A stretch of DNA of 64,000 bases, taken from positions 381 through 64,380 of IMG/VR virus record IMGVR_UViG_3300045988_148153; one strand, given 5' to 3'. Shown piece by piece: positions 1 through 64,000 of this stretch. The position numbers and the translations under genes are program-made. How positions within the stretch are numbered: position 1 is the stretch's first letter; the number at the start of each line of letters is the position of its first letter. This DNA is from a virus. Below the pieces are notes generated by a model. That model was not told the origin of the DNA. It searched no databases and was given only the letters and a program-made list of their open reading frames with translations.

Positions 1-140
1 GAAATTTTGAAATCATAGAGGTTTGACCTATTCCAGCCGCAGAAAAGGTCAGAGCTATTACCGTACTAAAAGCCGTGAGAGAAGCGAAGTGCGCACCGCT
101 TCCCTTTAACCTTGTGCGGGCGGTTTAAAAACATAAGACA

Positions 141-377
141 ATGAAAGATGAACTGGAAGAACTGTACAAAGAACTGAACGAGGTAAAAGCCTGCGATTTG
201 GACTATCTTCCCAAGTATGGGTATTCCTCAAAAGAAGAAATCATTCAGCTTATAGAAGAAGACATCGAGGAATTGCGCACGGAACTCGAATGCAGTCAAT
301 ATGACTACACGCCTGATGAACTCGAAGATGAAAGGATAATGCTTTGCGTCAGTCAGGGATTATCAAGATATTGTTGA
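141..377 (+). CDS. hypothetical small, strongly acidic protein
   Basis: 78-aa ATG ORF with 23 Asp/Glu against 8 Lys/Arg. It is the first gene of a tightly packed + strand block. Confidence 0.5.
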   Translation: MKDELEELYKELNEVKACDLDYLPKYGYSSKEEIIQLIEEDIEELRTELECSQYDYTPDELEDERIMLCVSQGLSRYC

Positions 378-396
378 ATTTAAAACTTATAATATT

Positions 397-1212
397 ATGG
401 GATTAGAAAATTATGAAGTGCTTCCGGTAGAAGCGCAGGATGTACAAATCATACAGGTTGATGCCGTTGAACGTGCCAATGTTGACAGCCAAGTGGCGAC
501 AGCCAAACAATATCCAAGAAGTATTAAAAGGTGCGTTGACAATTCTATTGCTATGGCAACAATGGATGTTGATACAGCTCAAAGTTGTGGATATGCGTTG
601 CCTCGTGGCGGAAAACCTATTACAGGTCCGTCCGTTCACCTTGCAAAGATTATTGTATCTAATTGGGGCAACATGAGAACAGAAGCTAAGGTAGTTCAAA
701 TTACCGACAAGCAAATAATCAGTAGAGGAACCTGCTGGGATTTGGAAGCGAACGTAGCTTCTGCCTTTGAAGTGAGAAGAAGTATTGTAGGTAAAAATGG
801 AAATAAATTCAGCGATGACATGATTACTGTTACTGGAAATGCCGCAAATAGCATTGCATACAGGAATGCGGTATTTGCGGTAGTACCTAAAGCAGTTGTT
901 GAAAAAGTATATAAGGCTGCGCAAAAGTTTATCACAGGTGACTTGTCTGATGAAGAAAAAATAATCAAGAGAAGAAAAGGAGCAATAGACTTCTTGTTTG
1001 ACGAATACGGAATTATCGAAGAAGAGGTAATCAAGCTATGCGGCAAGCAAACAATCAATCAGATTAAAGCGAATGAAATCGCGTTGCTTCTTGGTATTGT
1101 GCAGTCGCTAAAAGATGGAGATACTACCGTTGATGAACTTATGAAGCCAATCAGGGAAAGCAAGGAATCAAAAAAGGAAGCAATGAAAAAAGCTGTTGAG
1201 CAAAATGATTGA
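397..1212 (+). CDS. putative single-strand annealing protein (recombinase partner of the exonuclease; family unresolved)
   Basis: 271-aa ORF whose 3' end overlaps the YqaJ-type exonuclease gene by 17 nt. Position and size fit the annealase of an Exo/SSAP pair. I could not assign RecT, Red-beta or Rad52-like by eye. Confidence 0.55.
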   Translation: MGLENYEVLPVEAQDVQIIQVDAVERANVDSQVATAKQYPRSIKRCVDNSIAMATMDVDTAQSCGYALPRGGKPITGPSVHLAKIIVSNWGNMRTEAKVVQITDKQIISRGTCWDLEANVASAFEVRRSIVGKNGNKFSDDMITVTGNAANSIAYRNAVFAVVPKAVVEKVYKAAQKFITGDLSDEEKIIKRRKGAIDFLFDEYGIIEEEVIKLCGKQTINQIKANEIALLLGIVQSLKDGDTTVDELMKPIRESKESKKEAMKKAVEQND

Positions 1213-1873
1213 GCAAGGTTCAAAGGAGTGGTTTGTCTCCCGGTTGGGTTACTTTACAGGAAGCCGCATAGGCGACCTCATGACAAGTGGCAAAAAAGGC
1301 GAACTTTTTGGAAAGACTGCCATGTCATATATCTATGAAATTGCGTCAGAAAGAAACCTTCTTCCCAAATATATTGAAGATGATTACTACTTCGAGATAT
1401 ACCAGCAGCAAGTAAGTTTCAGCAATAAATATACTGATTGGGGGCATGAGATTGAAGACTTCGCAGCCGAACGTTACCAGCTCGCCACAGGTTTCGAACT
1501 TGAAGAGTGTGAAAGCATACAGCATCCTATAATACCTTACTTTTCCGCTTCTCCCGACCGTACAGCAATCAAAGGCGGGATGAAGAAAGTGGTGGAAATA
1601 AAGTGCCCTTTGCCTAAAACATTCATGGAATACATGGCAGAGGTTAAGGATAACGACACCCTGAAAGCGGTCAATCCTAAATATTTTCATCAAATACAGG
1701 CTGAAATGACTTGTACAGGATTAGACAGAGCCGATTTTGTTGCTTTCTGCCCGTTTCTGAAACATAACATGCACATCGTAGAGATAACAAGGGATGATAT
1801 AGTAATATCGGAATTCGAAAAGCGCATAACTGAAGCAAACAAAATTATTAATCAAATACTGAATAAGAAATGA
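1196..1873 (+). CDS. YqaJ / lambda-Exo-like PD-(D/E)xK recombination exonuclease
   Basis: The N-terminal QGSKEWFVSRLGYFTGSRIGDLM matches the YqaJ viral recombinase signature. VVEIKCP fits the ExK nuclease motif. Confidence 0.8.
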   Translation: MSKMIEQGSKEWFVSRLGYFTGSRIGDLMTSGKKGELFGKTAMSYIYEIASERNLLPKYIEDDYYFEIYQQQVSFSNKYTDWGHEIEDFAAERYQLATGFELEECESIQHPIIPYFSASPDRTAIKGGMKKVVEIKCPLPKTFMEYMAEVKDNDTLKAVNPKYFHQIQAEMTCTGLDRADFVAFCPFLKHNMHIVEITRDDIVISEFEKRITEANKIINQILNKK

Positions 1874-2169
1874 TTTTAACAGGAAGCATTTGTCTTAGTG
1901 ACATTCCCCGTGAGCAAATGAAGAAAGTAGTCTGCAAAGACGGGAAAGAGAGAATTTATTTAAATGTGGCGGTTATCGAACGCAAGGAGCCTTCACAGTT
2001 TGGGCATACCCATTTTATTACGTGCGCCCCCAAACAGGAAGAGCGCAAAGAGGGGACACAATATATTTTTGGAGATTTCAAGGAATATAGGCCTGTTCAG
2101 AGCAGTCCAACGCCGGAACAAGTTGCGGAAGCTCCGGGATTATCCCCGCAAGATGATTTGCCATTCTAA
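1870..2169 (+). CDS. small protein with SSB-like acidic C-terminal tip (possible ssDNA-binding or recombination accessory factor)
   Basis: 99-aa ORF with an ATGA overlap onto the exonuclease gene. The C-terminus ...SPQDDLPF mimics the DDDIPF tip of bacterial SSB. Confidence 0.6.
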   Translation: MILTGSICLSDIPREQMKKVVCKDGKERIYLNVAVIERKEPSQFGHTHFITCAPKQEERKEGTQYIFGDFKEYRPVQSSPTPEQVAEAPGLSPQDDLPF

Positions 2170-2175
2170 AATATT

Positions 2176-2613
2176 ATGCAATACGACCTATCCAACCCAC
2201 TCCACAAAGAACAGTTCAAAATACGATGCAACCATCTATTCTCAAAGGGCTGCATTGTGGAACTGACGGAAAAGAAGCCTAAAAGGACAACGCAGCAGAA
2301 CAAATACCTGCACACTCTTTTAGGCTTCTTCGCTTGTGAGACCGGGAACACACTGGAATACGTAAAACAGAACTATTACAAGAAGCTGGTAAATCCTGCA
2401 ATATTTACCCGTAGGATTAATGATAAGTTTTTGGGAGAAGTGGAAGTTTTACGTAGTTCCACTGATTTAGATACGGCGGAAATGACTACGAGCATTGAGC
2501 GTTTTCGCAATTGGGCGAGTGCCGAATGCGGTGTCTATCTGCCAAGCCCTGATGAAGAGAGGTTATTGCAATTAATGGAGATTGAAATAGACAGAAACAA
2601 AACTTTTATTTAA
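2176..2613 (+). CDS. ninB: NinB/Orf-family recombination mediator
   Basis: RTTQQNKYLHTLLG and SSTDLDTAEMTTSIERFRNWASAECGVYLPSPDE align by eye with lambda Orf (RSLDQNRKLWACLG ... STSRMRVGEFAELLELIQAFGTERGVKWSDE). Confidence 0.65.
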   Translation: MQYDLSNPLHKEQFKIRCNHLFSKGCIVELTEKKPKRTTQQNKYLHTLLGFFACETGNTLEYVKQNYYKKLVNPAIFTRRINDKFLGEVEVLRSSTDLDTAEMTTSIERFRNWASAECGVYLPSPDEERLLQLMEIEIDRNKTFI

Positions 2614-2624
2614 AATAGAAAATT

Positions 2625-3230
2625 ATGCATACATGGTTTGAGTGTAAAATCCGTTACGAGAAAACAATGGAAAACGGAATGAACAAGAAAGTTACCGAAC
2701 CTTATCTGGTAGACGCACTCAGCTTTACAGAAGCGGAAGCGCGCATCATTGAAGAAATGACGCCGTTTATTTCCGGTGAGTTTACCGTATCGGATATTAA
2801 ACGGGCGAATTACAGTGAACTCTTCCCTTGCGAAGAAGATGCTGCCGACCGTTGGTTCAAATGCAAACTGGTTTTCATCACATTGGATGAAAAAAGCGGT
2901 GCGGAGAAGAAAACATCTACTCAGGTACTGGTACAAGCCGCCGACCTGCGCGACGCAGTAAAGAAACTGGATGAGGGTATGAAAGGTACAATGGCCGACT
3001 ATCAAATTGCGTCGGTAGCAGAAACCTCTATTATGGATGTATATCCGTATGATCCAAAGGAAACTGAAGGTGATAGTAATACGGAAGTATCCCGATTTAT
3101 CAATAGATTCCCAGAGGGTCAGTGTACAGAGGTCACAATTGGCGGCAAATCGGTCATCATCGATAAAACCGGAAATAAACCTAAAGTCATTCCAAACGGA
3201 AGTATAGAAAGTGAGGCTAAAAATGAATGA
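2625..3230 (+). CDS. DUF4494-like protein
   Basis: The N-terminus MHTWFECKIRYEKTMENGMNKKVTEPYLVDALSFTEAEARIIEEM resembles the Bacteroidetes DUF4494 family. This is from memory and was not searched. Confidence 0.6.
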   Translation: MHTWFECKIRYEKTMENGMNKKVTEPYLVDALSFTEAEARIIEEMTPFISGEFTVSDIKRANYSELFPCEEDAADRWFKCKLVFITLDEKSGAEKKTSTQVLVQAADLRDAVKKLDEGMKGTMADYQIASVAETSIMDVYPYDPKETEGDSNTEVSRFINRFPEGQCTEVTIGGKSVIIDKTGNKPKVIPNGSIESEAKNE

Positions 3231-3397
3231 TTATATCCCGGATTGGTATATCCCTAATAAATAACCATAATTATTAACTAAACGCCCTCTGCTCACGCAG
3301 AAGTCCCGTGAAAGGTTCGGGTTAAGTGAAATCAGCTAACAGTTAACTATCCCGGTGTGGCTTGACCGCCTATCCGGGAGCAATTTGTTAACCTGCC

Positions 3398-3425
3398 TGC
3401 CCGGTCTGTGAAGATATGGCGGGCA
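3398..3425 (+). other. GC-stem hairpin presenting the conserved loop GGTCTGTGAAGATA (copy 1)
   Basis: Stem TGCCC/GGGCA encloses the loop ggtctgtgaagatatggc. The same 14-mer sits in a hairpin loop at 63578-63591. The hairpin lies in a 345-nt non-coding gap. Confidence 0.5.
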
Positions 3426-3576
3426 AACGGGGAATATGGTAGCGTTGAACGTATTGGATGGTTATTCTTTTTGATTGCCAATTAGTATTAGTTATTCATG
3501 AGTTTATTATCATCTACCATCCAGCAAAACAACGTGCTCTGTTCGATTCGGAGCTTCCCACTAAATATAACTTATC

Positions 3577-3741
3577 ATGAAACTTACAATAACCAAATCC
3601 GAAGGTGCAATTCTGATGAAGCTTTTGAAAGACCGGAAGACCGACATTCTTAATGCAAATGGTGACAGCAAACAATGCGAGGTACTTAGCAAGTTAAGCA
3701 AGAAGATTGCAAGACAGGTGAAAAAATCCTACAAGACATGA
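3577..3741 (+). CDS. hypothetical small protein (54 aa, below ORF-track cutoff)
   Basis: ATG ORF MKLTITKSEGAILMKLLKDRKTD...; its stop overlaps the next ATG (ATGA). Confidence 0.45.
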   Translation: MKLTITKSEGAILMKLLKDRKTDILNANGDSKQCEVLSKLSKKIARQVKKSYKT

Positions 3742-3923
3742 AGCCTTACGTAATAACCTCTGCGGTTCTTATTACCTATGATGGAAAGAAGATACCGTTA
3801 GAGCGTATAAGAAGCGAGATAATAACCCGACCTATCCAGTTGACTAAGGAGAGGATACTTGATGCTTTCTCCACGATGAGGGATAAACCGGTGGATGTGG
3901 AACTTAAAATAAAGTATATATGA
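3738..3923 (+). CDS. hypothetical protein
   Basis: 61-aa ORF translationally coupled to its neighbours on both sides by ATGA overlaps. Confidence 0.5.
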   Translation: MKPYVITSAVLITYDGKKIPLERIRSEIITRPIQLTKERILDAFSTMRDKPVDVELKIKYI

Positions 3924-4273
3924 GACATTTAGAAGATAATCTCCAAAAATCTATAATTAAATATTGGGACTTGAAATATCCTAAATGGGAGAAACGGCTT
4001 GCTTGTGTTCCCAACGGAGGAAAGCGCAACGCCATTGAAGCCGCAAAATTCAAGCAAATGGGCGTTCGGGCTGGATTCCCCGATTTAATTCTCCTTATCC
4101 CCAACAAGTTCTATCCATTTTGTGGAATAGAATTGAAGATAAAGACTGGCAGGCAATCTGAACATCAGAAAGAATATCAGAAGGAGTTTGAAAGTATTGG
4201 CGCTAAATATGTCGTTGTCCGGTCACTTGATGAGTTTATAAAAGTTGTAAACGATTATTTGAAAGATGTATGA
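3920..4273 (+). CDS. VRR-NUC domain nuclease
   Basis: GFPDLILL ... IELKIKTGRQSEHQ forms a PD-(D/E)xK core arranged as in VRR-NUC proteins. Confidence 0.75.
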   Translation: MRHLEDNLQKSIIKYWDLKYPKWEKRLACVPNGGKRNAIEAAKFKQMGVRAGFPDLILLIPNKFYPFCGIELKIKTGRQSEHQKEYQKEFESIGAKYVVVRSLDEFIKVVNDYLKDV

Positions 4274-4977
4274 CAATGGCAAAAGATAGCTTTATAATAT
4301 ATAAGTCTTTCTACAAACCTATATCAAGATTATCAGACAAACAGCTTGGACGATTATTCCGTGCAATTTTCAAGTATCAACTTGGCGAGGAGGTTACGGT
4401 AGAGGAGGACATTGAAATGGCATTTGGTTTCTTCATCAATCAATTTGAGATAGACGAAACTAAATATCATGGCATTGTCGAGAGAAACCGGAACAACGGG
4501 CGTAAAGGTGGTGCTCCGATTGGGAATAGCAACGCAAAATCGAAACAACCCAAACAACCCAGTGGGTTAAATTCAACCCAAACAACCCAAAACAAGCCTA
4601 ATGAAAATGATAATGAAAATGATATAGAGAAAGAATCTCCTAACGGAGATAAGAAAGCGATTCCCAAAAACAAGGAAGTTGATTTGTCTTTTGTTGATGA
4701 GGGTTTTAAAGATGCATTTAGGGAATGGCTTGGATATAAGCGCGAGCGAAGGGAAAGCTATAAATCTGACAAGTCGCTAAAAATGTGCTATAATCATCTA
4801 TTAGAGTTAAGTGACAACAATCCCCAAAAAGCAAGATATATTGTTGAGCAATCAATTGCAAACAACTATTCCGGATTATTTGAACTAAAAAATTATGGAA
4901 AGAATCGGAAACCTGATACTGAACCAGACAAAAGCTCCGCCGGTATCAAATCAATTGTCTTCGGCAAACAAAGCTAA
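4270..4977 (+). CDS. putative replication organiser/initiator-like protein
   Basis: The N-terminal FYKPISRLSDKQLGRLFRAIFKY and C-terminal FREWLGYKRERRESYKS...SIANNYSGLF resemble phage replication-associated domains (from memory). The gene sits directly upstream of a DnaC-like ATPase. Confidence 0.5.
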   Translation: MTMAKDSFIIYKSFYKPISRLSDKQLGRLFRAIFKYQLGEEVTVEEDIEMAFGFFINQFEIDETKYHGIVERNRNNGRKGGAPIGNSNAKSKQPKQPSGLNSTQTTQNKPNENDNENDIEKESPNGDKKAIPKNKEVDLSFVDEGFKDAFREWLGYKRERRESYKSDKSLKMCYNHLLELSDNNPQKARYIVEQSIANNYSGLFELKNYGKNRKPDTEPDKSSAGIKSIVFGKQS

Positions 4978-5596
4978 TCAGAAACAATGGAGCAAGGAAC
5001 AGGCTGATATGTACTGGCGCAACCAACTTGTAATTTCTATGAAATCCATTTCACCGACCTTTACAATTGATGACAGCAACCGCCAACTGTTGAAAGCTCT
5101 TTATCAATGGATATGGGGAATGCCTGGAATACTTGATTTAGATAAGGGACTGTTATTACACGGTTCTATCGGGGTAGGCAAATCCACTTTACTGAAAGGG
5201 TTACAGAATTATGCGGCGAAAATTGCCCGCTATTGTATTGGTGGTGCGGATGCCGGATTGACCTTTCAATTTACCAGCGCTGCCGAGATTGCCTTACAGT
5301 TTGCCGAGAAGGGAATTGCCGGGTTAAACCAATACACAGACAGGTCATGTATGCACAATCTTGCCATTGACGAAGTAGGTAGGGAGCCAATGGATGCCAA
5401 GCACTTCGGTACAGGCATCAATGCCATTCAGACCGTTTTGCAACTGCGCTATGAGCAGAGATATTGTTTCTACACCCACATGACTACCAATCTTGACCCG
5501 AACACGGAGTTTTCCGGGCGGTATGGGGATTATATTGCCGACCGGGTTAAAGAGATGTTCAATGTGGTTAAAATTGAAGGTAAAAGCCGAAGATAG
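4895..5596 (+). CDS. DnaC/IstB-like AAA+ ATPase (helicase loader)
   Basis: Walker A GSIGVGKST and Walker B LAIDEVG. An in-frame ATG at 5009 would remove the 83-nt overlap with the upstream gene. Confidence 0.7.
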   Translation: MERIGNLILNQTKAPPVSNQLSSANKANQKQWSKEQADMYWRNQLVISMKSISPTFTIDDSNRQLLKALYQWIWGMPGILDLDKGLLLHGSIGVGKSTLLKGLQNYAAKIARYCIGGADAGLTFQFTSAAEIALQFAEKGIAGLNQYTDRSCMHNLAIDEVGREPMDAKHFGTGINAIQTVLQLRYEQRYCFYTHMTTNLDPNTEFSGRYGDYIADRVKEMFNVVKIEGKSRR

Positions 5597-5755
5597 ATGG
5601 CAAAGGAAAAAGAACCCCTCTCCCCCGTCCACTGCCACCAATGCTCATACGCCAAAGACTTTATCGGAAACTCATGCCTCTGTAAGGCTAAAGGTCATAG
5701 GGTATGCGCATGTGACAGGTACGGAAGGATATGTGGATGTTATGTTAAAAAATAA
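5597..5755 (+). CDS. Cys-rich small protein (52 aa, zinc-ribbon-like)
   Basis: ATG lies 1 nt after the previous stop. There are 8 Cys arranged CxxC...CxC...CxC...CxC. The ORF is hidden inside the 5' extension of the track ORF 5493..7601. Confidence 0.45.
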   Translation: MAKEKEPLSPVHCHQCSYAKDFIGNSCLCKAKGHRVCACDRYGRICGCYVKK

Positions 5756-5768
5756 TTTATACACGATT

Positions 5769-7601
5769 ATGAAATCACTCAAAGAGATACTTAAAAGTTT
5801 AGAGGGTCTATCCGATATAGAGATATTCGTGATAGACCTTTTTTGTGGCGCAGGAGGTCTGTCTGAAGGTGTGGAAGAAGCTCGTTTGAATGGCAGAAAA
5901 TGTGCTAAAGTGGTATGTTGTGTAAACCACGATAAGAATGCCATCCTTTCACATGATGCCAACATTCCTGATGCACTTCATTTCATTGAGGATATTCGTA
6001 CACTGGCGCTTTCACCGATAAATACTATTGTTGAACGTATCCGTGAATTATATCCTGATTCGATGATAATGCTTCATGCTTCTTTGGAGTGTACCAACTT
6101 CTCGAAAGCTAAAGGTGGTCAACCGAGAGATGCTGATAGCCGGACGCTGGCAGAGCATCTCTTCCGTTATATTGATGTTATAGACCCTGACTACATTCAG
6201 ATTGAAAATGTAGAAGAGTTTATGTCATGGGGAGATATGGATGAGAATGGCAAGCCTATTTCAATGGATAAAGGACGCTTGTATCAGAAGTGGGTGCGCA
6301 ATGTGAAGAAGTACGGTTACAATTTCGAGCACCGCATCTTGAACGCTGCCGACTATGGGGCATACACCACACGAAAGCGATTCTTTGGCATCTTCGCCAA
6401 GAAAGGGTTGCCTATAGTATTCCCCGAACCTACTCACTGTAAAGGTGGTAGAAATGATATGTTCTCCAAAATGGAGAAGTGGAAACCGGTAAAGGAGGTG
6501 CTTGACTTCTCCGATGAGGGGAGCACCATTTTTCGAGAAAAGCCTTTGTCAGAGAAAACCCTTGAACGCATCTATGCAGGATTGATAAAGTTCGTAGCTG
6601 GTGGTAAGGATTCCTTTCTTTCCCGCTACAATACCGTCCGACCGCAAGATACTTGCAAGTCAGTTGATGAGCCATGCGGAGTACTGACTACTGAAAACCG
6701 TTTTGCGAAAGTACAAGTAAGTTTCCTCTCCAAACAATTCAGCGGACACCCCGACAGCAAGAATGTATCGGTGGAAGAGCCGGCAGGTGCCATTACCTGT
6801 AAAGACCACCACGCTTTTGTATCGGCTTACTACGGGAACGGGCATAATCATTCAGTGGAACTTCCTGCACCTACGGTTACGACAAGGGATAGGTTGGCGT
6901 TGATAGATAGTCAATTCATGTGTTCCTACAATTTCAATGATGCAGGAAAGGACATTAACGAGCCATGCCCTACGCTTCTGACGAAAGACAGGCTTTCCCT
7001 TGTATCACCGAGATTCATCGCTAACGAGTATTCGGGTGGTGGGCAGCATACAAGCATTAACGATGTGTGCCCGGCAATCCTTACCAATCCCAAGCAGAAG
7101 TTGATAACGTGCCAGCCGTGGATAATGAACACAGCTTTCTCCAATGTCGGAAGTAGTATAGAAGAACCGTCCCAGACCATTACAGCCAATCGCAAATGGC
7201 ACTACTTGATGAATCCACAGTTTAACAGTGCAGGAGGTTCCGTTGATAATCCCTGCTTCACGCTCATAGCCCGTATGGATAAGATGCCGCCCTACTTGGT
7301 GGCAACAGAGAGCGGACAGGTAGCCATTGAAATCTACGAAACAGACAGCCCCATGATCCGAAAAATAAAGGAGTTCATGGCATTGTATGGCATAGTGGAT
7401 ATTAAGATGCGTATGCTTCGTATTCCCGAACTGAAACGCATCATGGGATTCCCAGAAGATTACGTATTGGTAGGTACACAGGCAGACCAAAAGAAATTCA
7501 TTGGCAATGCCGTAGAGGTGACACAGGCAAGGAAGAATACCGAAGCGCTCTGTGAGAAGTTAAGAGAATTGAGATTGAATAAATTAAATGAGGTAGCATA
7601 A
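5769..7601 (+). CDS. DNA (cytosine-5)-methyltransferase
   Basis: Motif I FVIDLFCGAGGLSEG, motif IV-like HASLECTNFSKA, motif VI IQIENVEEF and motif X FIGNAVEV. I chose the ATG at 5769 because the upstream 276 nt of the track ORF overlap two other genes. Confidence 0.8.
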   Translation: MKSLKEILKSLEGLSDIEIFVIDLFCGAGGLSEGVEEARLNGRKCAKVVCCVNHDKNAILSHDANIPDALHFIEDIRTLALSPINTIVERIRELYPDSMIMLHASLECTNFSKAKGGQPRDADSRTLAEHLFRYIDVIDPDYIQIENVEEFMSWGDMDENGKPISMDKGRLYQKWVRNVKKYGYNFEHRILNAADYGAYTTRKRFFGIFAKKGLPIVFPEPTHCKGGRNDMFSKMEKWKPVKEVLDFSDEGSTIFREKPLSEKTLERIYAGLIKFVAGGKDSFLSRYNTVRPQDTCKSVDEPCGVLTTENRFAKVQVSFLSKQFSGHPDSKNVSVEEPAGAITCKDHHAFVSAYYGNGHNHSVELPAPTVTTRDRLALIDSQFMCSYNFNDAGKDINEPCPTLLTKDRLSLVSPRFIANEYSGGGQHTSINDVCPAILTNPKQKLITCQPWIMNTAFSNVGSSIEEPSQTITANRKWHYLMNPQFNSAGGSVDNPCFTLIARMDKMPPYLVATESGQVAIEIYETDSPMIRKIKEFMALYGIVDIKMRMLRIPELKRIMGFPEDYVLVGTQADQKKFIGNAVEVTQARKNTEALCEKLRELRLNKLNEVA

Positions 7602-8107
7602 TGGAAACTGAAAAACTCATATTAGATGCTTGTTGTGGTAGCCGGATGTTTTGGTTCGACAAGCAAAATCCAAACGTTTTGTTCGTGGATAAACGCTCTG
7701 AAACAGTTACGGCAAAGGACAGAGATAGGGTAAGAACCATAGAAGTGAAACCGGATATTGTGGCCGACTTTACCAATTTTCCATTTGAAGATAATTCCTT
7801 CTACATGGTAGTATTTGACCCACCGCATCTGAAAACACTTGGTGAAACCTCATGGATGGCAAAGAAGTATGGTAAACTACCCAAAGATTGGCAATCGCTT
7901 ATACATGACGGATTTACCGAGTGTATGCGCGTCTTGAAGCCTAACGGTACACTCATATTCAAGTGGAATGAAAGCGAAATAAAAGCCGCGGAAGTTTTGT
8001 CCGTTATTCCGTTCAAACCACTTTTTGGACATACTACCGGTAGGCAGAGTAAAACAATATGGATGTGTTTCATGAAAAATGAAGTATTGAATTATGCCAA
8101 TAAGTGA
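7601..8107 (+). CDS. small SAM-dependent DNA amino-methyltransferase (N6-A or N4-C)
   Basis: Motif I LILDACCGSR followed by motif IV VFDPPH. TAATG overlap with the C5 methyltransferase gene. Confidence 0.65.
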   Translation: METEKLILDACCGSRMFWFDKQNPNVLFVDKRSETVTAKDRDRVRTIEVKPDIVADFTNFPFEDNSFYMVVFDPPHLKTLGETSWMAKKYGKLPKDWQSLIHDGFTECMRVLKPNGTLIFKWNESEIKAAEVLSVIPFKPLFGHTTGRQSKTIWMCFMKNEVLNYANK

Positions 8108-8840
8108 AGTATATAACTGTGATAGAATGGATTTTCTATCTAAGTTTCCAGATAAGTTTTTTGATTTGATAATAGATGACCCACCCTATGGAATTGGAGC
8201 GGATAATCCTTCTGCCAAGCCTAATACTGTAAAACAAAGGAATGGCAGTATATTGTCTGTTAAACAATCTGTCTATCCTAAATCCGATTGGGATTCACGA
8301 GTTCCGCCACCAGAGTATTTCGATGAAGTAAAAAGGGTTAGTAAAAATCAGATAATATGGGGAGTAAACTACTTTAATTATGATTTTACTGGTGGGCGCA
8401 TTGTTTGGGATAAGCTAAACGGAAAGTCCGATCAATATGATTGTGAAATAGCTTACTGCAGTATAAATAACAGAACAGACCTTGTATATTGCATGTGGAG
8501 AGGAATGATTCAAGGCTCTTATTGCGGTAAGGATTTATCTAAGGCAATCATCCAGCAAGGAAATAAAAATCTGAATGAAAAACGCATTCATCCATGTCAA
8601 AAACCGATAATCTTATACGCATGGTTACTCAAGCAATATTCCCAATCCGGATACAAGATTGGAAGTCCTCATATGGGCAGTCAGAGCGATAGGATTGCTG
8701 CCTATAAACTTGGGTTTGATTTCTGGGGATGCGATAAAGACAAACACTACTTTGAAGCGGGTAACATTCGTTTTCGTCAAGAGTGTTTCGGTGAGACAAA
8801 AACCGGGAAAGGAACTTTGGTGCAGACAAGTTTATTTTGA
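8094..8840 (+). CDS. DNA methyltransferase, N4/N6 family (beta-class order)
   Basis: IIDDPPYG near the N-terminus, then HPCQKP and a degenerate SAM-binding region. Confidence 0.75.
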   Translation: MPISEVYNCDRMDFLSKFPDKFFDLIIDDPPYGIGADNPSAKPNTVKQRNGSILSVKQSVYPKSDWDSRVPPPEYFDEVKRVSKNQIIWGVNYFNYDFTGGRIVWDKLNGKSDQYDCEIAYCSINNRTDLVYCMWRGMIQGSYCGKDLSKAIIQQGNKNLNEKRIHPCQKPIILYAWLLKQYSQSGYKIGSPHMGSQSDRIAAYKLGFDFWGCDKDKHYFEAGNIRFRQECFGETKTGKGTLVQTSLF

Positions 8841-8854
8841 AAAGCAAAATTAGT

Positions 8855-8971
8855 ATGATACAAAGTATTGGCGCATTTAAGTACTGGCTCCGGATACACG
8901 GCTATCGCTTGGAGTGGTTCGGTACTGGAACAAAAAATAATCCGATAAAGGTTAAATCAAAAAGAAAGTAA
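8855..8971 (+). CDS. possible 38-aa ORF
   Basis: ATG ORF filling the gap between two genes. Its stop lies 1 nt before the next ATG. Confidence 0.3.
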   Translation: MIQSIGAFKYWLRIHGYRLEWFGTGTKNNPIKVKSKRK

Positions 8972-8972
8972 T

Positions 8973-9284
8973 ATGAAACAGACAGTAGAAGAAGCAGCAA
9001 AGACTTTCAGCAATCATTTAACTGTAAGTAATGTAGTTAAAAACTTAACGGAATTAGCTTTCAAAGCTGGTGCAGAATGGCAGGCAAAGCAATCTCCGTG
9101 GATAAGCGTTAAGGAACGGTTGCCGGAAAAGGATGGGTATTACCTTGTTACTGACGGGGTTAATATTGTTATAGCTTATTTCTTTAAATGCTGGGATAGG
9201 TTTGCAAAATATGAGAGCTATCCGCATCCATTTTATGAAGAAGGGGTAATAAAGGCTTATATGCCCATCCCCTCTTTCGACTAA
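8973..9284 (+). CDS. DUF551-like protein
   Basis: WISVKERLPEKDGYYLV matches the DUF551 signature as I remember it. Confidence 0.6.
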   Translation: MKQTVEEAAKTFSNHLTVSNVVKNLTELAFKAGAEWQAKQSPWISVKERLPEKDGYYLVTDGVNIVIAYFFKCWDRFAKYESYPHPFYEEGVIKAYMPIPSFD

Positions 9285-9340
9285 ATCCTCGAAGCCAATA
9301 AAAATGTGTTACAGCGATTAAAAGAGAAAGGAGATTAATT

Positions 9341-9511
9341 ATGGAGCGGGAAAATGATTTTAAGATAAAGAATATTCTTGATTCTTTAGAAGAAAAGGTC
9401 GATAATGGTAAGATGACAATCAGGGAAGCGGCAATTGAATTGTATAAAGCTGGTTGGACTAACTTTATAGATGTCGACGCTACTAAGGTGTTGCTAAAAT
9501 TAGGGGAATAG
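9341..9511 (+). CDS. hypothetical small protein (56 aa, below cutoff)
   Basis: ATG preceded by aaggag. The stop lies 2 nt before the next ATG. Confidence 0.45.
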   Translation: MERENDFKIKNILDSLEEKVDNGKMTIREAAIELYKAGWTNFIDVDATKVLLKLGE

Positions 9512-9513
9512 CT

Positions 9514-9771
9514 ATGGAAGTAAAAAACGGAATAATAATTAATGGTGAGCTTCACGAGGCAATTGGAACAAGTGTTTCAAATATCTCCTGCCGTGCTTGC
9601 TCTTTGTATAATAGATGTGCAGAAACAAACTACTCAATATGTTTTGCCGATTTATTTAGATGTAGTGGTTTTGTCAATCGCGGTAAGGCAACTGTTAGAT
9701 TTTCTCGTGAGACGCCCGAAAATACTGGGAGTATTTATCGTAATGGAGTAAAGATAGAAAAGGAGAAGTAA
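9514..9771 (+). CDS. hypothetical Cys-containing protein
   Basis: 85-aa ORF in the packed + strand series. Confidence 0.5.
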   Translation: MEVKNGIIINGELHEAIGTSVSNISCRACSLYNRCAETNYSICFADLFRCSGFVNRGKATVRFSRETPENTGSIYRNGVKIEKEK

Positions 9772-9773
9772 CC

Positions 9774-10148
9774 ATGACCGAAGAATTTATAATATTTGAA
9801 ACGGCAAAGCTATTGAAAGAAAAGGGCTTTGATTGGAAGTGTGAACGTACGATAGATTGCAATGAAATTATTAGAAAATACGACTATCCGCAAAGTATGT
9901 CATGCTGTACAGAAATAAATGGCGAATTAGTTGAATTTTTGTGTCCAACATTATATGTAGTCCGAAAGTGGCTACGTGAAACCAAGAAGCTACACGTTGA
10001 AGTATCCTATATGCATGGGGATTATTGGATATACGATATACTAACAATACCGAACCATGATTTAGTGGGATTATCCGACAGGCCTTTAGTGCATTATAAA
10101 AGCTATGAGGAAGCACTGGAAGCCGGCATGCAGGGTTCCATGACTTAG
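9774..10148 (+). CDS. hypothetical protein
   Basis: 124-aa ORF that starts 2 nt after the previous stop. Confidence 0.5.
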   Translation: MTEEFIIFETAKLLKEKGFDWKCERTIDCNEIIRKYDYPQSMSCCTEINGELVEFLCPTLYVVRKWLRETKKLHVEVSYMHGDYWIYDILTIPNHDLVGLSDRPLVHYKSYEEALEAGMQGSMT

Positions 10149-10208
10149 GAGCCCAATTAGTCGATTACATAAAGGAACATTGAACATGAAAAGCAATAAG
10201 GATGGATT

Positions 10209-10598
10209 ATGAAACGTGAAATAAAATTCAGAGGGAAAAGTACCAACAATGGCAAATGGGTATATGCCGAACTGCACGCACTTGGCATGGATTTGTTTAA
10301 TGAGTGCGTAAACGAAGATACTATCGGGCAGTTCACGGGATTACGAGATAAGAACGGAACGGAAATTTATGAAGGGGATATTGTCCGTATGAGTTATGTT
10401 GCTGAAATTTGTACCGATGATGACTGCTATGAAGAAGAAGGCAAATATGTTGGAGTTGCTGCGATAACTGCAAACAAAGGTGTCTGTCTTAATCCTTGTG
10501 TAAAAAATGGGCTCTACAATACCAAGTATAAACCGTTGTCCGCTTATAGGAGTGAGGTGATAGGTAATATTTACGATAACCCTGATTTGATAAAATAG
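10209..10598 (+). CDS. YopX-family protein
   Basis: The IKFRGK start and the C-terminal EVIGNIYDNPDL are typical of YopX. Confidence 0.7.
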   Translation: MKREIKFRGKSTNNGKWVYAELHALGMDLFNECVNEDTIGQFTGLRDKNGTEIYEGDIVRMSYVAEICTDDDCYEEEGKYVGVAAITANKGVCLNPCVKNGLYNTKYKPLSAYRSEVIGNIYDNPDLIK

Positions 10599-10606
10599 TA
10601 AAAGTA

Positions 10607-11077
10607 ATGAAAAGAATACCATATAACACTTCTGATTCTGACATTTTTCCCCGTATTGCCAAAGTTGCCAAGAATGGCACTTTTGATGGAATGGAAATGA
10701 CAGACTATTTTGAAAATTGCCGTTGGTTTGTAGAAAGGTACGATTGTATTATAATCTTAACCCGTGATGTTGGGTATCATTCTTCCGGTTGGTGGAAGAA
10801 CCCGGATTATGAGCGGTGCTATCATTTATCCATTTCCTTTCCCAGTGGATTAAACCGCAAAAAGTTGGAATATATTTTGGAAAAGTTCTTTGGTAATAAT
10901 CGCCGTTTATTGTGGTGTGAAGCTCCATACAGTGAACAGGGAAAACGGAATGAAGTATATCATTACCGCTTGTTTTGTGATAAAAATTGGCAACCAATAA
11001 TGCCACGTGGAGAAGTCTATTCCAAACAGTTTACTGAATTGGGATGGAAATCATTTTCCGAATTACATAACCGATAA
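10607..11077 (+). CDS. hypothetical protein
   Basis: 156-aa ORF with no motif I recognise. Confidence 0.5.
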   Translation: MKRIPYNTSDSDIFPRIAKVAKNGTFDGMEMTDYFENCRWFVERYDCIIILTRDVGYHSSGWWKNPDYERCYHLSISFPSGLNRKKLEYILEKFFGNNRRLLWCEAPYSEQGKRNEVYHYRLFCDKNWQPIMPRGEVYSKQFTELGWKSFSELHNR

Positions 11078-11082
11078 TCAAA

Positions 11083-11334
11083 ATGAACAGACTAGAACAC
11101 ATCGCCACAATTGATTACTGCTACTGGCGATTGGGAAAATTGAATGAGGCTCTTTCCAAGCCTAAATCGACTATGGAGCAGTTGGTTGATAAAGCCTGCG
11201 GTTATAATGAAGTAGAAGAAGTGAAAAAGAAAGCTATACCCCTTTTGGAACAGATTATTGAAAGCAAAAAGGCTATCGGTGCAGATTATTCGGGAGATAG
11301 TGAGTTCCTTGATAAATTGAAAAAGAGGCAATGA
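11083..11334 (+). CDS. hypothetical protein
   Basis: 83-aa ORF, the last of the long + strand early block. Confidence 0.5.
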   Translation: MNRLEHIATIDYCYWRLGKLNEALSKPKSTMEQLVDKACGYNEVEEVKKKAIPLLEQIIESKKAIGADYSGDSEFLDKLKKRQ

Positions 11335-11371
11335 ATAAAAAGGGATGCCTGTACATCCCCACAAAACAGCA

Positions 11372-11506
11372 TTACGCCACTTTCTTACTATCTACCAAGA
11401 AAGAAAAGTATTTGGAATGTTTTGGGTAAATCTGCTTACCGTTCCTTATGATATAGCGACAGAAAATACGAGTTTTGCCGTTTTCATCTTGCGTTTTAAC
11501 AGTCAT
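11372..11506 (-). CDS. possible 44-aa basic protein
   Basis: ATG preceded by GGAAAGGAGGTG at 7-nt spacing. Sequence: MTVKTQDENGKTRIFCRYIIRNGKQIYPKHSKYFSFLVDSKKVA. Confidence 0.35.
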   Translation of the reverse strand: MTVKTQDENGKTRIFCRYIIRNGKQIYPKHSKYFSFLVDSKKVA

Positions 11507-11863
11507 ATAATACACCTCCTTTCCGTTTTGCCTACCAACCTGTATTAGCAGGCTTCAAGCTGCACCCTGTAAAGTGCAACTAAAAAAGCCCAAAGCTACA
11601 GGACATTGGGCTTAAATGTCTTTCTCAATGAGAACGGACAAGAAAGGTGACGAATTACAGTTCGTCGGATTGGAGGTGTTATACTCCTGTTAAAACGCGG
11701 TACAAATATAAGCTTTAACCTAATAACGGGTAACTTTATTAACGATTTTAATAGTCAGATTAACACATGAGCAAACTTTATAAATTCACCCTATTCGGGA
11801 AGCCAGTCCTAATCGGATGGTTCTCCCATGCAGATAAATGGTATCATAATTTAGTATAATATA

Positions 11864-12067
11864 TTGAACATGAAAAACAAAATCATAGCGAGCGTTATAG
11901 CAGCACTGTTCCTGCCTATGCTTATTTCCCTACATTGGGCTGTCACCCGGTTTTTGTCGGTTAGAATTGTATTATCAATCGCAATGATGGTCGCCATAAT
12001 TGTTGTGACATACAAGCTTTCCAAACTTTTACTTGACGAATATTCTGAAAAGCGTAAAAGACCATGA
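11864..12067 (+). CDS. small membrane protein (2 TM)
   Basis: 67-aa ORF with two hydrophobic helices. ATGA overlap with the next gene. Confidence 0.5.
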   Translation: MNMKNKIIASVIAALFLPMLISLHWAVTRFLSVRIVLSIAMMVAIIVVTYKLSKLLLDEYSEKRKRP

Positions 12068-12456
12068 GAAAAGCAGACAGAATAATCAGAGACAGACATT
12101 CCCGCATCCCGGACAAATACAAGAAGATTGACACTACGGTCAACGGGAATGCGGAAAGCCTTGCCGAACAACACAAGGAAGTGGAAAGAAGGCTGTTTCC
12201 TCTACGCCTTAACAAGACTACCGTTATCTATGTCACAACAGACAAGCAAAACGAAACATATGCTGCGAAAGCACGTAAACGGATGGGGATAGCAGAGCCT
12301 AAGAAAACGTTTGTAGACCCGCTTTCGGAAGAGAACATTACCAAGTTGTACAAGGAAGAAAACATACCACCCCGCAGAATGGCAGAAATGCTGAATGTAA
12401 GTGTAAGAACGATATATCTAAGGTTGGCTAAGTATGGACTTACAAAAGTGAAATGA
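12064..12456 (+). CDS. HTH DNA-binding protein (possible regulator)
   Basis: The C-terminal PPRRMAEMLNVSVRTIYLRLAKYGL is a helix-turn-helix. Confidence 0.55.
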   Translation: MRKADRIIRDRHSRIPDKYKKIDTTVNGNAESLAEQHKEVERRLFPLRLNKTTVIYVTTDKQNETYAAKARKRMGIAEPKKTFVDPLSEENITKLYKEENIPPRRMAEMLNVSVRTIYLRLAKYGLTKVK

Positions 12457-12608
12457 AGATAGCAAGTTTATAAACACAACGATATAACCCTTGCCAAAAC
12501 AGCAAGCGGTATTACCCAATGGACAGCCCGTTCAAGGCGTTCTAAACGTTCCATTGGATAACCCGGAAAAGGCGGCAATAGTCCATATAAAGGACATTGT
12601 CCGCCAAT

Positions 12609-12788
12609 TCAAGCAGTTCGTCTATGTAATCCCTTTTTCGCATCACGTTCAAGTTTTCTACGTTGTTTACGATTTATGCCGTTTGCTGCGGCGAGACTAT
12701 TCAGTGTCTCCTTCTGTTCGGGAGAAAGCATGCTATATACTTCTTCCCGTGATTTGCCTGATAAGATGGCTTGTACTATTTCCCACAT
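12609..12788 (-). CDS. possible 59-aa protein
   Basis: ATG overlaps the end of the upstream minus-strand ORF. MWEIVQAILSGKSREEVYSMLSPEQKETLNSLAAANGINRKQRRKLERDAKKG... looks protein-like. Confidence 0.35.
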   Translation of the reverse strand: MWEIVQAILSGKSREEVYSMLSPEQKETLNSLAAANGINRKQRRKLERDAKKGLHRRTA

Positions 12789-13072
12789 AAGCTACGTCTG
12801 CAATGTTCACACAAAAATTTCTTTGCTACCGGAAACATCTTCTGCCCCACATACCCACTAAGATACTGTGCCTCTTCCCCGTACGGGTCGATGCCAAATG
12901 CACGTGAGATATGCCGGCATAGATGCCCCTTTTCATGGTCGAAAGAGTTCTGAAACTCTTCCGGCGAAGAAGTAAGAGCAATAACCATTACGGTCTCTCT
13001 GTTCCGGATATTGGAATAGGTGATGCCTGTGTTCAGATTACATGCGCGCATGTTCTTATAGGCATTCACCAA
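12776..13072 (-). CDS. hypothetical protein with HEKGH (HExxH) motif
   Basis: 98-aa ORF with a TTG/GTG start. An upstream 27-codon ATG ORF in another frame suggests the locus may be degraded. Confidence 0.35.
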   Translation of the reverse strand: MVNAYKNMRACNLNTGITYSNIRNRETVMVIALTSSPEEFQNSFDHEKGHLCRHISRAFGIDPYGEEAQYLSGYVGQKMFPVAKKFLCEHCRRSLCGK

Positions 13073-13215
13073 ATCATTCGATTGACTGGAATTTCCGTCT
13101 CCTGCGAGACGAGATTGATTGTTTCGGCAAAGATTTCTGATTTACACATAGTTTTTCTGAATTTTATATTTATCTTTGCCCTGCCACATAAAATATTTGA
13201 TTCTATACGAACAAA

Positions 13216-13274
13216 GCACAAGATACCGTGTTGAAGATATTTAAGCCTCCAACGTGCGGTATCTTATGCTTTTT
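13216..13274 (+). terminator. rho-independent terminator at the junction of convergent early (+) and late (-) blocks
   Basis: 13-bp stem GCACAAGATACCG/CGGTATCTTATGC with one mismatch, followed by TTTTT. It is nested in an outer GCCACATAAAA/TTTTATGTGGC pairing. Confidence 0.5.
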
Positions 13275-13382
13275 CAAATTTTTATGTGGCAATAATTATT
13301 TGAACGTTGGGGGCTTTCTTTCCACTCTAAGCCCCCGAAAGAGCGCCAGCTTAAGCCGACTTCTACATCGTTAATTTCTTTC

Positions 13383-13844
13383 TTACCATACGAATAGATT
13401 ATAACTTATTCCTACACCTACATACAAACCACCCGGATACCCATACCCAGCCTGCAACCCTAATCCCCAACGCTTCTTCTTCGGTTTGATAGCGACCGGA
13501 TGATAGATGTCGTTCGTCACAGTCTGATAAACCGTCTTCGGATATACAGTCATACTATCCAACCGAGGGTCTACATATCCGCTCACCACCGCACGATACA
13601 GACTATCTTCATACACAACCCGTTTGCGATGAAGCAAGGTATCACCTATCCGTATAGTATCATTCGGCAATATCTGCCAAAAAACGGCTATCGGTGCAGA
13701 GATAAGAACCGTATCAAGTTTGACAACTGTCTGTATCTTCGTCTCGGTACGGATTTCCGTCGATTGCTGTTCGAGAGGACGGAACCAAGCCGCTACACAA
13801 GCGATTACCAGCAATACAACTAATATCCACGGTAACTTTCTCAT
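13383..13844 (-). CDS. membrane-anchored protein with Gly/Tyr-rich C-terminus
   Basis: The ATG at 13844 forms an ATGA overlap with the upstream gene. N-terminal TM segment LPWILVVLLVIACVAAW and C-terminal GLGLQAGYGYPGGLYVGVGISY. Confidence 0.55.
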   Translation of the reverse strand: MRKLPWILVVLLVIACVAAWFRPLEQQSTEIRTETKIQTVVKLDTVLISAPIAVFWQILPNDTIRIGDTLLHRKRVVYEDSLYRAVVSGYVDPRLDSMTVYPKTVYQTVTNDIYHPVAIKPKKKRWGLGLQAGYGYPGGLYVGVGISYNLFVW

Positions 13845-15229
13845 ATCTTTTTCCAATTATCCTTTAACCAAGTGATTTCACCTTCGGTAAAGCTGCGGTT
13901 GGCGATGATGATTTTGCCATGGCAGCCGATATACTCTCCTTTCAACTGTCCACCTATAAGCAATATATCGCCATCTGATGAAGTGCCCACACCAATAATT
14001 TTTCCGTTATAAGATTGCTTTGTCTGGTAAGTTATACCACTCTTACCTATTAAATCATCAATGTTAGTGCTTTTTGAAAATGAAAATGTTTCACTACCTA
14101 ATGAGGCGTTGATTTTCTCAAAAACAAATGCACAATTAGGCCAAATATTACCTTTAGTAATAAATACTCGATTGCCCTCATTCTCAAACCACGTCCTATC
14201 CGCCATCACCGTGTAATCTTCCAATATAGGGAAACCGTAGCAGACGGCGTACATAGTGCCGTCGTAGCAGAGCTGGTTGGGGTAGTCAGGGAGTTGAGTA
14301 AAGCAAACATTATCTTGACAAAGGTCATTACAGACAATACCAACTCCAGTATTAGTTTCTACACTATAACTCATTGGCAATTCATAGATGCCGTCTTCAT
14401 TTATAGCAATATCTACACCTCTATTCCCATTTTCATCATACCAACGATAAGTAAAATTATCATTAACTATTCCTTTTACTTCTACTTTAAAAGCTGGAAT
14501 ATCACTAAGGCTGGTGAACTGAAATAACCAACCTGCTGGATGTCCTGCTAATGAACAAATTTTATCATCTTGTCTTTCTGTATATGGTAAATATGCTGAA
14601 TTAATACGTAAGTCAGAAAGAAAGTCAAATTTATACACTCCCATTCCGCTATTCAGCTTCCCCTTACCACCATACAAATAGGCGTGGTTGCCGTTGCCGC
14701 TAAAATCTTTTAGGATTGACGTAGGGAGCTGGGTGATGGTGATATTACATTCACCTACGAAATTGGTATATATGCCATAGCTTTTTAAACCTTCTTCCCA
14801 TTCAAGTGTATATACACCATCCTTATCGGCTTCTAAAATGAGTTCTCCATAATCAAACCCAAACTTAACGTGCTGCCCTTCTTGCAATCCTCTAATTAAA
14901 ACCTTAAAATCATAGGGCTTTATAGGAGAATATATAAGCGCGGTTTTTTGTGATACATTTGTAAGGGCTAATGAATTAGAAGTTAGAGAGCCTGTATATT
15001 TTTCCGGGGAATTATTCCATTTCTTAAAGTCTTCCGTGTATGCTTCAATCACATCATAGTTAGTCATACCTTGCGAAGCAGGGTCATAGATAGCCTTGAT
15101 TGATTCTTTTAAATCTTTCGGCCATACAAGGCCACCGCCCGAAGCAGAGGGGAAACCGACAGACGGTATCCCGATAGTAGGCAAGCCGATTACGGGGATA
15201 GTGATGTTGGGGATAGTGATTGGGTTCAT
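13841..15229 (-). CDS. putative tail fibre / receptor-binding protein
   Basis: 462-aa ORF in the distal tail region with an Ile/Pro-rich N-terminus. The call rests on position only. Confidence 0.45.
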   Translation of the reverse strand: MNPITIPNITIPVIGLPTIGIPSVGFPSASGGGLVWPKDLKESIKAIYDPASQGMTNYDVIEAYTEDFKKWNNSPEKYTGSLTSNSLALTNVSQKTALIYSPIKPYDFKVLIRGLQEGQHVKFGFDYGELILEADKDGVYTLEWEEGLKSYGIYTNFVGECNITITQLPTSILKDFSGNGNHAYLYGGKGKLNSGMGVYKFDFLSDLRINSAYLPYTERQDDKICSLAGHPAGWLFQFTSLSDIPAFKVEVKGIVNDNFTYRWYDENGNRGVDIAINEDGIYELPMSYSVETNTGVGIVCNDLCQDNVCFTQLPDYPNQLCYDGTMYAVCYGFPILEDYTVMADRTWFENEGNRVFITKGNIWPNCAFVFEKINASLGSETFSFSKSTNIDDLIGKSGITYQTKQSYNGKIIGVGTSSDGDILLIGGQLKGEYIGCHGKIIIANRSFTEGEITWLKDNWKKI

Positions 15230-15232
15230 AGG

Positions 15233-15523
15233 CTATTCCTCTTTAATCATCTTAGCTTCTAATACTTCGGTAGCACTTCTGATTGTAATGTTTATACCAT
15301 TCGCTATCCCTACGATACGAAATATTACATTAGGCGCACCGCTATTCTGGGATGCATTGGGGTAAAGAGGAACAGGCTCCAAATCATCGATTCCCGCAAA
15401 GGCGGTAACTAAGCCGCCCTTATTCTTTATCTGTATGGTAACGGGATTGCCGTCGCTGACAAATGTTGCGTAATATGCGTTCTCGTTTTCGTTCTTTTCA
15501 AATGATAAAATTTCTGCTGCCAT
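15233..15523 (-). CDS. hypothetical protein
   Basis: 96-aa ORF between the endolysin and the tail fibre gene. Confidence 0.5.
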   Translation of the reverse strand: MAAEILSFEKNENENAYYATFVSDGNPVTIQIKNKGGLVTAFAGIDDLEPVPLYPNASQNSGAPNVIFRIVGIANGINITIRSATEVLEAKMIKEE

Positions 15524-15535
15524 GATGTTTACTTT

Positions 15536-16990
15536 TTAGAGTTTCAATACTTGGTTCCTGTTGCCTTCCCTTCGGTGGCTGACGTGTACCCATGAGAAGT
15601 TTTCCTCATCAATGACCTGGTCGAAGGGAAGCTTCAATTCTTGTATAAGATTGAACAGCCTTTTGTTCTCTTTCGGGGTATTCGGAGTACCGACAATATC
15701 AGCAGCACATCCATTGCAATTTCCTTGTATAGAGACCTTCCCGTTTCTCCTTACTATCACGGTTGTGTTTACGTTATTTGCGCACCACACAATACCATCA
15801 TAATCGACCCATTGATAATCTGTTTCTTTCAGTCTTGTTTCGCTACGGTTATCGCAAATACTAAACATGTAAGCCTCCTTGCTCGTTCCGCATTTGCCTT
15901 TTATCACATATTTGCTTTGGGACTTTACACTACACACGCTTCGCATACCGCTTAACACACACATACCATGAATCGTGTCTCTGTTTTTATCCGAAACCGT
16001 AGTTATAGAAAAATTAGCGTTACCCTCTCGTTCATCTCTATGTCCATCAAAAAATGCGTATTCATATAACAGTTCCTTCTGCTGCCATCCTGGCAACAAC
16101 CAAAGCCACCTCGGAAGTATTTTATCCTCACCAACCATTTCAAATATGGGTTTCGAATCGGTTGAGTTAATCCAAAAAGTCAAAGCTCCGTCTTTTCTAA
16201 GCTTTGTCTTTATCGGGATGTTAATCTTATTTAGAAGCTCTGCAACACGTGTGATTTTACGCTCTTTTTTAAGATTAAACCCAATACCATGAAAACGCCT
16301 ATTTCTAATATGTAAAAAACCATCAGACACAATAGCCATCACAAGCCTTAACATATCCATGCTGTCAGCCATGTCAATAACACCCGGTGAATTGGAGGCG
16401 CACATAAACCATCTTCTTTTCCCAAAAATATCTTTGGCAAGTTCTATGTGGTATTTATCGTTGTTTGTTTTTAAAGAATCAAAATAAGCTTGCCCATTTT
16501 GGGTAATGCTTTTTGTATTTTTCTTGATGTATTTATGCGAGTCGTATCTTATAAACATTCTATGTCCATCGGTAACGCAAATATCAGCTATCTGATTATG
16601 TACGCGCATCATTTTCCCTGTATGTCGGTACATAATGAGTTCTGCAATAGGAACTACCTCGACTCTATTTCTATCCATTGAATAAGAAAATATAGTTTCC
16701 CCTTCACTTAACTCATAGTATTTTTTCCATCCATCAGTGGTCAGAAGCTCCGTTTCTTCATCAAAGCAATGGTCGCTTGTTTTAGAGCCGCCTACCGCCT
16801 TATTCAAAGCAGGACAACGGTATCCGCTTGTTACTGTGATAGGCTTGCCGTAAGCCTCTCTTAACGGGTCGAGAACATTGTCAACCAACGCTTGTGCATT
16901 GGGGAGCAGTTCTTTCGGCAGTCTGTTATCTATAGCTTTCTTATCAGCCGTTTCGCTTTTAATCAGTTCTGCAATTGTAAAGTATCTCAT
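15536..16990 (-). CDS. peptidase M15 (L-Ala-D-Glu / D-Ala-D-Ala type) endolysin interrupted by an intein
   Basis: The exteins YFTIAELIKSETA...ITVTSGYRCPALNKAVGGSKTSDH and CNGCAADIVG...FSWVHVSH rebuild the M15 SxHxxGxAAD...WVHVS pattern. Start set at the ATG at 16990, just after the stop of the upstream 2-TM ORF. Confidence 0.85.
   Translation of the reverse strand: MRYFTIAELIKSETADKKAIDNRLPKELLPNAQALVDNVLDPLREAYGKPITVTSGYRCPALNKAVGGSKTSDHCFDEETELLTTDGWKKYYELSEGETIFSYSMDRNRVEVVPIAELIMYRHTGKMMRVHNQIADICVTDGHRMFIRYDSHKYIKKNTKSITQNGQAYFDSLKTNNDKYHIELAKDIFGKRRWFMCASNSPGVIDMADSMDMLRLVMAIVSDGFLHIRNRRFHGIGFNLKKERKITRVAELLNKINIPIKTKLRKDGALTFWINSTDSKPIFEMVGEDKILPRWLWLLPGWQQKELLYEYAFFDGHRDEREGNANFSITTVSDKNRDTIHGMCVLSGMRSVCSVKSQSKYVIKGKCGTSKEAYMFSICDNRSETRLKETDYQWVDYDGIVWCANNVNTTVIVRRNGKVSIQGNCNGCAADIVGTPNTPKENKRLFNLIQELKLPFDQVIDEENFSWVHVSHRREGNRNQVLKL
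15719..16768 (-). mobile_element. intein with LAGLIDADG homing-endonuclease domain (350 aa)
   Basis: It starts with CFDEETELLTTDGW (block A) and contains VTDGHRMF (block B). LAGLIDADG-like motifs are LVMAIVSDGFL and YEYAFFDGHRD. It ends ...VSIQGN and is followed by Cys+1. Codons at both junctions were checked by hand. Confidence 0.85.
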
Positions 16991-16991
16991 A

Positions 16992-17171
16992 TTATTTCTC
17001 CTTTCTAAAGTATTTGTCATAAACCACACGAGCCACCCAGCCGACAACAGCGCCGACACCGAATGACACAACAGTAGTCAAGTTTACCCAAAACGGAGTG
17101 TAGTGCATGTAAAGCATTACTCCCACGATGATAGCGATAACAATCGCTGCGATAATCAATTTCTTTTTCAT
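16992..17171 (-). CDS. 59-aa two-TM peptide of the lysis cassette (holin/antiholin or spanin-like)
   Basis: ATG ORF MKKKLIIAAIVIAIIVGVMLYMHYTPFWVNLTTVVSFGVGAVVGWVARVVYDKYFRKEK, lying between the holin and endolysin genes. It is below the track cutoff. Confidence 0.55.
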   Translation of the reverse strand: MKKKLIIAAIVIAIIVGVMLYMHYTPFWVNLTTVVSFGVGAVVGWVARVVYDKYFRKEK

Positions 17172-17175
17172 TTTG

Positions 17176-17634
17176 TTACTCCTTATCTTTAGTTATTATT
17201 TCACTCACATCTTCTTTCTCAACATCGAGTACTTTTTTACCGAATAGTCCTAATGCTTTTAGTAAGTTGAAATTATATCCTTTGGGCTTTAGAATGTTAC
17301 TTATAATAGAGCAGAACTCTATAAAGCAGACAAACAGGCATGAATACACATCAATATTCCACTTGCTCCCGGAAGCGATGTTTATCATCACCACCATACA
17401 TACAAAAGCGAAGTAAGTCACCATCTTACCCATAGTCCTGCGGATAGCACTGGAAAAGCGCGCTTCTTCGCCCATCAACAGGCTTTTCCTCACTCCAAAT
17501 GCTAAGTCACACACTACGACTGAAAATGTCACTATCAGCCACGGTATCATGTGTTCCAATGACTGCATAATAAAGCTACTCGCTATTACCGAAAATCCCC
17601 CAGGTATGCTTTGGGTAATAATGTTATTCTGCAT
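17176..17634 (-). CDS. holin-family membrane protein
   Basis: It has multiple TM helices. VVVCDLAFGVRKSLLMGEEARFSSAIRRTMGKM resembles the D..tG..kA....S....K pattern of toxin-secretion/phage-lysis holins. It lies upstream of the endolysin. Confidence 0.65.
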   Translation of the reverse strand: MQNNIITQSIPGGFSVIASSFIMQSLEHMIPWLIVTFSVVVCDLAFGVRKSLLMGEEARFSSAIRRTMGKMVTYFAFVCMVVMINIASGSKWNIDVYSCLFVCFIEFCSIISNILKPKGYNFNLLKALGLFGKKVLDVEKEDVSEIITKDKE

Positions 17635-17733
17635 CTTATCGTTACTTTTACAATTATCCGTATCTTTGTGCCGTTCACAGCGGTATGTAATTACCGCTAT
17701 TCCCGTTTTGCTCGTGAGAGTAGGACGGGATTT

Positions 17734-18174
17734 TTATATCTTGCCGTAATAGTGGAACCACGCTCCCCACTTCCGCTCTTTCAGATAGTTCGGATTGCCC
17801 TGATTCAGTTTGGCTTCCATCTCAAATGCGCTCGCTCGATAGGCGTTATTGTTTACCTTGCCGCCGCCTATCCGTTCGTCCGTAAACAGATGGTACACGA
17901 AGCTCACAAACCATTCCGCCAAATACAGAATGTAATAGAATAGCGGGATAAGGAGCAACCACCATGCGCTGACATAGAATGACAATAATACGGACGGGAT
18001 AGCCGCTATCTCCATGCACTCGAAGAACTGTTTTTGATGGGTTTTCTCATGGCGAAACACGGTTTCTGATAACACGTTAAATTTGGTTAGGATGAAGCCG
18101 AAGAACATTATCGTGTGATAGCTGCCAAAGAGTATCAATTTGGCTAACTTGCTGTTGTAATAGATTGTTTTCAT
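17734..18174 (-). CDS. membrane protein with zincin-like HExxH...ExEA signature
   Basis: FRHEKTHQKQ, then two TM helices, then SAFEMEAKL. Confidence 0.5.
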   Translation of the reverse strand: MKTIYYNSKLAKLILFGSYHTIMFFGFILTKFNVLSETVFRHEKTHQKQFFECMEIAAIPSVLLSFYVSAWWLLLIPLFYYILYLAEWFVSFVYHLFTDERIGGGKVNNNAYRASAFEMEAKLNQGNPNYLKERKWGAWFHYYGKI

Positions 18175-18206
18175 AATTTGTTATTTAAGTATCTATAACA
18201 TTAGAA

Positions 18207-18632
18207 TTATCCATTTATTTGAGTAATAATACATATATAAGTAGCTTTCACTTCACTATCTCCTGAGAATTGAATTTCAATCTGTCCATTAAAACTATAA
18301 TTATCAACAATAGGAGTACCGTCATCATATCCATAAGATAGACTTCCGTCAATTGATTTAGAAGTGTCTGATAAGTCTAAGAAGACACTAATATTAGCAT
18401 CAAAAGCTTTATATATTACTTCATTGGGTTGAAGTAATATAGGAACCATTCCACTATCCGCACTAAAGAAACCATCAAATACTTTATCAGAAGCATTAAT
18501 AACAACAGTTTTACATGGAGCCGTATAATTATTGTCTATAATATTACTTACGCCCCCAAGAATTTCAGTACTACCCACAAACAGCCCAGCTCCCGCCGAA
18601 CCAACTCTAAGATTACTATTTTCGTTACTCAT
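18207..18632 (-). CDS. hypothetical protein (tail-fibre associated)
   Basis: 141-aa ORF immediately downstream of the tail fibre gene. Confidence 0.5.
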   Translation of the reverse strand: MSNENSNLRVGSAGAGLFVGSTEILGGVSNIIDNNYTAPCKTVVINASDKVFDGFFSADSGMVPILLQPNEVIYKAFDANISVFLDLSDTSKSIDGSLSYGYDDGTPIVDNYSFNGQIEIQFSGDSEVKATYICIITQING

Positions 18633-18642
18633 AATTGTTGTT

Positions 18643-20343
18643 TTAATCGGTTACACAATATGCTGTATTGGCATCCTTAGAGCCAAGAGCCTCGTATTCA
18701 GCGGCGGTTTTCTTGGTGAGGGTGGTGAGGTTGTCACTACGAACAACATCTGTGATTACAATCTTATTCTCACTGCTTGTTTCCGATACATCATAATAGT
18801 ATATATAGCAAGATTTTAATGTTGAACCGTAACCAAAAGTAAATAGCAATTCAAAATATCCATTTCCCGGTTCTGATAAACAATACTGAATATTTGCATT
18901 TATGATATATCCAAAATAATTTCCAGCTTCTTCATCGTAATGTCTTGCGCTAAACCTAAGACCTCTATATCTCCCTTCAGCGTAATTCTCAGCAAATGAT
19001 ATAAAATTGCCAAATAATTCGTTAACCAATCCTTGTACGGTTTCTCCTGTTATAACGGTGTTATTAATCCATTTATTGAGAATAGTACCGTCTACGTTTC
19101 TAACAAGAATTTTATCATCCACATACTTCTTCGTCGCCGGATGATAAGGCTTCGTAGGCGTATATTCGGTCTCATTGTTTTTAGTGAGCACATCTGACTT
19201 TTCTGGAACTTCCACCCAATCTCTATTTTTACGACCGTAGACGTTACCGTTAGAGGGGGCTTCGTAAATATGATTTAAAACCTGAGACGATTTGGTAGCA
19301 ACTCCATCCGTGACTGTTACAACTAATTGGAAAGTCGTTTCTGTAATAATTGCCATCATAAAATTAGCATTATTAGCATCCGTATAGGTAGCCATCGCCA
19401 TTATCGGAATATATACAAGTTTCATCCCTGATTCTTCGGGGATGTTTGCCACAACACATACAGTATCTTTATTGACGATGCTCTGACATATATCCATGAA
19501 AGCGTCTTTCCCACCAAAGGCATTAAATATCTCATCGGGTGTTGCTTGGTCGCTTAGGCTCATCACAGCAACAGGAATAACTACCACGTTCCCCGAACCG
19601 CCGCCCGCTATCTTCCCTTGATTAACCCAGCCGCCGTTTACCCATGCGTAGTAATCATAAGGGGCTTCCGTACCTACGGCCATGAACCCGTCAACTGCCG
19701 AACCGTCGGGAACGGCGGATTTCAAGGCTTCAAGGGTGGCGTATTCGCCGGAGACACGGAAAGAGCTTCCCGGTTTGCCCTTGCAATAAATACCCGTCTT
19801 GTCGAAGCTATCTGTTTCTTTGTTATACACATAGACATAATGGTCTGTTCCTATATAGGTCGGATTGTTGGCAACCTTTTCGGCATCTTGTGCGGCTGTA
19901 TTAGCGGCTTCTGCTTTTTCTTCAGCATTTGATGCGGCGTTGTTTGCGGCTTCTGCTTTTTCTTCAGCATTTGATGCGGCGTTGTTTGCGGATTGAGTAG
20001 CTGCTTCCGCTTCTTCTTTTGCTGCGGTGGCATCGGATGCAGCTTGTGCCGCCAACTCTGCTTTCTCATTGGCGGTATTTGCGGCTGTCTGTGCTGCGGT
20101 GGCATTACTTTCTGCTTTATCGGCGGCTTCGTTTGCTTTATCAGCAGCTTCCAAAGCAGGAGCAACCAACAATTCAAGAGATGCTTTTACCACGGTAGGC
20201 ACTTCTGTTCCGCTTGCCGGTTGATAGGCCGGAAGAGATGATATGTCATCCGTGCTTTCCGCATCCGGCACTTCATTAACCCCTATGGATTTAGCCATAA
20301 GACGGGCAACTATTTCTTGATAATCCTGTTCAGTCCAAGCCAT
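18643..20343 (-). CDS. tail fibre protein with Ala/Glu-rich coiled-coil stalk
   Basis: 566-aa ORF with an N-terminal AADKANEAADKAESNATAAQTAANTANEK... low-complexity helix and a globular C-terminal part. Confidence 0.6.
   Translation of the reverse strand: MAWTEQDYQEIVARLMAKSIGVNEVPDAESTDDISSLPAYQPASGTEVPTVVKASLELLVAPALEAADKANEAADKAESNATAAQTAANTANEKAELAAQAASDATAAKEEAEAATQSANNAASNAEEKAEAANNAASNAEEKAEAANTAAQDAEKVANNPTYIGTDHYVYVYNKETDSFDKTGIYCKGKPGSSFRVSGEYATLEALKSAVPDGSAVDGFMAVGTEAPYDYYAWVNGGWVNQGKIAGGGSGNVVVIPVAVMSLSDQATPDEIFNAFGGKDAFMDICQSIVNKDTVCVVANIPEESGMKLVYIPIMAMATYTDANNANFMMAIITETTFQLVVTVTDGVATKSSQVLNHIYEAPSNGNVYGRKNRDWVEVPEKSDVLTKNNETEYTPTKPYHPATKKYVDDKILVRNVDGTILNKWINNTVITGETVQGLVNELFGNFISFAENYAEGRYRGLRFSARHYDEEAGNYFGYIINANIQYCLSEPGNGYFELLFTFGYGSTLKSCYIYYYDVSETSSENKIVITDVVRSDNLTTLTKKTAAEYEALGSKDANTAYCVTD
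19904..19987. repeat. perfect 42-bp tandem duplication inside the tail fibre stalk
   Basis: gcggcttctgctttttcttcagcatttgatgcggcgttgttt occurs twice, encoding NNAASNAEEKAEAA twice. Confidence 0.9.
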
Positions 20344-20348
20344 AATTA

Positions 20349-20642
20349 TTATTGTTTATCGGTTACTTCTTCCGGTTGATTGGCGATAGCACGGTTGAGT
20401 GTGTCAATGAAGAAAGGTTTGCAAAAAGTATTTGCATACTCCTGTATCAAAGTCACTTCCTCATCGGTATATTCTGTTTCTTCACCGGAATTATATATCT
20501 TCATAGCAAGTGCATGTGATGCGATACCGTTACCGTTACGGTATAGTACATTAGCAAAATCTTCCCGGCAATCCTTGTTTTCACAATGTTTACGGGCTAC
20601 ATCTGTCGCAATCAGCATCTTTTCAAAGTTTATCTTTTTCAT
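20349..20642 (-). CDS. hypothetical protein
   Basis: 97-aa ORF between the tail-tip and tail fibre genes. Confidence 0.5.
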   Translation of the reverse strand: MKKINFEKMLIATDVARKHCENKDCREDFANVLYRNGNGIASHALAMKIYNSGEETEYTDEEVTLIQEYANTFCKPFFIDTLNRAIANQPEEVTDKQ

Positions 20643-20662
20643 AATCTATAATCGTTTTAATG

Positions 20663-23600
20663 TTATCCACAGTAGAAATGAACCCAGTAGGAGCCATCGA
20701 ACATATAAATACTCGAAGCTCCATTCAGGGCTGTCTCTGATTTGGTTCCTCTATTATTGGCATTCATAAGATTCCCTCTTACTATTATATTCCTGCTTAA
20801 CTCGTTCTTTACAAATACCATTTTACCCAAATTGGCGGAACTCGGCAGATATAAAACTGGGTCATAACTTGGAGAGGCATTGCTGTAAGTTACGAAATCA
20901 TCTGTATCCTCAAGCGTATAAGAGGCTGGCACTCCGATTGTATCAATGCCTAATCTTCTCACCCCTATTGATACTCCTGCGGCATCTAATCTGTTTACTC
21001 TTACCGATTCACCGTTTCTGGCATTCAATGCCACATTTCCAAACGCCTTTATTGCATAAGTATCGAATCCAGCCTGGGCAATTATATCTACACCGATAGA
21101 ATGATTACCATAGGCACTCAACCTTAATGCTGTCATTTCATCTCCACGAATACCGCACATTGCATTAGTGGAAGTATTCACTTCAAAAAATCTTCCGCCA
21201 TTCTGTCCTATCCGCAATCTTGCAGTTGGATTTGATGTAATATTCTCAAGCCCGTATTGGGTTATCTTAAATGCACCGACATATCCGTTTCCTGCTGTTA
21301 TATCTCCCGTAAAAGAGCCGTTATGACATTCGATAGAACCATCTTCGTGTATCTTTATGTTTCCATTGGCCGTAATTACTCCTTCCAGTTGAATATGCTG
21401 CGACTTTAACGATATTTTATCCGCCGACACATTAAACAGAGATGACACTTTAGTATTACCTTCTCCGCCTTTGTCATTGAACTCCGCCGCCGCCCAAATC
21501 TTGACACCATCCGCAGTGGTTAACCATCCTGCGCTCTTGCTTTCAAGATTGGATGTTCTTTCCGCTACCGCTTCAATCTTTTCATTGGTTTGGCTTAGCT
21601 GGGTTTCAAACTTTGTTATCATGTCCTCGTAGGCATTATCGGTCAACGCCAACGAATGTATGTATATGTCCCCTGTAAACTTCAACTCAAAATCGCCCGT
21701 TCCGTCCCATGTGCCGGGATACTCCTTCATTATATATTTTTCACCCGGTTCGAGCTGTTCGGTGAAATGCAGGTTCTGACCGGGAAAGCCTATCGTAATA
21801 GTTCCTGCTGTAATCACCTTGTATTTAAAGGAGATAAAGAACTTTCTCGGTTCTTCTCCTTCCTCATAAGTCGGCTTATTGGCTAAATCAGCATTGGATT
21901 GTTTTATGCCGGAAGAAAGTATGCGAAGCACGTTTCTATCTCCGTCTCTGATAATGGCAGCCATAGCATCCTTACGGGAGTAGAACTTTCCATTCACCAA
22001 TAAGAATTTTCCGTTTACAGTGAAAAAGTGAATGTCGTTCTTCGCTTCCCAACCGTTCGTATTGGATGCGAATGCTGAATTGTACAGGTAGTTATCCTCT
22101 GCCTGTATCTCGTCAAGCACTTTGGAGATTTCCGAATAAATAAGGTCTTCCAATATCTGGAACTGGGTCATAATGTTTATGCCTGTTTTCAGGATAAAAT
22201 CACCCATGAACTTGTTGCCTTGCGGGCTGATAACCGTCACTTCCTTACCCGCCATTGAATAGGAATTTATTCCGGCGTATTGATGGATACTTGGCGCATC
22301 ATCACCATACACAGACAACGTTATTGCATTCTGACGCTTCTTATCTGTACGGTTACCGAGTTGTACAAGGCTGTCACCTTCCTGCGGTATGTCACTACCG
22401 GCATCACAGTCTGTCTTGCTTAAATCAATATAATCCTCGCCAACACCTACACACAAACACCAGTAATAACGGTTGGAAACATTCTCATAGACACCCGGTT
22501 TGATGTTAAAGTCTTGAAACCGTACCTGGTCGCCTTCTTTGAATGGGTTCTCAATAGCTGTTTCTCCATCATCCACCAAAAGATAGCAGCGCCAAAAATC
22601 TTCATGCTCTTCCACCGTTCCGCATTTCATTCCGGCAGCGGTGAACATATAGTTACCCCCTGCATAAGAGAGCTTCTTTATCTCCAGTTCAGAGAACATC
22701 GCTTTGATGCGGACAAACAGTTCATCTACTTCAATGTAGGATTTACCCGTCTTGCTGTCTACTTTGATGACAAAACCCTCACCGAGTGCACCGGAAGAAA
22801 AGTTCATTGATTGGATGTAGTCAGAAAATAATCCGCCTAAGAACTTTACTAAATAACTGGTTTGGTCTGGCTTGGTTTTATTTAAAAACAGCTTGTCACC
22901 AAAGGCTTTAATGATTGATTCCACTTGTTGGGTAGTCAATCCGCCACCGCCTTGCCCGCCTACAATAGAATCTATCTGATTCTGTATTTTTTCTAAAGTT
23001 CCTACAGCCTTATCATTGCGGAGAGTGATACCATATGTCGGAATAAGTCCGTCCCCTTCTTTTATCGTAAGGCTGTCAATGATAATGCTTCCATTGATGT
23101 TTAGGTCTTCATCTTCAAATAGCATCAAATCCCCTTCTTTTATGCTGTCGTGCAGTTCAGGATGGCGAGCCATAAATATTTCATCCACCTTAGGCTCATA
23201 GGTATATCTTACATAATCGTTTTTTGCAAGATATTCTTTGGAAGCTGTTAGCAATCTTTGGGAAGCGGCTTTTATGTATACATCCGGCATATCAATTCCC
23301 AGAAGTACAAATTTATCTCCGGCCTTTATTTTGAAATCCTTATATGGAAAATACAGATTTAATCCCTCATCATAGGTTCTGTTGCAGGTTAGAACCCACA
23401 TATTCCCTTGCTTTATGGGCTTATCAGCATCTCCGAGTATTTCAAATTCACGCCCACCGCACATTCCGCTTTTCATGGATATGGTAGCAGTTTCCCCCGT
23501 CAGATAATCGTTTATGTCAAACCCAATATCTTTAAGATATATCTTGAATGGCGGGATAGTTTCTCCTTCTTCGAAGTATCCATCATCTGTAATTGCTGTA

Positions 23601-24907
23601 TTATCTTTATTTACGGAATCGGCGGCAATTTCATCCAACGCCCCGGTGGCATTTACGCTTATTCCTGCATCTATTAATTGTTGCGCAGTCATTCCTTCCA
23701 TTGAAGGGTATATTTCCGGTAGGGAACTGTCGCTTCCATCAAAGAATACCGAGCCTTCCCGTACTCCGATAGCATCTATGTTTTTGCTATCAAGGTATGG
23801 ATCGAGCGTCTTTCCGGGAAAATCAGGAAGCATTAAGTTTTTAACGCCCATGTTATTGGGAACCAGTGCGCCGGAAGGTCTTTTGTATTTTCTTGGGACG
23901 TTATCGGTAAAAATACCTTCCTCTATTCGCATGGAAGCCCCTACTTTAACGTAGTTCTTGTCGTTCTCACTGTTCAGCCAAACGTTGCATTTTCCCAAAT
24001 AGTTTGCCCTCTCCATTTTATAAGACTTCCCGTTGATTGTCACATCGTATTTCTCCATAGAAGAAATGAACTTCATTTCAAAAGGAAGTGTTACGACAGC
24101 AACGGCTATCTTATGCGTATTGGGAGTGTATCCATAATCAGCTTCCTCGATAGGGGCTATTACTATCGGCTTTCCATATACGGCATAATAATTAGTCGGC
24201 AAGTTTCTCGTACTACCGTATGCTCTTAGCCGAGTAATAATCTTCTGCGATGAATCCGCAGTCTTTTGTATGGAATACAATCCTTTGCCTTTTCCATATC
24301 CGAACATACTACCTACGGCAATTCCGGCTGTACCTATGGTTATTGTTCGCCCTCTTATGATAAAGTTTGCATTAAACTCGCTGTTTGCCAATGCGAGTGC
24401 ATCCCATACATTTATATTACTTATTGATATGGACTTGTTAGCGTCGTTCACATATTCAGGATGTACCGCAACCGTCCATTTTTGTTCTCCTTTATAGATG
24501 CGGTCAAGGTTTACTTGTATCCTTTCTGCAAGGGCGTTAATATTTTCGGCGTAGAAACTGAATGTAGGTAGTGAGGAGTAGTGGATTAAGTTATCCTCTT
24601 TTACATAGTCCAGAAATTCACATCTCGTAAGCTCGTCTGCGAGCGAGTTGAAAACCACGTTCTCATACTTGAAAGCCTCTCCGTATGTATTCTTGGCGGC
24701 TTGCTTCAGTTCGGTAGGGTCGTAGTTTATTTCAAACCTTTCTTCACGATATGTCAGATAGTCTCCGACTTCAAAATCAATGGGGGTGGGGGACGTAACG
24801 GTAATGTTAACGGAACAAGCTCCCATAAACTCTCCGTTATATTCCAGCTTCTCGGCGATACATCGCTGAGTTTGCCCATCCTTGCTATATATTATAAACC
24901 GTCCCAT
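20663..24907 (-). CDS. large tail-tip / host-specificity protein (Tal-like)
   Basis: 1414-aa ORF directly after the Dit-like gene with an ATGA-type overlap. Size and position are typical of siphovirus Tal/baseplate proteins. Confidence 0.6.
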   Translation of the reverse strand: MGRFIIYSKDGQTQRCIAEKLEYNGEFMGACSVNITVTSPTPIDFEVGDYLTYREERFEINYDPTELKQAAKNTYGEAFKYENVVFNSLADELTRCEFLDYVKEDNLIHYSSLPTFSFYAENINALAERIQVNLDRIYKGEQKWTVAVHPEYVNDANKSISISNINVWDALALANSEFNANFIIRGRTITIGTAGIAVGSMFGYGKGKGLYSIQKTADSSQKIITRLRAYGSTRNLPTNYYAVYGKPIVIAPIEEADYGYTPNTHKIAVAVVTLPFEMKFISSMEKYDVTINGKSYKMERANYLGKCNVWLNSENDKNYVKVGASMRIEEGIFTDNVPRKYKRPSGALVPNNMGVKNLMLPDFPGKTLDPYLDSKNIDAIGVREGSVFFDGSDSSLPEIYPSMEGMTAQQLIDAGISVNATGALDEIAADSVNKDNTAITDDGYFEEGETIPPFKIYLKDIGFDINDYLTGETATISMKSGMCGGREFEILGDADKPIKQGNMWVLTCNRTYDEGLNLYFPYKDFKIKAGDKFVLLGIDMPDVYIKAASQRLLTASKEYLAKNDYVRYTYEPKVDEIFMARHPELHDSIKEGDLMLFEDEDLNINGSIIIDSLTIKEGDGLIPTYGITLRNDKAVGTLEKIQNQIDSIVGGQGGGGLTTQQVESIIKAFGDKLFLNKTKPDQTSYLVKFLGGLFSDYIQSMNFSSGALGEGFVIKVDSKTGKSYIEVDELFVRIKAMFSELEIKKLSYAGGNYMFTAAGMKCGTVEEHEDFWRCYLLVDDGETAIENPFKEGDQVRFQDFNIKPGVYENVSNRYYWCLCVGVGEDYIDLSKTDCDAGSDIPQEGDSLVQLGNRTDKKRQNAITLSVYGDDAPSIHQYAGINSYSMAGKEVTVISPQGNKFMGDFILKTGINIMTQFQILEDLIYSEISKVLDEIQAEDNYLYNSAFASNTNGWEAKNDIHFFTVNGKFLLVNGKFYSRKDAMAAIIRDGDRNVLRILSSGIKQSNADLANKPTYEEGEEPRKFFISFKYKVITAGTITIGFPGQNLHFTEQLEPGEKYIMKEYPGTWDGTGDFELKFTGDIYIHSLALTDNAYEDMITKFETQLSQTNEKIEAVAERTSNLESKSAGWLTTADGVKIWAAAEFNDKGGEGNTKVSSLFNVSADKISLKSQHIQLEGVITANGNIKIHEDGSIECHNGSFTGDITAGNGYVGAFKITQYGLENITSNPTARLRIGQNGGRFFEVNTSTNAMCGIRGDEMTALRLSAYGNHSIGVDIIAQAGFDTYAIKAFGNVALNARNGESVRVNRLDAAGVSIGVRRLGIDTIGVPASYTLEDTDDFVTYSNASPSYDPVLYLPSSANLGKMVFVKNELSRNIIVRGNLMNANNRGTKSETALNGASSIYMFDGSYWVHFYCG

Positions 24908-25377
24908 TATACAGAAAGAATAATTTGTGTTTTGGGGTCGGTTACCCGAAATGTAATATTAAAAGTTACAACATCTCCCTCATCCGTATTACGAACGAAA
25001 AGGTCATGCTTTATGGATTTGAAATAAATTCCTTGCCTGCCTATTTTAGTATAAGTGTCATAAACCTTCAGTTCAGTTCCGTAACCATCTTTCCCAATCA
25101 GATAGTCCAGGAAGGCGATAATCTTTTCATTGGCCGCCCCCATATCCCCTTTATAGGCAAACTCTACGTCCATATCATAGGCTTGCATACAGAGTTCTTC
25201 GGGGAAAAAAGTGTCTTCTCCGTCTTGGTCTATCCAGTCTCTTTTGGGCAAATCCTTAATCTCTCCATATACAGTAAAAGGGAAATCCTTGCACACAATC
25301 CCCCATTGGGACTGCGTATCAATAACAGGACTTCCCAGTTTACTTTTTTGAAAATAGATACTGTAAGGTTTTGCCAT
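24907..25377 (-). CDS. distal tail protein (Dit-like)
   Basis: 156-aa ORF preceding the Tal-like gene. LPKRDWIDQDGEDTFFPEE...DVEFAYKG resembles siphovirus tail-family proteins. Confidence 0.5.
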   Translation of the reverse strand: MAKPYSIYFQKSKLGSPVIDTQSQWGIVCKDFPFTVYGEIKDLPKRDWIDQDGEDTFFPEELCMQAYDMDVEFAYKGDMGAANEKIIAFLDYLIGKDGYGTELKVYDTYTKIGRQGIYFKSIKHDLFVRNTDEGDVVTFNITFRVTDPKTQIILSV

Positions 25378-25395
25378 GTGTTATTTTGAGTTTGT

Positions 25396-25476
25396 GTCGT
25401 AAAAAACAAAAAGAGCCAATCAACGGTATATCCGTTAATCAGCTCTTTGGCTTGTATTATCAATACTGCAAATATA
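25396..25476 (-). promoter_or_regulatory. late leader A: -7 box TATATTTG(CA), a 17-bp hairpin and a U-tract upstream of Dit
   Basis: The reverse complement of 25469-25476 is TATATTTG. Hairpin arms lie at 25410-25448 and are followed on the minus strand by TTGTTTTTT. It is homologous to the leader at 46806-46873. Confidence 0.55.
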
Positions 25477-25544
25477 TGGTGTATTTTCTAAATAATCAAA
25501 TAAAATATTAGAAAATTACCGTGATTTGCACGAAATGTCTGTAT

Positions 25545-25739
25545 CTAAATAACGCTCTTCTGCTTTTTGATAAGATGTCTGTTTAGCGCTTTCAAGTCAA
25601 AAGGTTTTTGTGTAATGATAGAGTTGGTTTTAATGATTGTCATACTCTCTCTTCCTACTAATTTCATTATTTCTATTTTTTCATACTGTATGTCTCTGAT
25701 TATTTTTGAAAGTCTATTCCTTATGGTGTTTATGTCCAT
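25545..25739 (-). CDS. hypothetical small protein (paralog of 27511..27702)
   Basis: Both share the R..L..II.DIQ.EK.EIM ... KP.FDL..LN pattern. Confidence 0.5.
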   Translation of the reverse strand: MDINTIRNRLSKIIRDIQYEKIEIMKLVGRESMTIIKTNSIITQKPFDLKALNRHLIKKQKSVI

Positions 25740-25929
25740 AGCTCTACTTTTTTAAGGTAAGACATAGGGAAATGTCGCCTGATGTGGCGGTTAACGACAA
25801 CACTATGCCTATTTAATCTTGTTCCAGTGCAACCGCCACGGAGCAATGGTAAGACAACGTTGTTTACAAAACAAACTTACGCATTTTTAGCTGTTGTTCA
25901 AAACATAGCCTTGCTATTATTTCATTTTT

Positions 25930-26709
25930 CTATTGATTGATAGAGCTATTCAGAAACTTATTTACGAAGTAGACCTGCCCTTTTCCCGTAAGTTTTGTCG
26001 TAATTGTAGTATGTAATACTCCGCCGCTACCTGAGCGTACGCCTTTCTTTATCTCGAACAATCCCTGTTCTACATATTGTTGATTCGGAATGTTGTATCG
26101 CTCTCCATGCTTACCTAAATACCCGTTTTCACGCATCCATGCAAATAACCTCTTTTCTCCGATAGGGTATCCATTCTGTGTGATAATCTTTGCTAATTCT
26201 CCGATTAAGCAAGAACTATTCGCTGATTGTACGGCATTGGTAAAAGCTATGGCGGGAGTGGCTTCGGCAACTTTCTGTTCTGCTTCAACTCTCTTTTGGC
26301 GTTCCTCTTTCAAATTCTGTAATGCTTGTATAGCGAAATCCGGATTAGCAAGTAGTTGCTCTATGGTAATATCTGTAGCATAGATTCCATACTTGCGTAT
26401 TGAAGGTAACACTTCGCCACATACCCAATCTTGAAATTTTTCAGCGTCGGGAAGATTGCTTCTCATTATTAAACGATATACATCCTTTTCAGGAATATAT
26501 ATCATATTTACTCCACCAATGCCGTTTTCGTGTGGGTGAAACACCTTTTTGCCTGATTTACAATGCCTTTGTATGGCGTCTGCCGTATCAGAATATCCTA
26601 ATGCAGCGGCTACATCTTTTGCACAAAACAAAGGTTCATTGTTTTCGTTCATTATAATTCTTACTTCTCCGAATTGTTCGTTTTTGAAAATCTGAATACT
26701 ATTTTTCAT
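25930..26709 (-). CDS. Bro-N / KilAC-type phage antirepressor
   Basis: The N-terminal IQIFKNEQFGEVRII..NEPLFCAKDVAAALGY is a Bro-N domain. The C-terminal half (IGELAKII...RLFAWMRENGYL) resembles an antirepressor KilAC domain. Confidence 0.75.
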   Translation of the reverse strand: MKNSIQIFKNEQFGEVRIIMNENNEPLFCAKDVAAALGYSDTADAIQRHCKSGKKVFHPHENGIGGVNMIYIPEKDVYRLIMRSNLPDAEKFQDWVCGEVLPSIRKYGIYATDITIEQLLANPDFAIQALQNLKEERQKRVEAEQKVAEATPAIAFTNAVQSANSSCLIGELAKIITQNGYPIGEKRLFAWMRENGYLGKHGERYNIPNQQYVEQGLFEIKKGVRSGSGGVLHTTITTKLTGKGQVYFVNKFLNSSINQ

Positions 26710-27136
26710 AATGTTGCTTCTTTATATTAAATGAAAAGGGGAGCACCAGCCTAACCGTATAAAGTGGAAGTTTACGAGTTAGACCGATGTCCCCAAATAT
26801 CTTTATCTATGCAGAACTTCCACAAACTGCAACTGTGATAGCTATCTTGTGGGAGCAAAGTTATTAAGCATTTGAATATCAGTCAAATGTTAATTATTCC
26901 CCTTTTAATCTTACTTTGATAAAGATGAAACAGAATGAAACAGCGTGAAATAAAATGAAATTGATTACATGATAAAAAAGTTACTTTATTCACTAATTTA
27001 GATGCTGTATATACAGTACTCTAATTAACGTTTCATTCTGTTAATTCAATAAGCGGATTATAGTTCCTTGTTAACAAATGGTAATTATTGTGATACTCAT
27101 AACTTTAAGTTATTAAATAATTAATTGTGTAACAGA

Positions 27137-27421
27137 CTATTCCTGCTTAGGTGTTAATCCCATACTTGCCATGTCAAACAAACGTCGTAAGCAATTTGCC
27201 GATAGCAAAACCTTCTTTCCTGATAAGATGTAGTCTTTTTGATGGATAAACCACTTCTCAATAAAGTTTTTACCCTCTTTTTCGTCGGCAAAAAATAATT
27301 GGCTTATTTCATTCAGACTGCACGGATATTCTGCTCCGGCGTTATGCTTGTTTACGACATTACGTACATATTCCTTTATTTTAGGGATAGGGGTGGAGTA
27401 GGTGAGCTTATTTGTTTTCAT
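27137..27421 (-). CDS. hypothetical protein
   Basis: 94-aa ORF within the island. Confidence 0.45.
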   Translation of the reverse strand: MKTNKLTYSTPIPKIKEYVRNVVNKHNAGAEYPCSLNEISQLFFADEKEGKNFIEKWFIHQKDYILSGKKVLLSANCLRRLFDMASMGLTPKQE

Positions 27422-27510
27422 ATTCTTTCCTTTAAATTATAATTTATCTATTGCCAACCCGCCAGCCGTATTACTGGCGGGACATCGTAACATGAACGTT
27501 GGTCGAAACC

Positions 27511-27702
27511 TCAACATGCATCTATGCTAACATGTGGCAATATATTCTTATTAAGTCTTCTAAGGTCAAAATTCGGTTTAGAAGCATTTGGGTTGCATTT
27601 TTTGACAGACATAGGAGATAGCATCCTCATTATTTCCAACTTCTCCTTCTGTATATCGAGTATAACTTCATCCAGTCGCTTTCTTAATTCTTCCATATTC
27701 AT
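27511..27702 (-). CDS. hypothetical small protein (paralog of 25545..25739)
   Basis: See the entry for 25545..25739. Confidence 0.5.
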   Translation of the reverse strand: MNMEELRKRLDEVILDIQKEKLEIMRMLSPMSVKKCNPNASKPNFDLRRLNKNILPHVSIDAC

Positions 27703-27844
27703 TTTGGGTATAGTTGTGGCTGTCGGGCATTGGAACCGACTGCCGGATGATTAAAATAGCGTGATTAGTATTTTCTCATGCAGACAACGAGTAAGGTTAT
27801 AATGGATATAACAACGCTTATAATAGCCAATGTTAAATTCCAGT

Positions 27845-28081
27845 TTATAGGATTGTATAAACGAGGGTCTCAAACAGATATTCTTTTCCAAATTGAGTAA
27901 GACGTATATCCCAGACTTCACCATTAACCAAATATGTGCACCTTACAAGCCCTTTGTCTTGCAGGGAATGTGCGGTATGTGAATACCCTTTACGTACTAC
28001 ATTACCGGGAGCATTGGCAAAGTTCGTATTTAATATACGTATCACTTCCTTTTCTGATTTGGAAAGTCTTATTCGTTCCAT
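27845..28081 (-). CDS. small winged-helix-like protein (paralog A)
   Basis: It begins MERIRLSKSEKEVIRIL and contains LQDKGLV. It lies in tandem with its paralog and overlaps it by 13 nt. Confidence 0.5.
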   Translation of the reverse strand: MERIRLSKSEKEVIRILNTNFANAPGNVVRKGYSHTAHSLQDKGLVRCTYLVNGEVWDIRLTQFGKEYLFETLVYTIL

Positions 28082-28416
28082 AACCTCTCATTCAATAAGG
28101 TACATCCAACAAACAACGCAAGTAATGTAGATACGGCGGTAATCGTTGAAAGAACAATCAAGATGATGTCTCTCCACGGAATAGGATTTTTCAGCATGGG
28201 GTTGTATTCCATGTATGCCTTTCCTTTTATTGTAAGTTTTGCCATATACACTACTCCGTCTTCGTCAGCCTTATATGATACAAGTCCTTTTTCTTTCAGA
28301 AGGTCAAGGGTTGTCACAAATAGAAATGGAGAACAGTTCAATGGTAGCTTCTTGCCATTGATGCTGACACTTCTGAACACAGCCTTTTCTTCTTTTGACA
28401 ACCTTATACGTTCCAT
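28069..28416 (-). CDS. small winged-helix-like protein with C-terminal TM helix (paralog B)
   Basis: It begins MERIRLSKEEKAVFRSV and contains LKEKGLV. The C-terminal IILIVLSTITAVSTLLALFVGCTLL is a TM segment. Confidence 0.5.
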   Translation of the reverse strand: MERIRLSKEEKAVFRSVSINGKKLPLNCSPFLFVTTLDLLKEKGLVSYKADEDGVVYMAKLTIKGKAYMEYNPMLKNPIPWRDIILIVLSTITAVSTLLALFVGCTLLNERLWNE

Positions 28417-28463
28417 AACCTACTCGTTTTCTGCAAATTTACTAAATAATACGCAAAAACATG

Positions 28464-29312
28464 TTATGCAGCAGGGTCAATTTCACCCTTAATCTGCTTG
28501 ATGGCTCTCCTCGCATTCCACTCGTTTTCGTACAAGGCGATAATGAAGCGTCTGCCCCTTTCAGTCCATACCGTATATACATTGGTTCCTATCGAACCGT
28601 CCGAACGAGTATATGTCTGGGTACGGGTGGAGTGTAATCCCCAAGTAGAGTAGGGAGAGTGGAGTAACCATTGTCCCGATTGGCGATAGATAATTCCTGC
28701 TTCCTTTAGTTTCTTGTGCAGTTTCTCTGCGTCCATTCCTATCTGCTTGGCGATTTGTGTGCTCGTCAGAGTATTTACGCTTTGCAGGTGATTGTTGTAG
28801 TAGGTGACTTTGGGAGCCGCTTCCTTGATTTCCTTGTCTTGCAGTTCGATGGTGGCTTGCTGTTGCTCCGTTTCAGCTTCAAGCTGCTTTAACCGTTCCT
28901 CTCTTTTTGCAAGCGTGGCTTGTGCGATGGTTAGCGCACGTGCCATGATTTCTTCGGGAGTATCGTTTGGGACGGTGGAGATGTAGCCGCCAGTGGTTCG
29001 TACTTCGTGAAGGATTTGTTTAACTCCTTTCTTGAATTGTTTGGCGATTGGCTTGCGGGATTGCATGAGGACTTCGTATAATCCCCCTTCTGTAAGCATC
29101 CAAACTTGCTGATTTCCACCGGGGGTTACGAATTGTGTAACACCTTTCTCGTCATCATCTACTAAAGACAACATGTGAGAAATGTTGTTGTGATTAATAA
29201 CTTCTGCTACATCTTTTGCACGAAACAGAGGTTCCTCAACTGTTCCGTAAACAGTGAATTGCCGTCCACACAATTCTGTTTGTTTTAGGACTTGAATAGG
29301 ATTTGTTAGCAT
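28464..29312 (-). CDS. Bro-N domain antirepressor-like protein
   Basis: FTVYGTVEEPLFRAKDVAEVI...GGLYEVLMQSRKPIAKQFKKGVKQIL is a Bro-N domain, followed by a coiled coil and a C-terminal DNA-binding-like region. Start set at the ATG at 29312 (MLTNPIQ). Confidence 0.7.
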   Translation of the reverse strand: MLTNPIQVLKQTELCGRQFTVYGTVEEPLFRAKDVAEVINHNNISHMLSLVDDDEKGVTQFVTPGGNQQVWMLTEGGLYEVLMQSRKPIAKQFKKGVKQILHEVRTTGGYISTVPNDTPEEIMARALTIAQATLAKREERLKQLEAETEQQQATIELQDKEIKEAAPKVTYYNNHLQSVNTLTSTQIAKQIGMDAEKLHKKLKEAGIIYRQSGQWLLHSPYSTWGLHSTRTQTYTRSDGSIGTNVYTVWTERGRRFIIALYENEWNARRAIKQIKGEIDPAA

Positions 29313-29691
29313 AACAAAAAAAATGCACCTACTACGAGCTGCTAACAAATCCATAAGATTAATGTCGGAGGCGTTTCCGCTACTCCACTCGGTAGGTGCA
29401 ATATCTTTAAAGTATGATATTACTATAATATGTCTTGGCAAAAAAAATAACTCTATATGGTAGAGCCATAAGAGTTTGCCTCTCTTATGAACTTGTTAGC
29501 ACTGCAAAGATAGATATAATCTTTAAAGATGCAAACTTCTTATAAGAAAATCAACTGTTTATGTGAATTTTCTAAGTTTTTATGCGAATATATAGAAAAT
29601 TTTCTATTTGCCACAAGTTTGATATATTATAAAAGCATAAACATGTTACATAACATACCCAATATAATTACAACAGATGTTAATAAAGACG

Positions 29692-29699
29692 TATCTTTG
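29692..29699 (+). promoter_or_regulatory. Bacteroides-type -7 box TATCTTTG for the membrane/lipoprotein operon
   Basis: It matches TAnnTTTG and lies 33 nt upstream of the 29733 start. Confidence 0.45.
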
Positions 29700-29732
29700 C
29701 TGCATGTTTGAATAAATAATAAAAAAAGTAGT

Positions 29733-30215
29733 ATGGAAGGTTTTATAATGGTACTTGTTTATATTGTCTCATTGGTATGGGCAATTCTTAGCATTATACT
29801 TTTCTTTAAAGTATGGGGAATGACAAATAGGGTAATTGACATTCAAAATCTATTTGAAAAGCACTCTAAGAATGTTGATGATAAATTAGGGGGGCTAATT
29901 GCAACATTAGAAAAGATGAAAGAAGCGCCAAAAATAGAATTAAATTCCAATAAAACGGAAATCAAACATCCGGAAGGTTGTGAGACAAATGTGGTTAAAA
30001 ACACTACTATGAGTGTAATAAAGAGAAGAGAAGCCAAGGTGTTGTCGCAAAAAATAGAAAAGGAGATTGATAAATCTTCTAATGAGTTTAAGCAAAAATT
30101 ACATAAGTGGCAGGTTTTAAAAGAAAAAGGTTTTATAGAACAAGCTATTGAAGAATATCAAGAATATACAGGTCTTGATTATGATGAAGCTGTTGAATTT
30201 GTTAAAGAATTATAA
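29733..30215 (+). CDS. N-terminally anchored membrane protein with L7/L12-CTD-like tail
   Basis: TM segment VLVYIVSLVWAILSIILFF. The C-terminal IEQAIEEYQEYTGLDYDEAVEFVKEL resembles the ribosomal L7/L12 C-terminal motif. Confidence 0.55.
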   Translation: MEGFIMVLVYIVSLVWAILSIILFFKVWGMTNRVIDIQNLFEKHSKNVDDKLGGLIATLEKMKEAPKIELNSNKTEIKHPEGCETNVVKNTTMSVIKRREAKVLSQKIEKEIDKSSNEFKQKLHKWQVLKEKGFIEQAIEEYQEYTGLDYDEAVEFVKEL

Positions 30216-30245
30216 TAACTATTTATGTTTTAATTTTAGATTAAT

Positions 30246-31271
30246 ATGAGCCAAGAACAACAGAATAATGGCATGTCAGGAACTGGTTGTGCGATACTTT
30301 TAGTAGGGATAATAGTTTTTGCCATTTTGCTATTTTCAGACCATTATATTTGGGGAGCTATTGTTCTCGGAGTTACTACTGCTATATCGCAAGCTGTAAG
30401 CAATTCAGATAAGAGAGAAGAAAGAGAAGAGGAGCGGAGGGAATTGCAAAAGAAAAAAGAATTGGAAGCCCAAAAAAGAAGTGAGAAAGAAGAATTAGAA
30501 AAAGAGGAAAGAATAAAAGAATACGGTGAAATATCCTATGAATATCAGTCTAAATGTCCGTATTCCAAAATAGAAGTGTACGAATCAACTCAAGTCGTAT
30601 ATCTTAAATACGGAGAAGAAGTATGGATGTTTAATTTTTCTGACATTATAAAAGTAGATATATATGAAGATGGGAGAATTAGCTCATCTATTACTTCTAC
30701 AAGTGGAACATCAAAAGCTAAAACTTCAAGCATGATAGGTCGGGCAGCCGTAGGAGGTGTGCTTTTAGGTGGTGCAGGAGCAGTTATTGGAGGAGCTACT
30801 GGTAAAAGAGAACTTGGAGAAACTTCTACCACAAAAACGCAAGAAGTAGTTGTTTACTCAATGGTTATAACGATTAATAATTTATCAATGCCAACTATCC
30901 AAATAAAAGCGAAGTATGAGGAAGCCAAAGAATTTATAAAAAGAGTAAGCTCCGTATTGTCTATCATAATAGAAAGGCAGGATAAAGGGACTGACAACAA
31001 TACCAAAATACAGATATTACATGAGGGGAATGAATATTCAGAAGTAAATATTGATATATTAAAATTGCTATCTGATACTTATGGGGAAGGTAGAATAAAA
31101 GGGTTACCAAAAGCTCTTGAATTATACAAAGAAAAAATAAACAAAGATGGTTCTAATTTTACTGAATATTTGGAAGAATTGGTTATGTCAGATGATGAAA
31201 TATTATCAGACAACGAAAAGAATACACTATTGTCTGATATATCCTTTGTAAAACGAATGAATAATAGATAA
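30246..31271 (+). CDS. membrane protein with coiled coil and glycine-zipper segment
   Basis: It has two N-terminal TM helices, an EEREEERRELQKKKELEAQKRSEKEELEKEE coiled coil and a GRAAVGGVLLGGAGAVIGGATG glycine zipper. Confidence 0.55.
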   Translation: MSQEQQNNGMSGTGCAILLVGIIVFAILLFSDHYIWGAIVLGVTTAISQAVSNSDKREEREEERRELQKKKELEAQKRSEKEELEKEERIKEYGEISYEYQSKCPYSKIEVYESTQVVYLKYGEEVWMFNFSDIIKVDIYEDGRISSSITSTSGTSKAKTSSMIGRAAVGGVLLGGAGAVIGGATGKRELGETSTTKTQEVVVYSMVITINNLSMPTIQIKAKYEEAKEFIKRVSSVLSIIIERQDKGTDNNTKIQILHEGNEYSEVNIDILKLLSDTYGEGRIKGLPKALELYKEKINKDGSNFTEYLEELVMSDDEILSDNEKNTLLSDISFVKRMNNR

Positions 31272-31432
31272 TCTTTTTATTGTGAGATTGCATATCCCCG
31301 TTCCTCATGGTTCGGGGATTTTTATGTTTTATATGTAATAAAAACACTACAATAAAATTGAATTAATATAATGTTTAATTAAAATTAAACCTTTAACTTT
31401 GCCGCACATTAATTAACTAAAACACATGCTTT

Positions 31433-31816
31433 ATGAAAAAGTTTTTGATTTTATTATGCTCTGTTTTCTTGTTTTCATCATGTATGAGCATATTTTCAAG
31501 CTCTAAACAATCTATCACTTTTATGGGAGAGAACGGCACAAGGCTGTATGACGGAACTAATAATGTGAAATTGGCAGAAATAAAAGAAGGTGGCTCTGCT
31601 ACAGTAAAAATTAAGAAAAAACTGTCAGACAAAACGATTATTGCGAAAAAAGAAGGTTTTAAGGATACACCTTTCGTTATAGAATCTTCGTTTAATGCTA
31701 AATCTTTGTGGAATATATTATTTTGGCCAGGTTTTTTGATTGACCTCGGAACGGGGAAGATTAATAAATACGACCCTGTTATTTACAATATAGAAATGGA
31801 CGATAAGAGTAATTAA
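31433..31816 (+). CDS. lipoprotein
   Basis: Signal peptide MKKFLILLCSVFLFSSC with a lipobox Cys. Confidence 0.65.
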   Translation: MKKFLILLCSVFLFSSCMSIFSSSKQSITFMGENGTRLYDGTNNVKLAEIKEGGSATVKIKKKLSDKTIIAKKEGFKDTPFVIESSFNAKSLWNILFWPGFLIDLGTGKINKYDPVIYNIEMDDKSN

Positions 31817-31839
31817 TAGCAATATCTAAATAAATAATA

Positions 31840-32232
31840 ATGAAAAAGATTTTATTTTTACTGGCAATGCTGCCAATGTTTGTTTTTAGTGCGTGTTCGG
31901 ATGATGATGATTTTGACTATCCAATGGAAACCTTATACGGTACATGGGATGTGACGGATGTAAAAGTAGAGGGCAAATGGTATGACGTGACTACATACCC
32001 ATATACAAGGTTTGGTATGTCTATATCTTTCAAGTCCGATGGTTCTTTTTATGGTAGAGGCTATTTAGGGAACGGTAGCGGTACATATAAGGCATCAGGA
32101 AATACTATTGTTACTTACTTGGATGGCGAAGAATATATAAGATATACGGTTAAATCCTTGTCAGGTGACAATGCTGAACTTACCATGTCAATGGATGGAG
32201 AAAGTCTGGATATTAAGGCTGAAAAGCAATAA
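31840..32232 (+). CDS. lipoprotein, lipocalin-like
   Basis: Signal peptide MKKILFLLAMLPMFVFSAC with a lipobox. The mature part begins ...LYGTWDVTDV, typical of small lipocalin-like domains. Confidence 0.65.
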   Translation: MKKILFLLAMLPMFVFSACSDDDDFDYPMETLYGTWDVTDVKVEGKWYDVTTYPYTRFGMSISFKSDGSFYGRGYLGNGSGTYKASGNTIVTYLDGEEYIRYTVKSLSGDNAELTMSMDGESLDIKAEKQ

Positions 32233-32253
32233 GTTAAAATTGAAATAATTATT

Positions 32254-32288
32254 CAAGTCAAGCGGAGTTTTTTCGCTTGACTTGTTTT
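32254..32288. terminator. bidirectional rho-independent terminator
   Basis: 11-bp stem CAAGTCAAGCG/CGCTTGACTTG followed by TTTT, located between convergent genes. Confidence 0.7.
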
Positions 32289-32300
32289 GTATTAGAGAAA

Positions 32301-32870
32301 CTATTCTGCATGTATTCTTTCAATCTTTATTCCGTGGGCTTTGAGGTATTCTGTTAATGTTATGGTATTTATTTTTAGAAAGTCACAGATACTTGGTAGC
32401 TTTTGGAATAATTTACCGTCATTTTGTGATTTTGTTTCTTCTGTAAGAACACTTATGCCGGCTGGCATAATTTTATATTGTTCCTTGTGATACATGCAAT
32501 ATATAATAATGCGCCCATCGCCAGATTTTAGAAACTCCTCTTTTTGCAAAACATACTCTTCTTCCGTAAGTTCATTTTTTAGTAGCCTTACACAAAAATT
32601 ATTATCAACAAGGTTATGGAACTTCTTAGGAGAGGGGAGAAAAATCTCTGTAGTGTTTACGGCATACTTCACTTCTTTTAAATAAGGCATAGCTTTTATT
32701 GCAATACCTTGCGATGTATATATAGCTTCCTGCTGAATAGCATCTAATAAGATGATTTCACCAGTCTCCAAGCCTTTCTTAATGAAATTAGTTAATATTC
32801 CATTTATATCTAATGGCAAATAGTATCTTGCCATTGCTACCAACGAACAAGTATCTATTACTATTGCCAT
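32301..32870 (-). CDS. DUF4411-like PIN-fold protein (putative nuclease/toxin)
   Basis: The N-terminal AIVIDTCSLV resembles the first acidic PIN motif. It overlaps the upstream ImmA/IrrE-like gene by 10 nt. Confidence 0.6.
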   Translation of the reverse strand: MAIVIDTCSLVAMARYYLPLDINGILTNFIKKGLETGEIILLDAIQQEAIYTSQGIAIKAMPYLKEVKYAVNTTEIFLPSPKKFHNLVDNNFCVRLLKNELTEEEYVLQKEEFLKSGDGRIIIYCMYHKEQYKIMPAGISVLTEETKSQNDGKLFQKLPSICDFLKINTITLTEYLKAHGIKIERIHAE

Positions 32871-34000
32871 AATATTTTTTCAAATTTCTCAGGTTTGATA
32901 TTTAGACGCTTGCAAAATGTCATTTCATTAACAATTCCCTTAAAATAAGCATACTGCATGGATTTTAAGAATAAGGGAGAAAGAATTGGTTTAGGTGACA
33001 TCCCAAACCTTTTTTCTTTTTGTAAGCTTCCTTTTTCTTTGCGTTCCTGATATTCCCGAATAAGGTTGTTTTTAATTATATCGTATTGATTAAAGGTCAT
33101 TTTTTTATCAATATACAAACGGGTGAAAATTGCCAATTTGCTAATATGTGTTTGATTGCTTATATTGGCGATATAATCCATATAGTAATCGTTGTCCGCA
33201 TTTACTTTGGAAATGATTTCTAATTTCTTTGCAGCTTCTCCCATTATAAAGTAATATGCAAAATCGTTGCACCATTTCTCTACAACGTTTTGTCGGTTTT
33301 CAGCATCTATATTCGCTATATCTACCTGCTCTACTTCTTCTTTTCCAAGCATATAATGCCCGAGTTCGTGGGCAAATGTAAATATTTCCCTCTTATAGTG
33401 CTTATGACGCTTTAAGACTATCATATTAGGCTTTAAATAAAAGCCATCAATATTGGTTTTTTCTTTTTTATTCCAATTTTCAATATATTCAAACACAAAA
33501 ACATTATGCTCTGCACATTTATGAATCATTGCTACGAGAAATTTCTTTGTGTCTTTAATATCCCCCGGATAGAAGTAATTTCGTGCAATACGGGCTATTT
33601 CAATGGGGTTATCTTCTATTGAATAATGGGTTATATTGGGGTGTATATTTAATTTTGAAAGTTTATTGTAAGCGTCAATAGTCTGTTTTAATGTTTCAAA
33701 TCTATGTATTGTACGTATAGATTCATTATTTAACTCTATTCCAAATTTACTTTTTCTGAAAAGTATGCTGTTGCTTTTTGATGTAGTTAATGGAGAAAAA
33801 TCTGTGTAAAACTCTAATCCCTTATCAAATATTTTATCTACTTTCTTTAGTAAAGACAAGTCTATCACATTGCAGAAAATATTATCTTTTTGGATTTCTC
33901 TTTTTCTTCCCTTGTTAAGTATAGACAATAAAGATTCTTCCGACATTCTATATAATGCCAGCAAATAATCTATGCGTTCTTTATTTATCTCTACTTTCAT
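32861..34000 (-). CDS. ImmA/IrrE-family (COG2856) zinc metallopeptidase
   Basis: FTFAHELGHYMLGKEE is the HEXXH core characteristic of the ImmA/IrrE family. Confidence 0.7.
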   Translation of the reverse strand: MKVEINKERIDYLLALYRMSEESLLSILNKGRKREIQKDNIFCNVIDLSLLKKVDKIFDKGLEFYTDFSPLTTSKSNSILFRKSKFGIELNNESIRTIHRFETLKQTIDAYNKLSKLNIHPNITHYSIEDNPIEIARIARNYFYPGDIKDTKKFLVAMIHKCAEHNVFVFEYIENWNKKEKTNIDGFYLKPNMIVLKRHKHYKREIFTFAHELGHYMLGKEEVEQVDIANIDAENRQNVVEKWCNDFAYYFIMGEAAKKLEIISKVNADNDYYMDYIANISNQTHISKLAIFTRLYIDKKMTFNQYDIIKNNLIREYQERKEKGSLQKEKRFGMSPKPILSPLFLKSMQYAYFKGIVNEMTFCKRLNIKPEKFEKILWQ

Positions 34001-34289
34001 TAGTTAATTATATTGGAATATCAGCGTTCAAAAATACAAAAAACTATTATATAGTTACTTGTTTCCTTTATATTTAACAAAGAAGAATAGGGTTGTTTGA
34101 TAGTGAAATTTTAGTCTTAAGACTAATATATAAAGAGTTAATGTGTTAACTTATAGGGAAATACGACTTTAAAAAACAATGTGTATTAGAGAACGTTATA
34201 ATAATATGCTTTTAAACATGCAAATTTTCATTAGAGGTATATATTATATTTAGATTTTCACTATTTTTGTTATAAAATAAAGCGGCTAT

Positions 34290-34490
34290 ATGGATAGTAA
34301 CAACTTAGAAAACAGAATTGAATTTAGTAAGACACTCGCCTTTAAAGTAGATGATGATATGGAGGAAAATGATACTACTTTAATTGATTGGAAGACAGAA
34401 GCCATAATAACGGGGTATACTTGGGCGTATTGTATAAACAAGCCATTAGGGAAAACAAAAAAAGATAGCCCGTTGAAACCTACCAAGTGA
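34290..34490 (+). CDS. hypothetical small acidic protein
   Basis: 66-aa ORF followed immediately by a hairpin and T-run. Confidence 0.4.
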   Translation: MDSNNLENRIEFSKTLAFKVDDDMEENDTTLIDWKTEAIITGYTWAYCINKPLGKTKKDSPLKPTK

Positions 34491-34512
34491 GCTACGTAAA
34501 CGCGTAGCTTTT
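34490..34512 (+). terminator. rho-independent terminator
   Basis: Stem AGCTACG/CGTAGCT with a 6-nt loop, followed by TTTT. Confidence 0.5.
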
Positions 34513-34606
34513 CAGTTTGCAACGAACTATCTTTTCTGATACAAAGGAGGTTTTCTTGTATGGTTATATACTAAACCAGGAGAGAAATAGCTAAAGGATT
34601 TATAAT

Positions 34607-34795
34607 ATGAATGATGTAAAACGAATAAAAAACATTACAAGGAGCCGCCAAACAAGGACTAAAGGTGATAGATTAGGGTGGGCTTTAAGAAATGAGGTTG
34701 AACATCCTCCCTTGCGTGAAATTGTCGGAGAAGGAAGAATTGTTAGTGACTCTTGCTGCTTTATTTCAGCCTCTACGAAAAGAATTATACAATAA
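34607..34795 (+). CDS. possible small basic protein
   Basis: 62-aa ORF that ends at a terminator hairpin. Support for coding is weak. Confidence 0.3.
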   Translation: MNDVKRIKNITRSRQTRTKGDRLGWALRNEVEHPPLREIVGEGRIVSDSCCFISASTKRIIQ

Positions 34796-34822
34796 AGCCA
34801 GACATTAAGTCTGGCTTTTTCT
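34795..34822. terminator. bidirectional terminator at the right edge of the cargo island
   Basis: Stem AAGCCAGAC/GTCTGGCTT followed by TTT. It overlaps the stop codon of 34805..35311. Confidence 0.6.
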
Positions 34823-35311
34823 TTGCAATACATCACCTTCGGCTTCTACGGTACAATCCTCTCCATGAATATAGACATACACTGATGCTATATCCTTTTG
34901 GATAACATTTACTTTTGCCCGGTCGTACACATTAATGAATACCTTGCAATACTGAGAGCAGTCAATGGTAACTTCACTGTCATGGCGCACATAAACATCA
35001 CATACGGAAAAGCCGTCGAATAGGAGAGTGCCTTTGCAGTTCCCGTTCAAAACAGCTATTTGTGGTATATTACGTTTCTGTACATCTTCATCCACGAAGA
35101 TACCGTTTTTGTGAAGAATAGCTTTGTCGAAGTTTTCCTTTATGAAAGTGTTGGTGGGATAATTGTGTTTAATAGCAAAATCAATCCCATGCAGCCACTT
35201 GTCAATCAACCCTTGTTGGTCGGGAGTTCCCCATGCTTGTTGCCACGGCTGGCATAAACCAAGTGTGATTGCTTGGTTTAGTAATGTTCTGCTTAAATCC
35301 TTTTCGTTCAT
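34805..35311 (-). CDS. hypothetical protein, paralog of the partial gene at 63629
   Basis: The two share an N-terminal LL..A...G.CQ...G... architecture and a C-terminal repetitive beta-type region. Confidence 0.55.
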   Translation of the reverse strand: MNEKDLSRTLLNQAITLGLCQPWQQAWGTPDQQGLIDKWLHGIDFAIKHNYPTNTFIKENFDKAILHKNGIFVDEDVQKRNIPQIAVLNGNCKGTLLFDGFSVCDVYVRHDSEVTIDCSQYCKVFINVYDRAKVNVIQKDIASVYVYIHGEDCTVEAEGDVLQRKSQT

Positions 35312-35332
35312 AACGCATTATATTGTCAATAT

Positions 35333-38300
35333 TTAACGGAAATAAAATCCCTTATCTTTCGTTAGCTTAGCTGAATGTATTTCATTCCTTAGTTCGGAAA
35401 CCTCATTAAGGATTGCTTCATTACTGTCGGCGGTTCTTCTTGTATTTTCTGTAATCATACTCAGTTGCCGCAGTTGTGCTTCTGCTATAACATTCATCTT
35501 GGGAAAATCCTCTTTGAAAAACCTTTCTTGTAATGTCCGTTTTATACTTACATCGGCACGGATACTGTTTAAGTAGGAAGCCAAAATATTAGCGGTGTCT
35601 TCTGTTATGTTTTCCTGTATCCCTTTGGAAAGTGTATTTGAGGCACTTGTCTCTTCAAGGCTTATTCCCATTTTTTTTGCAGCGGCATTTAGATAATCCC
35701 ATATCTTTTTTGAATCAGAGATTGTGCCTCTAAGGCTCCCAAGTTGTTGCATTAGCCCGGCCGCCTCTTGTTCGGTTAGATTGGTTCCCCCCGCAGAACT
35801 ATCCGTAAATATACCCTTGTCTCCAAACAGATAATCCCTTAGACTATTCATCGATTTCTGTATGACATTTGCAGAAATCATCTCCTTTATGACATTGCGC
35901 ATAATATCAGCCACCGTATCATCAAAAGCCTTTGCCGCATCTTCTCCGTTGGCAAATGCATTAACTAAGGCTTCTGATATTTGGTCTGCCCAACCTTTTA
36001 TGCCTATACCAAACTGCTCACTTGCCAAATCTTCATAGAAGTATTTGATTTGTTCGCCCAACTCGATATACTGCTGTCGGTAGTCCTCTATTTTAGAACT
36101 GTCAGGGTCTTTTTTATCTGCCTCTGCCTGCGCCTGTTTTATAACCTCTTCTCTCTGTTTTTGAAGATTGGCAATCATTTCTTTGGATTGACTTTGAGTA
36201 ACAGCGCCCAATTGCCGTTCAACGATAGATTGAAGATTTTTGTAATCATTAGAAAGCTTCTTCACTTCCAATTGGGAACGCTGAATTGCTTTGTCAAGCT
36301 TCTTGTCATGGGCTTTGGCTATACTTCCTATAATTCCGGTAATACCACTGACGACACCTGTAGCCCCCTGCATGATAGCCATCGGGTTGCCGGAAGATAT
36401 ACCAGCGAAAAGGGTAGCACCGCTTTGGGCGGTATTCAATAATCCACCCGCAACTTCTTGCACAGTACTTAGAGTTTCTCCCATACTGTCATTCCCTAAG
36501 GCATCAAATGCTGACCCTAAATCTCCCAAAGTGCCGATAAGAAGATTAGCCATGTCGACAACATCTCCAAAGCCTACTTGAACTTTGTCGGAAGCTGCAT
36601 TTTGTTCGTCTTGTGCATCAGTAACTTCCCTTTCCGCATCAGCTAATGTTTTTAATTTAGGAGTTAATTTATCAACGACTTTAGTCTGATAGGATAAACC
36701 GCTATCTGTTTTCTTGGTTTCGGTATGACTTGTTTCTGAAATACCGGTAGTAACTTCACCGCCATTTTGAATAAACCCAAGCTCTTTTTGAGCTTTTTTC
36801 AGCTTTTTGGTGGCTTCTGCATACTCTTTTATGCCGTCTGACAATGTTTTGAAAGGGTTTCTGCTTTCGCTTTCATCGCGTAGCTTTTTTAAAACATTGA
36901 CAAGCTCCTTGAACTCGTTAACTTTTAAGCTTTGTCCGGTCGTATTTTTAAACTCTTCCAGGTTCTTGATTAGCCTATCAAGAGTTGCAGAAGATAGTCT
37001 ATCAAGGTCATCAAAGGTCTTAGCCCAGTCTTCCGAACTTTTGAATTGTTCAAATTTGGTTGATGCAGCATCTTCGCTCGCTTTCTTTTTCCTTTGCGCT
37101 ATAAGTCTATTTGTGGCTTCTTCTCCTAATTGCCCTCTTTGGCTTTCAATATCTGCTAAGTCCTTTTGAAGATTACGTTCAATATCCTTTATTTTTTGGG
37201 CATAATCTTTATAATCCTCTATCATGCCTAAAAGATTTTCAAGGCTTTCTGAACGCATCTTCTTACTTTCCTCGTTGATTGATTGGTATAGCTTCAGAAT
37301 AGCCCCTTCCCCAAATCGCTTCTTTACATCATCTTCTTTCATGGCAAGCACATCTGTAACAGAGAATTTACTGCCTGTTTCAGCAAGTGCTTTAGAAAGC
37401 TGGCTTCGCAAATCATCAACCATGCTTTTAAATGACACTTCTCCACCAAAGGCTATGTTCATGGAAAGAGATTTGTTTCCGGAAGCATTAAACAGCTTTT
37501 TGTATAAATCCCACTTTTCTCCGGTTTGGGAAATATACTTTTCTATCTCCTTTAAGGTATTATCAACTTCTTTCTTTGCGCTATCAATTCCCGCCTTGTC
37601 AATCTTGACACCAAGAGAAATGTATAAATCTTCCTGTTTTTCTTTACTGCGGTCTAACTGTCCTTGAATGTATTTGTAAGCTTTGCTTGGGTTGTTCAAA
37701 TCTAAATTAACACCCTTCTCATCAAAAACAGATGAAAACTCGGATATGCCTTTTACTCTTTGGGTAGCCGCTTCATCTCCTTCTATCTTTCTCCATTTCT
37801 CATAGCTGGAAAGGGCTTTTTCTATAAGGTCGGAACGGTCTTTCCATTGTTCAGCGATAGGGTCTTTCGTGTTTTGGGTCTCTTTGGTTACACGCCCGAA
37901 TGTTTTTAGTATTTCATCTGTGGCATTCTTTAACAGCTTGGCTTTGTCTATACTTTTACGAGTTTCTTCATTCCATTCACCCTCTTTTTTAGTCCATTCG
38001 CTAAGAGTAGAAGCCGCATCTTCATTAGCACCGATTATACTTTCTATATACTTTTGAAAACCTCCTTCTGCATCAGGCTTTAGCCTCTCAATATCAAATT
38101 TCTCGTATAATTCAGTTGCTTTTTTGAACCAAGCTGGTTCCTTCCCTTGCTGCCCTCCTTTTGTGCTTGTATATGTTTCATATGTTTTTAAAGCATCATT
38201 TAATGCTTTTTGAGCTTGTTCTAAAACTTCCGTTTGGGACTTTATTCTTTTGTCAATATCACCTAACTTAGCAGACCCACCGGGCAAAGTTGCCACTTGC

Positions 38301-40282
38301 CGCCTTTGCATTTTTAGCGCTTCAAGTTGCCTTTTGGCTTCATTTCTATTATTGGTAGCTTCGATAACCACTCCTGCACTTTTTATTTTTTCTCTTTCCC
38401 TTGAAGCGGATACTACTTTTTGGATAGCTTGATATTCTCCCTCTAATAGAAATTGCTCAAATTTCATATTCTCAAAGACGGCTGGATATATTTTCTGAAG
38501 GTTTATATATGCTCTTCTTTGTGCGTCAATTTCGGTTGTCTTGTTAAATATTTGAGAAATATATCCTTTAGCTTTATTTTCTTGCTCTTTTATATTTTCT
38601 ATATTTTTTTCAAACTCAATATTTAACTCCCTTGTTTTTTCTGAAAGGCTTTTTGTTTTATCTCCTAAAGCCATATATAAACTTACTAATGTGCCAATAG
38701 CGGTAATTGCTATTACCCAGGGATTGGACTTCATCGCTGCATTTAATGCCCATTGGGCTACGGTTTGCGCTTTTGTTGCTGCTGTAAGTCCTTTTATAGC
38801 TCTTGCCCTGTTTACAATGGTTTGAACAGCCTCTATTTTTAGGTTTGCTTTCTCAATGGCATTCACGGTTATCACAGCCGTCTTGTAAAATCCATAAGCC
38901 CCCACAAGCGTACCAAGTATAGCTGCAACAGCTTCCCAATGTTCCATTAACTTTGTAAGCAAATCCAAACTATCTGAAAGCACGCCACTATTGCCTTCCG
39001 CAATGTCAGCCATCATCACATCCCAAGCATCCTGCAAGTTGCTCCATTTACCAGCAAGGCTTTCCGCAAGGGCTTCCTGCATGTTGTAGAATTTTCCACC
39101 TTCATCGGTCAGCTCCCAAAGGACATCTTTTACCATTCCGAAACTAACTTCTTTCCGGCTGATTTTGTCGAATACGTCTCCGGCAGAAGTTACCACTCCC
39201 GTAAGTTTAGTGAACCGTTTCGCCAATTCATCCACCAAAGGAATACCCGCTTCTGTAAACTGCCTCAATTCCTGCCCACGGAGAAATGCCGCACTACGCA
39301 CCTGTCCGTACGCCAATATGATACGCCCCATATCGACACCGACACCTGCGGAAATATCGGCAAGTCTCTTGGTTGTATCATAAAGTTCTTCATACGGAAT
39401 ACTATACGCAGAAAGCTGTTTGGTATATGACGCCAATTCCTTGAACTGAAACGGAGAAACTACCGCCAAATCCTTGATACGGTTGAATATGGTTTCAGCC
39501 TTCATACTATCTCCGATAATGGAAGTAAGTGTAATGCGTTGCTTCTGAAACTCTCCACCAATAGTATATAATCCCCTGACAAAACGCTCTATGCTATAAA
39601 TGGAGTACACATTGGCGATTTGGTTTTTCAATTCCCCAGCTATCCGTGATTGAGAAGACATGGTACTGTTCGTCCTCTTCATTGCTGCATTGTGTGTATC
39701 GGAAGCCTTTGCAGCCTGCATTCGGGCAATTCTAAGCTGTTCAAGGGCTTTTTGAGAGCTGGCGTAAGCATCTGCACGTTTCATTTGGGTATTTGCATAA
39801 GCATCCGCACGGATTGTTGAAGACGCTGCCTGGGCAGCTCTTAGTAATGCTTCGGATTGTTCACGCCCCCTTTTAAGACTTGCATTCAGCTGCTCACGTT
39901 CCTTTTTGATACTGGCATCTAATTGTTCTCGTTCCTTCCTAATGTCTTGAAGAACCCTCTTGTATGTCGCATCAGCATCCATACGTACTGTTGTTGCAAA
40001 CCCTTTAATTCCCCTTAATTCATCAGAAGTCATCCCTTTCCCCTTGAATGATTCCATGAAACTCTTAATACTTTCATTATCTACGCCAAGCTTTACCTTG
40101 TAGGTCTTGTTTTTCAACAAGGCTTCTGCCTTGTCTTCAATTTCCTTTACATCTACCTTTAGTCCAACCTTTGCGCTGGTCGCAATGTGCATGTTCACAA
40201 GTTTTTTCTTGATAGCTTCATACTCTTGTTCTGTATAATTTTTCAAGTGAACGCCAAAATTCAAATTTCCGAGGTCTGCCAT
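35333..40282 (-). CDS. tail tape measure protein
   Basis: 1649 aa and largely coiled coil. The core VSPFQFKELASYTKQLSAYSIPYEELYDTTKRLADISAGVGVDMGRIILAYGQVRSAAFLRGQELRQF resembles the TP901-type TMP core. Confidence 0.9.
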   Translation of the reverse strand: MADLGNLNFGVHLKNYTEQEYEAIKKKLVNMHIATSAKVGLKVDVKEIEDKAEALLKNKTYKVKLGVDNESIKSFMESFKGKGMTSDELRGIKGFATTVRMDADATYKRVLQDIRKEREQLDASIKKEREQLNASLKRGREQSEALLRAAQAASSTIRADAYANTQMKRADAYASSQKALEQLRIARMQAAKASDTHNAAMKRTNSTMSSQSRIAGELKNQIANVYSIYSIERFVRGLYTIGGEFQKQRITLTSIIGDSMKAETIFNRIKDLAVVSPFQFKELASYTKQLSAYSIPYEELYDTTKRLADISAGVGVDMGRIILAYGQVRSAAFLRGQELRQFTEAGIPLVDELAKRFTKLTGVVTSAGDVFDKISRKEVSFGMVKDVLWELTDEGGKFYNMQEALAESLAGKWSNLQDAWDVMMADIAEGNSGVLSDSLDLLTKLMEHWEAVAAILGTLVGAYGFYKTAVITVNAIEKANLKIEAVQTIVNRARAIKGLTAATKAQTVAQWALNAAMKSNPWVIAITAIGTLVSLYMALGDKTKSLSEKTRELNIEFEKNIENIKEQENKAKGYISQIFNKTTEIDAQRRAYINLQKIYPAVFENMKFEQFLLEGEYQAIQKVVSASREREKIKSAGVVIEATNNRNEAKRQLEALKMQRRQVATLPGGSAKLGDIDKRIKSQTEVLEQAQKALNDALKTYETYTSTKGGQQGKEPAWFKKATELYEKFDIERLKPDAEGGFQKYIESIIGANEDAASTLSEWTKKEGEWNEETRKSIDKAKLLKNATDEILKTFGRVTKETQNTKDPIAEQWKDRSDLIEKALSSYEKWRKIEGDEAATQRVKGISEFSSVFDEKGVNLDLNNPSKAYKYIQGQLDRSKEKQEDLYISLGVKIDKAGIDSAKKEVDNTLKEIEKYISQTGEKWDLYKKLFNASGNKSLSMNIAFGGEVSFKSMVDDLRSQLSKALAETGSKFSVTDVLAMKEDDVKKRFGEGAILKLYQSINEESKKMRSESLENLLGMIEDYKDYAQKIKDIERNLQKDLADIESQRGQLGEEATNRLIAQRKKKASEDAASTKFEQFKSSEDWAKTFDDLDRLSSATLDRLIKNLEEFKNTTGQSLKVNEFKELVNVLKKLRDESESRNPFKTLSDGIKEYAEATKKLKKAQKELGFIQNGGEVTTGISETSHTETKKTDSGLSYQTKVVDKLTPKLKTLADAEREVTDAQDEQNAASDKVQVGFGDVVDMANLLIGTLGDLGSAFDALGNDSMGETLSTVQEVAGGLLNTAQSGATLFAGISSGNPMAIMQGATGVVSGITGIIGSIAKAHDKKLDKAIQRSQLEVKKLSNDYKNLQSIVERQLGAVTQSQSKEMIANLQKQREEVIKQAQAEADKKDPDSSKIEDYRQQYIELGEQIKYFYEDLASEQFGIGIKGWADQISEALVNAFANGEDAAKAFDDTVADIMRNVIKEMISANVIQKSMNSLRDYLFGDKGIFTDSSAGGTNLTEQEAAGLMQQLGSLRGTISDSKKIWDYLNAAAKKMGISLEETSASNTLSKGIQENITEDTANILASYLNSIRADVSIKRTLQERFFKEDFPKMNVIAEAQLRQLSMITENTRRTADSNEAILNEVSELRNEIHSAKLTKDKGFYFR

Positions 40283-40284
40283 AG

Positions 40285-40599
40285 CTATTTACCCTTTCTT
40301 TTAAAAATAAATCCTTTACAAGTTTTTTGTTTACCTGATATGCAATAATCAATGTTTCTACGACAAATATTTAAGGTTTCAGACGCTTCTTTAGAATTCC
40401 TGAATTCGTTAATAAATTCCCCTTCTAACGTATATTGTTGAACTGGATGCGCCATAGATATTCTTGCTTCTGATATTTTTTTTCTTATTTCTGGCGTATA
40501 GTTTATAGGAGTATATTTCCTTCCAATTAATTTTTCTTTCTGTTCTTTTGTCCATTTATATCCCAAGCTATTTTTATTCCCAATATGAGATAATGACAT
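40285..40599 (-). CDS. C-terminal (NUMOD3 + HTH) part of a split HNH homing endonuclease
   Basis: The same frame reads AQKGKTLSGETRRKMSLSHIGNKNS (a NUMOD3-like repeat) just upstream of the track start. The C-terminal part is an IENR-type HTH. Confidence 0.6.
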   Translation of the reverse strand: MSLSHIGNKNSLGYKWTKEQKEKLIGRKYTPINYTPEIRKKISEARISMAHPVQQYTLEGEFINEFRNSKEASETLNICRRNIDYCISGKQKTCKGFIFKRKGK

Positions 40600-40976
40600 T
40601 TTTCTTCTTGTTTCCCCAGAAAGAGTTTTTCCTTTTTGAGCTTACTGCGATTTATAGCTGAAATTGGATTAGAATAATTTTCGGGGCGAGTGACCCATCT
40701 AAGGTTCTCAACACGATTATTCATTCGATTTGTGTCTATATGGTCTATTTCTGGTTTATTATTGGGATTATCCAGAAATGCTGATGCAACAAGCCTGTGA
40801 ACAAGGTGGCTATTAGCATATTTCCCATTCCAATATTTAATTACTAAATATCCATTCTTCGTTTTCTGAGGTTTTAGTAATTTGCCACTACGACCAATAA
40901 CCCTCCCTAAATTAGAGACCTTTATAGGTCTATCTCCTAACATTGTTTCTTTCCAAACTTCTTGGATTATAGCCAT
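40527..40976 (-). CDS. N-terminal (NUMOD4 + HNH) part of a split HNH homing endonuclease
   Basis: VSNLGRVIGRSGKLLKP...GYLVIKY...HRLVASAFLDNPNNKPEIDHIDTNRMNNRVENLRWVT. Confidence 0.75.
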   Translation of the reverse strand: MAIIQEVWKETMLGDRPIKVSNLGRVIGRSGKLLKPQKTKNGYLVIKYWNGKYANSHLVHRLVASAFLDNPNNKPEIDHIDTNRMNNRVENLRWVTRPENYSNPISAINRSKLKKEKLFLGKQEEKCHYLILGIKIAWDINGQKNRKKN

Positions 40977-40981
40977 GTCAA

Positions 40982-41239
40982 TTATTGTTTTGTGTCTTTT
41001 TTGATAGCGTTAACGCCGTTTACCATAAAATCATTAAGGGAAACTCTTTGTCCTTTCATTTCCTGCTCTTTTCTCTTTGCTTCCCACTTCCTTTTTAATT
41101 CTTCCATTTCTTTGGCTGTATGCGTTTTCTTCTCTGCGTCTACTTTGTCATATACCACAATCGGGGCGTCACACATCAGAAGTTCATATTGGGCGCATGT
41201 CAATACCCAATCCATATACCAATTAGGGATATTAATCAT
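40982..41239 (-). CDS. T-part of the tail assembly chaperone (expressed as a -1 frameshift extension)
   Basis: This frame is -1 relative to 41266..41742 and is open continuously from the A9 run at 41422-41430. Confidence 0.6.
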   Translation of the reverse strand: MINIPNWYMDWVLTCAQYELLMCDAPIVVYDKVDAEKKTHTAKEMEELKRKWEAKRKEQEMKGQRVSLNDFMVNGVNAIKKDTKQ

Positions 41240-41265
41240 TCCCCAAAGAAGAATTAACGGACGTG

Positions 41266-41742
41266 TCAGTTCCGGGTGTTTTTCTCCGTTTGCGAATGCT
41301 GCTCCTGCCGAAGTTCTTGAAGGATACGTTCTGCTTCCTTTCTCGTCATCGTCATTATCGTGTCTCTCATTCCGGTCAAGAACATGGTAGCATTCAAGTA
41401 TTCCAGTTTCTGCAATTCCACTTTTTTTTTACCAATGACAACAACATCGGTTAGCTCTGTATCTGTGTACTTTTTCCACAGCATACGCCAATATATCCAA
41501 TGGAAAAGCCTTATCTTCCACCAATTATTCAGAATAATGAGAGAGGCGCATTTGGCAGTGACTTCATCCTCGCTTTTACAGGAATGCAAAACATGGGTGA
41601 GCTTTCGTATTGTTCCACGGTGCAGCCATTTTATACCGAACTTTTTTCCTTTTATCGTAACGTAATCTACGCTGTTCTCCAGTACATCATCAAGCGTTTT
41701 TTGTTCTGATGTGGTAGGCTGATTTATTGTTTTATCGTTCAT
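41266..41742 (-). CDS. tail assembly chaperone (G-like)
   Basis: It lies between the major tail protein and the tape measure. Start set at the ATG at 41742 (MNDKTINQ); the track start is a TTG. Confidence 0.6.
   Translation of the reverse strand: MNDKTINQPTTSEQKTLDDVLENSVDYVTIKGKKFGIKWLHRGTIRKLTHVLHSCKSEDEVTAKCASLIILNNWWKIRLFHWIYWRMLWKKYTDTELTDVVVIGKKKVELQKLEYLNATMFLTGMRDTIMTMTRKEAERILQELRQEQHSQTEKNTRN
41422..41430 (-). promoter_or_regulatory. A9 slippery sequence for a programmed -1 translational frameshift
   Basis: GGT AAA AAA AAA GTG. The -1 frame carries a TAA immediately before the run and is then open for 146 codons to the stop at 40982. Confidence 0.6.
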
Positions 41743-41805
41743 GCCGTTTTTTATGAGAAGTTGAAAAAGAAAAGGCGGCGGCAATAATGCGCACCGCCAT
41801 GTTGC

Positions 41806-42636
41806 CTAAATAGCAGAACCTTTCTGTGTGACTTCTACTTGCCCAAATTCTGTGGGAGTAGATATGTTTACAGTAGCTGTTCTTTCGGACTCTCCGCTAT
41901 TTTCAGTAACCTTGACCGTTACCACTCTCCCGCTGACAGATGTTTCGCACCAAGTTTCTGTTGATGAAGCGGAAACGGTGCTTTCTTTTGTTGTAGCGGT
42001 AATGGTCTGCCCTGTGTTATCTGCCGTATTAGAGAACGACAGGGAAGTAGGAGCTACGGTCAGGCTGCTTTTTTTTGTCAAGAAAGCGATATTGTCGTCC
42101 GAAGATGCGTCTGATACCGCCCCATCCTCAATTTCAATGGTTCCGCTCAATGCAAAACCGAATGGGGTAGTGGAAGCATTTTCAAACAAGGGACGCGCGT
42201 AAATAGCCATTTTCTTAACAAGCAGACATTTTTCGGCATCATCACTCAGTAGGGCAAAACCGACATTCAGCTTTTTATTGCTAAGTGTAGCGGAAAAACC
42301 GGAATAAGCAACTCCGTTCACCATGGCATTTGAAATATCATTGGCTTCTCCGAGGAAATACTCTACCAGTTCCTTGCTCATACTCGGAACAGTGGCAGCA
42401 AATGTAATATCACCCGCAGTACTTGTCACCGCCCAGTCTGCCTGCAAACCGTGTACTTTTGTACGGTTTAACGTCGGTTCTGCTTGGGATAAGGTAAGCG
42501 CGTCTACAGTAACGGGCAAATCAAAATCCGGTTCTACAGATGCAAAGTCTGTAATGCCCCCTTTTACCAGCATAATGGATGAAAGTCCGCTGAATACGTC
42601 TTTCAACTCTTGTTTTGTTTTCATTGCCATAATCAA
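41806..42636 (-). CDS. major tail protein with C-terminal BACON/Ig-like domain
   Basis: Position after the connector genes supports the call. The C-terminal LTVAPTSLSFSN...WCETSVSGRVVTVKVTENSGESERTATVNIST...VEVTQKG follows the BACON pattern. Confidence 0.65.
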   Translation of the reverse strand: MIMAMKTKQELKDVFSGLSSIMLVKGGITDFASVEPDFDLPVTVDALTLSQAEPTLNRTKVHGLQADWAVTSTAGDITFAATVPSMSKELVEYFLGEANDISNAMVNGVAYSGFSATLSNKKLNVGFALLSDDAEKCLLVKKMAIYARPLFENASTTPFGFALSGTIEIEDGAVSDASSDDNIAFLTKKSSLTVAPTSLSFSNTADNTGQTITATTKESTVSASSTETWCETSVSGRVVTVKVTENSGESERTATVNISTPTEFGQVEVTQKGSAI

Positions 42637-42662
42637 TAGTTTTAATCGTTTTTATTTTATAT

Positions 42663-43067
42663 TTATTTTATCACAAGGTCAGCCCTTATCAATGTTGCGC
42701 TGAAACCTAATCCGTCACTACCTTTCAAGGTCAATTTAGGATTGGAAGCTGTAATAGCTTTGTCGCTTATTGGGAACAGGGAAAGAACTTTCCCTACAAG
42801 ACTATCCATTTTTCCCAGGTCTTCCGCTCCGCCTTTTTTCTGTCTTACATATATTTCAATGGTACAATATGTACGAATATTACCAAACCCGCTACCATAG
42901 GTCGTTGCAGATAATAATCCGGGTAATGATACTACGATGAAATCATTCATTTGCTTGGCTACGGCTGCGGGGCGGTCGTTGGTAAAAACGCTGTCGCTAA
43001 CTGTATTTGTCGCATCAAATAGTGATTTCAACGCATCCTTGTATTTAAAATCCTGTTCGTATCCCAT
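42663..43067 (-). CDS. tail completion / terminator-like protein
   Basis: 134-aa ORF just upstream of the major tail gene. The call rests on synteny only. Confidence 0.4.
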   Translation of the reverse strand: MGYEQDFKYKDALKSLFDATNTVSDSVFTNDRPAAVAKQMNDFIVVSLPGLLSATTYGSGFGNIRTYCTIEIYVRQKKGGAEDLGKMDSLVGKVLSLFPISDKAITASNPKLTLKGSDGLGFSATLIRADLVIK

Positions 43068-43069
43068 AG

Positions 43070-43639
43070 TTAAAATGATAATTCATTTGGCGCATAAGTT
43101 ATTGGACTAAAAGGAGCCAGTGATGAGCTGTTGAAAGTATTTTTTCCAATTAAGTTTGTACCACTATTTTTAACAAACTGATATGCGTCACTCATAACAA
43201 TCAGTCCCTTTTTGCTTTCCAAATATTCTGCATAGTGAGTTCCTACTACAAATACAATACTTATTCCTTTAGCGATAGGATTATAATAACTTTTCAGAAA
43301 TTCAATTGATGCTTCAAATCCATAGTAATGAGCATAGCTTTTGCTATCTTTGGGAGCTCTGAATTTAGTATTCTTGTCAAACTCTCCGCCAACCAATGTT
43401 CTTCTTTTAGTAAATTCCCTATCATAAGGAGTATCGTATGTAAGGAGCTTTCCGTCGTAGTATATCCCCCATGCGATAGAACCTCTTGTATTTCCAGTGA
43501 CATTATGATATGTTCCTGTTTCTCGGATTACATTGCTTATTTGGGAAGCTATTTTTTTAGCTCCCATAATAAGAGACTTCTGTATTAATACATCCATCTT
43601 TTTCTTTGCCTCTTCCAAGACCTTAACATTATCATCCAT
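43070..43639 (-). CDS. HK97 gp10-like head-tail connector component
   Basis: Start at the ATG at 43639 (MDDNVKVLEE). AKKIASQISNVIRETGTYHNVTGNTRGSI resembles the gp10 family pattern. Confidence 0.45.
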   Translation of the reverse strand: MDDNVKVLEEAKKKMDVLIQKSLIMGAKKIASQISNVIRETGTYHNVTGNTRGSIAWGIYYDGKLLTYDTPYDREFTKRRTLVGGEFDKNTKFRAPKDSKSYAHYYGFEASIEFLKSYYNPIAKGISIVFVVGTHYAEYLESKKGLIVMSDAYQFVKNSGTNLIGKNTFNSSSLAPFSPITYAPNELSF

Positions 43640-43643
43640 AACC

Positions 43644-43967
43644 TTAATTTTTAGCCATATTGAAATACAATGTAGTCCCCATTTCAGTTGCGTAACAATC
43701 CGTAACAGTACATGCTTCAAAAGAGCTACCGTAATCGGTTACGTCCACAAGGTCTCCCGCAAGAATACCTTTCACAAGACCGGGAATGTCTATCGCATAA
43801 TCACTTTTTATCACATTGCTTTTTGTGAATGTCCTTAAGCTGGAACTTCCGTACTTGTTACATTCTCCTTCATACAGCACAGTTTCGCTTCCCTCATCAA
43901 AAGATGTTTCTCCGGAAATACGATATACCTTGCATGTATGCGGAAAACGTGGATTGTTTATTTTCAT
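43644..43967 (-). CDS. head-tail adaptor / head closure protein
   Basis: 107-aa ORF, supported by size and synteny. Confidence 0.4.
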   Translation of the reverse strand: MKINNPRFPHTCKVYRISGETSFDEGSETVLYEGECNKYGSSSLRTFTKSNVIKSDYAIDIPGLVKGILAGDLVDVTDYGSSFEACTVTDCYATEMGTTLYFNMAKN

Positions 43968-44365
43968 AGCGGGTATCTCTTGTTCATGTTCATGCCTAAA
44001 TTGATAATCCTGATAGATGATTTCCGGACATTCTCTCCATACAATGCGTATATGTCATTAGCCATCTGCCGAAGGTTGCGCTTGTCATAAGCGGAGCTTT
44101 GTGTACCGCCTTCTTTGTGCTTCCATACGCCATTGGAATCCTCTACGCTTCCTGTTACACTGGGAGTACTTGCACACCACATATAAAGGTCTGCCCGGCA
44201 CAAGTCTTTTTGACGCTTTTCTAATGTTGCAACATCTGTTCCGGGCGCAATCTCCCTGTCAATCAATATTGTATTGATAGCACTATCTGTAACTTCAAAA
44301 CCAACACAACCACGAAGATAAGCTTCAATGGTCGTGTTAGCGATTGTATTTTGAGAACCATTCAT
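43964..44365 (-). CDS. head-tail connector protein
   Basis: 133-aa ORF immediately after the capsid gene. Confidence 0.4.
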   Translation of the reverse strand: MNGSQNTIANTTIEAYLRGCVGFEVTDSAINTILIDREIAPGTDVATLEKRQKDLCRADLYMWCASTPSVTGSVEDSNGVWKHKEGGTQSSAYDKRNLRQMANDIYALYGENVRKSSIRIINLGMNMNKRYPL

Positions 44366-44367
44366 GG

Positions 44368-45573
44368 TTATTGGCCTTTAACGTCCAGATAATAGAACCA
44401 ACGTACCTTGTTCGGAACAACCAAACCGGTTACTTCCGATTTAATTACCTGTGTCATGGTTTCGTCGTTGAACACCTGTCTTATCAAAGTACGACCGCCA
44501 TCATATAAGGCTGTGCGTGCTCCCGGAGTTTCCATAAAGACGGGACGGCCGCATTGTACATCTCCCAGTGATTCATTTGGAACGTAGACAAGAACACCTT
44601 CTTCAAAGCTTTGCAAGTTTTTGTATTCCATTTCTTTGGAAGTCTTGTTGAAACTTTCCACAACGGAAATAGAATCAATAACTCTGATTTCCGCACCAAT
44701 ACGCGTTTCAATGAACGCCTTGATTGTGTCGTCAGGCACAAGGTTGGCAAAGGAAAGCTGCATGTTCTTATCAGAAATATCCGGACGGGTTGCAACGGTG
44801 TACATCTGACGGAAATACGGCAAACTTATCAAGTCTTCAAATGTTGTTTTTGAACATTCCCAGTGTCCGGCGGGAGCAAAATCTTTTTCTTCTGAATCCC
44901 GTCTTACTTGGCGCATAACCCTGATTGGGTCTATTGTGGTTCCGACACCGGTATTTTGCGAAGCCGTACCATTTGGTTTCTTGTACCATACAGAATTCTT
45001 AATGTTTTTCTCAGGGACACCAAAATCTATGGTCAGGGCTATTCCAAGAGGATTGTTGGAGGCATTGATTACGAGTTTCCCCTTCTTGGATACTACTTGA
45101 TTTCTTTGATAGAGGAATGTATTGTAGTTACCGCCGAGAAGGTTATCCACTCCATTGAACAGTAGTTCCATGATAGTGGATTCTATTTCGGGAGTGGAGC
45201 CGCCGATGGCGTCCATCAACATCATCTTCTCCCTTAAAATCTTTCTGCTCAACGTAATCTCATGCTTGAAGGTTGGCAAACCGCCCATATTCAAAGACAG
45301 CCCGTCGGTTGATTTGGTAGCACCATCACTGTCAATGTCTACATAGGTAGCCAATGTGTATGGACGTATTGTCGCTTCAATCTGTTCATATGTAGGATTC
45401 AGAGGGATATTGGGATTCAGTGGGAATCCCATTTGCGAGAATGTTTGTTCTGCATTGTATTTCTCTGCGAACATGTCGTTAATCCACGATTCTAAGGGCT
45501 TATTCCCGGTATATCCCAATGCGGCAAGTCCCCTTCCTACAATATCATAAAATTCTTTATTTCTTGTATACAT
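44368..45573 (-). CDS. major capsid protein
   Basis: 401-aa ORF following the scaffold and a small capsid-accessory gene. Supported by size and synteny. Confidence 0.65.
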   Translation of the reverse strand: MYTRNKEFYDIVGRGLAALGYTGNKPLESWINDMFAEKYNAEQTFSQMGFPLNPNIPLNPTYEQIEATIRPYTLATYVDIDSDGATKSTDGLSLNMGGLPTFKHEITLSRKILREKMMLMDAIGGSTPEIESTIMELLFNGVDNLLGGNYNTFLYQRNQVVSKKGKLVINASNNPLGIALTIDFGVPEKNIKNSVWYKKPNGTASQNTGVGTTIDPIRVMRQVRRDSEEKDFAPAGHWECSKTTFEDLISLPYFRQMYTVATRPDISDKNMQLSFANLVPDDTIKAFIETRIGAEIRVIDSISVVESFNKTSKEMEYKNLQSFEEGVLVYVPNESLGDVQCGRPVFMETPGARTALYDGGRTLIRQVFNDETMTQVIKSEVTGLVVPNKVRWFYYLDVKGQ

Positions 45574-45587
45574 ATTACACTCCTTTC

Positions 45588-46100
45588 TTATCCATTGGAT
45601 TCACGCACAAACTCAATCATAGGAAGATGGGCTTCCATAGCCGGAAGTATAGTTGCCCCGACCACTCTGTCTGCATAAATTCTTCCGTTTCTCACCACGG
45701 CACAAGTAGCCAAAGTGCATCCTTCAGGAATACATACATCTTCAAAGGTTAAACCGTTGACCGTTTCGGTTATGTCCTTCCACTTACTTTCGGTAAATGT
45801 TTCCGGGGTTCCGATTGCCGTTTCATTTTTGTAAATCTTACCCGCTTGTTCCACAATATCGCCTACCGCATAGGTTTTTGTGGTCTCGTATGCAGGGCCT
45901 GCAACCACTACCACTTGCTGCCCGGCGCCCATAAATTGCACAGGAGTGCCTGCTCCGATTACAGTGCCGGCCGGATATTTGGTATGGTCAATCATACCAC
46001 CACCCTGATACAACTCCCTTACTCTCGACCATACTGGAAAATTACCGCCAATTCCCGCTTGGTATTGGCTGATGGTGTTGAAAGTTCCTAATTGTCTCAT
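45588..46100 (-). CDS. capsid accessory / decoration-like protein
   Basis: 170-aa ORF between the scaffold and the major capsid gene. Confidence 0.35.
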   Translation of the reverse strand: MRQLGTFNTISQYQAGIGGNFPVWSRVRELYQGGGMIDHTKYPAGTVIGAGTPVQFMGAGQQVVVVAGPAYETTKTYAVGDIVEQAGKIYKNETAIGTPETFTESKWKDITETVNGLTFEDVCIPEGCTLATCAVVRNGRIYADRVVGATILPAMEAHLPMIEFVRESNG

Positions 46101-46127
46101 TTTTTGTCAGTTTTAAAAATGTGTTTG

Positions 46128-46787
46128 TTATTTTTTACCAGGGAGCTTTCCTTGCGCTCTCATGCGTTCTTTGAATGCTTCACGGCGGCTGTTGGTCTGT
46201 TCTTCGTCGAGTTGGGCAAAATTATTTAATGCCGGAGATGCTCCATCTCCGAAGATAGCCTTGTATCTTTTTTCATAATTTTGCTTGGCTGCATTTACAA
46301 TGTCCTCCACCTTCATGCCTTCTGTGAAATTCACGTCTGAAATGGCAATGCTTAGGATTTCATCGTTACAGATGTTTTTCCCACCGTTTTCAATTTGAGA
46401 TTTCAATTGATTCTTTGACGCTTCTTTTAAAGCTTGGATAGATGCGGCGTTTTTCTCCGCTTCTCTATCTTCTTTCAATTGCAAAAGCTCCTTGCGCATC
46501 TCTTCTAATTGAGCGGTAAGGTCTCCCTCTTTAGTAGTTTTGCCTTCATCGGAAGGCTGCTGAGGTTTGTAGTTTTTCTTAAAACTCTCAACTTGTGTTG
46601 CGACATCATGATTGTACTGTCCTTGTAGTCCTTGCAAGAAAGATGTGGCCTTGCTATAATAAGTGTCATCAGGCTCCGTTCCTTCTTCCAATGGATTTAA
46701 TTCTATGTACTTCATTAATGTCTGTGACGAAAGACTGGTTTGTCCTAATCTGGTCGTCAGTTCGGATAAGATTTGTTCTTTCTCCAT
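46128..46787 (-). CDS. scaffolding protein
   Basis: 219 aa, helical and charged (LEEMRKELLQLKEDREAEKNAASIQALKEASKNQLKSQIE). It is the first gene of the head operon. Confidence 0.6.
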   Translation of the reverse strand: MEKEQILSELTTRLGQTSLSSQTLMKYIELNPLEEGTEPDDTYYSKATSFLQGLQGQYNHDVATQVESFKKNYKPQQPSDEGKTTKEGDLTAQLEEMRKELLQLKEDREAEKNAASIQALKEASKNQLKSQIENGGKNICNDEILSIAISDVNFTEGMKVEDIVNAAKQNYEKRYKAIFGDGASPALNNFAQLDEEQTNSRREAFKERMRAQGKLPGKK

Positions 46788-46805
46788 CGTGTTTTAGTTT
46801 ATGTT

Positions 46806-46873
46806 ATAAAAAAAAGAGCCTATCAACGCTTTGTGCGCCAATAAGCTCTTAGGCTTGTATATGCAAAATTACT
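46806..46873 (-). promoter_or_regulatory. late leader B: -7 box TAATTTTG, a 16-17-bp hairpin and U7 upstream of the scaffold gene
   Basis: The reverse complement of 46866-46873 is TAATTTTG. Hairpin arms lie at 46814-46850 and are followed on the minus strand by TTTTTTT. It is homologous to leader A, with compensatory stem changes. Confidence 0.55.
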
Positions 46874-47066
46874 ATCCTTCTATTTTTACACTAATAAAAT
46901 TACGACACCTTCGGCATACAGTTCTAAATAAAACGCTTCCACGTATTATTTTTACATCTGTAAGTTTTTGTCCGCATATGGGACATATCACAAAATTTCC
47001 TTTTTCACTGGTCTGTTTTTCATCCAGCTTGGTGTCTATCTTCATCATATCACATGATTTAGTATT

Positions 47067-47076
47067 GCAAATATAT
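47067..47076 (-). promoter_or_regulatory. -7 box TATATTTGCA (minus strand)
   Basis: The identical 10-mer occurs at 25467-25476 (-), 47150-47159 (+) and 54569-54578 (-). Confidence 0.45.
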
Positions 47077-47149
47077 AGTATATTTTCTAAAATACAATGC
47101 TTTATATTTATTTTTTAATGGAAAATATTAGAAAATTTATAATAAATCG

Positions 47150-47234
47150 TATATTTGCATTATATATAACTCATAGAGCTGTGATTCAAGCCGGAGTGTG
47201 CGGATTTATACTGCATACGCCGGCTTATTTTTTT
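47150..47234 (+). promoter_or_regulatory. TerL leader: -7 box TATATTTGCA and a strong hairpin with T7 abutting the start codon
   Basis: The box lies at 47150-47157. The 13-bp interrupted stem runs from 47189 to 47225 (AGCCGG-GTGTGC/GCATAC-CCGGCT) and is followed by TATTTTTTT and the ATG. Confidence 0.55.
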
Positions 47235-48842
47235 ATGGAACACGACAATATTGTATATACTAAGGGTGGGAATGGTGTGCTTACTTACGCACAGGTGGAA
47301 AAATTAAGAGAGTATGGAAATCCACTGAATATAATCGCCCAAAAAGGATGCCAGGAGAAATTCCTTTCATCCCCGGCGGATATTACTATATTTGGTGGAA
47401 ATCGAGGCGGCGGAAAAAGTTGGGCTCTACTCATGGAAGTGCTTAAGGATATACAAAACCCCAATTTTGCAGCAGTCATTTTGAGAAACGAAAAAGAGGA
47501 CTTGAGTAATATGGTTAATAAGTCCTATGAATTATTTTCCCAATTTGGCAAATACAACCGTTCTATTTCGGATATGACTTGGAATTTTTACACTGGTGGA
47601 TTTCTAAAGTTTTCTTATTATGCGGATTCATTTGAAGATTTTGTAAAGCGCTTTCAAGGGAAAGAGTTTTCATTCATAGGTATAGATGAGATAACTCATT
47701 CCGATTATAATAAATTCAAATATCTTATAACGAACAACCGTAATGCTTACGGCATAAGAAACCGTTTTTATGGAACGTGTAACCCAGACCCGGATAGTTG
47801 GGTACGTAAGTTTATAGATTGGTGGATAGACGGCAACGGCAACCCGATACCGGAAAGAGATGGAATTGTGCGCTATTGTTTTATGGATGGAGACCGTCCT
47901 GAAGATATTTATTGGGGGGATTCCGTAGAAGAAGTTTATGTACAATGCAAGCACATTATAGACCCGTTACTAACTCCCGGATTGGTTGCAAAAGGATACG
48001 ACAAATCGGCTTTTGTAAAAACTGTAACTTTTATCAAGGGAAAGTTGGAAGAAAATATCGCTCTCATATCTTCCGATCCGAACTATCTTGCTAATCTCGC
48101 CCAACAGGATGAAGAATCGCGTGCTCGTGACCTTGAAGGTAATTGGAACTTTAAGGCTGCCGGTGATGATATTCTTAAGATGGAGCACATGGAACGATTC
48201 TTTAATAATTCTTCTCAATATGGAGATGGCAAACGTAGAGTTTCATGTGATATTGCATATGAGGGCGGAGATAATCTTGTTTTGTGGTTTTGGATTGGCA
48301 ATCATATAGAGGATGTATATGTTAGCCGGGACAACTCTAAACGCACGGAAGAATGCGTTGCTTACAAGCTAAGGGAATGGGGAGTTATGGAGAAGGATTT
48401 TGTTTTTGACTTGAACGGCCCCGGACAGGATTTTAAAGGGAAATTCCCCGATGCCGTAAAGTTCAATAACATGGCGGCTCCTATTCCAGCGACGAAGGCA
48501 GATGAAAAATCAATAAAATATATCTATTCATCTTTGAAATCGCAATGTGCAGATATTCTTGTTAAGAAAATAAAAGGTGGTGAAATTTCTATCAATCATG
48601 ATTTGCTGTCTCGAAAGTTTTCCGGCAACGGTTATCCGGAAATGACACTTTATGATATTCTTATGAAGGAACGTAAGGCTATTAAAGATGCGGAAACAGA
48701 CAAAGGATTTGCCTTGATAAAGAAAGATACCATGAAAAAATATGTTGGGCATTCTCCCGACTTTATAGAAGCCATTATTTACAGACAGATTTTTGATATA
48801 AGAAAACAACACACTAAACCCAAAGGATTATGGAGAATATAA
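47235..48842 (+). CDS. terL: terminase large subunit
   Basis: Walker A-like FGGNRGGGKSWALL, a FIGIDEITH Walker B-type segment and a C-terminal nuclease-sized domain. Start set at the ATG at 47235 (MEHDNIVY). Confidence 0.8.
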   Translation: MEHDNIVYTKGGNGVLTYAQVEKLREYGNPLNIIAQKGCQEKFLSSPADITIFGGNRGGGKSWALLMEVLKDIQNPNFAAVILRNEKEDLSNMVNKSYELFSQFGKYNRSISDMTWNFYTGGFLKFSYYADSFEDFVKRFQGKEFSFIGIDEITHSDYNKFKYLITNNRNAYGIRNRFYGTCNPDPDSWVRKFIDWWIDGNGNPIPERDGIVRYCFMDGDRPEDIYWGDSVEEVYVQCKHIIDPLLTPGLVAKGYDKSAFVKTVTFIKGKLEENIALISSDPNYLANLAQQDEESRARDLEGNWNFKAAGDDILKMEHMERFFNNSSQYGDGKRRVSCDIAYEGGDNLVLWFWIGNHIEDVYVSRDNSKRTEECVAYKLREWGVMEKDFVFDLNGPGQDFKGKFPDAVKFNNMAAPIPATKADEKSIKYIYSSLKSQCADILVKKIKGGEISINHDLLSRKFSGNGYPEMTLYDILMKERKAIKDAETDKGFALIKKDTMKKYVGHSPDFIEAIIYRQIFDIRKQHTKPKGLWRI

Positions 48843-50371
48843 GTACACGACAGATTATGGTACGCCGGCCATTTCGGAGAATATTGCCAAACGGATACAA
48901 ACAAGCAGCGGGGGTTATATCTGGCAGCTTGTCTGTCAATGAACCTTTAGACAATCCGACATATCAGATAATAACTCAAATGGATTTTTTAAGGGAATTT
49001 GAGCCGTCTGGGCATGCTATAAATGACCCATTGGTATATCCGGACAGATTAAGACAAGACCCTGAAACAAAGGAATGGTTTAGAGAATCCGTTATCAGAT
49101 GCGCTTTTGCGTTTCAGAGGATTATAACAATCAAACACTTGGTGCATCTTTGTGGAAACGATATTCAATTTGAGATGGAAGGGGATACCGAAAATGAAGA
49201 AGTAAAGGATACATTTTTTAAGTTTCGGACTGGATGGGCTGTAAAGGACATGGAGATAGCATGGTATGAAGCAGCAAAATCCGTAAAGATAACGGGAGAC
49301 GCAGCATTTGTAGGTTATCTCCGAAAAGGAAATTTCTATTGGAAAGTCCTTTCTTTTGAGAAAGGAGATACGTTATATCCTCATTTCGATAATGTCACAG
49401 GAGAACTTACATTATTCGCCCGTTCCTATTCCGATTTTGACAATGATGGAAATACAGTTACAGACTGGCTTGAAGTTTGGGATGAGAAATATCTTCGCCG
49501 TTTTAGAAAAGGGAAAGGCGCGTATAGCAAAATGAAGCAAGTGATAAAGAACTTGTTTGGATTAAGCGGATACGAGCTTGTATCTTCCCAGGAGCATGGA
49601 TTTACATTTATCCCAGTGGCTTATTACAGAAATGAAGCCGGCGCTTGTTGGTCTCCTTCACAAGACAGTATAGAGCAATATGAACTTGCTTTTTCGCAGT
49701 TGTCACAAAATAACACAGCTTACGCCTTTCCTATTATGTATTTCAAAGGCGAAGGGGAGAACATTAATATAGAGGGTGGGATTGATGGAACTATAAAGTG
49801 CATATCAATGGGGCCGGACGATGAAGCTGGGTATCTTAACAAGCAAGATGTTTCCACTGCATTTACAAAACAGCTTGACACTCTCTATAAATTAATTTAT
49901 GAACAGTCTTTTGCGGTTATTCCACCGGAAGTAAGAAGCGGTGACCTTCCAGGCGTAGCCATAAAACTTCTTTATTCTCCAGCTTTTGAAAACGCCATGA
50001 AAGATGCGCAGGAATACAACCATCTCATTGATGATATGGTGAAAATATTCACTTATGGCTATGGAGTGGAAACCGAAAACCTTATTGACCTTCAAAATTT
50101 GAGCGTTTATGCTTGGATAAAGCCTTATATTCATCTGAACGAATCCGAACTTGTGCAAAACCTTGCAACTTGTGTTCAAAACGGCTTCTTATCCCGGCAG
50201 ACTGCAAATGAGCAAATTCAGATGTACAGTAATCCTCGTGACTGGGATAGGATTATAAAAGAAAAGAAGGAAGAGCAGCAGGCTGACCTTCTTTACGAAT
50301 TGAAATCCCGGCAGACATCCGCTACAGATAATGAAGTTGAACATAATCCGGCAGGAGACGATAAACAATGA
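48830..50371 (+). CDS. portal protein
   Basis: 513-aa ORF directly after TerL (13-nt overlap), with an acidic C-terminus. Confidence 0.7.
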   Translation: MENISTRQIMVRRPFRRILPNGYKQAAGVISGSLSVNEPLDNPTYQIITQMDFLREFEPSGHAINDPLVYPDRLRQDPETKEWFRESVIRCAFAFQRIITIKHLVHLCGNDIQFEMEGDTENEEVKDTFFKFRTGWAVKDMEIAWYEAAKSVKITGDAAFVGYLRKGNFYWKVLSFEKGDTLYPHFDNVTGELTLFARSYSDFDNDGNTVTDWLEVWDEKYLRRFRKGKGAYSKMKQVIKNLFGLSGYELVSSQEHGFTFIPVAYYRNEAGACWSPSQDSIEQYELAFSQLSQNNTAYAFPIMYFKGEGENINIEGGIDGTIKCISMGPDDEAGYLNKQDVSTAFTKQLDTLYKLIYEQSFAVIPPEVRSGDLPGVAIKLLYSPAFENAMKDAQEYNHLIDDMVKIFTYGYGVETENLIDLQNLSVYAWIKPYIHLNESELVQNLATCVQNGFLSRQTANEQIQMYSNPRDWDRIIKEKKEEQQADLLYELKSRQTSATDNEVEHNPAGDDKQ

Positions 50372-51150
50372 AGCAACCTACACAAAAACAGATACAGGAC
50401 GCAAAAGATTTTATAAAATTACGTTTGCAGGCTGAAATATCTATGCAAACCCATTTAGAGGAACTTCTTGTGCAAGCGGCAAGAGAGATTATAGATATAT
50501 CATTCAAGTACGATATTCAACCCTCAATGTTTCGTTTCTCCGCAAATGAAAACTTAAGGCAGGACGTTAATGAAGTACTCCGTAAGTTGCGTGAGTTGAT
50601 TTACGATTACACGGAAACCCTTTCTGTATATGATAGGAAAGAGGAAAGAGACGCGATTGTAGATTTTATAAACCGGAAAGACCACGGAAAAACGTTATCA
50701 GAGCGCATCAACATTTATTGTAACCGATTTCAGTACGAGGTGGAAGCTGCCATTGCAGCCGGTCTGATAGCCGGAATTGGAAAAGATAAAATAAAGGATA
50801 GTGTAAGGTCTTACCTTAATGCACCCTATGCGAGCCCTTATTTTAAGAGTGCGGTCGATAATGGCGGAGCTTCTGCCACACGTATTAAAACAGATGGCAT
50901 AAGTTATGGGGTAGGAAAGTCTAATTCTGCTTACAGCTCGTTAAATACCCTTACCCGATTTGTCATAGGCTCTGCATGGATGTGGTTTTGGGGGATTGAG
51001 CATAAAAATAAAGGATATACAGGTTTCTACTCATATCGTGGGAGCAGCTACCCATGTTCCTATTGTGATAGCATGGTCGGGTATCATCCTATTCCTGACT
51101 ATCAGAATCAATGGCATATAAGATGCTGTTGTTATTTTGTATTTGTATAA
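50368..51150 (+). CDS. head morphogenesis protein (Mu F / SPP1 gp7-like)
   Basis: It follows the portal gene with an ATGA overlap. The C-terminal WHIRCCCY resembles the H..CRC motif of the family. Confidence 0.55.
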   Translation: MKQPTQKQIQDAKDFIKLRLQAEISMQTHLEELLVQAAREIIDISFKYDIQPSMFRFSANENLRQDVNEVLRKLRELIYDYTETLSVYDRKEERDAIVDFINRKDHGKTLSERINIYCNRFQYEVEAAIAAGLIAGIGKDKIKDSVRSYLNAPYASPYFKSAVDNGGASATRIKTDGISYGVGKSNSAYSSLNTLTRFVIGSAWMWFWGIEHKNKGYTGFYSYRGSSYPCSYCDSMVGYHPIPDYQNQWHIRCCCYFVFV

Positions 51151-51167
51151 CTAAAAATTATAGTAAT

Positions 51168-51725
51168 ATGTTGAGAGGAAAAGAGGAACAGATTTCATTC
51201 AGCCGAGGACTTAGTGGAGAATGCAAGCGCTCCAGAATAAGCTTTAAGGAAAAGGCTTTTGCTGACCTTATTGCTATGGGATGGAAAGATAAAGATGCTT
51301 ATCTTATTTCAGGTCTTTATAATCCTGTATATTCATCTAAAGTAAACGAAAAAGAGATGAATAAACTATTAATGGAAGAAGAACGGTTCATGACTTATTT
51401 AACTTCTATAAGCCGGAAGATTCAACGAATGCAAAAGGCCGTTGAGAAAGAAGCGGATTTTCCGGTTGATAAAGTTAGCGATGAGGATATTGCTTCCGAA
51501 CTATCAAAGGGAAACCAGCTTCGTAAACTTATCGCCGCCCGTAAAAAGTATGACGGGAAAGAGGGATGCAAGGAGTGGATAGACCTTACAAAAATGATAG
51601 CCGATATTACGCAAATCAAAAAGGATGAAATAAAGGAAGAAGATAATACAGTCCATTTCTACCTGCCGCTTTCATGTAATAATTGCTCCTTGTATCTTGC
51701 TGCTAAAAAGAAAGCCGGGAAATAA
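51168..51725 (+). CDS. hypothetical protein, possibly a small terminase-like HTH protein
   Basis: Start at the ATG at 51168 (MLRGKEEQ). FADLIAMGWKDKDAYLISG weakly resembles the TerS N-terminal HTH. Confidence 0.35.
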   Translation: MLRGKEEQISFSRGLSGECKRSRISFKEKAFADLIAMGWKDKDAYLISGLYNPVYSSKVNEKEMNKLLMEEERFMTYLTSISRKIQRMQKAVEKEADFPVDKVSDEDIASELSKGNQLRKLIAARKKYDGKEGCKEWIDLTKMIADITQIKKDEIKEEDNTVHFYLPLSCNNCSLYLAAKKKAGK

Positions 51726-51770
51726 ATCCCGGCAGTTGTGTATCCTTCTAATCCTTAAACTTCCCACTTT

Positions 51771-52166
51771 TCACTTGCCAAATGCAATCAGCAGCCCATT
51801 GAACAAGATACGCCCTTGCCTCTCCATTACTGAAATTAAACCCGCCCAATTCAAATGAATCGGATATAAAGTCTGTGATATGGCTTGCTTCGTGGGCGGC
51901 AACCCCAACGGATAATCTGTCTTTTCTGAATATTCCGCAAAATATACCAATCCAACCGCTTTTTTATCGCTGACAGGATAACAAGTCGCAATAGTAAACG
52001 TGTTATTCCCTAATACTTCTGATGTAAAATCAGTACGCTCCATTTTATCAGTCAAGGCATAGAATTTATTCTGCATATCTCCCAATGATGGGTTAATTCC
52101 TACCCACAATCTGAATGGGTATATTGTCGGATTAAACTCGTGTATTTGGTATTTCTTCTCCAACAT
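51771..52166 (-). CDS. hypothetical protein
   Basis: 131-aa ORF. Confidence 0.45.
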   Translation of the reverse strand: MLEKKYQIHEFNPTIYPFRLWVGINPSLGDMQNKFYALTDKMERTDFTSEVLGNNTFTIATCYPVSDKKAVGLVYFAEYSEKTDYPLGLPPTKQAISQTLYPIHLNWAGLISVMERQGRILFNGLLIAFGK

Positions 52167-52178
52167 GGTTACTAACTT

Positions 52179-52433
52179 TTAATCGAAATACATTACTTTC
52201 TGACCTATACACACCTTAAAGCGGGAAAGCATCTCTGAATATTGAGTAATGTCGTTAGGATTCCTTTTGTTGATGAAAGCACCTGTACGCTTATGGTATC
52301 TGATACAAGCATTTTCGGGCGATTTAGCCAACACTTCTTTCTCGTTACTGAAACCAAACAATAATTGTTCTCTGTGCGATACCTTGTACCACTTTACTTG
52401 GCTTCTTATCTTTCTGAAATATTTTGCTTTCAT
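52179..52433 (-). CDS. hypothetical protein
   Basis: 84-aa ORF. Confidence 0.45.
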   Translation of the reverse strand: MKAKYFRKIRSQVKWYKVSHREQLLFGFSNEKEVLAKSPENACIRYHKRTGAFINKRNPNDITQYSEMLSRFKVCIGQKVMYFD

Positions 52434-52435
52434 GG

Positions 52436-52804
52436 TTACCTCTCCAACTCTTTTTTCATTTCATACATCTGCCTTTCCTCTTCAATAATTTTGGCGTCTT
52501 CTTCGTCAGATATAGGTTTAGCATCCGCACGGTCAAGGGCGCTCCCGATTGCCTTTAATACATCCACTTGCAGCTCTACATCAATGCAGTTAGCCACATA
52601 CTGGACGTTGCGCACTATAAGCATTGGCAGATTGTCGACCTTATCTTCTATAGGAGTATTATCCAGCAGCATAAACATCATGCTTCCCGCCCCATATTCA
52701 ACGGAGAAATCTCCGCTTACTGTTGATACCTTAATAAAAGGCAAATCACCTTTCTTGTACTTGACAAAGGTCATGTTTCCGATTTGCGTCTTTCCGAAAT
52801 CCAT
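52436..52804 (-). CDS. hypothetical protein
   Basis: 122-aa ORF with an acidic C-terminus. Confidence 0.5.
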   Translation of the reverse strand: MDFGKTQIGNMTFVKYKKGDLPFIKVSTVSGDFSVEYGAGSMMFMLLDNTPIEDKVDNLPMLIVRNVQYVANCIDVELQVDVLKAIGSALDRADAKPISDEEDAKIIEEERQMYEMKKELER

Positions 52805-52833
52805 AGTTTATAATATTTAATTAAGTAAATCTT

Positions 52834-54441
52834 TTAATCTTCATTCAAGAAATCATCGTCCGAATATTCCCAGCCTTCAAACAGCCCTGTCTTTGCTTCT
52901 TCCGCAATATTGGGGACATGCCTCATAAAATTGTTGCCAATATCTTCATTTCCGCACCATAACGTATAAGCGTTGCTGTACCCTTTATCTGCACGTTTCT
53001 CGCGCGCATATCCGAGGGACAGCATGTCAAGCCCCAACTTTCTTTGAGAAACCGGAACTGCACCGTTCTTTTTGCAGAACCGTTCGTAATTCTTGTATAT
53101 CTCCGAAGATGTCAGTTCTATGGGACTACTTCCTTCAAATTCTTCCGGCTGGCACTCTTTATATTTGAGATATTCCGATATACTTCCGTCTACAAGTTTT
53201 CCATCTTTCCCGGTAACAGTAGACCGTATTCTTTCCAGTTTCAAATCAATCTTCCCACCCAGGTTCTCAGGCATTCGCCAGTTATTCTTTTTTAACTCAC
53301 AAAGCCCCTTTACTATCCATGCCATTATACCAGCATATTCCGGCTTCATCCTTTCCGCAAGCATAGTATCTCTCTTTTCCATCGGTATTGTCTTGTCAAA
53401 GTTCAGTACGAGAGCACGGCGTTGCATACTTTCATCATCAGGGTCGTCCCGATTAAGAAAGTCTTTAGGCTGCCAACGGTAGTTGGAGTTACACAGCATG
53501 ATAGGCGGTCTCTGCATCATTGTGATGTTTCCGCCTATTCCCCGACAGGCAATCGGTTCTCCACTGGATATAGCCTTGATTATACTCATATCCTTAAAAT
53601 CCCCGCGGTTGCTTTCCGTGCAATACATAAGTCTTTTCTTTGACATGGAATAAGCGGCACGCAGTTGCTCGTCCCCGCCTCTTGCAAACTGGCTCATCTT
53701 GATGTTGAGTATTTCATCTTCCCCGAACATATCCTTCAGAACCCTGTAAATAACGCTTTTCCCATTTGCCCCCGTACCCTGCAATATAAGGAAATACTCG
53801 AAACTGATATTCTTCCTGTTAACAAGACAAGCGCCGAGGAACATCTGCAATATTCTTCGTTTGTGCTTCTCCGGCAATACTCCGTCCAACTCTTCCGTAG
53901 GTATCCAGCTCTCTCCAAGAAAGCTTCTCCATGTAGGACAGTTGAATATTTCCTTTCTGTCATATTTGAAAGGATACATCTTTACGCAGTCGAACTTAGG
54001 AGAATGGGGATAAGTCTTTAAGGTATTCATGTCAACCACGCAATTAGTGAAGCACATAATACTAAGGTCGGGTTGCAGCTCATGGTCTCTGATAACATTT
54101 ATTATCCGGTTCATGTAAGCATACATGTTTTTATTGGTGCGGTCACGGGCTGCAACACCCATTTTCTCAAGCCACCTGTCTACGGCGTCATAAAGCACGT
54201 TGTAGTCCATATACTCGTATATCTTTCCGGTAAACACATACAACGGAACGCGATAATCGGCAGTGTCTCTCGTCACCACGCCATACCCTTCCCGGAATAA
54301 TTCTTCAAGACGCCTACCGTATCTGTCTATACGTTCCGGATTACTCGTAACCAAAGATATGTCCCTAAATGTAGGGGCGTATTTATCACAATGCTGTGAC
54401 AGCAATCCAAGCACATAATCCTTTAATTCCCTTCTGTTCAT
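52834..54441 (-). CDS. P4/D5-family primase-helicase (SF3 helicase)
   Basis: FLILQGTGANGKSVIYRVLKDMFG is the G.G.NGKS Walker A of the phage/plasmid primase P4-family C-terminal domain. Confidence 0.7.
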   Translation of the reverse strand: MNRRELKDYVLGLLSQHCDKYAPTFRDISLVTSNPERIDRYGRRLEELFREGYGVVTRDTADYRVPLYVFTGKIYEYMDYNVLYDAVDRWLEKMGVAARDRTNKNMYAYMNRIINVIRDHELQPDLSIMCFTNCVVDMNTLKTYPHSPKFDCVKMYPFKYDRKEIFNCPTWRSFLGESWIPTEELDGVLPEKHKRRILQMFLGACLVNRKNISFEYFLILQGTGANGKSVIYRVLKDMFGEDEILNIKMSQFARGGDEQLRAAYSMSKKRLMYCTESNRGDFKDMSIIKAISSGEPIACRGIGGNITMMQRPPIMLCNSNYRWQPKDFLNRDDPDDESMQRRALVLNFDKTIPMEKRDTMLAERMKPEYAGIMAWIVKGLCELKKNNWRMPENLGGKIDLKLERIRSTVTGKDGKLVDGSISEYLKYKECQPEEFEGSSPIELTSSEIYKNYERFCKKNGAVPVSQRKLGLDMLSLGYAREKRADKGYSNAYTLWCGNEDIGNNFMRHVPNIAEEAKTGLFEGWEYSDDDFLNED

Positions 54442-54568
54442 TATATGTCGCTAATTTTGTGTCAAAAAGAACATAGCTATATCTGCTATAGGCGCATTTT
54501 ATAAAAATAGCCTTTTTCTTTTAATTATTAAGGCTAAATACATATAATCATGTTCTTTATCTTCCTTA

Positions 54569-54578
54569 TGCAAATATA
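54569..54578 (-). promoter_or_regulatory. -7 box TATATTTGCA for the helicase operon
   Basis: The reverse complement of tgcaaatata. A TAGCCTT/AAGGCTA hairpin with a T-run lies between it and the ATG at 54441. Confidence 0.45.
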
Positions 54579-54992
54579 CAACTATCTGATAATAAAACAA
54601 GTGAATTTTCTAATAAATATGGGAAAAAGCTAGAAAATAAGCTATGAATGCCTGTTTTATCAGAAAATGCGGAGATACAACGGGGTTCTTGTTGTAAAAT
54701 ATCGTTACAAGTTGATGGAAAATAGGGGGAATAAAAAATTTTTAGGTGAGGTGACTACGCCCGAATACTTTACATAATATAGGGGTGGGGTGGGGACTGT
54801 TTGGCTGGGTGTATGGGCGCTAATTACTGTGTAGTAGTGTGTTACGGTTTATATTATCTATATAATATAAAGTTTTGATTTGCTTACATTTCCCCTACTA
54901 TCCCATCATTGGCGAGAATTGGGAAATAACACAACGTAGCCGAAGACACCCGCTAATAATTATAAATAAAATCAATATTATAAATATATGAT

Positions 54993-55085
54993 ATAGATAA
55001 TATCTATTAATCATCGTACTCCGTTAACGCCTTGTGTTTATATGTGTTGTCTATATGTTGTATTTATAATATAGATAAAATCTAT
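54993..55085. repeat. pair of 15-bp palindromic iterons ATAGATA(A)TATCTAT / ATAGAT(AAA)ATCTAT
   Basis: They lie at 54993-55007 and 55071-55085 within a 1.07-kb AT-rich non-coding region between divergent replication and early genes. Confidence 0.6.
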
Positions 55086-55265
55086 TGGCTTTAAATGTCT
55101 ATGTTTATACTTGTTGATATTATATATTTACATTTGTTAGTGCTGTGTTTGTGTGTTATAATTAGTTGATAATAAGGTGTTTGATTATATGTTATTTATG
55201 TTTTAAAGCATGTGTATTTTATGAAAATATTTTGCAATATCCTTTGCTGTTTACGATATAATTTG

Positions 55266-55273
55266 TATCTTTG
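55266..55273 (+). promoter_or_regulatory. -7 box TATCTTTG
   Basis: It matches TAnnTTTG and would give a roughly 230-nt leader for the gene at 55510. Confidence 0.4.
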
Positions 55274-55509
55274 TAATGTAAGAAAGGGATAGATATAAGG
55301 TCTGGTTCTTACAAGCGTTGTTTATATTATGAGATAAAAAAGGAGCTGCAAGTACGGCAATACTCACAACTCCGAAAGAAGGGAATAACCAAGAAAAGTA
55401 CATCCCACTCCAACGAGGGCAAAAGTACTCATCTTGGTTATCACTTCCAAATTATCCTCTTTGAAACTCCGCTATACTTTGAATTATTAACAATTTAATA
55501 TATATCATT

Positions 55510-57066
55510 ATGAAAGCAATGAATTTCTACACTGCGAACGGTTGGGCTGGATCAAACTATGATAGCAAGTTATCTACAAAGGAAATCGCCGCAAAAGTTA
55601 GGGCGTATGCAAAAAAGAATTTCCCGGAGTTTAAATTCTCGGTTCGTTCTGAATGGAGCATGTACACGGATTCTATGTATATTGAGTTAAAGGCAGGCAC
55701 TTGTATTCCTTTTATTGAAGGTTCCAGAAGTGCGGAACGTGGTTATATGTCTACGATGAACACCGTAAAGGGCTGGGAAAAGGATTTAACGCCGGAAATG
55801 TTTAAAGTGTTGGACGCTGTTACGACTTATGCAAGTTCTTTTCGTTACGATGATAGCGACGGTATGCAAGATTATTACGATACTAATTTTTATTTGAGTA
55901 TAAAAGTTAGCGACGAATACCAGGTAATAGAGCCGAAAGTAAAGAAGAATGCACCGAAGAAGGGGCAGGAAGAAAGTACCAATGTAGTAGAACCCGTTAC
56001 AGTTGAAGGTCTGGAAATGGTGGATTATTCCGAAAAAGCTATTGCGGTGTTCGGCGATACGAAAGCGATAAAAGAGCAGTTATTGGTAGAGGCTATAAAA
56101 TTGTCGGAATCTGTTTCAAATACCAATATATCACAAAAGAAACGCGGAAAGAGTTTACAGGATATAATAGATCAAACACGCCGTTTAAATGGTCATGCTG
56201 GCCGCAATTGGTATTGGAGTTTTAAACGGGAAAAACTTATAAATAAGATATATTCGGATTATGTTACTAATATTCAGAAATTAGGCGCATTTTCGGATCC
56301 TGAAAAGAAATTTACAAAAGAAGAGTATACCGGTATAACTCCTACTGAAATTCCAGGTATTGTCGAAGTCGGGCAAAAAGAAGTTGCAATAAAGGAAGGC
56401 GATTTAATAGCATTCAAGACTAACAGCTTTCAAGATTCAGAGGTTTATAGAGGGAGTGTTGAATATAAAGAGCAATTAGGGTTTGTGGTTTTCGTGGATG
56501 GTGTGCAATATGAACTAAGAAAGGCGATAGATATTAGAAGGTTGCAGGATAAAACAGAACATCAGGAAAACGAAACGTACCCACTTGAAAATATCAGCTT
56601 CACTGAAACGGACAACCTTAACGGCGTATGCTATTACGACATTGAAGGCGCGGGAGTTATAACCAGCGCGAAAGTACGTGCGGATATACAGCCGGGCGAT
56701 GTTTTCAACGTGTACACAGCAGAGGAGCGCAAATACATTGTAACCTACGACGGTGCAAGCCTGGAAAGTAGTTTAAATAAAGATTTACCCGGTATAATTG
56801 AAACGAATAACAACATAGAGGCGGGAACGTTGAGCGCTTCAAGTTTTTACAAGCCGATCCTTGAAAATGTGGAGCTCTACGAAAAGAAAGCAAATGACGA
56901 ACGATACATAACGAGAAACAGCCCAAAAGGCGGTTATTATCATGTTATAGATACTTTGGATAATTGCCCGGTAGGATTCTTCCAAACAAAAGAAGAAGCC
57001 GAAAAAGAGGCGGAAATACTTAACGGGTTTACGGATGGTAACGGACGTTTAAAAAGTGTCGTATAA
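55510..57066 (+). CDS. large hypothetical protein (polyvalent-protein-type domains?)
   Basis: 518-aa ORF. VDYSEKAIAVFGDTKAIKEQL resembles a module I recall from mobile-element polyvalent proteins, but this is not verified. Confidence 0.5.
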   Translation: MKAMNFYTANGWAGSNYDSKLSTKEIAAKVRAYAKKNFPEFKFSVRSEWSMYTDSMYIELKAGTCIPFIEGSRSAERGYMSTMNTVKGWEKDLTPEMFKVLDAVTTYASSFRYDDSDGMQDYYDTNFYLSIKVSDEYQVIEPKVKKNAPKKGQEESTNVVEPVTVEGLEMVDYSEKAIAVFGDTKAIKEQLLVEAIKLSESVSNTNISQKKRGKSLQDIIDQTRRLNGHAGRNWYWSFKREKLINKIYSDYVTNIQKLGAFSDPEKKFTKEEYTGITPTEIPGIVEVGQKEVAIKEGDLIAFKTNSFQDSEVYRGSVEYKEQLGFVVFVDGVQYELRKAIDIRRLQDKTEHQENETYPLENISFTETDNLNGVCYYDIEGAGVITSAKVRADIQPGDVFNVYTAEERKYIVTYDGASLESSLNKDLPGIIETNNNIEAGTLSASSFYKPILENVELYEKKANDERYITRNSPKGGYYHVIDTLDNCPVGFFQTKEEAEKEAEILNGFTDGNGRLKSVV

Positions 57067-57180
57067 TGTTCGGCGTTATGTTGCTTTTATTCGGCGCCGT
57101 GTTGTTCATCAGCAGCACCGATATAGAGAAAATAAGGGAACTTATAAACAACAGTAAAGAATCAGATAAATTTTGAATAT

Positions 57181-57321
57181 ATGTATTTAGGTTTTGTGCT
57201 TTGGGTAATCTTGCTAATTGTTATCTTATGGAATATTAGTCCAGCGCTGGTTATTACATCAGCTTTGATAGGCATTGCTCTTGCGATAGGGAAAACAAAA
57301 GATAATAAATCAGGTGAATAA
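57181..57321 (+). CDS. possible 46-aa membrane peptide
   Basis: ATG ORF MYLGFVLWVILLIVILWNISPALVITSALIGIALAIGK... that ends 1 nt before the integrase ATG. Confidence 0.3.
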   Translation: MYLGFVLWVILLIVILWNISPALVITSALIGIALAIGKTKDNKSGE

Positions 57322-57322
57322 T

Positions 57323-58165
57323 ATGGAGACTTTAAAGAACGTGTTTTTGAAGAAATACCCGCAATACGAGAAAGTTTTACGAGTATACGAAGAGGTTAAT
57401 AAAGTAGAATGTACATTCGACAGCATAACAAAGCCGAGGCTGTACAACTTTGTTCAGGCTCTTAATGAAAGAGTAGCCACCAATAGCGCTAAAACCTATT
57501 GCGCTATGCTTAAATCGGTTCTTAATCTGTATAATGATGTATATTCCTTCCCGAAAGGTTTCGAGGTTATATTGACCTTGAAAAAGGACGCTACGCAAAG
57601 TACATGGTTAACGGACGACGAGATAAAAACACTGTTGGCATATAACCCGATTAACGATACGGAACGGGCTGTGAAAAACTGCTTTTTGCTCGGTTGTCTT
57701 ACCGGTGCCAGGCATTCAGATTACATCAACTTTACGGATGATAATATAATAGACGGACGACTGATATACATTTCCCAGAAAACGAAAACAAAGGCCGAAA
57801 TACCTGCGGCGCCTGCCGTGTTGCGTATTCTGAAGGAAAACCGGGAATATGGTATCAATGAACGAAAGGTTTCGGATGTGACATTTAACGATACGATAAG
57901 AAGTATTTGCCGCCGGTGCGGGATAAATAAGCGGATAAAACTATATCAGGCGGGTGAATATATAACCGGTGAAAAGTGGGAGTTTATTTCCTCGCATTCC
58001 GCCCGGAAGTCTTGCGCAACCAACTTATATTTAAGAGGTGCGGATTTGTATTCTATCAGCCGGATGTTGGGGCACTCCAGCGTAACGATGACCGAAACGT
58101 ATATATGTTGTGGGCTGCGTGAATTGTCGGATAAGGTTATGGGGTATTTCAAAGGTTTTGAATAA
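57323..58165 (+). CDS. small tyrosine recombinase / integrase
   Basis: GARHSDY (Arg I), SHSARKSCAT (HxxR) and LGHSSVTMTETY (His ... Tyr nucleophile). Start set at the ATG at 57323. Confidence 0.8.
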   Translation: METLKNVFLKKYPQYEKVLRVYEEVNKVECTFDSITKPRLYNFVQALNERVATNSAKTYCAMLKSVLNLYNDVYSFPKGFEVILTLKKDATQSTWLTDDEIKTLLAYNPINDTERAVKNCFLLGCLTGARHSDYINFTDDNIIDGRLIYISQKTKTKAEIPAAPAVLRILKENREYGINERKVSDVTFNDTIRSICRRCGINKRIKLYQAGEYITGEKWEFISSHSARKSCATNLYLRGADLYSISRMLGHSSVTMTETYICCGLRELSDKVMGYFKGFE

Positions 58166-58242
58166 CATGTTTAAAAACATGCTTTATAAGACAAATCGCA
58201 GATTAATAAACAATAATTTTGCAAACAATAAAAAATAAGATT

Positions 58243-58443
58243 ATGAAAACTTACGATGTACATTTCAACGACGCCAACGATTTTAACAACAAGGGTTTTA
58301 AGGAATCGTTCGAGTATTGTAAGGGGTATATAGAATCCTATAACGGTACCGATGAATCTTACTTTGCCGATTATAAGGGCGGTATTGTTTCAATTGTGTG
58401 TAATGAGAGTGGAGAAGAAGTCTATTCGGAAGAGGTAAAATAA
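58243..58443 (+). CDS. hypothetical small protein
   Basis: Start at the ATG at 58243 (MKTYDVHF); the track start is a TTG. Confidence 0.45.
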   Translation: MKTYDVHFNDANDFNNKGFKESFEYCKGYIESYNGTDESYFADYKGGIVSIVCNESGEEVYSEEVK

Positions 58444-58454
58444 AATATATCTCT

Positions 58455-58694
58455 ATGGCACAAGCAAGTAAATACGCATATGATGAAGATAGTGTAAAGG
58501 CTATCGTTCATTGGGCTTTAACGGCTCAATTACCCACTCAAATAGAGTTGAGCGAATCGGAGAATATATTAGATGTTCAGAAGTACATACAAGCGAATAT
58601 ACACGATATAAACCAGCATTTTCCAGATCCGTTTTACAATCCGGCGATTGACAGGCTGTATCGGTTAAAAGAGTTTATGGAAAAACAAGAATGA
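58455..58694 (+). CDS. hypothetical protein
   Basis: 79-aa ORF. Confidence 0.45.
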   Translation: MAQASKYAYDEDSVKAIVHWALTAQLPTQIELSESENILDVQKYIQANIHDINQHFPDPFYNPAIDRLYRLKEFMEKQE

Positions 58695-58698
58695 TTTT

Positions 58699-58760
58699 AT
58701 AACCCAGTGGGTTATTTCGTTTGTTTTGGGTTGAATTTAACCCACTGGGTTGTTTGGGTT
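58699..58760. repeat. palindrome cluster; 58725-58760 is a perfect 36-bp inverted copy of 4547-4582
   Basis: ATAACCCAGTGGGTTAT lies at 58699-58715 and AACCCACTGGGTT at 58739-58751. The 36-mer identity was checked base by base. Confidence 0.85.
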
Positions 58761-59537
58761 ATAACTTGCTGTCCATCTTTTCAAATTCTTCCTGTACGGA
58801 CTTGTTCAATACTTTGGCGTATATCTGGGTCGTTTTTATGTCTGTGTGCCCCAACATTTTAGCGAGATTTTCAATAGACACTCCCATATTTAAAGCCATT
58901 ACCGCAAAACTATGCCTTGCCATATGGGAATGAAGGCTTAATTTGATTTTAGCAAGTTCTTGAACGATTTTCAGTCTTAAATTATATTGGTAATTGCTGA
59001 TAGCCGGCAGTTTGAAATCATATTTTCTCAATATTTCCATTGCGGGTTTGAGAAGCATAAGGAAATACTCCTCTTGAGTTTTTACTCTTACATCCCTTAT
59101 AAAGAATTTATTCTTTCTCTCTATAACCGTGCTGAAATCGAATTTAAACAGGTCTGCATACGACAATCCGGTAAAACATTGAAATATGAATAAGTCTCTC
59201 ACTTTATCAATGCTTTCAGAAGCTATTTCTAAGCTCCGTATTTGATTTATTTGTTCTATGGTGAGGTATTTTATTCCTTCGCTTTTTCCCCTGTCGAATT
59301 TGAGCTTATTATAGGGGTTTTCTTTGATAAGCTCGTATTTTATCGATTCGTTTATGTATCTCTTTAGCCTTTTATGATAGCCGTGTACCGTCCAACATCT
59401 ATTTGTATGCTATTTCTTCCATTCCTTGCATTGGAAAGTTTTTGTTTGGTCAAATCTGGAATCTCTTTGCATAAAGAGGCTCCGCTTATACCGACTTTGT
59501 CAAGTATTTCAAAAAACCTTTTTGTGACATCACCCAT
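58759..59537 (-). pseudogene. second small tyrosine recombinase, split by one frameshift
   Basis: The catalytic part (HSHMARHSFAV, LGHTDIKTTQIYAKV) lies in an open frame at 58759-59409. A 57-codon ATG ORF (59364-59537) in another frame supplies the N-terminus. Confidence 0.6.
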
Positions 59538-60052
59538 AATTTTTCACTTTTTATTTTGCGGTACAGAAAATATGTACTACATTTGTCGCCGTAATAAGTG
59601 CGAGATGTTACCAGACATTGATTAAACATTCTCCTTATGGAGTTTATATATGATTGCCTCGTAGTAGCTCGCACCTATTACGGGGCTTTCTATTTAAAGC
59701 CAGTTATACAATCGGCGGTAGGCTGCATAAGCAGAGAGACAGAGGGTTGTATTCCTAAAACTCGATACTGCGTGGGCGTGAGAAATCGAGAGGCGAACGA
59801 AACCGGAGTGCCTTCACAGCGACAAGTAAGCGAAAAGTCCGGGAAGATGGTAACTTGTTAATGCCATCCAGCTAAAAACAGCGTACTTTATACGAGCGAT
59901 GACTGTTTGAATGCTGCTAATAGCCAAGAGGCGTAAAACCCTCTAAAGGGCGAACTATGCAGCATTCAGCACCTTTACCGAGTGAGACTTTTACTTAATA
60001 AGTTAATTATTAGATTATAAATACTTGAAAATATAATTTTAAATTATAGCTT

Positions 60053-60795
60053 ATGAATGAACTTGTTTTTAAAGGTCAGAACGACTAAGTTTTAACTAAT
60101 AGTCTATTAGTGGCTGAAAAGTTTGGAAAAAGACATGCCGATGTAATAAGAAGCATTGATAATATTCTTAATACAGAGGATGAATCACTCAACGCAAAAA
60201 TGCGTTTAGCTTTTGTTTCAACGACTTACGAAGATGTAACCGGCAAAAGTAATCCAGCTTATATTATGAATCAAAAAGGTTTCTCTATTTTGGTTATGGG
60301 ATGGAATGGCATAAAGGCATTGAAATTCAAGAATGATTTTTACGATGCTTTTGAAGCGATGGAAAAAGCGCTAAAAGAGCAAAGGAAACCATTATCCCAG
60401 CTTGAAATCCTTGTTCAGTCCGCACAAGCTTTGCTTGAACAAAGCAGGCGTATCGAAAATGTAGAAAAACGCTTAGATGCAATGGAACAAGAAAGAGAGG
60501 AAAACGGTAAATTGCTTTTGGCTGTATCAGTTTCATCAGAGAAAGTCCCGGAAATGCCTTTGCGTGACAAAATACGTCAGTTGGTGAATAAATATGCTTC
60601 AGCACTAATACGAGACAGCAAGATGTGTGGCATAAGATTTACGACCAGCTTTATTATCTATACCATATATCAATACGCAACTACAAGAAAATAAGGCGTG
60701 ATGAGTCCAAACTTGAAATCGCTGAACGTAATCATTTTCTTGATAAAATATACACCATTATTTCAAACCTCATTCGAGAATACAAGGCTGCTTAA
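60053..60795 (+). pseudogene. Rha-family phage regulatory protein, decayed
   Basis: MNELVFKGQND-TAA-VLTNSLLVAEKFGKRHADVIRSI: there is an in-frame TAA at 60086-60088. The conserved C-terminus QQDVWHKIYDQLYYLYHISIRNYKK...IREYKAA continues in another frame after about 60600. Confidence 0.65.
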
Positions 60796-60922
60796 GTAGT
60801 CTATAACCGATTGTAAACATTTCAAAGACCAATTTTAGACCTGTTTTTTATGCCTTGGATAAATATGTTTTATAACATATAATTTTTTGTACTATTTTCT
60901 TTAAAGTACAAAATATATGCAC

Positions 60923-60930
60923 TATCTTTG
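60923..60930 (+). promoter_or_regulatory. -7 box TATCTTTG
   Basis: It matches TAnnTTTG and lies upstream of the 61081 gene block. Confidence 0.4.
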
Positions 60931-61080
60931 CGATGTTCTTAGAACGAAAGAACGACGGCAACAAGGCATAAAAAATAGAAGCAACTATAAAGCCGCTTAT
61001 CTTTTGTTTTTACATCGGCGAATATAGTGTATTTTCTATATAAAAGCAAATAAAATGAGAAAATTTATATAATAAGTGGT

Positions 61081-61287
61081 ATGAAAATAACAAGAGAAGA
61101 TATTTTGAAGATAAAACCTGGGAGTTCGCTCAAGGTACGCTTAAGTGATTATAGGGCTTGCGATTCGGCGAGGGCTATTGCTTATAGAACTGCACTGGCA
61201 GACCCAAGGCCGGATGTGGAGAGGTATAAAGTATCCATTAATACGAAGACATGGGAATTAACAATTACAGCTATTAAAAAGTCATGA
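61081..61287 (+). CDS. hypothetical small protein
   Basis: 68-aa ORF with an ATGA overlap onto the next gene. Confidence 0.5.
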   Translation: MKITREDILKIKPGSSLKVRLSDYRACDSARAIAYRTALADPRPDVERYKVSINTKTWELTITAIKKS

Positions 61288-61532
61288 CCCGTACAGAAGC
61301 AAGAATCTTAGCAGAAGAATTGTACAAACTTATGCGCAAGGATGTGAAAATGTTTGTAGAAGCAACGGTGGTAAAATGCTCTGATGAATGGGTCGGGGTA
61401 GGAGAGCCCGCCGAAATTCTTGGATGTTCAACAGGAACTCTTTATAACAATATATCTAATATTCCTCACACAAAGAATGGTAGACTTCTTCGGTTTAAAA
61501 AATCAGCATTGATTAAATATTTGGAAAGATGA
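61284..61532 (+). CDS. excisionase-like / MerR-type HTH DNA-binding protein
   Basis: WVGVGEPAEILGCSTGTLYNNISNIPHTKNGRLLRFKKSALIKYL fits the Xis/HTH_17 pattern. Confidence 0.6.
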   Translation: MTRTEARILAEELYKLMRKDVKMFVEATVVKCSDEWVGVGEPAEILGCSTGTLYNNISNIPHTKNGRLLRFKKSALIKYLER

Positions 61533-61765
61533 AAACCTACGATTTAAACAGAGCCTCTCGGCTTGCACTTCGGATAGCCTTAGTTATTGCGGTAATGGCA
61601 GGATGTATATACAGCGGCCATGTGGAATACAACGACGATGTGTTATCCGGCATGAGTTCTGATAAGTACGACTTTATCAGTATCCAGATAAATGACAGTT
61701 CGCAGTCGGCGGTAGTATCCGAGTATATGAGCAACAAGCAGTACTACGACAGCCTCGACTATTAG
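61529..61765 (+). CDS. small membrane protein
   Basis: 78-aa ORF with one TM segment (LALRIALVIAVMAGCIY). Confidence 0.5.
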   Translation: MKTYDLNRASRLALRIALVIAVMAGCIYSGHVEYNDDVLSGMSSDKYDFISIQINDSSQSAVVSEYMSNKQYYDSLDY

Positions 61766-61774
61766 AAAACATCT

Positions 61775-61891
61775 TCCCTCTTATCTCAGCCAGACAGAGT
61801 GTCGCCTCGGTTATTATTCGTGAAAGTTTAGTTATTTCCGGTCTGTGTATTCCGGTGGTGAAGGTCGCACGTTCGAATCGTGCAGAGGGAG
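61775..61891 (+). tRNA. tRNA-like element with a 50-nt anticodon loop (interrupted tRNA-Arg(CCG)-like)
   Basis: It has a perfect 7-bp acceptor stem (TCCCTCT/AGAGGGA), U8, a D arm (TCTC-AGCCAGACA-GAGT), an anticodon stem (TCGCC/GGTGA), a variable loop (AGGTC) and a T arm (GCACG-TTCGAAT-CGTGC). The last 7 nt of the oversized loop read TTCCGGT. Confidence 0.5.
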
Positions 61892-62344
61892 CATTATACA
61901 TAGTTCTTTGACATGATTAGATATATAATATAAGATATATTTCTGCGTAGGCACAGAAGCGAAGCCCGGACGGGTGGATAGTGGTGGGTGCAAGTGGAAC
62001 GGAATTGACACCGATAGCAACCAAGGATAAGCCGATGACGGGCGAATGGTTGCAAATGTCTGATAGTGGTAAAGCCACAAAGTTGAAACGAACTTTCTTT
62101 CAGCCAAGAAAATCATCTTTACTTGTGCAAGTATGCGGGGTAGGTGTCCGTATCGCTGAAAGATACAGGTCATAAAGACAACATAAGCGTCCGATACAGT
62201 CTTAAATCGGTATAAAGTAGCGGTGGTAATGAAAGGCGGCCGTACACGCTTATTATATATACTCCCTTCCCGTCAAATTCGGGCACGCTGAAAAGCCAAA
62301 CACGTATTGTTGCGTTGAGGGGAGCACTTAATATTGAAATTAAT

Positions 62345-62716
62345 ATGAGAGACAGAGAAGTTACTTTTGACGGAAAGAACCTTTCCTTTTACATTGACAA
62401 TGTTCAGATTGTCAATGGAGAAATGCCGGATTCATATGAAATAAACGGTAAATATACAATTGACAATGAATCTTTAACCAGATTAGTATCCGCTTTGAAA
62501 AAAGATGTATATGGCGTGGTGAAACAGAAAATATTTAGTAGTTCCTATCTGGGCTGTAAGTCATCATATTACTATTGGATATATTCCCAAAATGATCTTC
62601 CGGAAGGAGTGGAAGATATGATTAATGCTCTTAACAGAAGGGTGAAAGAACTGGAAGGAGATATAGAGTATCATAACAGCTTGCCGTGGTATAAACGGTT
62701 CAAAAAAATAGAATAA
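62345..62716 (+). CDS. hypothetical protein
   Basis: Start at the ATG at 62345 (MRDREVTF), 123 aa. Confidence 0.5.
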   Translation: MRDREVTFDGKNLSFYIDNVQIVNGEMPDSYEINGKYTIDNESLTRLVSALKKDVYGVVKQKIFSSSYLGCKSSYYYWIYSQNDLPEGVEDMINALNRRVKELEGDIEYHNSLPWYKRFKKIE

Positions 62717-62982
62717 ATAATTCCCGTGGCTCTCAATAGATGTTTGAGAGTAGTAAAGCTACCATCGGAACGCTCACGGGAGCAATTATTCCATTATAAA
62801 CCTAATGCTGTACAGGCAAGCGTACCTATTTATGAAAAAGAAGAAAAAATCAATCCGCCTTTCAAAGAAGAGAAGCGGATTAAAATCAAAAGGATGGATA
62901 ATTTCAGAAGATGGTACAAGTTATTTTAAACTACCATCAAATCTGCATAATGAATCATCATTGCGCCCCGTCCAAAATTCCA

Positions 62983-63240
62983 TCATAGGAGGTTTTGTTC
63001 ACCAACCAAATGAATAAGGTCAAATTGCATGATATACCCGCAATCACTACATGTCATTGACAAAACGGGCTTATATGCAACCTTGTCTATCACAAGGCTT
63101 GTTCCTCTGCGTTCGTACATCATGTTTTGTACTTCATCGGTGTCGTAATTTAGGTTACCACATTTACATACCGGGAATTTCAACTCTTTTGGAGCGAGTT
63201 TTGATAAGGCGAGAGTTAGGTTTTCTTTTGAGATTTTCAT
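62983..63240 (-). CDS. small zinc-ribbon-like protein
   Basis: 85-aa ORF with CKC ... CSDC cysteine pairs. A hairpin AATCCGC/GCGGATT lies downstream. Confidence 0.5.
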   Translation of the reverse strand: MKISKENLTLALSKLAPKELKFPVCKCGNLNYDTDEVQNMMYERRGTSLVIDKVAYKPVLSMTCSDCGYIMQFDLIHLVGEQNLL

Positions 63241-63569
63241 AATTAATAAATTTTAAAATTCGACAATAGCAAAAGTAACAATAAAAAACAAAGGGCGCAT
63301 CTTGTTCCATGATAATTTTAAAATTCGGCACTTTAAATTTTATTTGGTGTGCCCTTTATCTCCTTTTCCTGACAATGACGTGATGCCGCCAATCGAATTG
63401 GCTCAGGGGAACAAAACTGTAAAAAATATGCAATGTTGGTATTTGGTTCATTCACGAACCTTGTTTTCAGACATGGCAAGCCCCCGTTCGTGAGAATAGA
63501 GGCTTTCCTTCGGAGTTAGGACATGCGTTATTGCATTCCAGACTATAGATGAAGTATTTGTTTAGTCGT

Positions 63570-63602
63570 AGCCGGGCGGTCTGTGAAGATAGTCCGGTTT
63601 TT
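63570..63602 (+). other. hairpin presenting the conserved loop GGTCTGTGAAGATA (copy 2), followed by a T-run
   Basis: 8-bp stem AGCCGGGC/GTCCGGTT (two G-U pairs), a 14-nt loop identical to 3403-3416, then TTTTT. Confidence 0.5.
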
Positions 63603-63628
63603 ATTTGAAACCCACTAATAACAATTAT

Positions 63629-64000
63629 ATGAAAACATTTGAAGAATTAAAAGAAGAACTATTAATCCGCGCCAAAAATGCTGGCGCATGTCAAGCTGGC
63701 TATGCAATGGGATTAAGAAGTAATACAAAATCCGACCTGTTAAAAGCCATTACTGAAAATTGGTTTTGGGTTTTGAGGAGTGCAAAGATTGTCGATGCCA
63801 AATACCTGGAAGACAACTTCACGGAAGAGGAGTTATCGGAAGCCGGTATTTATATCAGGAATACCCATGAGGTTAGAACAGTCTCATTTGCCTGCGGCAG
63901 TGCAACGGTGAAAGCCTACGACAGTGCAACGGTGAAAGCCTGCGACAGTGCAACGGTGGAAGCCTACGACAGTGCAACGGTGAAAGCCTACGGCAGTGCA
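63629..64000 (+). CDS. repeat-containing protein (5' partial; runs off the window), paralog of 34805..35311
   Basis: It starts at the ATG at 63629 and the frame is open to the window end. It ends in SATVKAYD-type octapeptide repeats. Confidence 0.6.
   Translation, partial: MKTFEELKEELLIRAKNAGACQAGYAMGLRSNTKSDLLKAITENWFWVLRSAKIVDAKYLEDNFTEEELSEAGIYIRNTHEVRTVSFACGSATVKAYDSATVKACDSATVEAYDSATVKAYGSA
63898..64000. repeat. 24-bp tandem repeat (at least 4 copies, continuing beyond the window)
   Basis: cagtgcaacggtgaaagcctacga units with point variants, in frame within the CDS. Confidence 0.85.

Follow-up and report, generated by a model that had tools for sequence, protein, structure and literature searches.

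The endolysin gene of the phage studied here is interrupted in frame by a 350 aa insert, which is very probably a genuine class-1 LAGLIDADG intein with an active-looking endonuclease, that is, a selfish mobile element in a phage endolysin that is predicted to splice. The window, i.e. the whole stretch of 64,000 nucleotides that was analysed, belongs to a temperate, siphovirus-like gut Bacteroidales phage. When 50,697 phage records were searched by megablast with the locus, one short flank match was the only return, and the phage itself is absent from this collection. The following features of the window are referred to below:

17176..17634, minus strand: gene of a 152 aa holin, lying two genes upstream of that of the endolysin (Pfam PF05105 Phage_holin_4_1, phrog_199)
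16992..17171, minus strand: gene of a 59 aa small membrane protein, between holin and endolysin genes (phrog_3045 membrane protein, E 4e-4)
16997..17002, minus strand: Shine-Dalgarno-like AGGAGA, 7 nt 5' of the endolysin ATG, read from the sequence
15536..16990, minus strand: gene of the endolysin precursor (484 codons and a stop codon; 55.8 kDa), comprising N-extein, intein and C-extein
16769..16990, minus strand: N-extein, aa 1-74, ending GGSKTSDH (S72-D-H74), PF08291 positions 2-69
15719..16768, minus strand: intein of class-1 type, 350 aa (precursor aa 75-424), 40.8 kDa, with embedded LAGLIDADG homing endonuclease
16535..16768, minus strand: N-terminal Hint half, intein residues 1-78, with block A Cys1 and block B T66-x-x-H69 (VTDGH)
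15914..16378, minus strand: LAGLIDADG homing endonuclease domain, approximately intein residues 131-285, assigned by Foldseek and profile match
16319..16354, minus strand: LAGLIDADG motif 1, MLRLVMAIVSDG, intein residues 139-150, catalytic Asp149
16043..16078, minus strand: LAGLIDADG motif 2, KELLYEYAFFDG, intein residues 231-242, catalytic Asp241
15719..15913, minus strand: C-terminal Hint half, intein residues 286-350, with block F VW-C329-ANNVNTT and block G RRNGKVSIQ-G349-N350
15539..15718, minus strand: C-extein, aa 425-484, beginning CNGCAADIVG, with Cys+1 (C425), Asp431 and His469

The open reading frame, as read from the minus strand, starts with the ATG at 16990, ends with the stop codon at 15536-15538 and codes for 484 aa. 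Its product was assigned to the endolysin family phrog_894 (E 3.4e-30). The precursor has a calculated mass of 55.8 kDa, the intein one of 40.8 kDa and the spliced product one of 15.0 kDa. By eye no obvious signal or membrane segment was seen at the N-terminus of the endolysin. The holin was identified by PF05105 (E 1.1e-7, over the cut-off) and phrog_199 (E 4.8e-6). The small gene in between is a conserved member of the cassette: the syntenic loci L001-L003, which lack the insert, have it as well, and the order holin, 59 aa membrane protein gene, endolysin is kept in L001-L007. In the assembly collection 68 blocks list an identical copy of the window protein (P0001); the four of these loci that were displayed have the same gene order and the same phage context.

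The host protein is a peptidase of the M15 type. When the insert was removed in silico, the spliced protein matched Pfam PF08291 (Peptidase_M15_3) over positions 2-107 of 108 with an E-value of 7.6e-20, whereas the unspliced protein matched positions 2-69 only. This agrees with an earlier reading made from the sequence alone, according to which the catalytic zinc motif exists only after excision. The spliced sequence aligns with the segment SRH154-MYGHAAD161 of the S. albus G zinc DD-carboxypeptidase (1LBU), H74 being aligned with His154 and D431 with Asp161, which we take to be zinc ligands of that enzyme. From this alignment His74 and Asp431 are predicted to be the first and the second zinc ligand, and His469 is the putative third one. 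S72, H74 and H469 are invariant in alignment A4. The intein is placed between His74 and the next residue, inside the S-x-H-x-x-G-x-A-x-D motif, and the His...Asp...His ligand pattern of M15 enzymes (this motif together with the H-x-H context) is complete only after removal of the insert. Because of this position the ligands His74 and Asp431 are 350 residues apart in the precursor, and it is reasonable to assume that the precursor would be enzymatically inactive until spliced.

Natural alleles lacking the insert could be identified. The proteins P0104, P0105 and P0106 from syntenic phages are 134-135 aa long and 96-99% identical. Aligned with these intein-less M15 homologues, a comparison which the sequence-only reading had suggested, the window protein shows a single clean gap of 350 residues, and the insert-free alleles carry a Met at the position of Cys+1. 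More generally, the Peptidase_M15_3 endolysins that Bacteroides phages and prophages carry without the insert (P0105, P0106 and P0137, the last annotated as 'D-Ala-D-Ala carboxypeptidase family metallohydrolase') share 74-99% identity with the spliced extein over 132-135 aa. They lack the 350 aa insert but have the same His...Asp...His pattern as the window, with Met, Arg or Ile at the position of Cys+1; in the loci L001-L003 the lysis-cassette synteny is also the same. At the DNA level the comparison with the syntenic contig L001 (gene order holin, 59 aa gene, 135 aa M15 gene, 96 aa gene, 473 aa gene) gave a net gap of 1050 nt with junctions resolved to the codon: L001 reads ...GACCAC|ATGAAC..., whereas the window reads ...GACCAT[1050 nt]TGCAAT.... 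The empty site of L001 is ...AAAACGAGCGACCAC|ATGAACGGGTGTGCTGCC..., and the predicted junction peptides are TSDHCNGCAADIVGTPNTPK for the spliced protein and ...TSDHCFDEETELLTTDGWK for the unspliced precursor. There was no clear signal of a co-conversion tract at the insertion site, the mismatches to L001 being scattered. The GC content is 0.379 for the intein, 0.455 for the extein and 0.39-0.44 for the neighbouring genes. A foreign base composition of the intein was considered and dropped as uninformative, its GC content being judged to lie within the range of the neighbouring genes.

The insert starts with CFDEETELLT and ends with SIQGN, so that its extent and the adjoining extein ends are exactly those proposed from the sequence alone. 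Such a pattern goes far beyond what would arise by chance. For the conservation of the splice residues 103 insert-bearing relatives were compared, 89 of them hosted by M15 proteins and 14 by distant hosts. Every one of the 102 relatives covering the N-terminal junction has Cys1, and the terminal Asn (N350) is found in 103 of 103. The Thr and His of block B are found in 89/89 M15 hosts and in 13/14 distant hosts, and G349, W328 and C329 each in 89/89 M15 hosts. The +1 residue is Cys, Ser or Thr in all 103 relatives; among the M15-hosted proteins it is Cys in 88 and Ser in one. In 117 close homologues lacking the insert the equivalent position is occupied by M, R or I and never by C, S or T. A +1 nucleophile is required only for the ligation step of splicing.

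A penultimate His and a His or Asp in block F are typical but not obligatory intein features. The penultimate residue of the window intein is Gly instead of His, as had been noticed at the outset; His is absent from both block F and block G, and position 4 of block F is Cys (C329) in place of Asp. The penultimate Gly is shared by all 89 M15-hosted relatives. For the RDF intein of mycobacteriophage Bethlehem, which also has a penultimate Gly, complete splicing has been reported, and the mutation of this Gly to His slowed splicing (PMC5050341). Its conservation in the relatives and this report settle the concern raised by the Gly. The missing penultimate His, the missing block-F His and the Cys at F4 are traits of a whole clade of phage inteins and not defects of this copy. 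On account of the invariant Trp-Cys in block F we considered a class-3 intein, a class that lacks the N-terminal nucleophile and has the triplet Trp(B12)-Cys(F4)-Thr(G5). It was rejected, since Cys1 is invariant and the Trp at B12 and the Thr at G5 are absent: position B12 holds Met (or V, L, I, F), position G5 holds Gln in 80/89, and of the triplet only the F4 Cys is present.

An AF2 model of the intein was obtained with a pLDDT of 95.2 and a pTM of 0.91. The N-terminal Hint half has beta-strand content in this model, and the splicing domain is predicted to adopt the Hint fold. Foldseek returned the inteins TliVMA (E 1.4e-17) and PI-SceI (1.8e-15) as top matches, along with PhoVMA and PI-PfuI, the four spanning E-values of 1.4e-17 to 4e-11; the hedgehog Hint domain 1AT0 (E 6e-5) and a BIL domain were also matched. 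In profile searches PI-PkoII was found with an E-value of 1.7e-9, together with the AceL NrdHF intein and the TliVMA intein, and a weak match was obtained to the bacterial intein-like domain 2LWY (E 3.7e-3). The Hint and LAGLIDADG domains posited in the sequence-only reading were thus recovered by Foldseek and profile matches, whereas the curated Pfam and NCBIfam intein models remained below threshold: TIGR01445 intein_Nterm covers intein residues 1-72 with an E-value of 5e-3 (17.8 bits, cut-off 24.5), and PF14890 reached 20 bits (cut-off 35.8) in a single-sequence search. A phmmer search of the insert against PDB sequences gave nothing meaningful. The identification is built on the homologue alignment, on AF2 with Foldseek and on the profile searches, not on single-sequence matches. 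Among annotated phage inteins, Turj99 gp53, an 'intein-containing topoisomerase primase', aligns from Cys1 to the terminal Asn with 25% identity (E 3e-17). The empty-site alleles, the conserved splice residues, the Hint and LAGLIDADG folds and the homology to annotated phage inteins all bear out the interpretation of the insert as a LAGLIDADG intein.

Block B (VTDGH) and the two LAGLIDADG-like motifs had been recognized in the letters already and could be placed as listed above. D149 and G150 of motif 1 are present in 89/89 M15-hosted relatives, D241 and G242 of motif 2 in 88/89 and 89/89, respectively. Foldseek matched the endonuclease domain to I-DmoI (1.5e-5) as well as to I-SceI and I-Tsp061I (E about 1e-5). 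With its motifs, the conserved aspartates and the Foldseek and profile matches the domain qualifies as a two-motif LAGLIDADG homing endonuclease, a type in which two LAGLIDADG helices, each with a catalytic acidic residue at its end, belong to an alpha-beta-beta-alpha-beta-beta-alpha pseudo-dimer fold. Pfam LAGLIDADG_3 matches 23 of 64 relatives, the window copy not being among them. No mini-inteins were found among the 88 full-length M15 hosts, in which the intein has 341-359 aa; P0009 with its shorter 320 aa is a 5'-cut fragment and is not counted among these. In the comparison with the P0002 locus the LAGLIDADG domain of the intein gave a dN/dS of 0.095 and the intein a dS of 0.76; the synonymous sites of the extein are saturated (pS 0.83), and the gene neighbourhoods differ. 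Insert-free alleles co-circulate with insert-bearing phages; this and the contrast between intein and extein divergence support homing indirectly. The maintained endonuclease and the evidence for horizontal transfer are what a selfish element would predict.

From these data the following course of events can be proposed. The 55.8 kDa precursor would be made late, together with the holin. Cys1 would attack the His74-Cys1 peptide bond, the thioester would move to Cys+1 (C425), and cyclisation of Asn350 would free the 40.8 kDa intein. In the ligated product of 15.0 kDa the zinc site (His74, Asp, His) would be contiguous, a Cys replacing the ancestral Met; this product would be the active peptidoglycan peptidase and would gain access to the wall once the holin fires. 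The freed intein would act as a site-specific endonuclease, mixed infections or lysogens providing the setting. It would cut insert-free endolysin genes at ...AGCGACCAC|ATGAACGGG... and would then be copied in by repair, the Met-to-Cys change being carried along with the intein copy.

We considered alternative explanations for the insert. It could be a permanent, non-splicing domain or an autoproteolytic Hint or BIL-type module, with the full-length or cleaved protein as the functional (or dead) product. The lack of both the penultimate and the block-F His, the subthreshold matches to curated intein HMMs and the weak similarity to 2LWY would fit such a module. Yet the insert divides a 10-residue metal-binding motif, Cys1 and the terminal Asn are invariant, and the +1 nucleophile tracks the insert perfectly (89/89 against 0/117). 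Furthermore, an embedded homing endonuclease and empty-site alleles are hallmarks of mobile inteins and not of BIL domains, and relatives of the clade are annotated as inteins, one with a penultimate Gly being reported to splice. We therefore regard a non-splicing insert as extremely improbable. Splicing could also be intact while the endonuclease decays in the window lineage, the intein now spreading with its phage and no longer homing. At position 267 of the endonuclease domain the window copy alone of 89 has a His, the residue being otherwise a near-invariant Gln; because of this exchange the homing activity of the window copy may be impaired. The identical protein is moreover common in the collection, the displayed loci sharing one phage context. 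Against decay, both catalytic Asp residues and K168, R170, K216, P219 and R276 are intact, and there is the dN/dS of the domain given above. A decaying endonuclease thus appears rather unlikely.

The sequence-only reading had further suggested that splicing could serve as a post-translational timer of lysis. In this case the intein would have been co-opted as a regulator: activation of the endolysin would be gated by conditional splicing, which zinc, redox state or temperature would slow down, and this would help to set or safeguard the timing of lysis. The junction is indeed unusually rich in potential metal or redox ligands (His-1, Cys1, Cys+1, Cys+4 and, at position 4 of block F, the invariant Cys329), the host enzyme has one of its zinc ligands at -1, and at least 89 clusters have kept the family. 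In mycobacterial DnaB inteins splicing is reported to be sensitive to zinc and oxidants (PMC7360933, PMC6195587). Nevertheless, an insert-free endolysin suffices in near-identical phages, so that the intein is dispensable, and the kept endonuclease and the horizontal transfer fit a selfish element. In addition, the cassette has its own holin; in holin-endolysin systems the time of lysis is set by the holin, and the endolysin accumulates beforehand. The cassette is an ordinary one, and all the data can be accounted for by an element that is purely selfish, leaving the timer without support; we consider a regulatory role quite unlikely. Since the junction consists of metal-binding residues of the enzyme and three or four cysteines, splicing could be zinc- or redox-sensitive. 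A broader, equally doubtful idea is that the clade, which may have repeatedly colonised lysins (M15 and at least one Amidase_2 lysin, P0312), provides a safety catch by zinc- or redox-sensitive splicing, keeping the endolysin inert until late infection. If true, host lysis would be under the control of conditional protein splicing, the first natural case of this kind.

The selfish intein proposed here resembles known elements in several respects. The class-1 LAGLIDADG inteins of mycobacteriophages, of the TOPRIM-primase and RDF/metallophosphoesterase type (e.g. Turj99 gp53; Kelley et al. 2016, PMC5050341), have the same Hint-LAGLIDADG-Hint architecture. Their block G likewise ends with Gly-Asn, position 4 of block F is Cys (VYC in Turj99, VWC in the window), and both they and the window intein are situated beside an invariant active-site residue. 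The sequence identity is only 20-30%, and their hosts are nucleic-acid enzymes of phages of Actinobacteria, whereas the window intein resides in a lysis-cassette peptidoglycan peptidase of Bacteroidales phages. The best structural matches are the archaeal and yeast VMA inteins (PI-SceI, TliVMA, PhoVMA) and PI-PfuI/PI-PkoII, with E-values of 1.4e-17 to 5e-10 and query-normalised TM-scores of 0.54-0.63. These share Cys1, the T..H of block B, the terminal Asn, the +1 Cys and a two-motif LAGLIDADG domain nested in Hint, but only 7-17% sequence identity. VMA-type inteins have a penultimate His, whereas the window intein has Gly and no block-F His. With 350 aa it is also more compact than the full-length VMA-type entries (about 430-540 aa), the 7qsu construct (366 residues) being close.

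Group I introns interrupt phage lysin genes as well (lysK of Staphylococcus phage K and Twort-like phages). They too are self-splicing mobile elements with a homing endonuclease in a phage lysin gene, but their splicing is an RNA-level event, and the reading frame is interrupted by them. The 1050 nt of the window are in frame, stop-free and code for a Hint fold continuous with the exteins; a group I intron or a free-standing homing endonuclease gene was therefore rejected, and splicing would take place at the protein level. Hedgehog proteins (PMC6027127) combine an N-terminal zinc DD-peptidase-like domain with Hint, just as an M15/LAS-type domain is combined with Hint in the window. Their Hint domain is C-terminal, carries out cholesterol-dependent cleavage instead of splicing and has no endonuclease, and we treat the resemblance as a coincidental co-occurrence of domains.

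Inteins are usually described in replication, repair, recombination and packaging proteins. Full-text literature searches gave no description of an intein in an endolysin, and lysin hosts are absent from two phage intein surveys (PMC5050341 among the sources), one of which, from 2025, covers 784 actinophage inteins that reside in 19 host proteins. In agreement with the literature searched, the endolysin represents a new host-protein niche for an otherwise known kind of element, as had been surmised from the sequence.

The intein in a peptidoglycan hydrolase is not a one-off. M15 endolysins with an intein at the same site form at least 89 protein clusters, including the cultured Bacteroides fragilis phage BF766P4, for which no literature match was obtained, and a crAss-like phage. 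A related intein interrupts the Amidase_2 lysin P0312, and further relatives reside in Metallophos and ThyX hosts. In spliced form the crAss-type exteins P0086 and P0089 match M15_3 weakly (E about 5e-3); they are probably M15 proteins, mainly on account of the shared motifs S-x-H|C-x-G-x-A-x-D and W-x-H-x-D. When the ORFs of the window in all six frames were scanned with an HMM, this was the only intein of the clade to be found.

None of the M15-hosted family members carries an intein annotation. The family proteins of about 480 aa are labelled 'hypothetical protein', 'phosphoesterase' or 'D-Ala-D-Ala carboxypeptidase', and because of these labels pipelines mining for endolysins will mis-size or miss them. 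For protein engineering the gene offers a lytic enzyme that nature itself has caged with an intein. The cultured phage BF766P4 and the near-identical insert-free phages constitute a tractable natural system, suited for asking what an intein costs a phage and how it may benefit it, and for watching homing in a population of gut phages.

We re-read the endolysin open reading frame on the minus strand and found the boundaries of the insert proposed in the sequence-only reading to be exact. The gene comes third in a lysis cassette, after the genes for a holin and a 59-aa membrane protein, and it matches phrog_894 'endolysin' (E 3.4e-30).

Endolysin gene and lysis cassette in the window
17176-17634: holin (PF05105, E 1.1e-7; phrog_199)
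16992-17171: 59-aa membrane protein gene, between holin and endolysin
7 nt upstream of the endolysin ATG, minus strand: AGGAGA, read from the sequence
ATG 16990 to stop 15536-15538, minus strand: endolysin precursor of 484 aa, read from the sequence
Precursor residues 1-74, minus strand: N-extein, ending ...GGSKTSDH
16768..15719, minus strand: insert, residues 75-424, exactly 350 aa, beginning CFDEETELLT and ending ...SIQGN
Precursor residues 425-484, minus strand: C-extein, beginning CNGCAADIVG

The calculated masses are 55.8 kDa for the precursor, 40.8 kDa for the insert and 15.0 kDa for the joined flanks. When the flanks are joined in silico, the sequence S72-D-H74-C-N-G-C-A-A-D results, which fits the S-x-H-x-x-G-x-A-x-D motif. 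The Pfam profile Peptidase_M15_3 is matched by the unspliced protein at profile positions 2-69 only and by the joined flanks at positions 2-107 of 108 (E 7.6e-20). Upon alignment of the joined sequence to the zinc D-Ala-D-Ala carboxypeptidase of Streptomyces albus G (1LBU), His74 corresponds to His154 and Asp431 to Asp161, which we take to be two of the three zinc ligands of that enzyme. The insert is therefore placed between zinc ligands 1 and 2. We infer that His469 (SWVH), invariant within the endolysin family, is the third ligand. Directly upstream of the holin gene lies an ORF of 146 aa (17734-18174, minus strand) with a HEKTH (HExxH) motif and hydrophobic segments; it matches phrog_15610 'protease' (E 1.4e-9), is kept in syntenic loci at the same length of 146 aa and may encode a membrane metalloprotease in or beside the lysis cassette.

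Five independent lines of evidence, namely empty sites, the +1 nucleophile, the splice residues, the fold and homology, agree that the insert is an intein. Searching with the joined flanks retrieved insert-free proteins of 134-135 aa with 96-99% identity (P0104, P0105 with 417 member sequences, and P0106), and these intein-less M15 homologues, the comparison suggested by the sequence-only reading, align to the precursor with a single clean 350-residue gap. A syntenic insert-free contig (L001) carries a holin gene, a 59-aa gene, a 135-aa M15 gene, a 96-aa gene and a 473-aa gene; it is 82-89% identical in nucleotides to the window flanks on both sides, and a net 1050 nt is missing from it. Without the insert the site reads ...AGCGACCAC followed directly by ATGAACGGGTGT..., and with it ...AGCGACCAT[1050 nt]TGCAATGGATGT... 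P0104 (176 aa), from a single metagenomic contig, joins the 59-aa membrane-protein ORF (16992-17171 in the window) in frame with an insert-free endolysin 99% identical to the window exteins (N-extein at 16769-16990); this is probably a frameshift or an assembly difference at the gene junction.

We considered whether the insert could be a permanent domain of the enzyme. Among 117 close homologues without the insert, the motif His is followed by Met in 98, Arg in 15 and Ile in 4, and never by Cys, Ser or Thr, whereas the +1 residue of the 89 insert-bearing M15 proteins is Cys in 88 and Ser in one. Nothing but extein ligation calls for a +1 nucleophile, and an association this complete is strong evidence for splicing and against a permanent domain.

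Conservation of the splice residues was scored over 103 insert-bearing proteins sharing 23-87% identity. Cys1 is present in all 102 relatives covering that position, T..H of block B in 89/89 M15 hosts, and the terminal Asn as well as a +1 residue C, S or T in 103/103. The penultimate Gly, which the sequence-only reading had flagged as unusual, occurs in all 89 M15-hosted copies and in 9 of 14 distant ones, the rest having Gln or Leu, and is a trait of the clade. It is no obstacle to splicing, since Kelley et al. (PMC5050341) showed complete splicing of a penultimate-Gly intein, that of the mycobacteriophage RDF (metallophosphoesterase), and slower splicing once its Gly was mutated to His. Blocks F and G are devoid of His; position 4 of block F is an invariant Cys directly preceded by an invariant Trp. 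The annotated intein in the primase of mycobacteriophage Turj99 likewise reads VYC in block F, ends in ...TGN, and can be aligned with the window intein from Cys1 to the terminal Asn (E 3e-17). A class-3 intein was ruled out by the invariant Cys1, the lack of Trp at position 12 of block B and the Gln at position 5 of block G.

The AlphaFold2 model (99-sequence alignment; pLDDT 95.2, pTM 0.91) finds its best PDB matches among intein homing endonucleases, TliVMA (E 1.4e-17), PI-SceI (1.8e-15), PhoVMA and PI-PfuI. Its central domain resembles I-DmoI and I-SceI, and its splicing domain the hedgehog Hint and a BIL domain. The family profile also retrieves PI-PkoII (1.7e-9), the AceL NrdHF intein (2.3e-8) and TliVMA. 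With tblastn against phage records, full-length matches of 20-25% identity were obtained in mycobacteriophage primases, one of them annotated 'intein-containing topoisomerase primase', and further matches in ribonucleotide reductases, DNA polymerases, NAMPT and nucleotidyltransferases. At E ≤ 1e-3 an exhaustive HMMER search gave 6032 relatives, whose hosts vary widely in size. A sample of 64 shorter hosts contained 19 metallophosphoesterases, 11 M15_3 proteins, 2 ThyX and single cases of RNR small subunit, NrdD, DNA polymerase A, phage integrase, DUF5675 and Amidase_2.

The endonuclease part appears intact in the family: the catalytic Asp residues of the LAGLIDADG motifs are kept (D149 in 89/89, D241 in 88/89), several further endonuclease residues are near-invariant, and no mini-intein was found among 88 full-length M15-hosted copies (inteins of 341-359 aa), the sole shorter entry, P0009 (320 aa), being a 5'-cut fragment. 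P0002 at locus L010 is the closest relative that bears the insert; compared with it, the intein shows 85% nucleotide identity, a dS of 0.76 and a dN/dS of 0.095, the latter also for the endonuclease part alone, whereas identity is 69% for the host genes, whose synonymous sites are saturated (pS 0.83). The P0002 gene sits in a different neighbourhood, and near-identical insert-free alleles retain the ancestral Met. Taken together, these observations indicate a recent entry of the intein into this endolysin lineage by transfer between diverged endolysin genes, as homing predicts. Residue 267 (window 15968-15970, minus strand), in helix 260-272 of the second LAGLIDADG subdomain, is His in the window copy and Gln in 88/89 M15-hosted copies and in 14/14 distant relatives; this exchange may weaken the homing endonuclease in the window lineage.

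The window encodes a tail fibre, tape measure protein, major head protein, SPP1-type portal and large terminase, a D5-like primase, a YqaJ exonuclease and two DNA methylases, as well as Bro/ANT antirepressors, an M78 peptidase, Rha and a tyrosine integrase; tRNA genes are absent. The phage is temperate and siphovirus-like, and a Bacteroidales host is indicated by its relatives and by the human gut as their source. In the assembly collection, 68 blocks list the identical endolysin, and the four loci shown share its context. Two Bro-N/ANT (KilAC) antirepressor-type genes (25930-26709 and 28464-29441, both minus strand) are separated by about 2 kb. A C-5 cytosine DNA methylase ORF (5493-7601, plus strand, 702 aa) has about twice the usual length and matches Pfam in two stretches; an HMM search detected no intein of the window intein's clade in it.

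The site S-x-H/C-x-G-x-A-x-D (slash, insertion point) is occupied in at least 89 clusters (90% identity), whose exteins are only 21-78% identical to those of the window. Among them are a prophage copy on a Parabacteroides chromosome, for which NCBI gives no more than the name 'D-Ala-D-Ala carboxypeptidase family metallohydrolase'; BF766P4_00004 of the cultured Bacteroides fragilis phage BF766P4, a 'hypothetical protein' whose spliced form covers 1-108 of 108 positions of PF08291 (E 1.9e-21); and the M15-like gp75 of the crAss-like phage cr53_1 (L009 2737-4242, NC_055889.1), labelled 'VOG2995; phosphoesterase'. No family member is annotated as carrying an intein. Under code 11 the gp75 ORF has several in-frame stops in extein and intein parts alike, which fits crAss-like stop-codon recoding, and it was read through these recoded stops. 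Its 'phosphoesterase' label probably came through the intein from metallophosphoesterase hosts.

Related inteins were also seen in other proteins. P0312, a metagenomic protein of 489 aa, is an N-acetylmuramoyl-L-alanine amidase (Amidase_2) with an intein of 324 aa, split at ...DETGCH/CFTESCEI...VFVAGN/CVGQNDKIGICL; its in-silico spliced form of 165 aa matches PF01510 at 6-130 of 131 (E 1.6e-19), so that lysin inteins are not limited to M15 enzymes. P0262 (485 aa) has a DUF5675 host (PF18925, E 4e-23) and P0276 (459 aa) a weakly M15_4-like one (...SAHQ/C...TGN/SGKAVDIAP). Irrespective of host, about 90% or more of the clade have His at -1, directly before the intein, as in S-x-H/C of M15, G-H/T-H of metallophosphoesterases and G-C-H/C of the amidase; a few metallophosphoesterases carry the intein after G-N-H-[DE] instead. 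In several hosts this His is part of a metal-binding motif, and it could reflect either a preference of the intein for His or a bias to metal-site motifs.

At the sequence level the analysis establishes the architecture, the conserved chemistry and a signature of mobility, and the following course can be proposed. The 55.8-kDa precursor would be unable to form the His/Asp/His zinc site; in its AlphaFold2 model the sole very-low-confidence segment, residues 69-73, lies directly before the junction. Class-1 splicing from Cys1 to Cys+1 and cyclisation of Asn350 would then yield a 15.0-kDa active peptidase with Cys for Met, reaching the wall via the holin, and a 40.8-kDa endonuclease that would cut insert-free alleles of co-resident phages. 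The earlier idea that the intein gates the timing of lysis is not supported: sister phages without the insert exist, the cassette has its own holin, and a selfish element fits the data. Because His and Cys residues crowd the junction, zinc- or redox-conditional splicing nevertheless keeps a low probability.

Open-access papers and bioRxiv yielded no report of an endolysin intein, which is in line with the suggested new insertion niche, although absence there is not proof. None of 224 mycobacteriophage LysA genes is intein-interrupted (Payne and Hatfull); no lysin is listed by Kelley 2016 (PMC5050341), where all phage intein hosts are said to bind nucleic acid, or among the 19 host proteins of 784 actinophage inteins in a 2025 survey; and for crAss-like and jumbo gut phages, the papers name solely TerL, polymerases and nrdD as carrying inteins. 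The intein itself is a canonical element of a known phage clade; new are its lack of annotation, its breadth in gut phages and its host niche, the endolysin.

Follow-up and report, generated by a model that had tools for sequence, protein, structure and literature searches.

In the immI region of phage P1, an antisense c4-type RNA precedes an antirepressor gene; what c4 and Ant do in P1 has been summarised (PMC8201110), and the c4-2 RNA is a likely distant homologue of c4 (Weinberg, 2017; PMC5737381). RosmerTA systems are defined by ImmA-type antitoxins with diverse toxins and include a validated phage-encoded example (bioRxiv 10.1101/2022.05.11.491447; PMC10440598). The ImmA-DUF4411 architecture has been predicted to be a toxin-antitoxin system (PMC5499597). 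Features resembling these systems occur together in the phage DNA analysed here, a stretch of 64,000 nucleotides (the window), in the interval between the tape measure (TMP) and Dit genes. In our view this interval is very probably an accessory-gene slot common to the whole phage family, located where two late (tail) transcription units already met before it arose. As a phage cargo hotspot (moron/defence), the slot is genuine but of a known type.

The first-pass annotation had placed an island at 25477-34804, between a TMP block ending at 34805 and Dit starting at 25377. This anatomy and its coordinates were correct. The block ends with p168, which matched phrog_10156 (E 9e-37) and was kept at 80-99% identity across 80 relatives. 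Its AF2 model (pLDDT 94.8) combines a helical N-domain with a beta-solenoid and had no match in PDB or BFVD at E<0.001. The Dit-like protein had no match in Pfam or PHROG, and its gene overlaps the start of the gene for a 1414-aa tail protein. The best Foldseek PDB matches of its AF2 model (pLDDT 79.5) were SPP1 Dit, 80alpha and TP901-1 baseplate chains, the Bxb1 tail tip and CIS tube initiators (E 0.009-0.04, probability 0.92-0.99, TM 0.35-0.49). The stretch from p168 to Dit measures 9427 bp. BLASTN against 80 related IMG/VR loci showed that backbone homology stops on the Dit side at 25516/25517 in 59 loci and restarts on the p168 side at 34789-34795 in 62 loci. These breakpoints define the variable slot as 25518-34788, so the location of the island stands and its limits shift.

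The left edge of the slot is the bidirectional terminator-like hairpin that the annotation had seen at the island's end, and that a terminator scan recovered. The right edge was kept upstream of Dit in 32/32 sequence variants among relatives. As claimed earlier, it holds a copy of the late leader element, with promoter and hairpin (-24.9 kcal/mol, z -5.2). A remnant of the divergent promoter at 47.1 kb is confirmed by a 16-mer (25502-25517) identical to 47122-47137, which falls within the 5'-terminal part of the terminase ORF. The proposal that the slot has its own TAnnTTTG promoters was borne out in part: nine copies, correctly oriented, precede the starts of slot genes (and of Dit) by ~20-190 nt, but the motif is not enriched window-wide (73 sites vs 75 expected). 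We predict from these motifs that the promoters and terminators may work and that the cargo may be expressed from the prophage; the expression timing of the slot genes is likewise a prediction.

Table 1. Features of the slot and its flanks (window coordinates; promoters and terminators are predicted)
Feature	Position	Strand	Remarks
Dit-like protein, 156 aa	24907-25377	-	right flank of slot; first gene of late operon 2
17-bp leader hairpin with U-run	25410-25448	-	directly before Dit; matches 46815-46849
Conserved right slot edge	25410-25517	-	16-mer remnant, late-type promoter, leader hairpin
Late-type promoter TAGAAAATACACCATATATTTGCA	25467-25490	-	matches element 47066-47089
g64	25545-25739	-	small protein, g63 paralogue
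Second Bro-N + KilAC (ANT) protein, 259 aa	25930-26709	-	Pfam ANT E 4e-30, Bro-N E 4e-25
g94	27137-27421	-	small protein
g63	27511-27702	-	small protein
g115 + g78	27845-28416	-	paralogous small proteins; 44-nt repeat D3
ant, 282 aa from ATG at 29312	28464-29312	-	Bro-N + KilAC (ANT), antirepressor-like
c4-2 antisense RNA	29321-29401	-	Rfam RF02944 (c4 clan), 55.2 bits, E 2e-9
Divergent promoter region	29442-29732	.	sequence motifs
First target-like copy TGCTAACAAGTTC	29489-29501		just downstream of P_ant motif; 13-mer search
P_ant motif TATCTTTG	29505-29512	-	in divergent promoter region
TATCTTTG motif	29692-29699		before g160-g341 operon
Membrane-protein operon g160 + g341	29733-31271	+	
g160	29733-30215	+	one N-terminal TM helix
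g341	30246-31271	+	TM helices, coiled coil, PH-like domain, glycine zipper
Hairpin with T-run	31302-31318		3' of g341 operon
TAACTTTG motif	31394-31401		before lipoprotein genes
Two lipoprotein genes, lip127 + lip130	31433-32232	+	
lip127	31433-31816	+	signal ...FSSC
lip130	31840-32232	+	signal ...FSAC then SDDDD; lipocalin-like domain (Pfam Lipocalin_4 E 4e-6)
Terminator-like hairpin, 14-bp stem	32254-32284	.	between convergent DUF4411 and lip130 units; terminator scan
DUF4411 PIN-like nuclease, 189 aa	32301-32870	-	putative toxin; 10-nt overlap with ImmA gene
ImmA/IrrE-type Zn metallopeptidase (M78), 379 aa	32861-34000	-	HELGH motif; putative antitoxin/sensor, RmrA-like
TAnnTTTG motif	34029-34036		near ImmA gene start
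Two small ORFs, g66 + 62-aa ORF	34290-34795	+	both called as genes in relatives
g66	34290-34490	+	
62-aa ORF	34607-34795	+	
Bidirectional terminator-like hairpin AAAGCCAGAC-ATTAA-GTCTGGCTTT	34794-34818	.	with T-runs; terminator scan
p168, conserved 168-aa protein	34805-35311	-	directly 3' of TMP gene; left flank of slot
Tape measure (TMP)	35333-40282	-	Pfam TMP_3, E 1e-17

Most of the relatives compared stem from one IMG/VR data set (3300045988), and the cargo census was based on crude ORF calling. Within the close clade, the slot was filled in 87/87 members, this window's included, and its cargo differed in every one. Slot size was 2.3-9.1 kb and never zero in the 76/76 IMG/VR relatives measured. 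The 83 unique slots gave 63 cargo gene clusters, the members of any one cluster always lying on the same strand. Linkers at 27458-27549, 27702-27856, 28385-28465, 29496-29600 and 31340-31436, which are short, mostly intergenic and in some cases hold promoter motifs, were common to 25-68 loci; the genes between shared linkers were common to just 1-20. The nearest relative, L005, has everything in common with this slot except 28994-31295, and L017 has only g160-g341. Such unequal sharing shows piecemeal cassette exchange rather than a single insertion. By these comparisons the slot is a mosaic in which short shared linkers stand between the cassettes. The accessory cargo slot of the first-pass annotation therefore stands, but not its insertion as one unit.

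Slots of relatives hold PD-Lambda-1 (E 1e-155), a GajB-like UvrD helicase (E 6e-71), DUF3800/PDC-M04A and NYN genes, which agrees with the suggestion of a hotspot for defence, exclusion or lysogenic conversion. Further cargo includes GNAT, an OMP beta-barrel protein and a Big_2 lipoprotein. In BI-TP1, a temperate phage in culture, a ~4-kb slot at this site carries a gene with a DUF4065 domain as well as a KilA-N regulator.

The contiguity of TMP and Dit that had been expected elsewhere was found in three more distant lineages (L208, L211/L212, L213/L214), in which TMP, p168, Dit and Tal are contiguous; the slot is therefore the derived state. In these lineages p168 (50-63% identical) also lies between TMP and Dit (homologue 51% identical), and the spacer between p168 and Dit is only 76-166 nt. 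Each spacer contains a TAnnTTTG promoter, accompanied in L208 and L213 by a leader hairpin and in L211 by a terminator; an equivalent of the promoter at 25467-25490 was present in 3/3 lineages and the leader hairpin in 2/3. Since the seam promoter exists in empty sites, the cargo accreted at an existing boundary of two late operons, and the promoter upstream of Dit is older than the cargo, not a compensation for it. Late operon 1 would begin with the capsid genes, take in TMP and p168 and end at the terminator, and late operon 2 (Dit, Tal, fibres and lysis genes) would restart from its own promoter and leader hairpin (25410-25490). DNA between terminator and promoter would leave virion gene expression undisturbed, which may be why cargo accumulated there. 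Its exchange would proceed through recombination, both in the conserved flanks and in the shared linkers.

The slot has a GC content of 34.4%, vs 40.1% in the rest of the window, and lies below every one of 363 other 9.27-kb windows (minimum 37.2%). Close relatives, which the annotation had considered might all carry the same genes with matching composition, differ in cargo, and slot GC was below flank GC in 76/76 of the relatives. AT-richness is uneven. The description as an AT-rich island holds overall and for 29.5-34.8 kb (30-33% GC), but not for the Dit-proximal 4 kb, where GC is near backbone (25.5-29.4 kb, 36-44% per 1-kb window, gene GC 30-46%).

This Dit-proximal half is a semi-conserved, P1 immI-like regulatory module, not AT-rich cargo, a feature that the first-pass annotation had overlooked. 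Both of its genes noted earlier as Bro-N antirepressor-like have Bro-N and ANT domains by Pfam (for ant, ANT E 5e-25 and Bro-N E 3e-15). As in P1, a c4-type RNA precedes the antirepressor gene: c4-2, well above the Rfam gathering score of 41, ends 8 nt before ant. P1 differs in having an icd-like ORF between the two, which is absent here. A purpose-built model found c4-2 in 17/91 sources, to which L017 is added; it was not found in BI-TP1. The structure is supported by compensatory changes at 17/25 pairs and by 88% of alignment cells being paired, vs 33-50% with partners slid. In every copy checked (10/17 loci, representing all sequence variants), c4-2 adjoins an ANT-type gene. c4-2 occurs in only 18/91 loci but ANT-type genes in 81/83 unique slots, so most ANT-type genes must be controlled differently.

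Bases 29299-29311 of ant are perfectly complementary to bases 50-62 of c4-2 (13 nt, in a single-stranded region), the duplex beginning one base past the A of the ATG. A perfect 13-14-nt duplex at the same start-codon position exists in 5/7 variants. In L016 the Watson-Crick match there is 8 nt long and, on visual inspection, continues past one G.U pair, and in L010 the best pairing site lies upstream of the ATG. In the five variants, pairing with the own target spans 13-14 nt vs at most 10 nt for cross pairs. The L010 RNA also pairs best with its own target (9 nt), and the L016 RNA prefers a foreign one (own exact duplex 8 nt vs 10 nt with the L003 target). The different matched RNA/target pairs imply different immunity specificities among relatives. 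A promoter would drive a transcript whose 5' part folds into c4-2, the single-stranded 3' region of the RNA would pair with the ant start codon region, and translation of ant would stay blocked until titration of the RNA or a halt in its synthesis. Ant would in turn target the phage's primary repressor. The small genes and the second antirepressor-like gene follow ant in the module. Within the divergent promoter region, 29496-29600 was common to 49-68/80 relatives despite different neighbouring genes. The second Bro-N gene has a ~130-nt 5' UTR that is nearly invariant over 7 variants and had no Rfam match.

The small genes are duplicated, as had been observed, with the paralogues g63/g64 (37% identity by tblastn) and g78/g115. 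The g115/g78 family was present in 65/83 unique slots and had no match in Pfam, PHROG, PADLOC or NCBIfam; a TM helix lies at the C-terminus of g115. The linkers beside g63 and g94 (27458-27549 and 27702-27856) were common to 43-61 loci.

The TMP-proximal, AT-rich half is hypervariable cargo, with its own promoters as judged by motif. The membrane and lipoprotein genes reported in the first pass are present here as a plus-strand block, opposite in orientation to the ImmA-DUF4411 pair. All g341 homologues contain PF27000 (PH_gly_zipper), g341 matched phrog_888 (E 1e-12), and only ~4-9 relatives have the g160-g341 operon. In lip130, the acidic stretch past the lipid-anchor cysteine is presumably a Bacteroidota surface-export signal. 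Most likely g160, g341 and the lipoproteins serve to exclude superinfecting phages or to alter the surface, acting at the envelope.

The pair of ImmA and DUF4411 genes was also correctly recognised, with Pfam matches to Peptidase_M78 (E 9.5e-10) and DUF4411 (33 bits vs a cut-off of 23.5). In PADLOC, the ImmA protein matched capP (E 3e-11) and, weakly, seven RmrA models (E 6e-6 to 3e-4; longest match residues 61-317). Its nearest solved relative is an IrrE orthologue (weak match), and no HTH domain was detected. In the DUF4411 protein, the acidic residues D6, D43, E48, D118, E145 and D151 are invariant in 13 homologues. Its gene lies directly downstream of an ImmA homologue in ~20 chromosomal loci of Bacteroidota, Ignavibacteriota and Chlorobiota. 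With an M78 peptidase and a putative toxin as its partner the pair resembles RosmerTA, with the differences that the RmrA matches are weak and that no PADLOC RmrT model matched the DUF4411 protein. A RosmerTA-type toxin-antitoxin/abortive-infection module is the most likely reading of the sequence, in which the nuclease would be the toxin, and the peptidase protein its neutraliser and sensor. Toxicity, neutralisation and anti-phage activity of slot genes are predicted on this basis.

The slot might instead have belonged to the tail module from the start, as an integral component that encodes unfamiliar, late-expressed virion or assembly accessories. Its occupancy throughout the close clade, the near-universal ANT-type and g115-like genes, the near-backbone GC and tail-like orientation of the Dit-proximal half, and a degenerate late-type promoter upstream of ant (29583-29606) would fit. 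We regard this as very unlikely, because in three more distant lineages the same tail module is made with nothing to separate p168 from Dit, content varies among close relatives, and a terminator closes late operon 1 before the slot. Moreover, none of the slot genes tested matched a structural family in Pfam or PHROGs, in line with the earlier impression, and the domains with a recognised identity relate to regulation, to nuclease/peptidase activity or to the envelope. No more credible is the insertion of one recent mobile element (transposon, integrative island or satellite) as a 9.3-kb unit. Sharp edges, GC below backbone, and an ImmA-DUF4411 pair otherwise found in bacterial chromosomes (<=65% identity) would be expected of such an element. 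However, the slot ORFs scanned contain no recombinase or transposase domain, a repeat search gave no direct repeats at the borders, and the segments are spread very unequally (1 to 68 loci), as the comparisons with L005 and L017 illustrate.

A somewhat better, though still improbable, alternative is that the slot serves mainly in lysis-lysogeny control of the immI type, with ImmA as the anti-repressor protease of the phage's switch and not part of a toxin-antitoxin or defence system. The c4-2/ant module, the presence of two ANT-type genes and their near-universality in the slot speak for it, and ImmA-family proteases are known to cleave mobile-element repressors (PMC10440598, citing ICEBs1 ImmA/ImmR). 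Against this, the ImmA-DUF4411 pair was found in only 6/83 unique slots (1/80 IMG/VR loci scanned) and is therefore not core regulation, ImmA is constantly coupled to a PIN-like nuclease in the chromosomes of several phyla, relatives have PD-Lambda-1 and other defence genes in this very slot, and the lipoprotein and membrane genes lack regulatory features. An accessory-gene slot that includes a regulatory module remains our preferred explanation.

The phage family consists of human-gut Bacteroides phages, and this member is probably a temperate, LoVEphage-related Bacteroides/Phocaeicola siphophage. A search of 185,579 representative genomes gave no relatives of p168, and lysogeny of this clade is therefore deduced from long contigs and relatives. 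L208 sits integrated beside an integrase within a contig of 776 kb, induction yielded BI-TP1, and genes for tyrosine recombinases and a Rha/Ant-like regulator are present in the window.

At the left end of the slot, the segment with g66 and the 62-aa ORF was common to 10-20 loci. The C-terminus of g66 (...KKDSPLKPTK) is identical to that of the DUF3800-type cargo of L016, and g66 looks like a recombination scar.

The window is phage DNA throughout its 64 kb. From a predicted divergent promoter region at 47.1 kb, terminase and portal genes run rightwards, and capsid, tail and lysis genes leftwards on the minus strand. One side of the window contains genes for a RecE-like exonuclease, NinB, DNA methylases, a D5-type primase, a tyrosine recombinase and a Rha/Ant-like regulator. 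Within the tail genes, the tape measure gene (TMP) and the Dit-like gene are separated, as the first-pass annotation had described, and the stretch between the Dit-like gene and p168, the gene directly after TMP, measures 9427 bp. The genes listed for this stretch were also correct: two Bro-N + KilAC (ANT) proteins, the small paralogues g63/g64 and g78/g115, a plus-strand block encoding two membrane proteins and two lipoproteins, and an ImmA/M78-DUF4411 pair. The island had been called AT-rich. This holds overall, with 34.4% GC compared with 40.1% in the rest of the window and a value below all 363 other windows of the same length (minimum 37.2%), but not for the Dit-proximal 4 kb, which is near backbone composition. 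The low GC is mainly due to 29.5-34.8 kb (30-33%).

Coordinates of the slot, its flanking genes and other features in the window
Feature	Coordinates	Strand	Remark
42-nt repeats	19879-20121		within 566-aa tail-fibre-like gene
Dit-like gene	24907-25377		156 aa; overlaps start of 1414-aa tail protein gene
Late operon start, Dit	25378-25490	-	leader upstream of Dit
Leader hairpin, Dit copy	25410-25448		matches 46815-46849
Late promoter, Dit copy	25467-25490		matches 47066-47089
16-mer of divergent region	25502-25517		identical to 47122-47137
Variable slot	25518-34788		between p168 and Dit-like gene
Second ANT gene (Bro259)	25930-26709	-
5' UTR of second ANT gene	26712-26860	-	about 130 nt
Shared linker segments	27458-27549, 27702-27856, 28385-28465, 29496-29600, 31340-31436		common to 25-68/80 loci
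ant	28464-29312	-	282 aa read from ATG 29312
c4-2 target in ant	29299-29311		starts one base past A of start codon
c4-2 RNA	29321-29401	-	Rfam RF02944, c4 clan
Second, partial c4-2 target	29489-29501		upstream of c4-2
Degenerate late-type promoter	29583-29606	-	TAGAAAATTTTCTATATATTCGCA
g160	29733-30215	+	one TM helix
g341	30246-31271	+
lip127	31433-31816	+	lipoprotein
lip130	31840-32232	+	lipoprotein
DUF4411 gene	32301-32870	-	putative toxin
ImmA gene	32861-34000	-	379 aa
g66	34290-34490	+
Edge hairpin	34794-34818		predicted terminator
p168	34805-35311		168 aa; phrog_10156
TMP	35333-40282		Pfam TMP_3
Homing endonuclease	40285-40976	-	HNH_3/NUMOD; split ORF
Late operon start, 47 kb	46788-47089	-
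Tyrosine recombinase	57314-58165	+	283 aa
Second tyrosine recombinase	58759-59202	-	partial
24-nt tandem repeat	63890-63985		about four units

Related loci (given as L-numbers, mostly from IMG/VR) came from searches with p168 and with the Dit-like gene, which yielded 80 IMG/VR loci each; many of the relatives stem from one IMG/VR data set. The p168-Dit gap was never zero in the 76 of 76 loci having both markers and ranged from 2281 to 9098 bp, so the gap in the window is the largest in this comparison. In BLASTN alignments, backbone homology (53-80 of 80 loci) stops at 25516/25517 and restarts at 34789-34795, which defines the borders of the variable slot. The conserved edges carry a terminator on one side and a promoter plus leader on the other. 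In all 76 of 76 relatives, slot GC was lower than flank GC, with means of 35.4% and 41.4%.

In more distant relatives, whose p168 proteins have 50-63% identity, the genes for TMP, p168, the Dit homologue and the large tail protein follow one another without a break, and the p168-Dit spacer is only 76-166 nt long. One of these empty-slot relatives is a prophage integrated next to a Bacteroidota-type integrase in a contig of 776 kb. The contiguous order in the distant lineages indicates that the slot is a derived feature, and this comparison, which had been proposed at first pass, favours the reading of the region as an insertion between TMP and Dit.

The flanks of the slot are conserved, its content is interchangeable, and the site is empty in some relatives. 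An approximate census of the genes in 83 unique slots gave 63 cargo clusters, each one-stranded. Relatives carry in the same slot PD-Lambda-1 (E 1e-155, 7 slots), a GajB-like UvrD helicase (E 6e-71), DUF3800/PDC-M04A (E 8e-16), a weakly matching LmuA-like protein, NYN and GNAT proteins, an outer-membrane beta-barrel protein and a Big_2 lipoprotein. The recognised defence genes provide the strongest support for the suggestion that the site is a hotspot for defence or conversion cargo, and the variety of the cargo and the empty sites agree with it. Two refinements apply: the slot is family-wide and mosaic, and it lies at an ancestral operon seam. Its conserved flanks, interchangeable cargo, GC below the backbone, own promoter and terminator motifs and the recognised defence systems in relatives are shared with moron loci and defence hotspots of the lambda type and of P2/P4, the last of these reportedly described by Rousset et al. 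in 2022. It differs from such loci in its place within the tail module, from a TMP-associated gene to Dit and at an internal seam of the late operons, in also housing an immI-like regulatory module, and in that exchange apparently proceeds via short conserved linkers.

The distribution of the cargo bears on how it was acquired. L005, the nearest relative, has all of the slot in common with the window except 28994-31295, and the slots of L017 and the window have only g160-g341 in common. At base resolution, linker segments, which are mostly intergenic and in some cases contain a promoter motif, recur in a large part of the 80 loci (see the table), and the genes between them are common to only 1-20 loci. 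A single mobile element, inserted as one piece, was considered as the source of the island and rejected in view of this mosaic pattern, of the lack of recombinase genes among the slot ORFs scanned and of the lack of border repeats in a repeat search. Exchange of cassettes by homologous recombination at the shared linkers and the conserved flanks would be the more probable route. The last ten residues of g66, a plus-strand gene at the TMP-proximal end of the slot, are KKDSPLKPTK and equal the C-terminus of the DUF3800/PDC-M04A cargo protein of L016; judged by sequence, this looks like the scar of a cassette replacement by recombination.

The site itself appears to predate its contents. In the empty sites, the spacer already has a TAnnTTTG promoter motif, accompanied in L208 and L213 by a leader hairpin and in L211 by a terminator, so that the seam between two late transcription units is older than the cargo. 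It was conceivable that the promoter copy upstream of Dit compensates for the island; this was rejected since the empty-slot lineages already carry a promoter. In the window, the edge elements claimed at first pass were recovered: a hairpin at the TMP edge, a copy of the late leader (promoter and hairpin) upstream of Dit, and a remnant of the divergent promoter. The last is a 16-mer that recurs within the 5' end of the terminase ORF and identifies the promoter segment upstream of Dit as a copy of the 47.1-kb divergent region. Promoters and terminators of the slot are motif-level calls, and the frequency of TAnnTTTG in the whole window is not above chance.

Each late operon starts alike, with the promoter TAGAAAATAyACyATATATTTGCA, a 16-17-bp hairpin, a U-run and the first gene; in the 47-kb copy, promoter and hairpin are separated by a Zn-ribbon-like ORF of 57 aa. 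On the transcribed strand, the hairpin contains G.U pairs, two of which are Watson-Crick pairs in L153, and it matches no Rfam family. This promoter-proximal, terminator-like leader suggests that late genes may be under antitermination control. A third, degenerate copy of the late-type promoter, with 3 mismatches and a -7 box TTCG in place of TTTG, is located upstream of the ant promoter region.

In the Dit-proximal half of the slot, a c4-2 RNA was identified with 55.2 bits (gathering threshold 41, E 2e-9), matching the full length of the model (1-79 of 79). Its 3' end lies 8 nt upstream of the ATG of ant, the first of the two ANT genes, on the same strand. The length of the predicted protein fits the 280-287 aa of the gene calls in relatives. 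Rfam c4-2 matches were also found in L001, L010 and L017. A plain MAFFT alignment of four Rfam c4-2 sequences is not structure-aware and was replaced by an iterated model from near-identical copies. With this model of our own, copies were detected in 17 of 91 sources, and a second-round model added none. The RNA directly abuts an ANT-type gene in every copy checked (10 of 17 loci). Among 6 distinct sequences, both-side changes occurred at 17 of 25 base pairs, and 88% of the cells were paired as against 33-50% with the partners slid, figures that are biased towards the structure because the alignment was fitted to the model.

Bases 50-62 of c4-2 (GGATTTGTTAGCA) are fully complementary to the translation start of ant, and the 13-mer of the target is unique within the window. 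A perfect duplex of 13-14 nt at ATG+1 is possible in 5 of 7 sequence variants. In L016, an 8-nt Watson-Crick stretch is found at this position, by eye longer through one G.U pair, and in L010 the best pairing site is upstream of the ATG. In L017, c4-2 and its target are both wholly different in sequence, yet matched. In the five variants with the perfect duplex, each RNA pairs with its own target over 13-14 nt and with the targets of others over at most 10 nt. The L010 RNA also pairs best with its own target (9 nt); L016 is an exception, with an exact duplex of 8 nt with its own target versus 10 nt with that of L003. A second, partial copy of the target is situated just downstream of a promoter motif.

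In P1 and P7, the c4 antisense RNA of the immI region restricts synthesis of the antirepressor Ant (PMC8201110), and Weinberg et al. regarded c4-2 as a probable remote homologue of an RNA already described (PMC5737381). The Dit-proximal half of the slot follows the logic of P1/P7 immI, with putative antisense control of ant. A c4-clan RNA immediately precedes a co-oriented antirepressor-type gene, whose translation start is complementary to an unpaired region of the RNA. The partial second target upstream of the RNA recalls the a1b1 / c4 / a2b2 layout reportedly described by Citron and Schuster in 1990. P1 and P7 likewise differ in their matched RNA/target pairs, as the relatives of the window do. 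Unlike in P1 immI, there is no icd-like ORF in the 8-nt gap between c4-2 and ant, the target is the ant start codon itself, and the putative Ant is a Bro-N + KilAC protein of a Bacteroidota siphophage, encoded within the tail gene cluster. The first-pass view of the island as foreign cargo is therefore apt for the TMP-proximal, AT-rich half, which is hypervariable, but not for the other half, which has the make-up of an immI-like antirepressor switch (c4-2 + ant).

The c4-2 RNA is absent from BI-TP1, a named relative of the phage, from the empty-slot loci and from slots with a pRha-type ANT gene. ANT-type genes are present in 81 of 83 slots but c4-2 in only about one fifth of the loci, so the ANT genes of other relatives must be under a different form of control. 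The second ANT gene of the window has a conserved 5' UTR of its own, with two interleaved complementary pairs (GGAAGTT/AACTTCC and GGGGA/TCCCC) in a pseudoknot-like arrangement. This UTR has no Rfam match and is near-invariant in 7 variants, too uniform for covariation. The small minus-strand genes of this half (g115, g78, g63, g94 and g64) encode no domains recognisable in PADLOC, PHROG or NCBIfam scans, which were uninformative.

In the TMP-proximal half, the ImmA protein has a HELGH motif (HExxH type) in its translation and matches Pfam Peptidase_M78 (PF06114, E 9.5e-10). Against PADLOC, capP was the best match (E 3e-11); seven RmrA models matched more weakly (E 6e-6 to 3e-4), the longest of these matches covering residues 61-317. 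No HTH was detected by Pfam or NCBIfam. The DUF4411 gene is downstream, co-oriented and overlaps by 10 nt. Its product matches the PIN-like DUF4411 family (PF14367) with 33 bits (cut-off 23.5), and the acidic residues D6, D43, E48, D118, E145 and D151 are invariant in 13 homologues. The homologue profile matched the solved DUF4411 structures 9vzy/9vzz weakly (E 0.03, ranked below spurious Ras matches in the PDB), and none of the PADLOC RmrT models matches the protein. Copies of the pair with more than 90% identity occur only in the slot of this phage clade. More divergent copies (65% identity or less), again with the two genes adjacent, are present in about 20 loci on chromosomes of Bacteroidota, Ignavibacteriota and Chlorobiota, indicating that the two genes form a mobile unit.

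The ImmA/DUF955-DUF4411 architecture has been predicted to be a toxin-antitoxin system (PMC5499597), and the RosmerTA defence family is characterised by ImmA-type antitoxins that are combined with toxins of various kinds; a phage-encoded example of it has been validated (bioRxiv 10.1101/2022.05.11.491447; PMC10440598). For these reasons, we regard the pair, with moderate confidence, as a RosmerTA-like module with the nuclease as putative toxin. In common with RosmerTA (RmrT/RmrA, for example in Gordonia phage Kita), the genes are adjacent, one encodes an ImmA/IrrE M78 Zn-peptidase with weak matches to RmrA profiles, the putative toxin partner is small, and the pair is phage-carried and moves horizontally as a unit. 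The differences are that the partner is a DUF4411 PIN-like nuclease without RmrT match, that no HTH was found in the ImmA protein, and that the RmrA matches reach an E of only about 1e-5; RmrT toxins are known to be heterogeneous (PMC10440598). Matelska et al. 2017 (PMC5499597) predicted a three-component HTH/DUF955(COG2856)/PIN-like toxin-antitoxin class in which DUF4411.1 is downstream of the DUF955/ImmA gene, as is the case here. That class is a bioinformatic prediction with a fused HTH-DUF955 protein; the acidic active-site residues are conserved in the window, and the HTH is the part not detected.

The plus-strand block encodes g160, g341 and the two lipoproteins. All homologues of g341 contain the Pfam domain PH_gly_zipper (PF27000), and lip130 has SDDDD after the lipid-anchor cysteine and a lipocalin-like domain. 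PADLOC, PHROG and NCBIfam scans were uninformative for g160 and the lipoproteins. As the most plausible role of g160/g341 and the lipoproteins, we infer one in the envelope, such as superinfection exclusion or surface alteration.

Of the two genes that flank the slot, the Dit-like gene lies between TMP and the gene of the Tal-like large tail protein, in the same order as in the empty-slot relatives. Its product has no Pfam, PHROG or PDB sequence match. An AlphaFold model from 44 homologues (pLDDT 79.5) gave as top Foldseek matches the Dit of SPP1 (2x8k), baseplate chains of 80alpha (6v8i) and TP901-1 (4v96), the Bxb1 tail tip and tube initiators of contractile injection systems, all of them weak (E 0.009-0.04, TM 0.35-0.49, probability 0.92-0.99). 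The protein has neither a family match such as Pfam Sipho_tail nor a C-terminal galectin-like domain, and its length fits an N-domain only. Fold matches and position support, but do not prove, that it is a minimal Dit consisting of the N-domain.

The confident model of p168 (pLDDT 94.8) shows a beta-solenoid besides a helical N-domain. Fold searches of the PDB and BFVD gave no match at E<0.001, only generic beta-solenoids and uncharacterised viral proteins, and the sequence search of the PDB gave no hit. The gene is always found between TMP and Dit, including in the empty-slot lineages, and it is by this synteny that p168 is assigned to the tail module. It may represent an uncharacterised family of tail-module proteins of Bacteroides phages.

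The closest named phages, at the protein level only, are Bacteroides phage LoVEphage, Bacteroides phage BI-TP1 and Phocaeicola phage PV4-TP1, all temperate, with 57% identity in TerL and 51% in the Dit-like protein. Megablast of 24000-36500 against 50,697 GenBank phages found no nucleotide match to the slot region. Like the window, these phages have the order TMP, 168-aa gene, slot, Dit, large tail protein. In BI-TP1 (L215, PQ571265.1), which has been cultured, the slot is at the same position (4950-8895), and it also contains opposite-strand cargo and a KilA-N regulator, but it is only about 4 kb long. Its cargo is unlike that of the window, with a DUF4065-domain gene and its small partner, and a carboxypeptidase-regulatory-like protein. 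We take DUF4065 to be the Panacea antitoxin domain. A reverse transcriptase is encoded further downstream in BI-TP1, past the tail genes.

Phages related to LoVEphage occur widely in Bacteroides and Phocaeicola of the human gut. To our knowledge, little is known about the benefit of such prophages to the host. The text of the LoVEphage paper (PMC8525569), as far as covered by a term search, does not mention the slot. Relatives of p168 were not found across 185,579 representative genomes, so that the host is not readable from an integrated copy of this clade. Bacteroides or Phocaeicola is the probable host, judging from relatives (a protein of a Bacteroides sp. MAG, BI-TP1 and PV4-TP1). Lysogeny of the exact clade is likewise probable, given its relatives and contigs of up to 110-372 kb that carry clade genes.

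It is possible, although we consider it rather unlikely, that the slot is a pan-immunity locus of this abundant group of human-gut Bacteroides phages, with linker-shuffled cassettes and with c4-2/ant pairs defining heteroimmunity groups. Relatives that co-infect or share a host would then exchange cassettes by recombination at the short conserved linkers, and the matched c4-2/ant-start pairs would determine which relatives can live together in a single host or induce one another from it. No function is recognised for the majority of the 63 cargo families, among them g160/g341, lipocalin-like and Big_2 surface lipoproteins and a DUF6722 membrane protein; such cargo could comprise new superinfection-exclusion or anti-phage systems made from the prophage.

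The main interest of the slot lies in its use as a mining site for phage-encoded defence of Bacteroidota and in its natural series of antisense-RNA/target pairs. It is easily located, from the 168-aa post-TMP gene to the Dit-like gene, and dozens of cargo sets can be collected from metagenomes. Known defence genes (PD-Lambda-1, RosmerTA-like pairs, and DUF4065 in BI-TP1) occur beside unannotated membrane protein and lipoprotein genes, which makes the slot a guide to new defence or exclusion functions in Bacteroidota. The c4-2/antirepressor pairs offer a concrete case for antisense-RNA control of immunity beyond the enterobacterial P1 group, with natural compensatory variants available. At an internal seam of terminator and promoter, the tail operon can accommodate 2-9 kb of foreign DNA, a property useful for engineering cultured relatives of the BI-TP1 type.

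Several features outside the slot were also recorded. A homing endonuclease gene directly upstream of TMP is split into overlapping ORFs of 149 and 104 aa. At this place, L196 and L201 have an intact gene of 229-230 aa, and L197-L200 have none, indicating a mobile insertion that is probably frameshifted in the window phage. An exact look-up of the 283-aa tyrosine recombinase returned no record. The large tail proteins of some relatives (L192, L213) contain a Shufflon_N domain, and a recombinase might possibly drive tail-fibre switching, instead of or besides integration. Short repeats are present within a tail-fibre-like gene and, as a tandem array, near the window end.

What the first reader, a model, noticed from the sequence alone, without database searches (positions are those of the whole stretch)
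61775..61891. tRNA-like element with a canonical cloverleaf but a 50-nt anticodon loop
Every helix of a tRNA is present with correct spacing. These are a perfect 7-bp acceptor stem, U8, A14, A21, a 4-bp D stem (one U-U), a 5-bp anticodon stem, the variable loop AGGTC and a textbook T arm (GCACG-TTCGAAT-CGTGC), with discriminator G. However, 50 nt sit where a 7-nt anticodon loop belongs. The last 7 nt (TTCCGGT) form a proper loop with U33, anticodon CCG (Arg) and R37, so 43 nt appear to be inserted right after the 5' anticodon-stem strand. The insert contains a second TTCCGGT and a CCGG-stem hairpin whose loop resembles the GGTCTGTGAAGATA motif found elsewhere in this phage. Bacterial tRNA introns are normally group I introns of more than 200 nt, so a 43-nt insertion is atypical. 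It could be a novel short intervening sequence, a tRNA-derived regulatory RNA, or a tRNA pseudogene or att relic near the integrase/Xis genes.
Basis: seen in the sequence. Interest (0 to 1): 0.7.

Follow-up and report, generated by a model that had tools for sequence, protein, structure and literature searches.

The report
Phage tRNA-like RNA, oversized anticodon loop
A family of temperate phages of human-gut Bacteroides carries a strictly conserved gene for an RNA that folds like a transfer RNA but has 28-50 extra bases where the 7-base anticodon loop should be, a kind of RNA that standard tools miss and whose role is unknown.

Summary
Window 61775-61891 (+) folds into a complete tRNA cloverleaf with 50 nt in place of the 7-nt anticodon loop. 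ARAGORN calls it tRNA-Arg(CCG) with a 43-nt "intron" only when introns are allowed. Default ARAGORN and Rfam find nothing.

About 200 phage and metagenome contigs carry the same element at the same locus, after an HTH_17 (Xis-like) gene and a small lipoprotein gene. There are four types, with loops of 50, 43, 28 and 29 nt. The tRNA body is conserved, with some compensatory changes. The element never occurs without the insert and is never split. It is an island of near-identity (diversity 0.008-0.016) between flanks at 0.2-0.6, and the insert is as conserved as the body.

No host genome has a tRNA with this T arm and acceptor stem, so it is not an att relic or a pseudogene. It is not a group I intron and forms no BHB motif. 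Two of the four types cannot restore an anticodon loop, the Arg identity base A20 is absent, and CGG codons are rare.

My best reading is a non-decoding tRNA-scaffolded RNA released by tRNA-processing enzymes. Splicing to tRNA-Arg is not excluded. Related phages carry a second scaffold with 50-140-nt inserts.

The parts
61775..61891 (+). Complete tRNA-like element (family F1, type A), 117 nt, from acceptor position 1 to discriminator G73
   Evidence: Sequence. ARAGORN -i call. Conserved in about 200 contigs, with homology starting exactly at position 1.
61775..61781 (+). Acceptor stem 5' strand TCCCTCT; pairs with 61884-61890
   Evidence: helix 1, 100% of cells paired; C2-G71 alternates with U2-G71.
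61784..61800 (+). D arm TCTC-AGCCAGACA-GAGT. A14, G18 and A21 are present. Position 19 (61794) is A here and G in every other copy.
61802..61806 (+). Anticodon-stem 5' strand TCGCC; pairs with 61857-61861 GGTGA
   Evidence: helix 3, 100% paired; 31-39 shows C-G in type A and U-A in types B-D. L001 and L009 carry wobble-compatible changes.
61807..61856 (+). 50-nt module in place of the 7-nt anticodon loop. It is as conserved as the tRNA body. It holds two TTCCGGT copies (61836-61842, 61850-61856), whose CCGG cores can pair to form a hairpin with loop TCTGTGTATT.
   Evidence: Diversity of the payload is 0.019 against 0.013 for the body and 0.24-0.6 for the flanks. Type B has the homologous CCGG-TAATTT-CCGG.
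61850..61856 (+). TTCCGGT next to the 3' stem strand: an anticodon-loop-like heptamer (U33, CCG, G37). Present in types A and B only.
61862..61883 (+). Variable loop AGGTC and T arm GCACG-TTCGAAT-CGTGC
   Evidence: T stem invariant.
61884..61891 (+). Acceptor stem 3' strand AGAGGGA plus discriminator G. No CCA is encoded (CA follows).
61284..61532 (+). HTH_17 (excisionase-like) DNA-binding protein gene. Always linked to the element, on its 5' side.
   Evidence: Pfam PF12728. PHROG HTH DNA-binding protein. Same linkage in all loci.
61529..61765 (+). 78-aa small lipoprotein or membrane protein gene whose stop codon lies 9 nt before the element. Part of the conserved left-hand module.
   Evidence: All 50 loci found through this protein carry an F1 element of one of types A-D downstream. 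The lipobox VMAGC is my own reading of the translation.
61908..61936 (+). Promoter-like site (TTGACA-17-TAAGAT) immediately 3' of the element. No terminator-like site lies between them.
   Evidence: This is a consensus match only.

Best explanation
The element is a gene for a stable, non-decoding tRNA-like RNA of temperate Bacteroides/Phocaeicola phages. It probably derives from a tRNA-Arg(CCG) gene.

Proposed mechanism:
- It is transcribed as the last part of the early rightward operon (Rha, orf68, HTH_17, lipoprotein). This step is inferred from gene order and the lack of a promoter or terminator of its own.
- The intact acceptor stem, T arm and D/T elbow make it a substrate for RNase P at the 5' end. 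RNase Z and the CCA-adding enzyme would act at the 3' end. Together these would release an RNA of about 117 nt (110 nt in type B). This step is inferred from the conserved tRNA body.
- The 28-50-nt module that replaces the anticodon loop is the functional part and the tRNA body is a processing and stability scaffold. This is supported by the module being as conserved as the body, but the target is not identified.
- In types A and B the module carries two UCCGGU motifs that can pair into a CCGG/CCGG hairpin. That would either sequester or display a tRNA-Arg(CCG)-like anticodon loop.
- A plausible role is as a decoy or binding platform for a host or phage factor that recognises tRNA. This last point is speculation.
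For: 1. The full cloverleaf with all the tertiary-interaction bases is conserved and shows compensatory or wobble changes.
2. About 200 contigs carry the element, in four discrete types (A 50-nt, B 43-nt, C 28-nt, D 29-nt loop). None lacks the insert.
3. It is an island of conservation. In type B the element has diversity 0.008 and the payload 0.015, against 0.2-0.46 in the flanks. In type A the values are 0.016 and 0.019 against 0.24-0.6. The insert is therefore under the same constraint as the body.
4. Types C and D keep a perfect body but have no heptamer with U33 and a purine at 37 that excision of one segment could restore (and my own inspection). The anticodon is therefore dispensable.
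5. Position 20 is C. A20 is a major ArgRS identity element in bacteria (established knowledge, not tested here).
6. CGG makes up only 9.7% of Arg codons in the window's ORFs.
7. Related phages carry a second scaffold (F2, with a Leu-like body). Its acceptor, D and T arms are constant, while the segment between the D and T arms is swapped for unrelated inserts giving elements of 105-189 nt. Its 'anticodon' varies (GAA, AAA and others). LoVEphage has a related element annotated tRNA-Undet.
8. In LoVEphage the position after the HTH gene holds a plain hairpin instead of F1. This fits a role at the 3' end of that operon.
Against: - There are no expression, processing or binding data.
- No conserved secondary structure for the module could be derived across all four types.
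- No complementary target stood out in the window or in the flanks.
- Types A and B, which make up about 97% of copies, retain a textbook Arg(CCG) anticodon loop (UUCCGGU with G37), variable loop AGGUC and G73. This is what a spliced functional tRNA would need.
- Within-type invariance could partly reflect recent spread rather than selection.
- Types C and D are rare (3 and 4 contigs).
Confidence: 0.5

Rival explanations
1. It is an intron-containing tRNA-Arg(CCG). The 43-nt (type A) or 34-nt (type B) insert lies 5' of an intact UUCCGGU loop. It would be removed by an unknown mechanism that is neither group I nor BHB-dependent, for example host nucleases plus an RNA ligase. The product would be a 75-77-nt decoding tRNA.
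For: ARAGORN -i calls Arg(CCG) for types A and B. U33, CCG, G37, variable loop AGGUC and G73 resemble bacterial tRNA-Arg(CCG) (my comparison from memory with E. coli argX). The insert can pair with the anticodon (UCGG/CCGG), as introns do in other domains of life. Lak megaphages of Prevotella have tRNAs with short 'enigmatic introns' that are identical across cohorts (PMC6784885). The related LoVEphage encodes RtcB.
Against: Types C and D cannot restore an anticodon loop. A20 is absent. No intron-less allele exists in about 200 contigs. No BHB motif forms: there is a 1-nt bulge instead of 3-nt bulges, and the putative cleavage sites would remove the anticodon (and inspection). Rfam finds no ribozyme or group I intron. 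tblastn finds no RtcB in the window or the fetched loci. CGG is a rare codon in this phage. The F2 sister family shows no constraint on its anticodon.
Confidence: 0.2
2. It is a purely cis-acting processing or 3'-end element ('tRNA punctuation'). The tRNA-like fold would exist only to let RNase P and RNase Z cut the transcript between the lysogeny-side operon and the next early transcription unit, and the released RNA would have no function of its own.
For: The element sits 9 nt after a stop codon and 17 nt before a promoter-like site, with no terminator between them. F2 elements also sit at operon ends, about 45 nt before a conserved terminator hairpin. LoVEphage has a simple hairpin at the equivalent place. 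RNase P and RNase Z need only the acceptor stem, T arm and elbow (established knowledge).
Against: This does not explain why the 43-50-nt module is as invariant as the body. It also does not explain why the anticodon stem is kept by compensatory change.
Confidence: 0.17
3. It is a DNA-level site: an attP core or arm region, or another protein-binding site near int/xis. The tRNA likeness would be a relic of integration into a tRNA gene.
For: The element lies near integrase genes (57314-58165 and 58759-59202) and next to an HTH_17 excisionase-like gene. It contains direct TTCCGGT repeats 14 bp apart. Type C carries AACCGGAA, the reverse complement of type B's TTCCGGTT. An island of conservation is also typical of att sites.
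Against: The element is never split in about 200 contigs, including about 20 contigs of at least 100 kb. No host tRNA shares the sequence. Both flanks are phage genes. Homology begins exactly at tRNA position 1 and includes the D arm, which an att core does not need. The excess of TTCCGGT in the window is explained by trinucleotide composition.
Confidence: 0.05
4. It is a decaying tRNA pseudogene disrupted by a chance insertion, or a chance fold.
For: The window copy has a unique G19-to-A change. Default tRNA finders reject the element.
Against: ARAGORN -i made 0 calls in 1.28 Mb of shuffled sequence. Conservation is extreme relative to the flanks. The stems show compensatory changes.
Confidence: 0.03

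Closest known systems
tRNAs with 'enigmatic introns' in Lak megaphages of Prevotella (Devoto et al. 2019, PMC6784885)
   Same: These are phages of Bacteroidales. A tRNA gene carries a short (<100 nt) insert in the anticodon loop that is not a group I intron. The insert sequence is identical across cohorts, and the mechanism is unknown.
   Different: Lak inserts are predicted at the canonical 37/38 position and are about 93 nt. Alleles with and without the intron exist, and the anticodon is kept. Here the insert lies 5' of the anticodon-like heptamer, no insert-less allele exists, and two of the four types have no anticodon.
Group I intron-interrupted bacterial tRNA genes (tRNA-Leu UAA, fMet, Ile, Arg CCU)
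   Same: The insertion is in the anticodon loop of a bacterial-type tRNA gene.
   Different: Group I introns are roughly 200 nt or longer, with P1-P9 helices. Here the inserts are 21-43 nt and Rfam finds no group I match.
Archaeal and eukaryal protein-spliced tRNA introns (bulge-helix-bulge, EndA/TSEN plus RtcB/Trl1)
   Same: These are short inserts in the anticodon arm that can pair with the anticodon.
   Different: No BHB geometry forms and the insert is not at 37/38. No splicing endonuclease or ligase was found in the window (RtcB tested; the endonuclease was not systematically tested).
tRNA-like non-coding RNAs: the tmRNA tRNA-like domain, YrlA (bacterial Y RNA), mascRNA, MHV68 viral tRNA-like TMERs, T4 stable RNAs C and D (all recalled from memory)
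   Same: A tRNA-like fold is used for processing or recognition without decoding. In tmRNA the acceptor and T arm formed by the two ends enclose a large foreign insert.
   Different: There is no Rfam match to tmRNA or YrlA. There is no G3-U70, tag ORF or Ro-binding helix. In YrlA the acceptor stem is closed by a loop, whereas here the conserved block ends exactly at the acceptor termini.
Synthetic 'tRNA scaffold' for RNA expression (Ponchon and Dardel 2007, recalled from memory)
   Same: The architecture is identical: a foreign RNA replaces the anticodon loop of an otherwise intact tRNA, so that cellular tRNA enzymes process and stabilise it.
   Different: That is an engineered device. A natural phage equivalent has, to my knowledge and from the literature searches, not been described.
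LoVEphage MW660583 feature 29237-29439, annotated 'tRNA-His / tRNA-Undet', joined
   Same: It belongs to the same phage group (terminase 57% identical). It is a tRNA-like acceptor, D and T scaffold enclosing an insert of about 110 nt. It is the same scaffold as L003:4459-4588.
   Different: It belongs to the F2-like scaffold, not to F1. The paper only counts it among 'nine tRNA genes'.

Membership tests
Canonical decoding tRNA (bacterial or phage) | Cloverleaf with 7/4/5/5-bp stems and conserved U8, A14, G18G19, A21, T54-Psi55-C56 and A58 | tested here: met
   The window copy alone has G19 changed to A.
Canonical decoding tRNA (bacterial or phage) | 7-nt anticodon loop with U33 and a purine at 37 | tested here: not met
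   The loop is 50 nt (28-43 nt in the other types). Default ARAGORN and the Rfam tRNA model give no hit.
Canonical decoding tRNA (bacterial or phage) | Identity elements for the cognate synthetase (Arg: A20, C35) | tested here: not met
   Position 20 is C in all types. C35 is present only in types A and B. The identity rule comes from the literature and was not tested in Bacteroides.
Canonical decoding tRNA (bacterial or phage) | Aminoacylation and use on the ribosome | not testable with these tools
   Needs acid-urea northern blots or tRNA sequencing.
Group I intron in a tRNA | Intron of roughly 200 nt or more with a conserved P1-P9 core | tested here: not met
   The insert is 43 nt. No Intron_gpI hit even at E<=10.
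BHB (protein-spliced) tRNA intron | Two 3-nt bulges separated by a 4-bp helix, with the splice sites in the bulges | tested here: not met
   The best extension of the anticodon stem is a 4-bp UCGG/CCGG helix with a single 1-nt bulge. Cutting there would remove the anticodon.
BHB (protein-spliced) tRNA intron | Splicing endonuclease and RNA ligase available | tested here: inconclusive
   No RtcB in the window or loci. The endonuclease and host enzymes were not surveyed. LoVEphage has RtcB.
Lak-type phage tRNA 'enigmatic intron' | A phage tRNA with a short, highly conserved insert in the anticodon loop that is not a group I intron | tested here: met
   Compared.
Lak-type phage tRNA 'enigmatic intron' | Recognisable anticodon retained, and alleles with and without the insert | tested here: not met
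   Types C and D lack an anticodon loop. No insert-less allele exists in about 200 contigs.
attP site or tRNA-derived att relic | A block of identity with the 3' part of a host tRNA gene | tested here: not met
   0 hits, then 1 hit (a prophage copy), among 185,579 species genomes.
attP site or tRNA-derived att relic | Split into attL and attR halves in lysogens | tested here: not met
   The 5'- and 3'-anchored scans always return the whole element, including on contigs of 100-286 kb.
tmRNA or YrlA tRNA-like ncRNAs | Match to the family covariance model. For tmRNA, G3-U70 and a tag ORF. For YrlA, a Ro-binding helix. | tested here: not met
   No Rfam hit. ARAGORN -m finds no tmRNA. Pair 3-70 is C-G.
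tRNA-scaffolded ncRNA (working class proposed here) | A constant acceptor, D and T body with a non-anticodon module that is itself under constraint | tested here: met
   The parallel F2 family is shown.
tRNA-scaffolded ncRNA (working class proposed here) | Released as a discrete stable RNA by RNase P and RNase Z | not testable with these tools
   Needs northern blots, RACE or in vitro cleavage assays.

The most novel reading that the evidence does not exclude
Types A and B are genuine pre-tRNA-Arg(CCG). Their short insert lies 5' of the anticodon and is removed by a so far unknown, non-group-I, non-BHB splicing or repair pathway in Bacteroides or its phages. That would be the first protein-dependent, or RNase P/Z-dependent, tRNA splicing described in Bacteria, and it might also explain the 'enigmatic introns' of Lak megaphages.
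Probability: 0.15. Interest if true: 0.9.

Novelty: new variant of a known kind. Interest (0 to 1): 0.62.

Why it matters
These phages are relatives of LoVEphage and are common in human-gut metagenomes. Here the element turned up in about 200 contigs.

The element and its sister scaffold F2 are invisible to default tRNA finders and to Rfam. They are therefore either left unannotated or auto-labelled 'tRNA-Undet'.

If the tRNA body is a natural scaffold for interchangeable RNA modules, this would be a new way for phages to make stable small RNAs. It would be the natural counterpart of the engineered tRNA scaffold. It could also point to new interactions between phages and the host tRNA machinery or tRNA-targeting defences.

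If the insert is instead spliced, it would reveal a new tRNA-splicing route in Bacteria.

Either outcome can be tested directly. Inducible, engineerable Bacteroides and Phocaeicola prophages of this group have been isolated (BI-TP1 and PV4-TP1; PMC12629997 listed).

Tried and rejected
- att relic. The exact 24-mer of the T arm and acceptor stem gave 0 hits in 185,579 species genomes. A degenerate version covering all four types gave only a Bacteroides gallinarum prophage copy. No second copy or half-copy exists in the window.
- Known RNA families. Rfam at gathering scores and at E<=10, and on 11 related loci, gave no hit for F1 or F2. There was only a weak partial DUF2693 hit downstream of the element, and RT-17 RNA elsewhere.
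- A common fold for the insert. Minimum-free-energy and suboptimal folds of each type and RNAalifold on types A and B (where MAFFT misaligned the inserts) gave no shared structure beyond the CCGG/CCGG hairpin. A candidate helix GGUUAY/RUAUCC has one compensatory change between types A and B, but a G4-to-A variant (L230) contradicts it.
- An antisense target. The duplexfold scan of the 50-nt module against both strands of the window showed no outlier other than the module's own antisense (one search timed out). Shared complementary 8-mers in the flanks are confounded by relatedness.
- A link to the GGTCTGTGAAGATA hairpins. That hairpin is the same in phages carrying F1 types A, B, C and D, so it does not co-vary with the module.
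- TTCCGGT as a genome-wide motif. It occurs 22 times against 6.5 by dinucleotide shuffles, but 13-15 are expected under order-2 or order-3 Markov models.
- Codon demand. CGG is rare.
- Origin of the body. Comparison with LoVEphage tRNAs was uninformative.
- Literature. Four full-text searches found no description of such elements. The DUF2693 search found nothing useful.
- GenBank phages. No record contains F1 or F2.
- Plasmids. No match.
- A T-arm-like sequence at 3536-3556 did not extend to a tRNA-like fold.

Full report
**1. The observation**

Window 61775-61891 (+) reads TCCCTCT-TA-TCTC-AGCCAGACA-GAGT-G-TCGCC-[50 nt]-GGTGA-AGGTC-GCACG-TTCGAAT-CGTGC-AGAGGGA-G. Every helix and spacing of a class I tRNA is present, except that 50 nt (61807-61856) replace the 7-nt anticodon loop.

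- Default ARAGORN finds no tRNA in the whole window.
- Rfam finds no tRNA, intron or ribozyme at gathering scores or at E<=10.
- With introns allowed, ARAGORN calls exactly this element as tRNA-Arg(CCG) with a 43-nt intron.
- The same setting gives no call in 20 shuffles of the window.
- The two TTCCGGT copies are at 61836 and 61850.

**2. It is a conserved family, not an accident**

A 24-mer covering the T arm and the acceptor 3' strand found 13 IMG/VR contigs with the same element, insert included. These had two unrelated left flanks and four right flanks, and homology began exactly at tRNA position 1.

Loci were then retrieved through the neighbouring 78-aa protein. This was followed by a degenerate 3'-anchored scan of metagenomes (87 contigs) and a 5'-anchored scan of viral contigs (113 contigs). 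Together these show four types at the same locus:

| Type | Element length | Loop length | Viral + metagenome contigs |
|---|---|---|---|
| A (the window's type) | 116-117 nt | 50 nt | 13 + 10 |
| B | 110 nt | 43 nt | 97 + 74 |
| C | 95 nt | 28 nt | 1 viral contig, plus L023 and the B. gallinarum prophage |
| D | 95 nt | 29 nt | 2 + 2 |

On an alignment of 14 distinct sequences the cloverleaf pairs 98% of cells, against at most 56% for slid controls. Pair 31-39 switches C-G to U-A, and pairs 2-71, 7-66, 10-25, 28-42, 29-41 and 30-40 vary on one side. Those changes keep a standard or wobble pair everywhere except 10-25, which is U-U in type A. The window copy is the only one with A at position 19 (61794).

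**3. Constraint**

Among 80 distinct 910-nt stretches of type B, pairwise diversity is 0.008 in the element and 0.015 in the insert. It is 0.2-0.46 in the flanks. For type A the values are 0.016 for the element, 0.019 for the insert and 0.013 for the body, against 0.24-0.6 for the flanks. The insert is therefore as constrained as the tRNA body. This excludes a decaying pseudogene. It also argues against the insert being a free spacer.

**4. Not an att site**

- No genome among 185,579 species representatives has a tRNA with this T arm and acceptor stem. The first scan gave 0 hits and the degenerate scan gave 1, and that hit is a type C prophage copy in Bacteroides gallinarum DSM 18171.
- Neither half of the element ever occurs alone, although the scans were anchored on each half separately. 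About 20 of the contigs are 100-286 kb and must contain host DNA.
- Both flanks are phage genes.
- The conserved block includes the acceptor 5' strand and the D arm, which an att core does not need.

**5. Context**

The element always follows an HTH_17 (excisionase-like) gene and a small lipoprotein or membrane protein gene, in either order.

In the window these belong to a rightward operon that starts with a Rha gene (60110). That operon is divergent from a small HTH ORF on the other strand, and integrase genes lie at 57314-58165 and 58759-59202. The stop codon of the upstream gene is 9 nt before the element. A promoter-like site follows at 61908-61936, and no terminator-like site lies between them.

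The left flank co-varies with the type of the element, whereas the right flank recombines freely. The window begins with phage recombination and methylase genes. The closest named phages are LoVEphage, BI-TP1 and PV4-TP1, with 57% terminase identity. None of the GenBank phages contains the element.

**6. Intron or scaffold?**

Evidence in favour of an intron:
- Types A and B keep UUCCGGU (U33, CCG, G37) directly before the 3' stem strand, together with variable loop AGGUC and G73. From memory, this matches bacterial tRNA-Arg(CCG).
- The insert can pair with the anticodon.
- Lak megaphages of Prevotella have tRNAs with short 'enigmatic introns' (PMC6784885).
- LoVEphage encodes RtcB.

Evidence against an intron:
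- Types C and D keep an impeccable body, but no excision of a single segment can restore a loop with U33 and a purine at 37 (inspection).
- Position 20 is C, whereas A20 is a principal ArgRS identity element in bacteria (literature knowledge).
- There is no insert-less allele.
- There is no BHB geometry, no group I intron and no small ribozyme.
- There is no RtcB in the window or in the fetched loci.
- CGG is only 9.7% of Arg codons.

**7. A sister family points to scaffolding**

ARAGORN with introns allowed also revealed a second tRNA-like scaffold, F2. It lies 1-5 kb downstream in related phages but not within this window. In the closest relative, L007, it lies 4.7 kb downstream of F1, which is beyond position 64000 here.

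- The scaffold reads TGCGACA-TG-GCGG-AATGGTAGA-CG...TCCCGG-TTCGAGT-CCGGG-TGTCGCA-A. It is Leu-like in its D loop and has A73.
- The region between its D and T arms is replaced by unrelated inserts, giving elements of 105, 107, 108 and 189 nt.
- ARAGORN assigns it inconsistent anticodons (His, Leu, Pyl, Phe, Ser), and the putative wobble base varies within a version.
- LoVEphage has a related element at 29237-29400, auto-annotated as a joined 'tRNA-His/tRNA-Undet'. Its paper merely counts nine tRNAs.
- F2 is followed about 45 nt later by a conserved terminator-like hairpin.

In LoVEphage the place of F1, after the HTH gene, is occupied by a plain hairpin. Both families therefore sit at the ends of transcription units, and both keep exactly the parts of a tRNA that RNase P, RNase Z and the CCA-adding enzyme recognise.

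**8. Best explanation**

F1 is a non-decoding tRNA-scaffolded RNA. It is derived from a tRNA-Arg(CCG)-like gene and is released from the 3' end of the early operon by the tRNA-processing enzymes. A constrained 28-50-nt module is its functional part.

Shown:
- the fold
- the family and its four types
- the constraint on the module
- the absence of att behaviour
- the absence of known intron features

Inferred:
- transcription with the upstream operon
- processing by RNase P and RNase Z
- a function in trans

Speculative: that the module acts as a decoy or binding platform for a tRNA-recognising factor. In types A and B the module holds two UCCGGU motifs able to form a CCGG/CCGG hairpin with loops of 10 or 6 nt. 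All within-type variants fall outside those stems.

I give this explanation 0.5, splicing to tRNA-Arg 0.2, a purely cis-acting punctuation element 0.17, a DNA-level site 0.05 and a pseudogene or chance fold 0.03.

**9. What could not be resolved**

- No common secondary structure of the module could be derived across all types.
- No antisense target was found.
- The similarity of the type A module to the GGTCTGTGAAGATA hairpins is limited to the 8-mer GGTCTGTG plus a CCGG stem. That hairpin is the same in phages of all four types.

**10. Novelty**

tRNA-like non-coding RNAs and phage tRNAs with unexplained short inserts are both known. This particular architecture has not been described in the literature I could search, is absent from Rfam and is not annotated in GenBank phages. 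Its defining points are an obligatory, conserved module placed 5' of, or replacing, the anticodon on an intact body, occurring in discrete types, alongside a parallel scaffold with swappable inserts. I therefore class it as a new variant of a known kind, with moderate to high interest.

Noticed in passing
Related loci, e.g. L007:5159-5266, L024:4964-5068, L003:4459-4588 (-), L087:11195-11383; LoVEphage MW660583 29237-29400 (L152): A second tRNA-like scaffold (F2, Leu-like D arm, A73). Its acceptor, D and T arms are constant, and the segment between the D and T arms is replaced by unrelated inserts of about 50-140 nt (elements of 105, 107, 108, 130, 164 and 189 nt). ARAGORN assigns it inconsistent anticodons. 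In LoVEphage it is annotated as a joined 'tRNA-His/tRNA-Undet'. It is not present in the window.
   Followed up: partly
window 3390-3425 and 63568-63605 (+); same motif in most related loci: A hairpin with a conserved 14-nt loop GGTCTGTGAAGATA and covarying stems (CCGGGC/GTCCGG, TGCCCG/CGGGCA, CCTACTC/GAGTAGG). The 63568 copy is followed by a T run, so it is terminator-like. In relatives it sits about 45 nt after the F2 element. It could be a regulated terminator or a protein-binding site.
   Followed up: partly
window 61903-62325 (+): A conserved non-coding stretch of about 400 nt directly after the element. It is 82% identical to two human-faecal 'Bacteriophage sp.' records (MT839827, MT835900). 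It gives a weak partial match to Rfam DUF2693 RNA (15 bits against a gathering score of 81). It has a promoter-like site at 61908-61936. It may be a long leader or another structured RNA.
   Followed up: no
window 29321-29401 (-): c4-2 RNA (RF02944), 55 bits, above the gathering score. This is a P1/P7-type antisense immunity RNA, which in P1 is itself matured by RNase P (the RNase P point is from memory).
   Followed up: no
window 61794: The window copy has A where all other roughly 200 copies have G19, the base that pairs with C56 at the tRNA elbow. It could be a sequencing error, or a slightly impaired copy in this particular genome.
   Followed up: yes
window 58759-59202 (-) and 57314-58165 (+): Two convergent tyrosine-integrase ORFs. 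The second contains only the C-terminal 147 aa of the catalytic domain. LoVEphage has the same convergent pair with a full-length (379 aa) second integrase. The window's second integrase may therefore be truncated or frameshifted.
   Followed up: no
window 63890-64000 (+), inside the ORF starting at 63629: A 24-nt tandem repeat (GCCTRCGRCAGTGCAACGGTGRAA) encoding 8-aa repeats (ATVKAYDS-like), running off the end of the window. A related locus has a protein with GAASATGN repeats (L003 8829-9932).
   Followed up: no
L006:10769-10845, L010:3233-3309 (-), L126:2405-2481: RT-17 RNA (RF03020, 41.5 bits against a gathering score of 40.4) lies about 4 kb downstream of the element in some related phages. 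This motif is associated with reverse-transcriptase genes.
   Followed up: no
window, whole: The heptamer TTCCGGT occurs 22 times on both strands, against 6.5 expected from dinucleotide shuffles. Order-2 or order-3 Markov expectations are 13-15, so composition explains most of the excess.
   Followed up: yes
window 3262-3576 (+): A 315-nt intergenic region containing one copy of the conserved-loop hairpin and a T-arm-like CTCTG-TTCGATT-CGGAG at 3536-3556. Its fold z-score is -2.25. No tRNA-like fold was found.
   Followed up: partly
LoVEphage MW660583 39267-40532 (L152): The related LoVEphage encodes an RtcB RNA ligase and eight ordinary tRNAs. Neither the window nor the fetched loci encode RtcB. 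This bears on whether some phages of this group repair or splice tRNA-like RNAs.
   Followed up: partly
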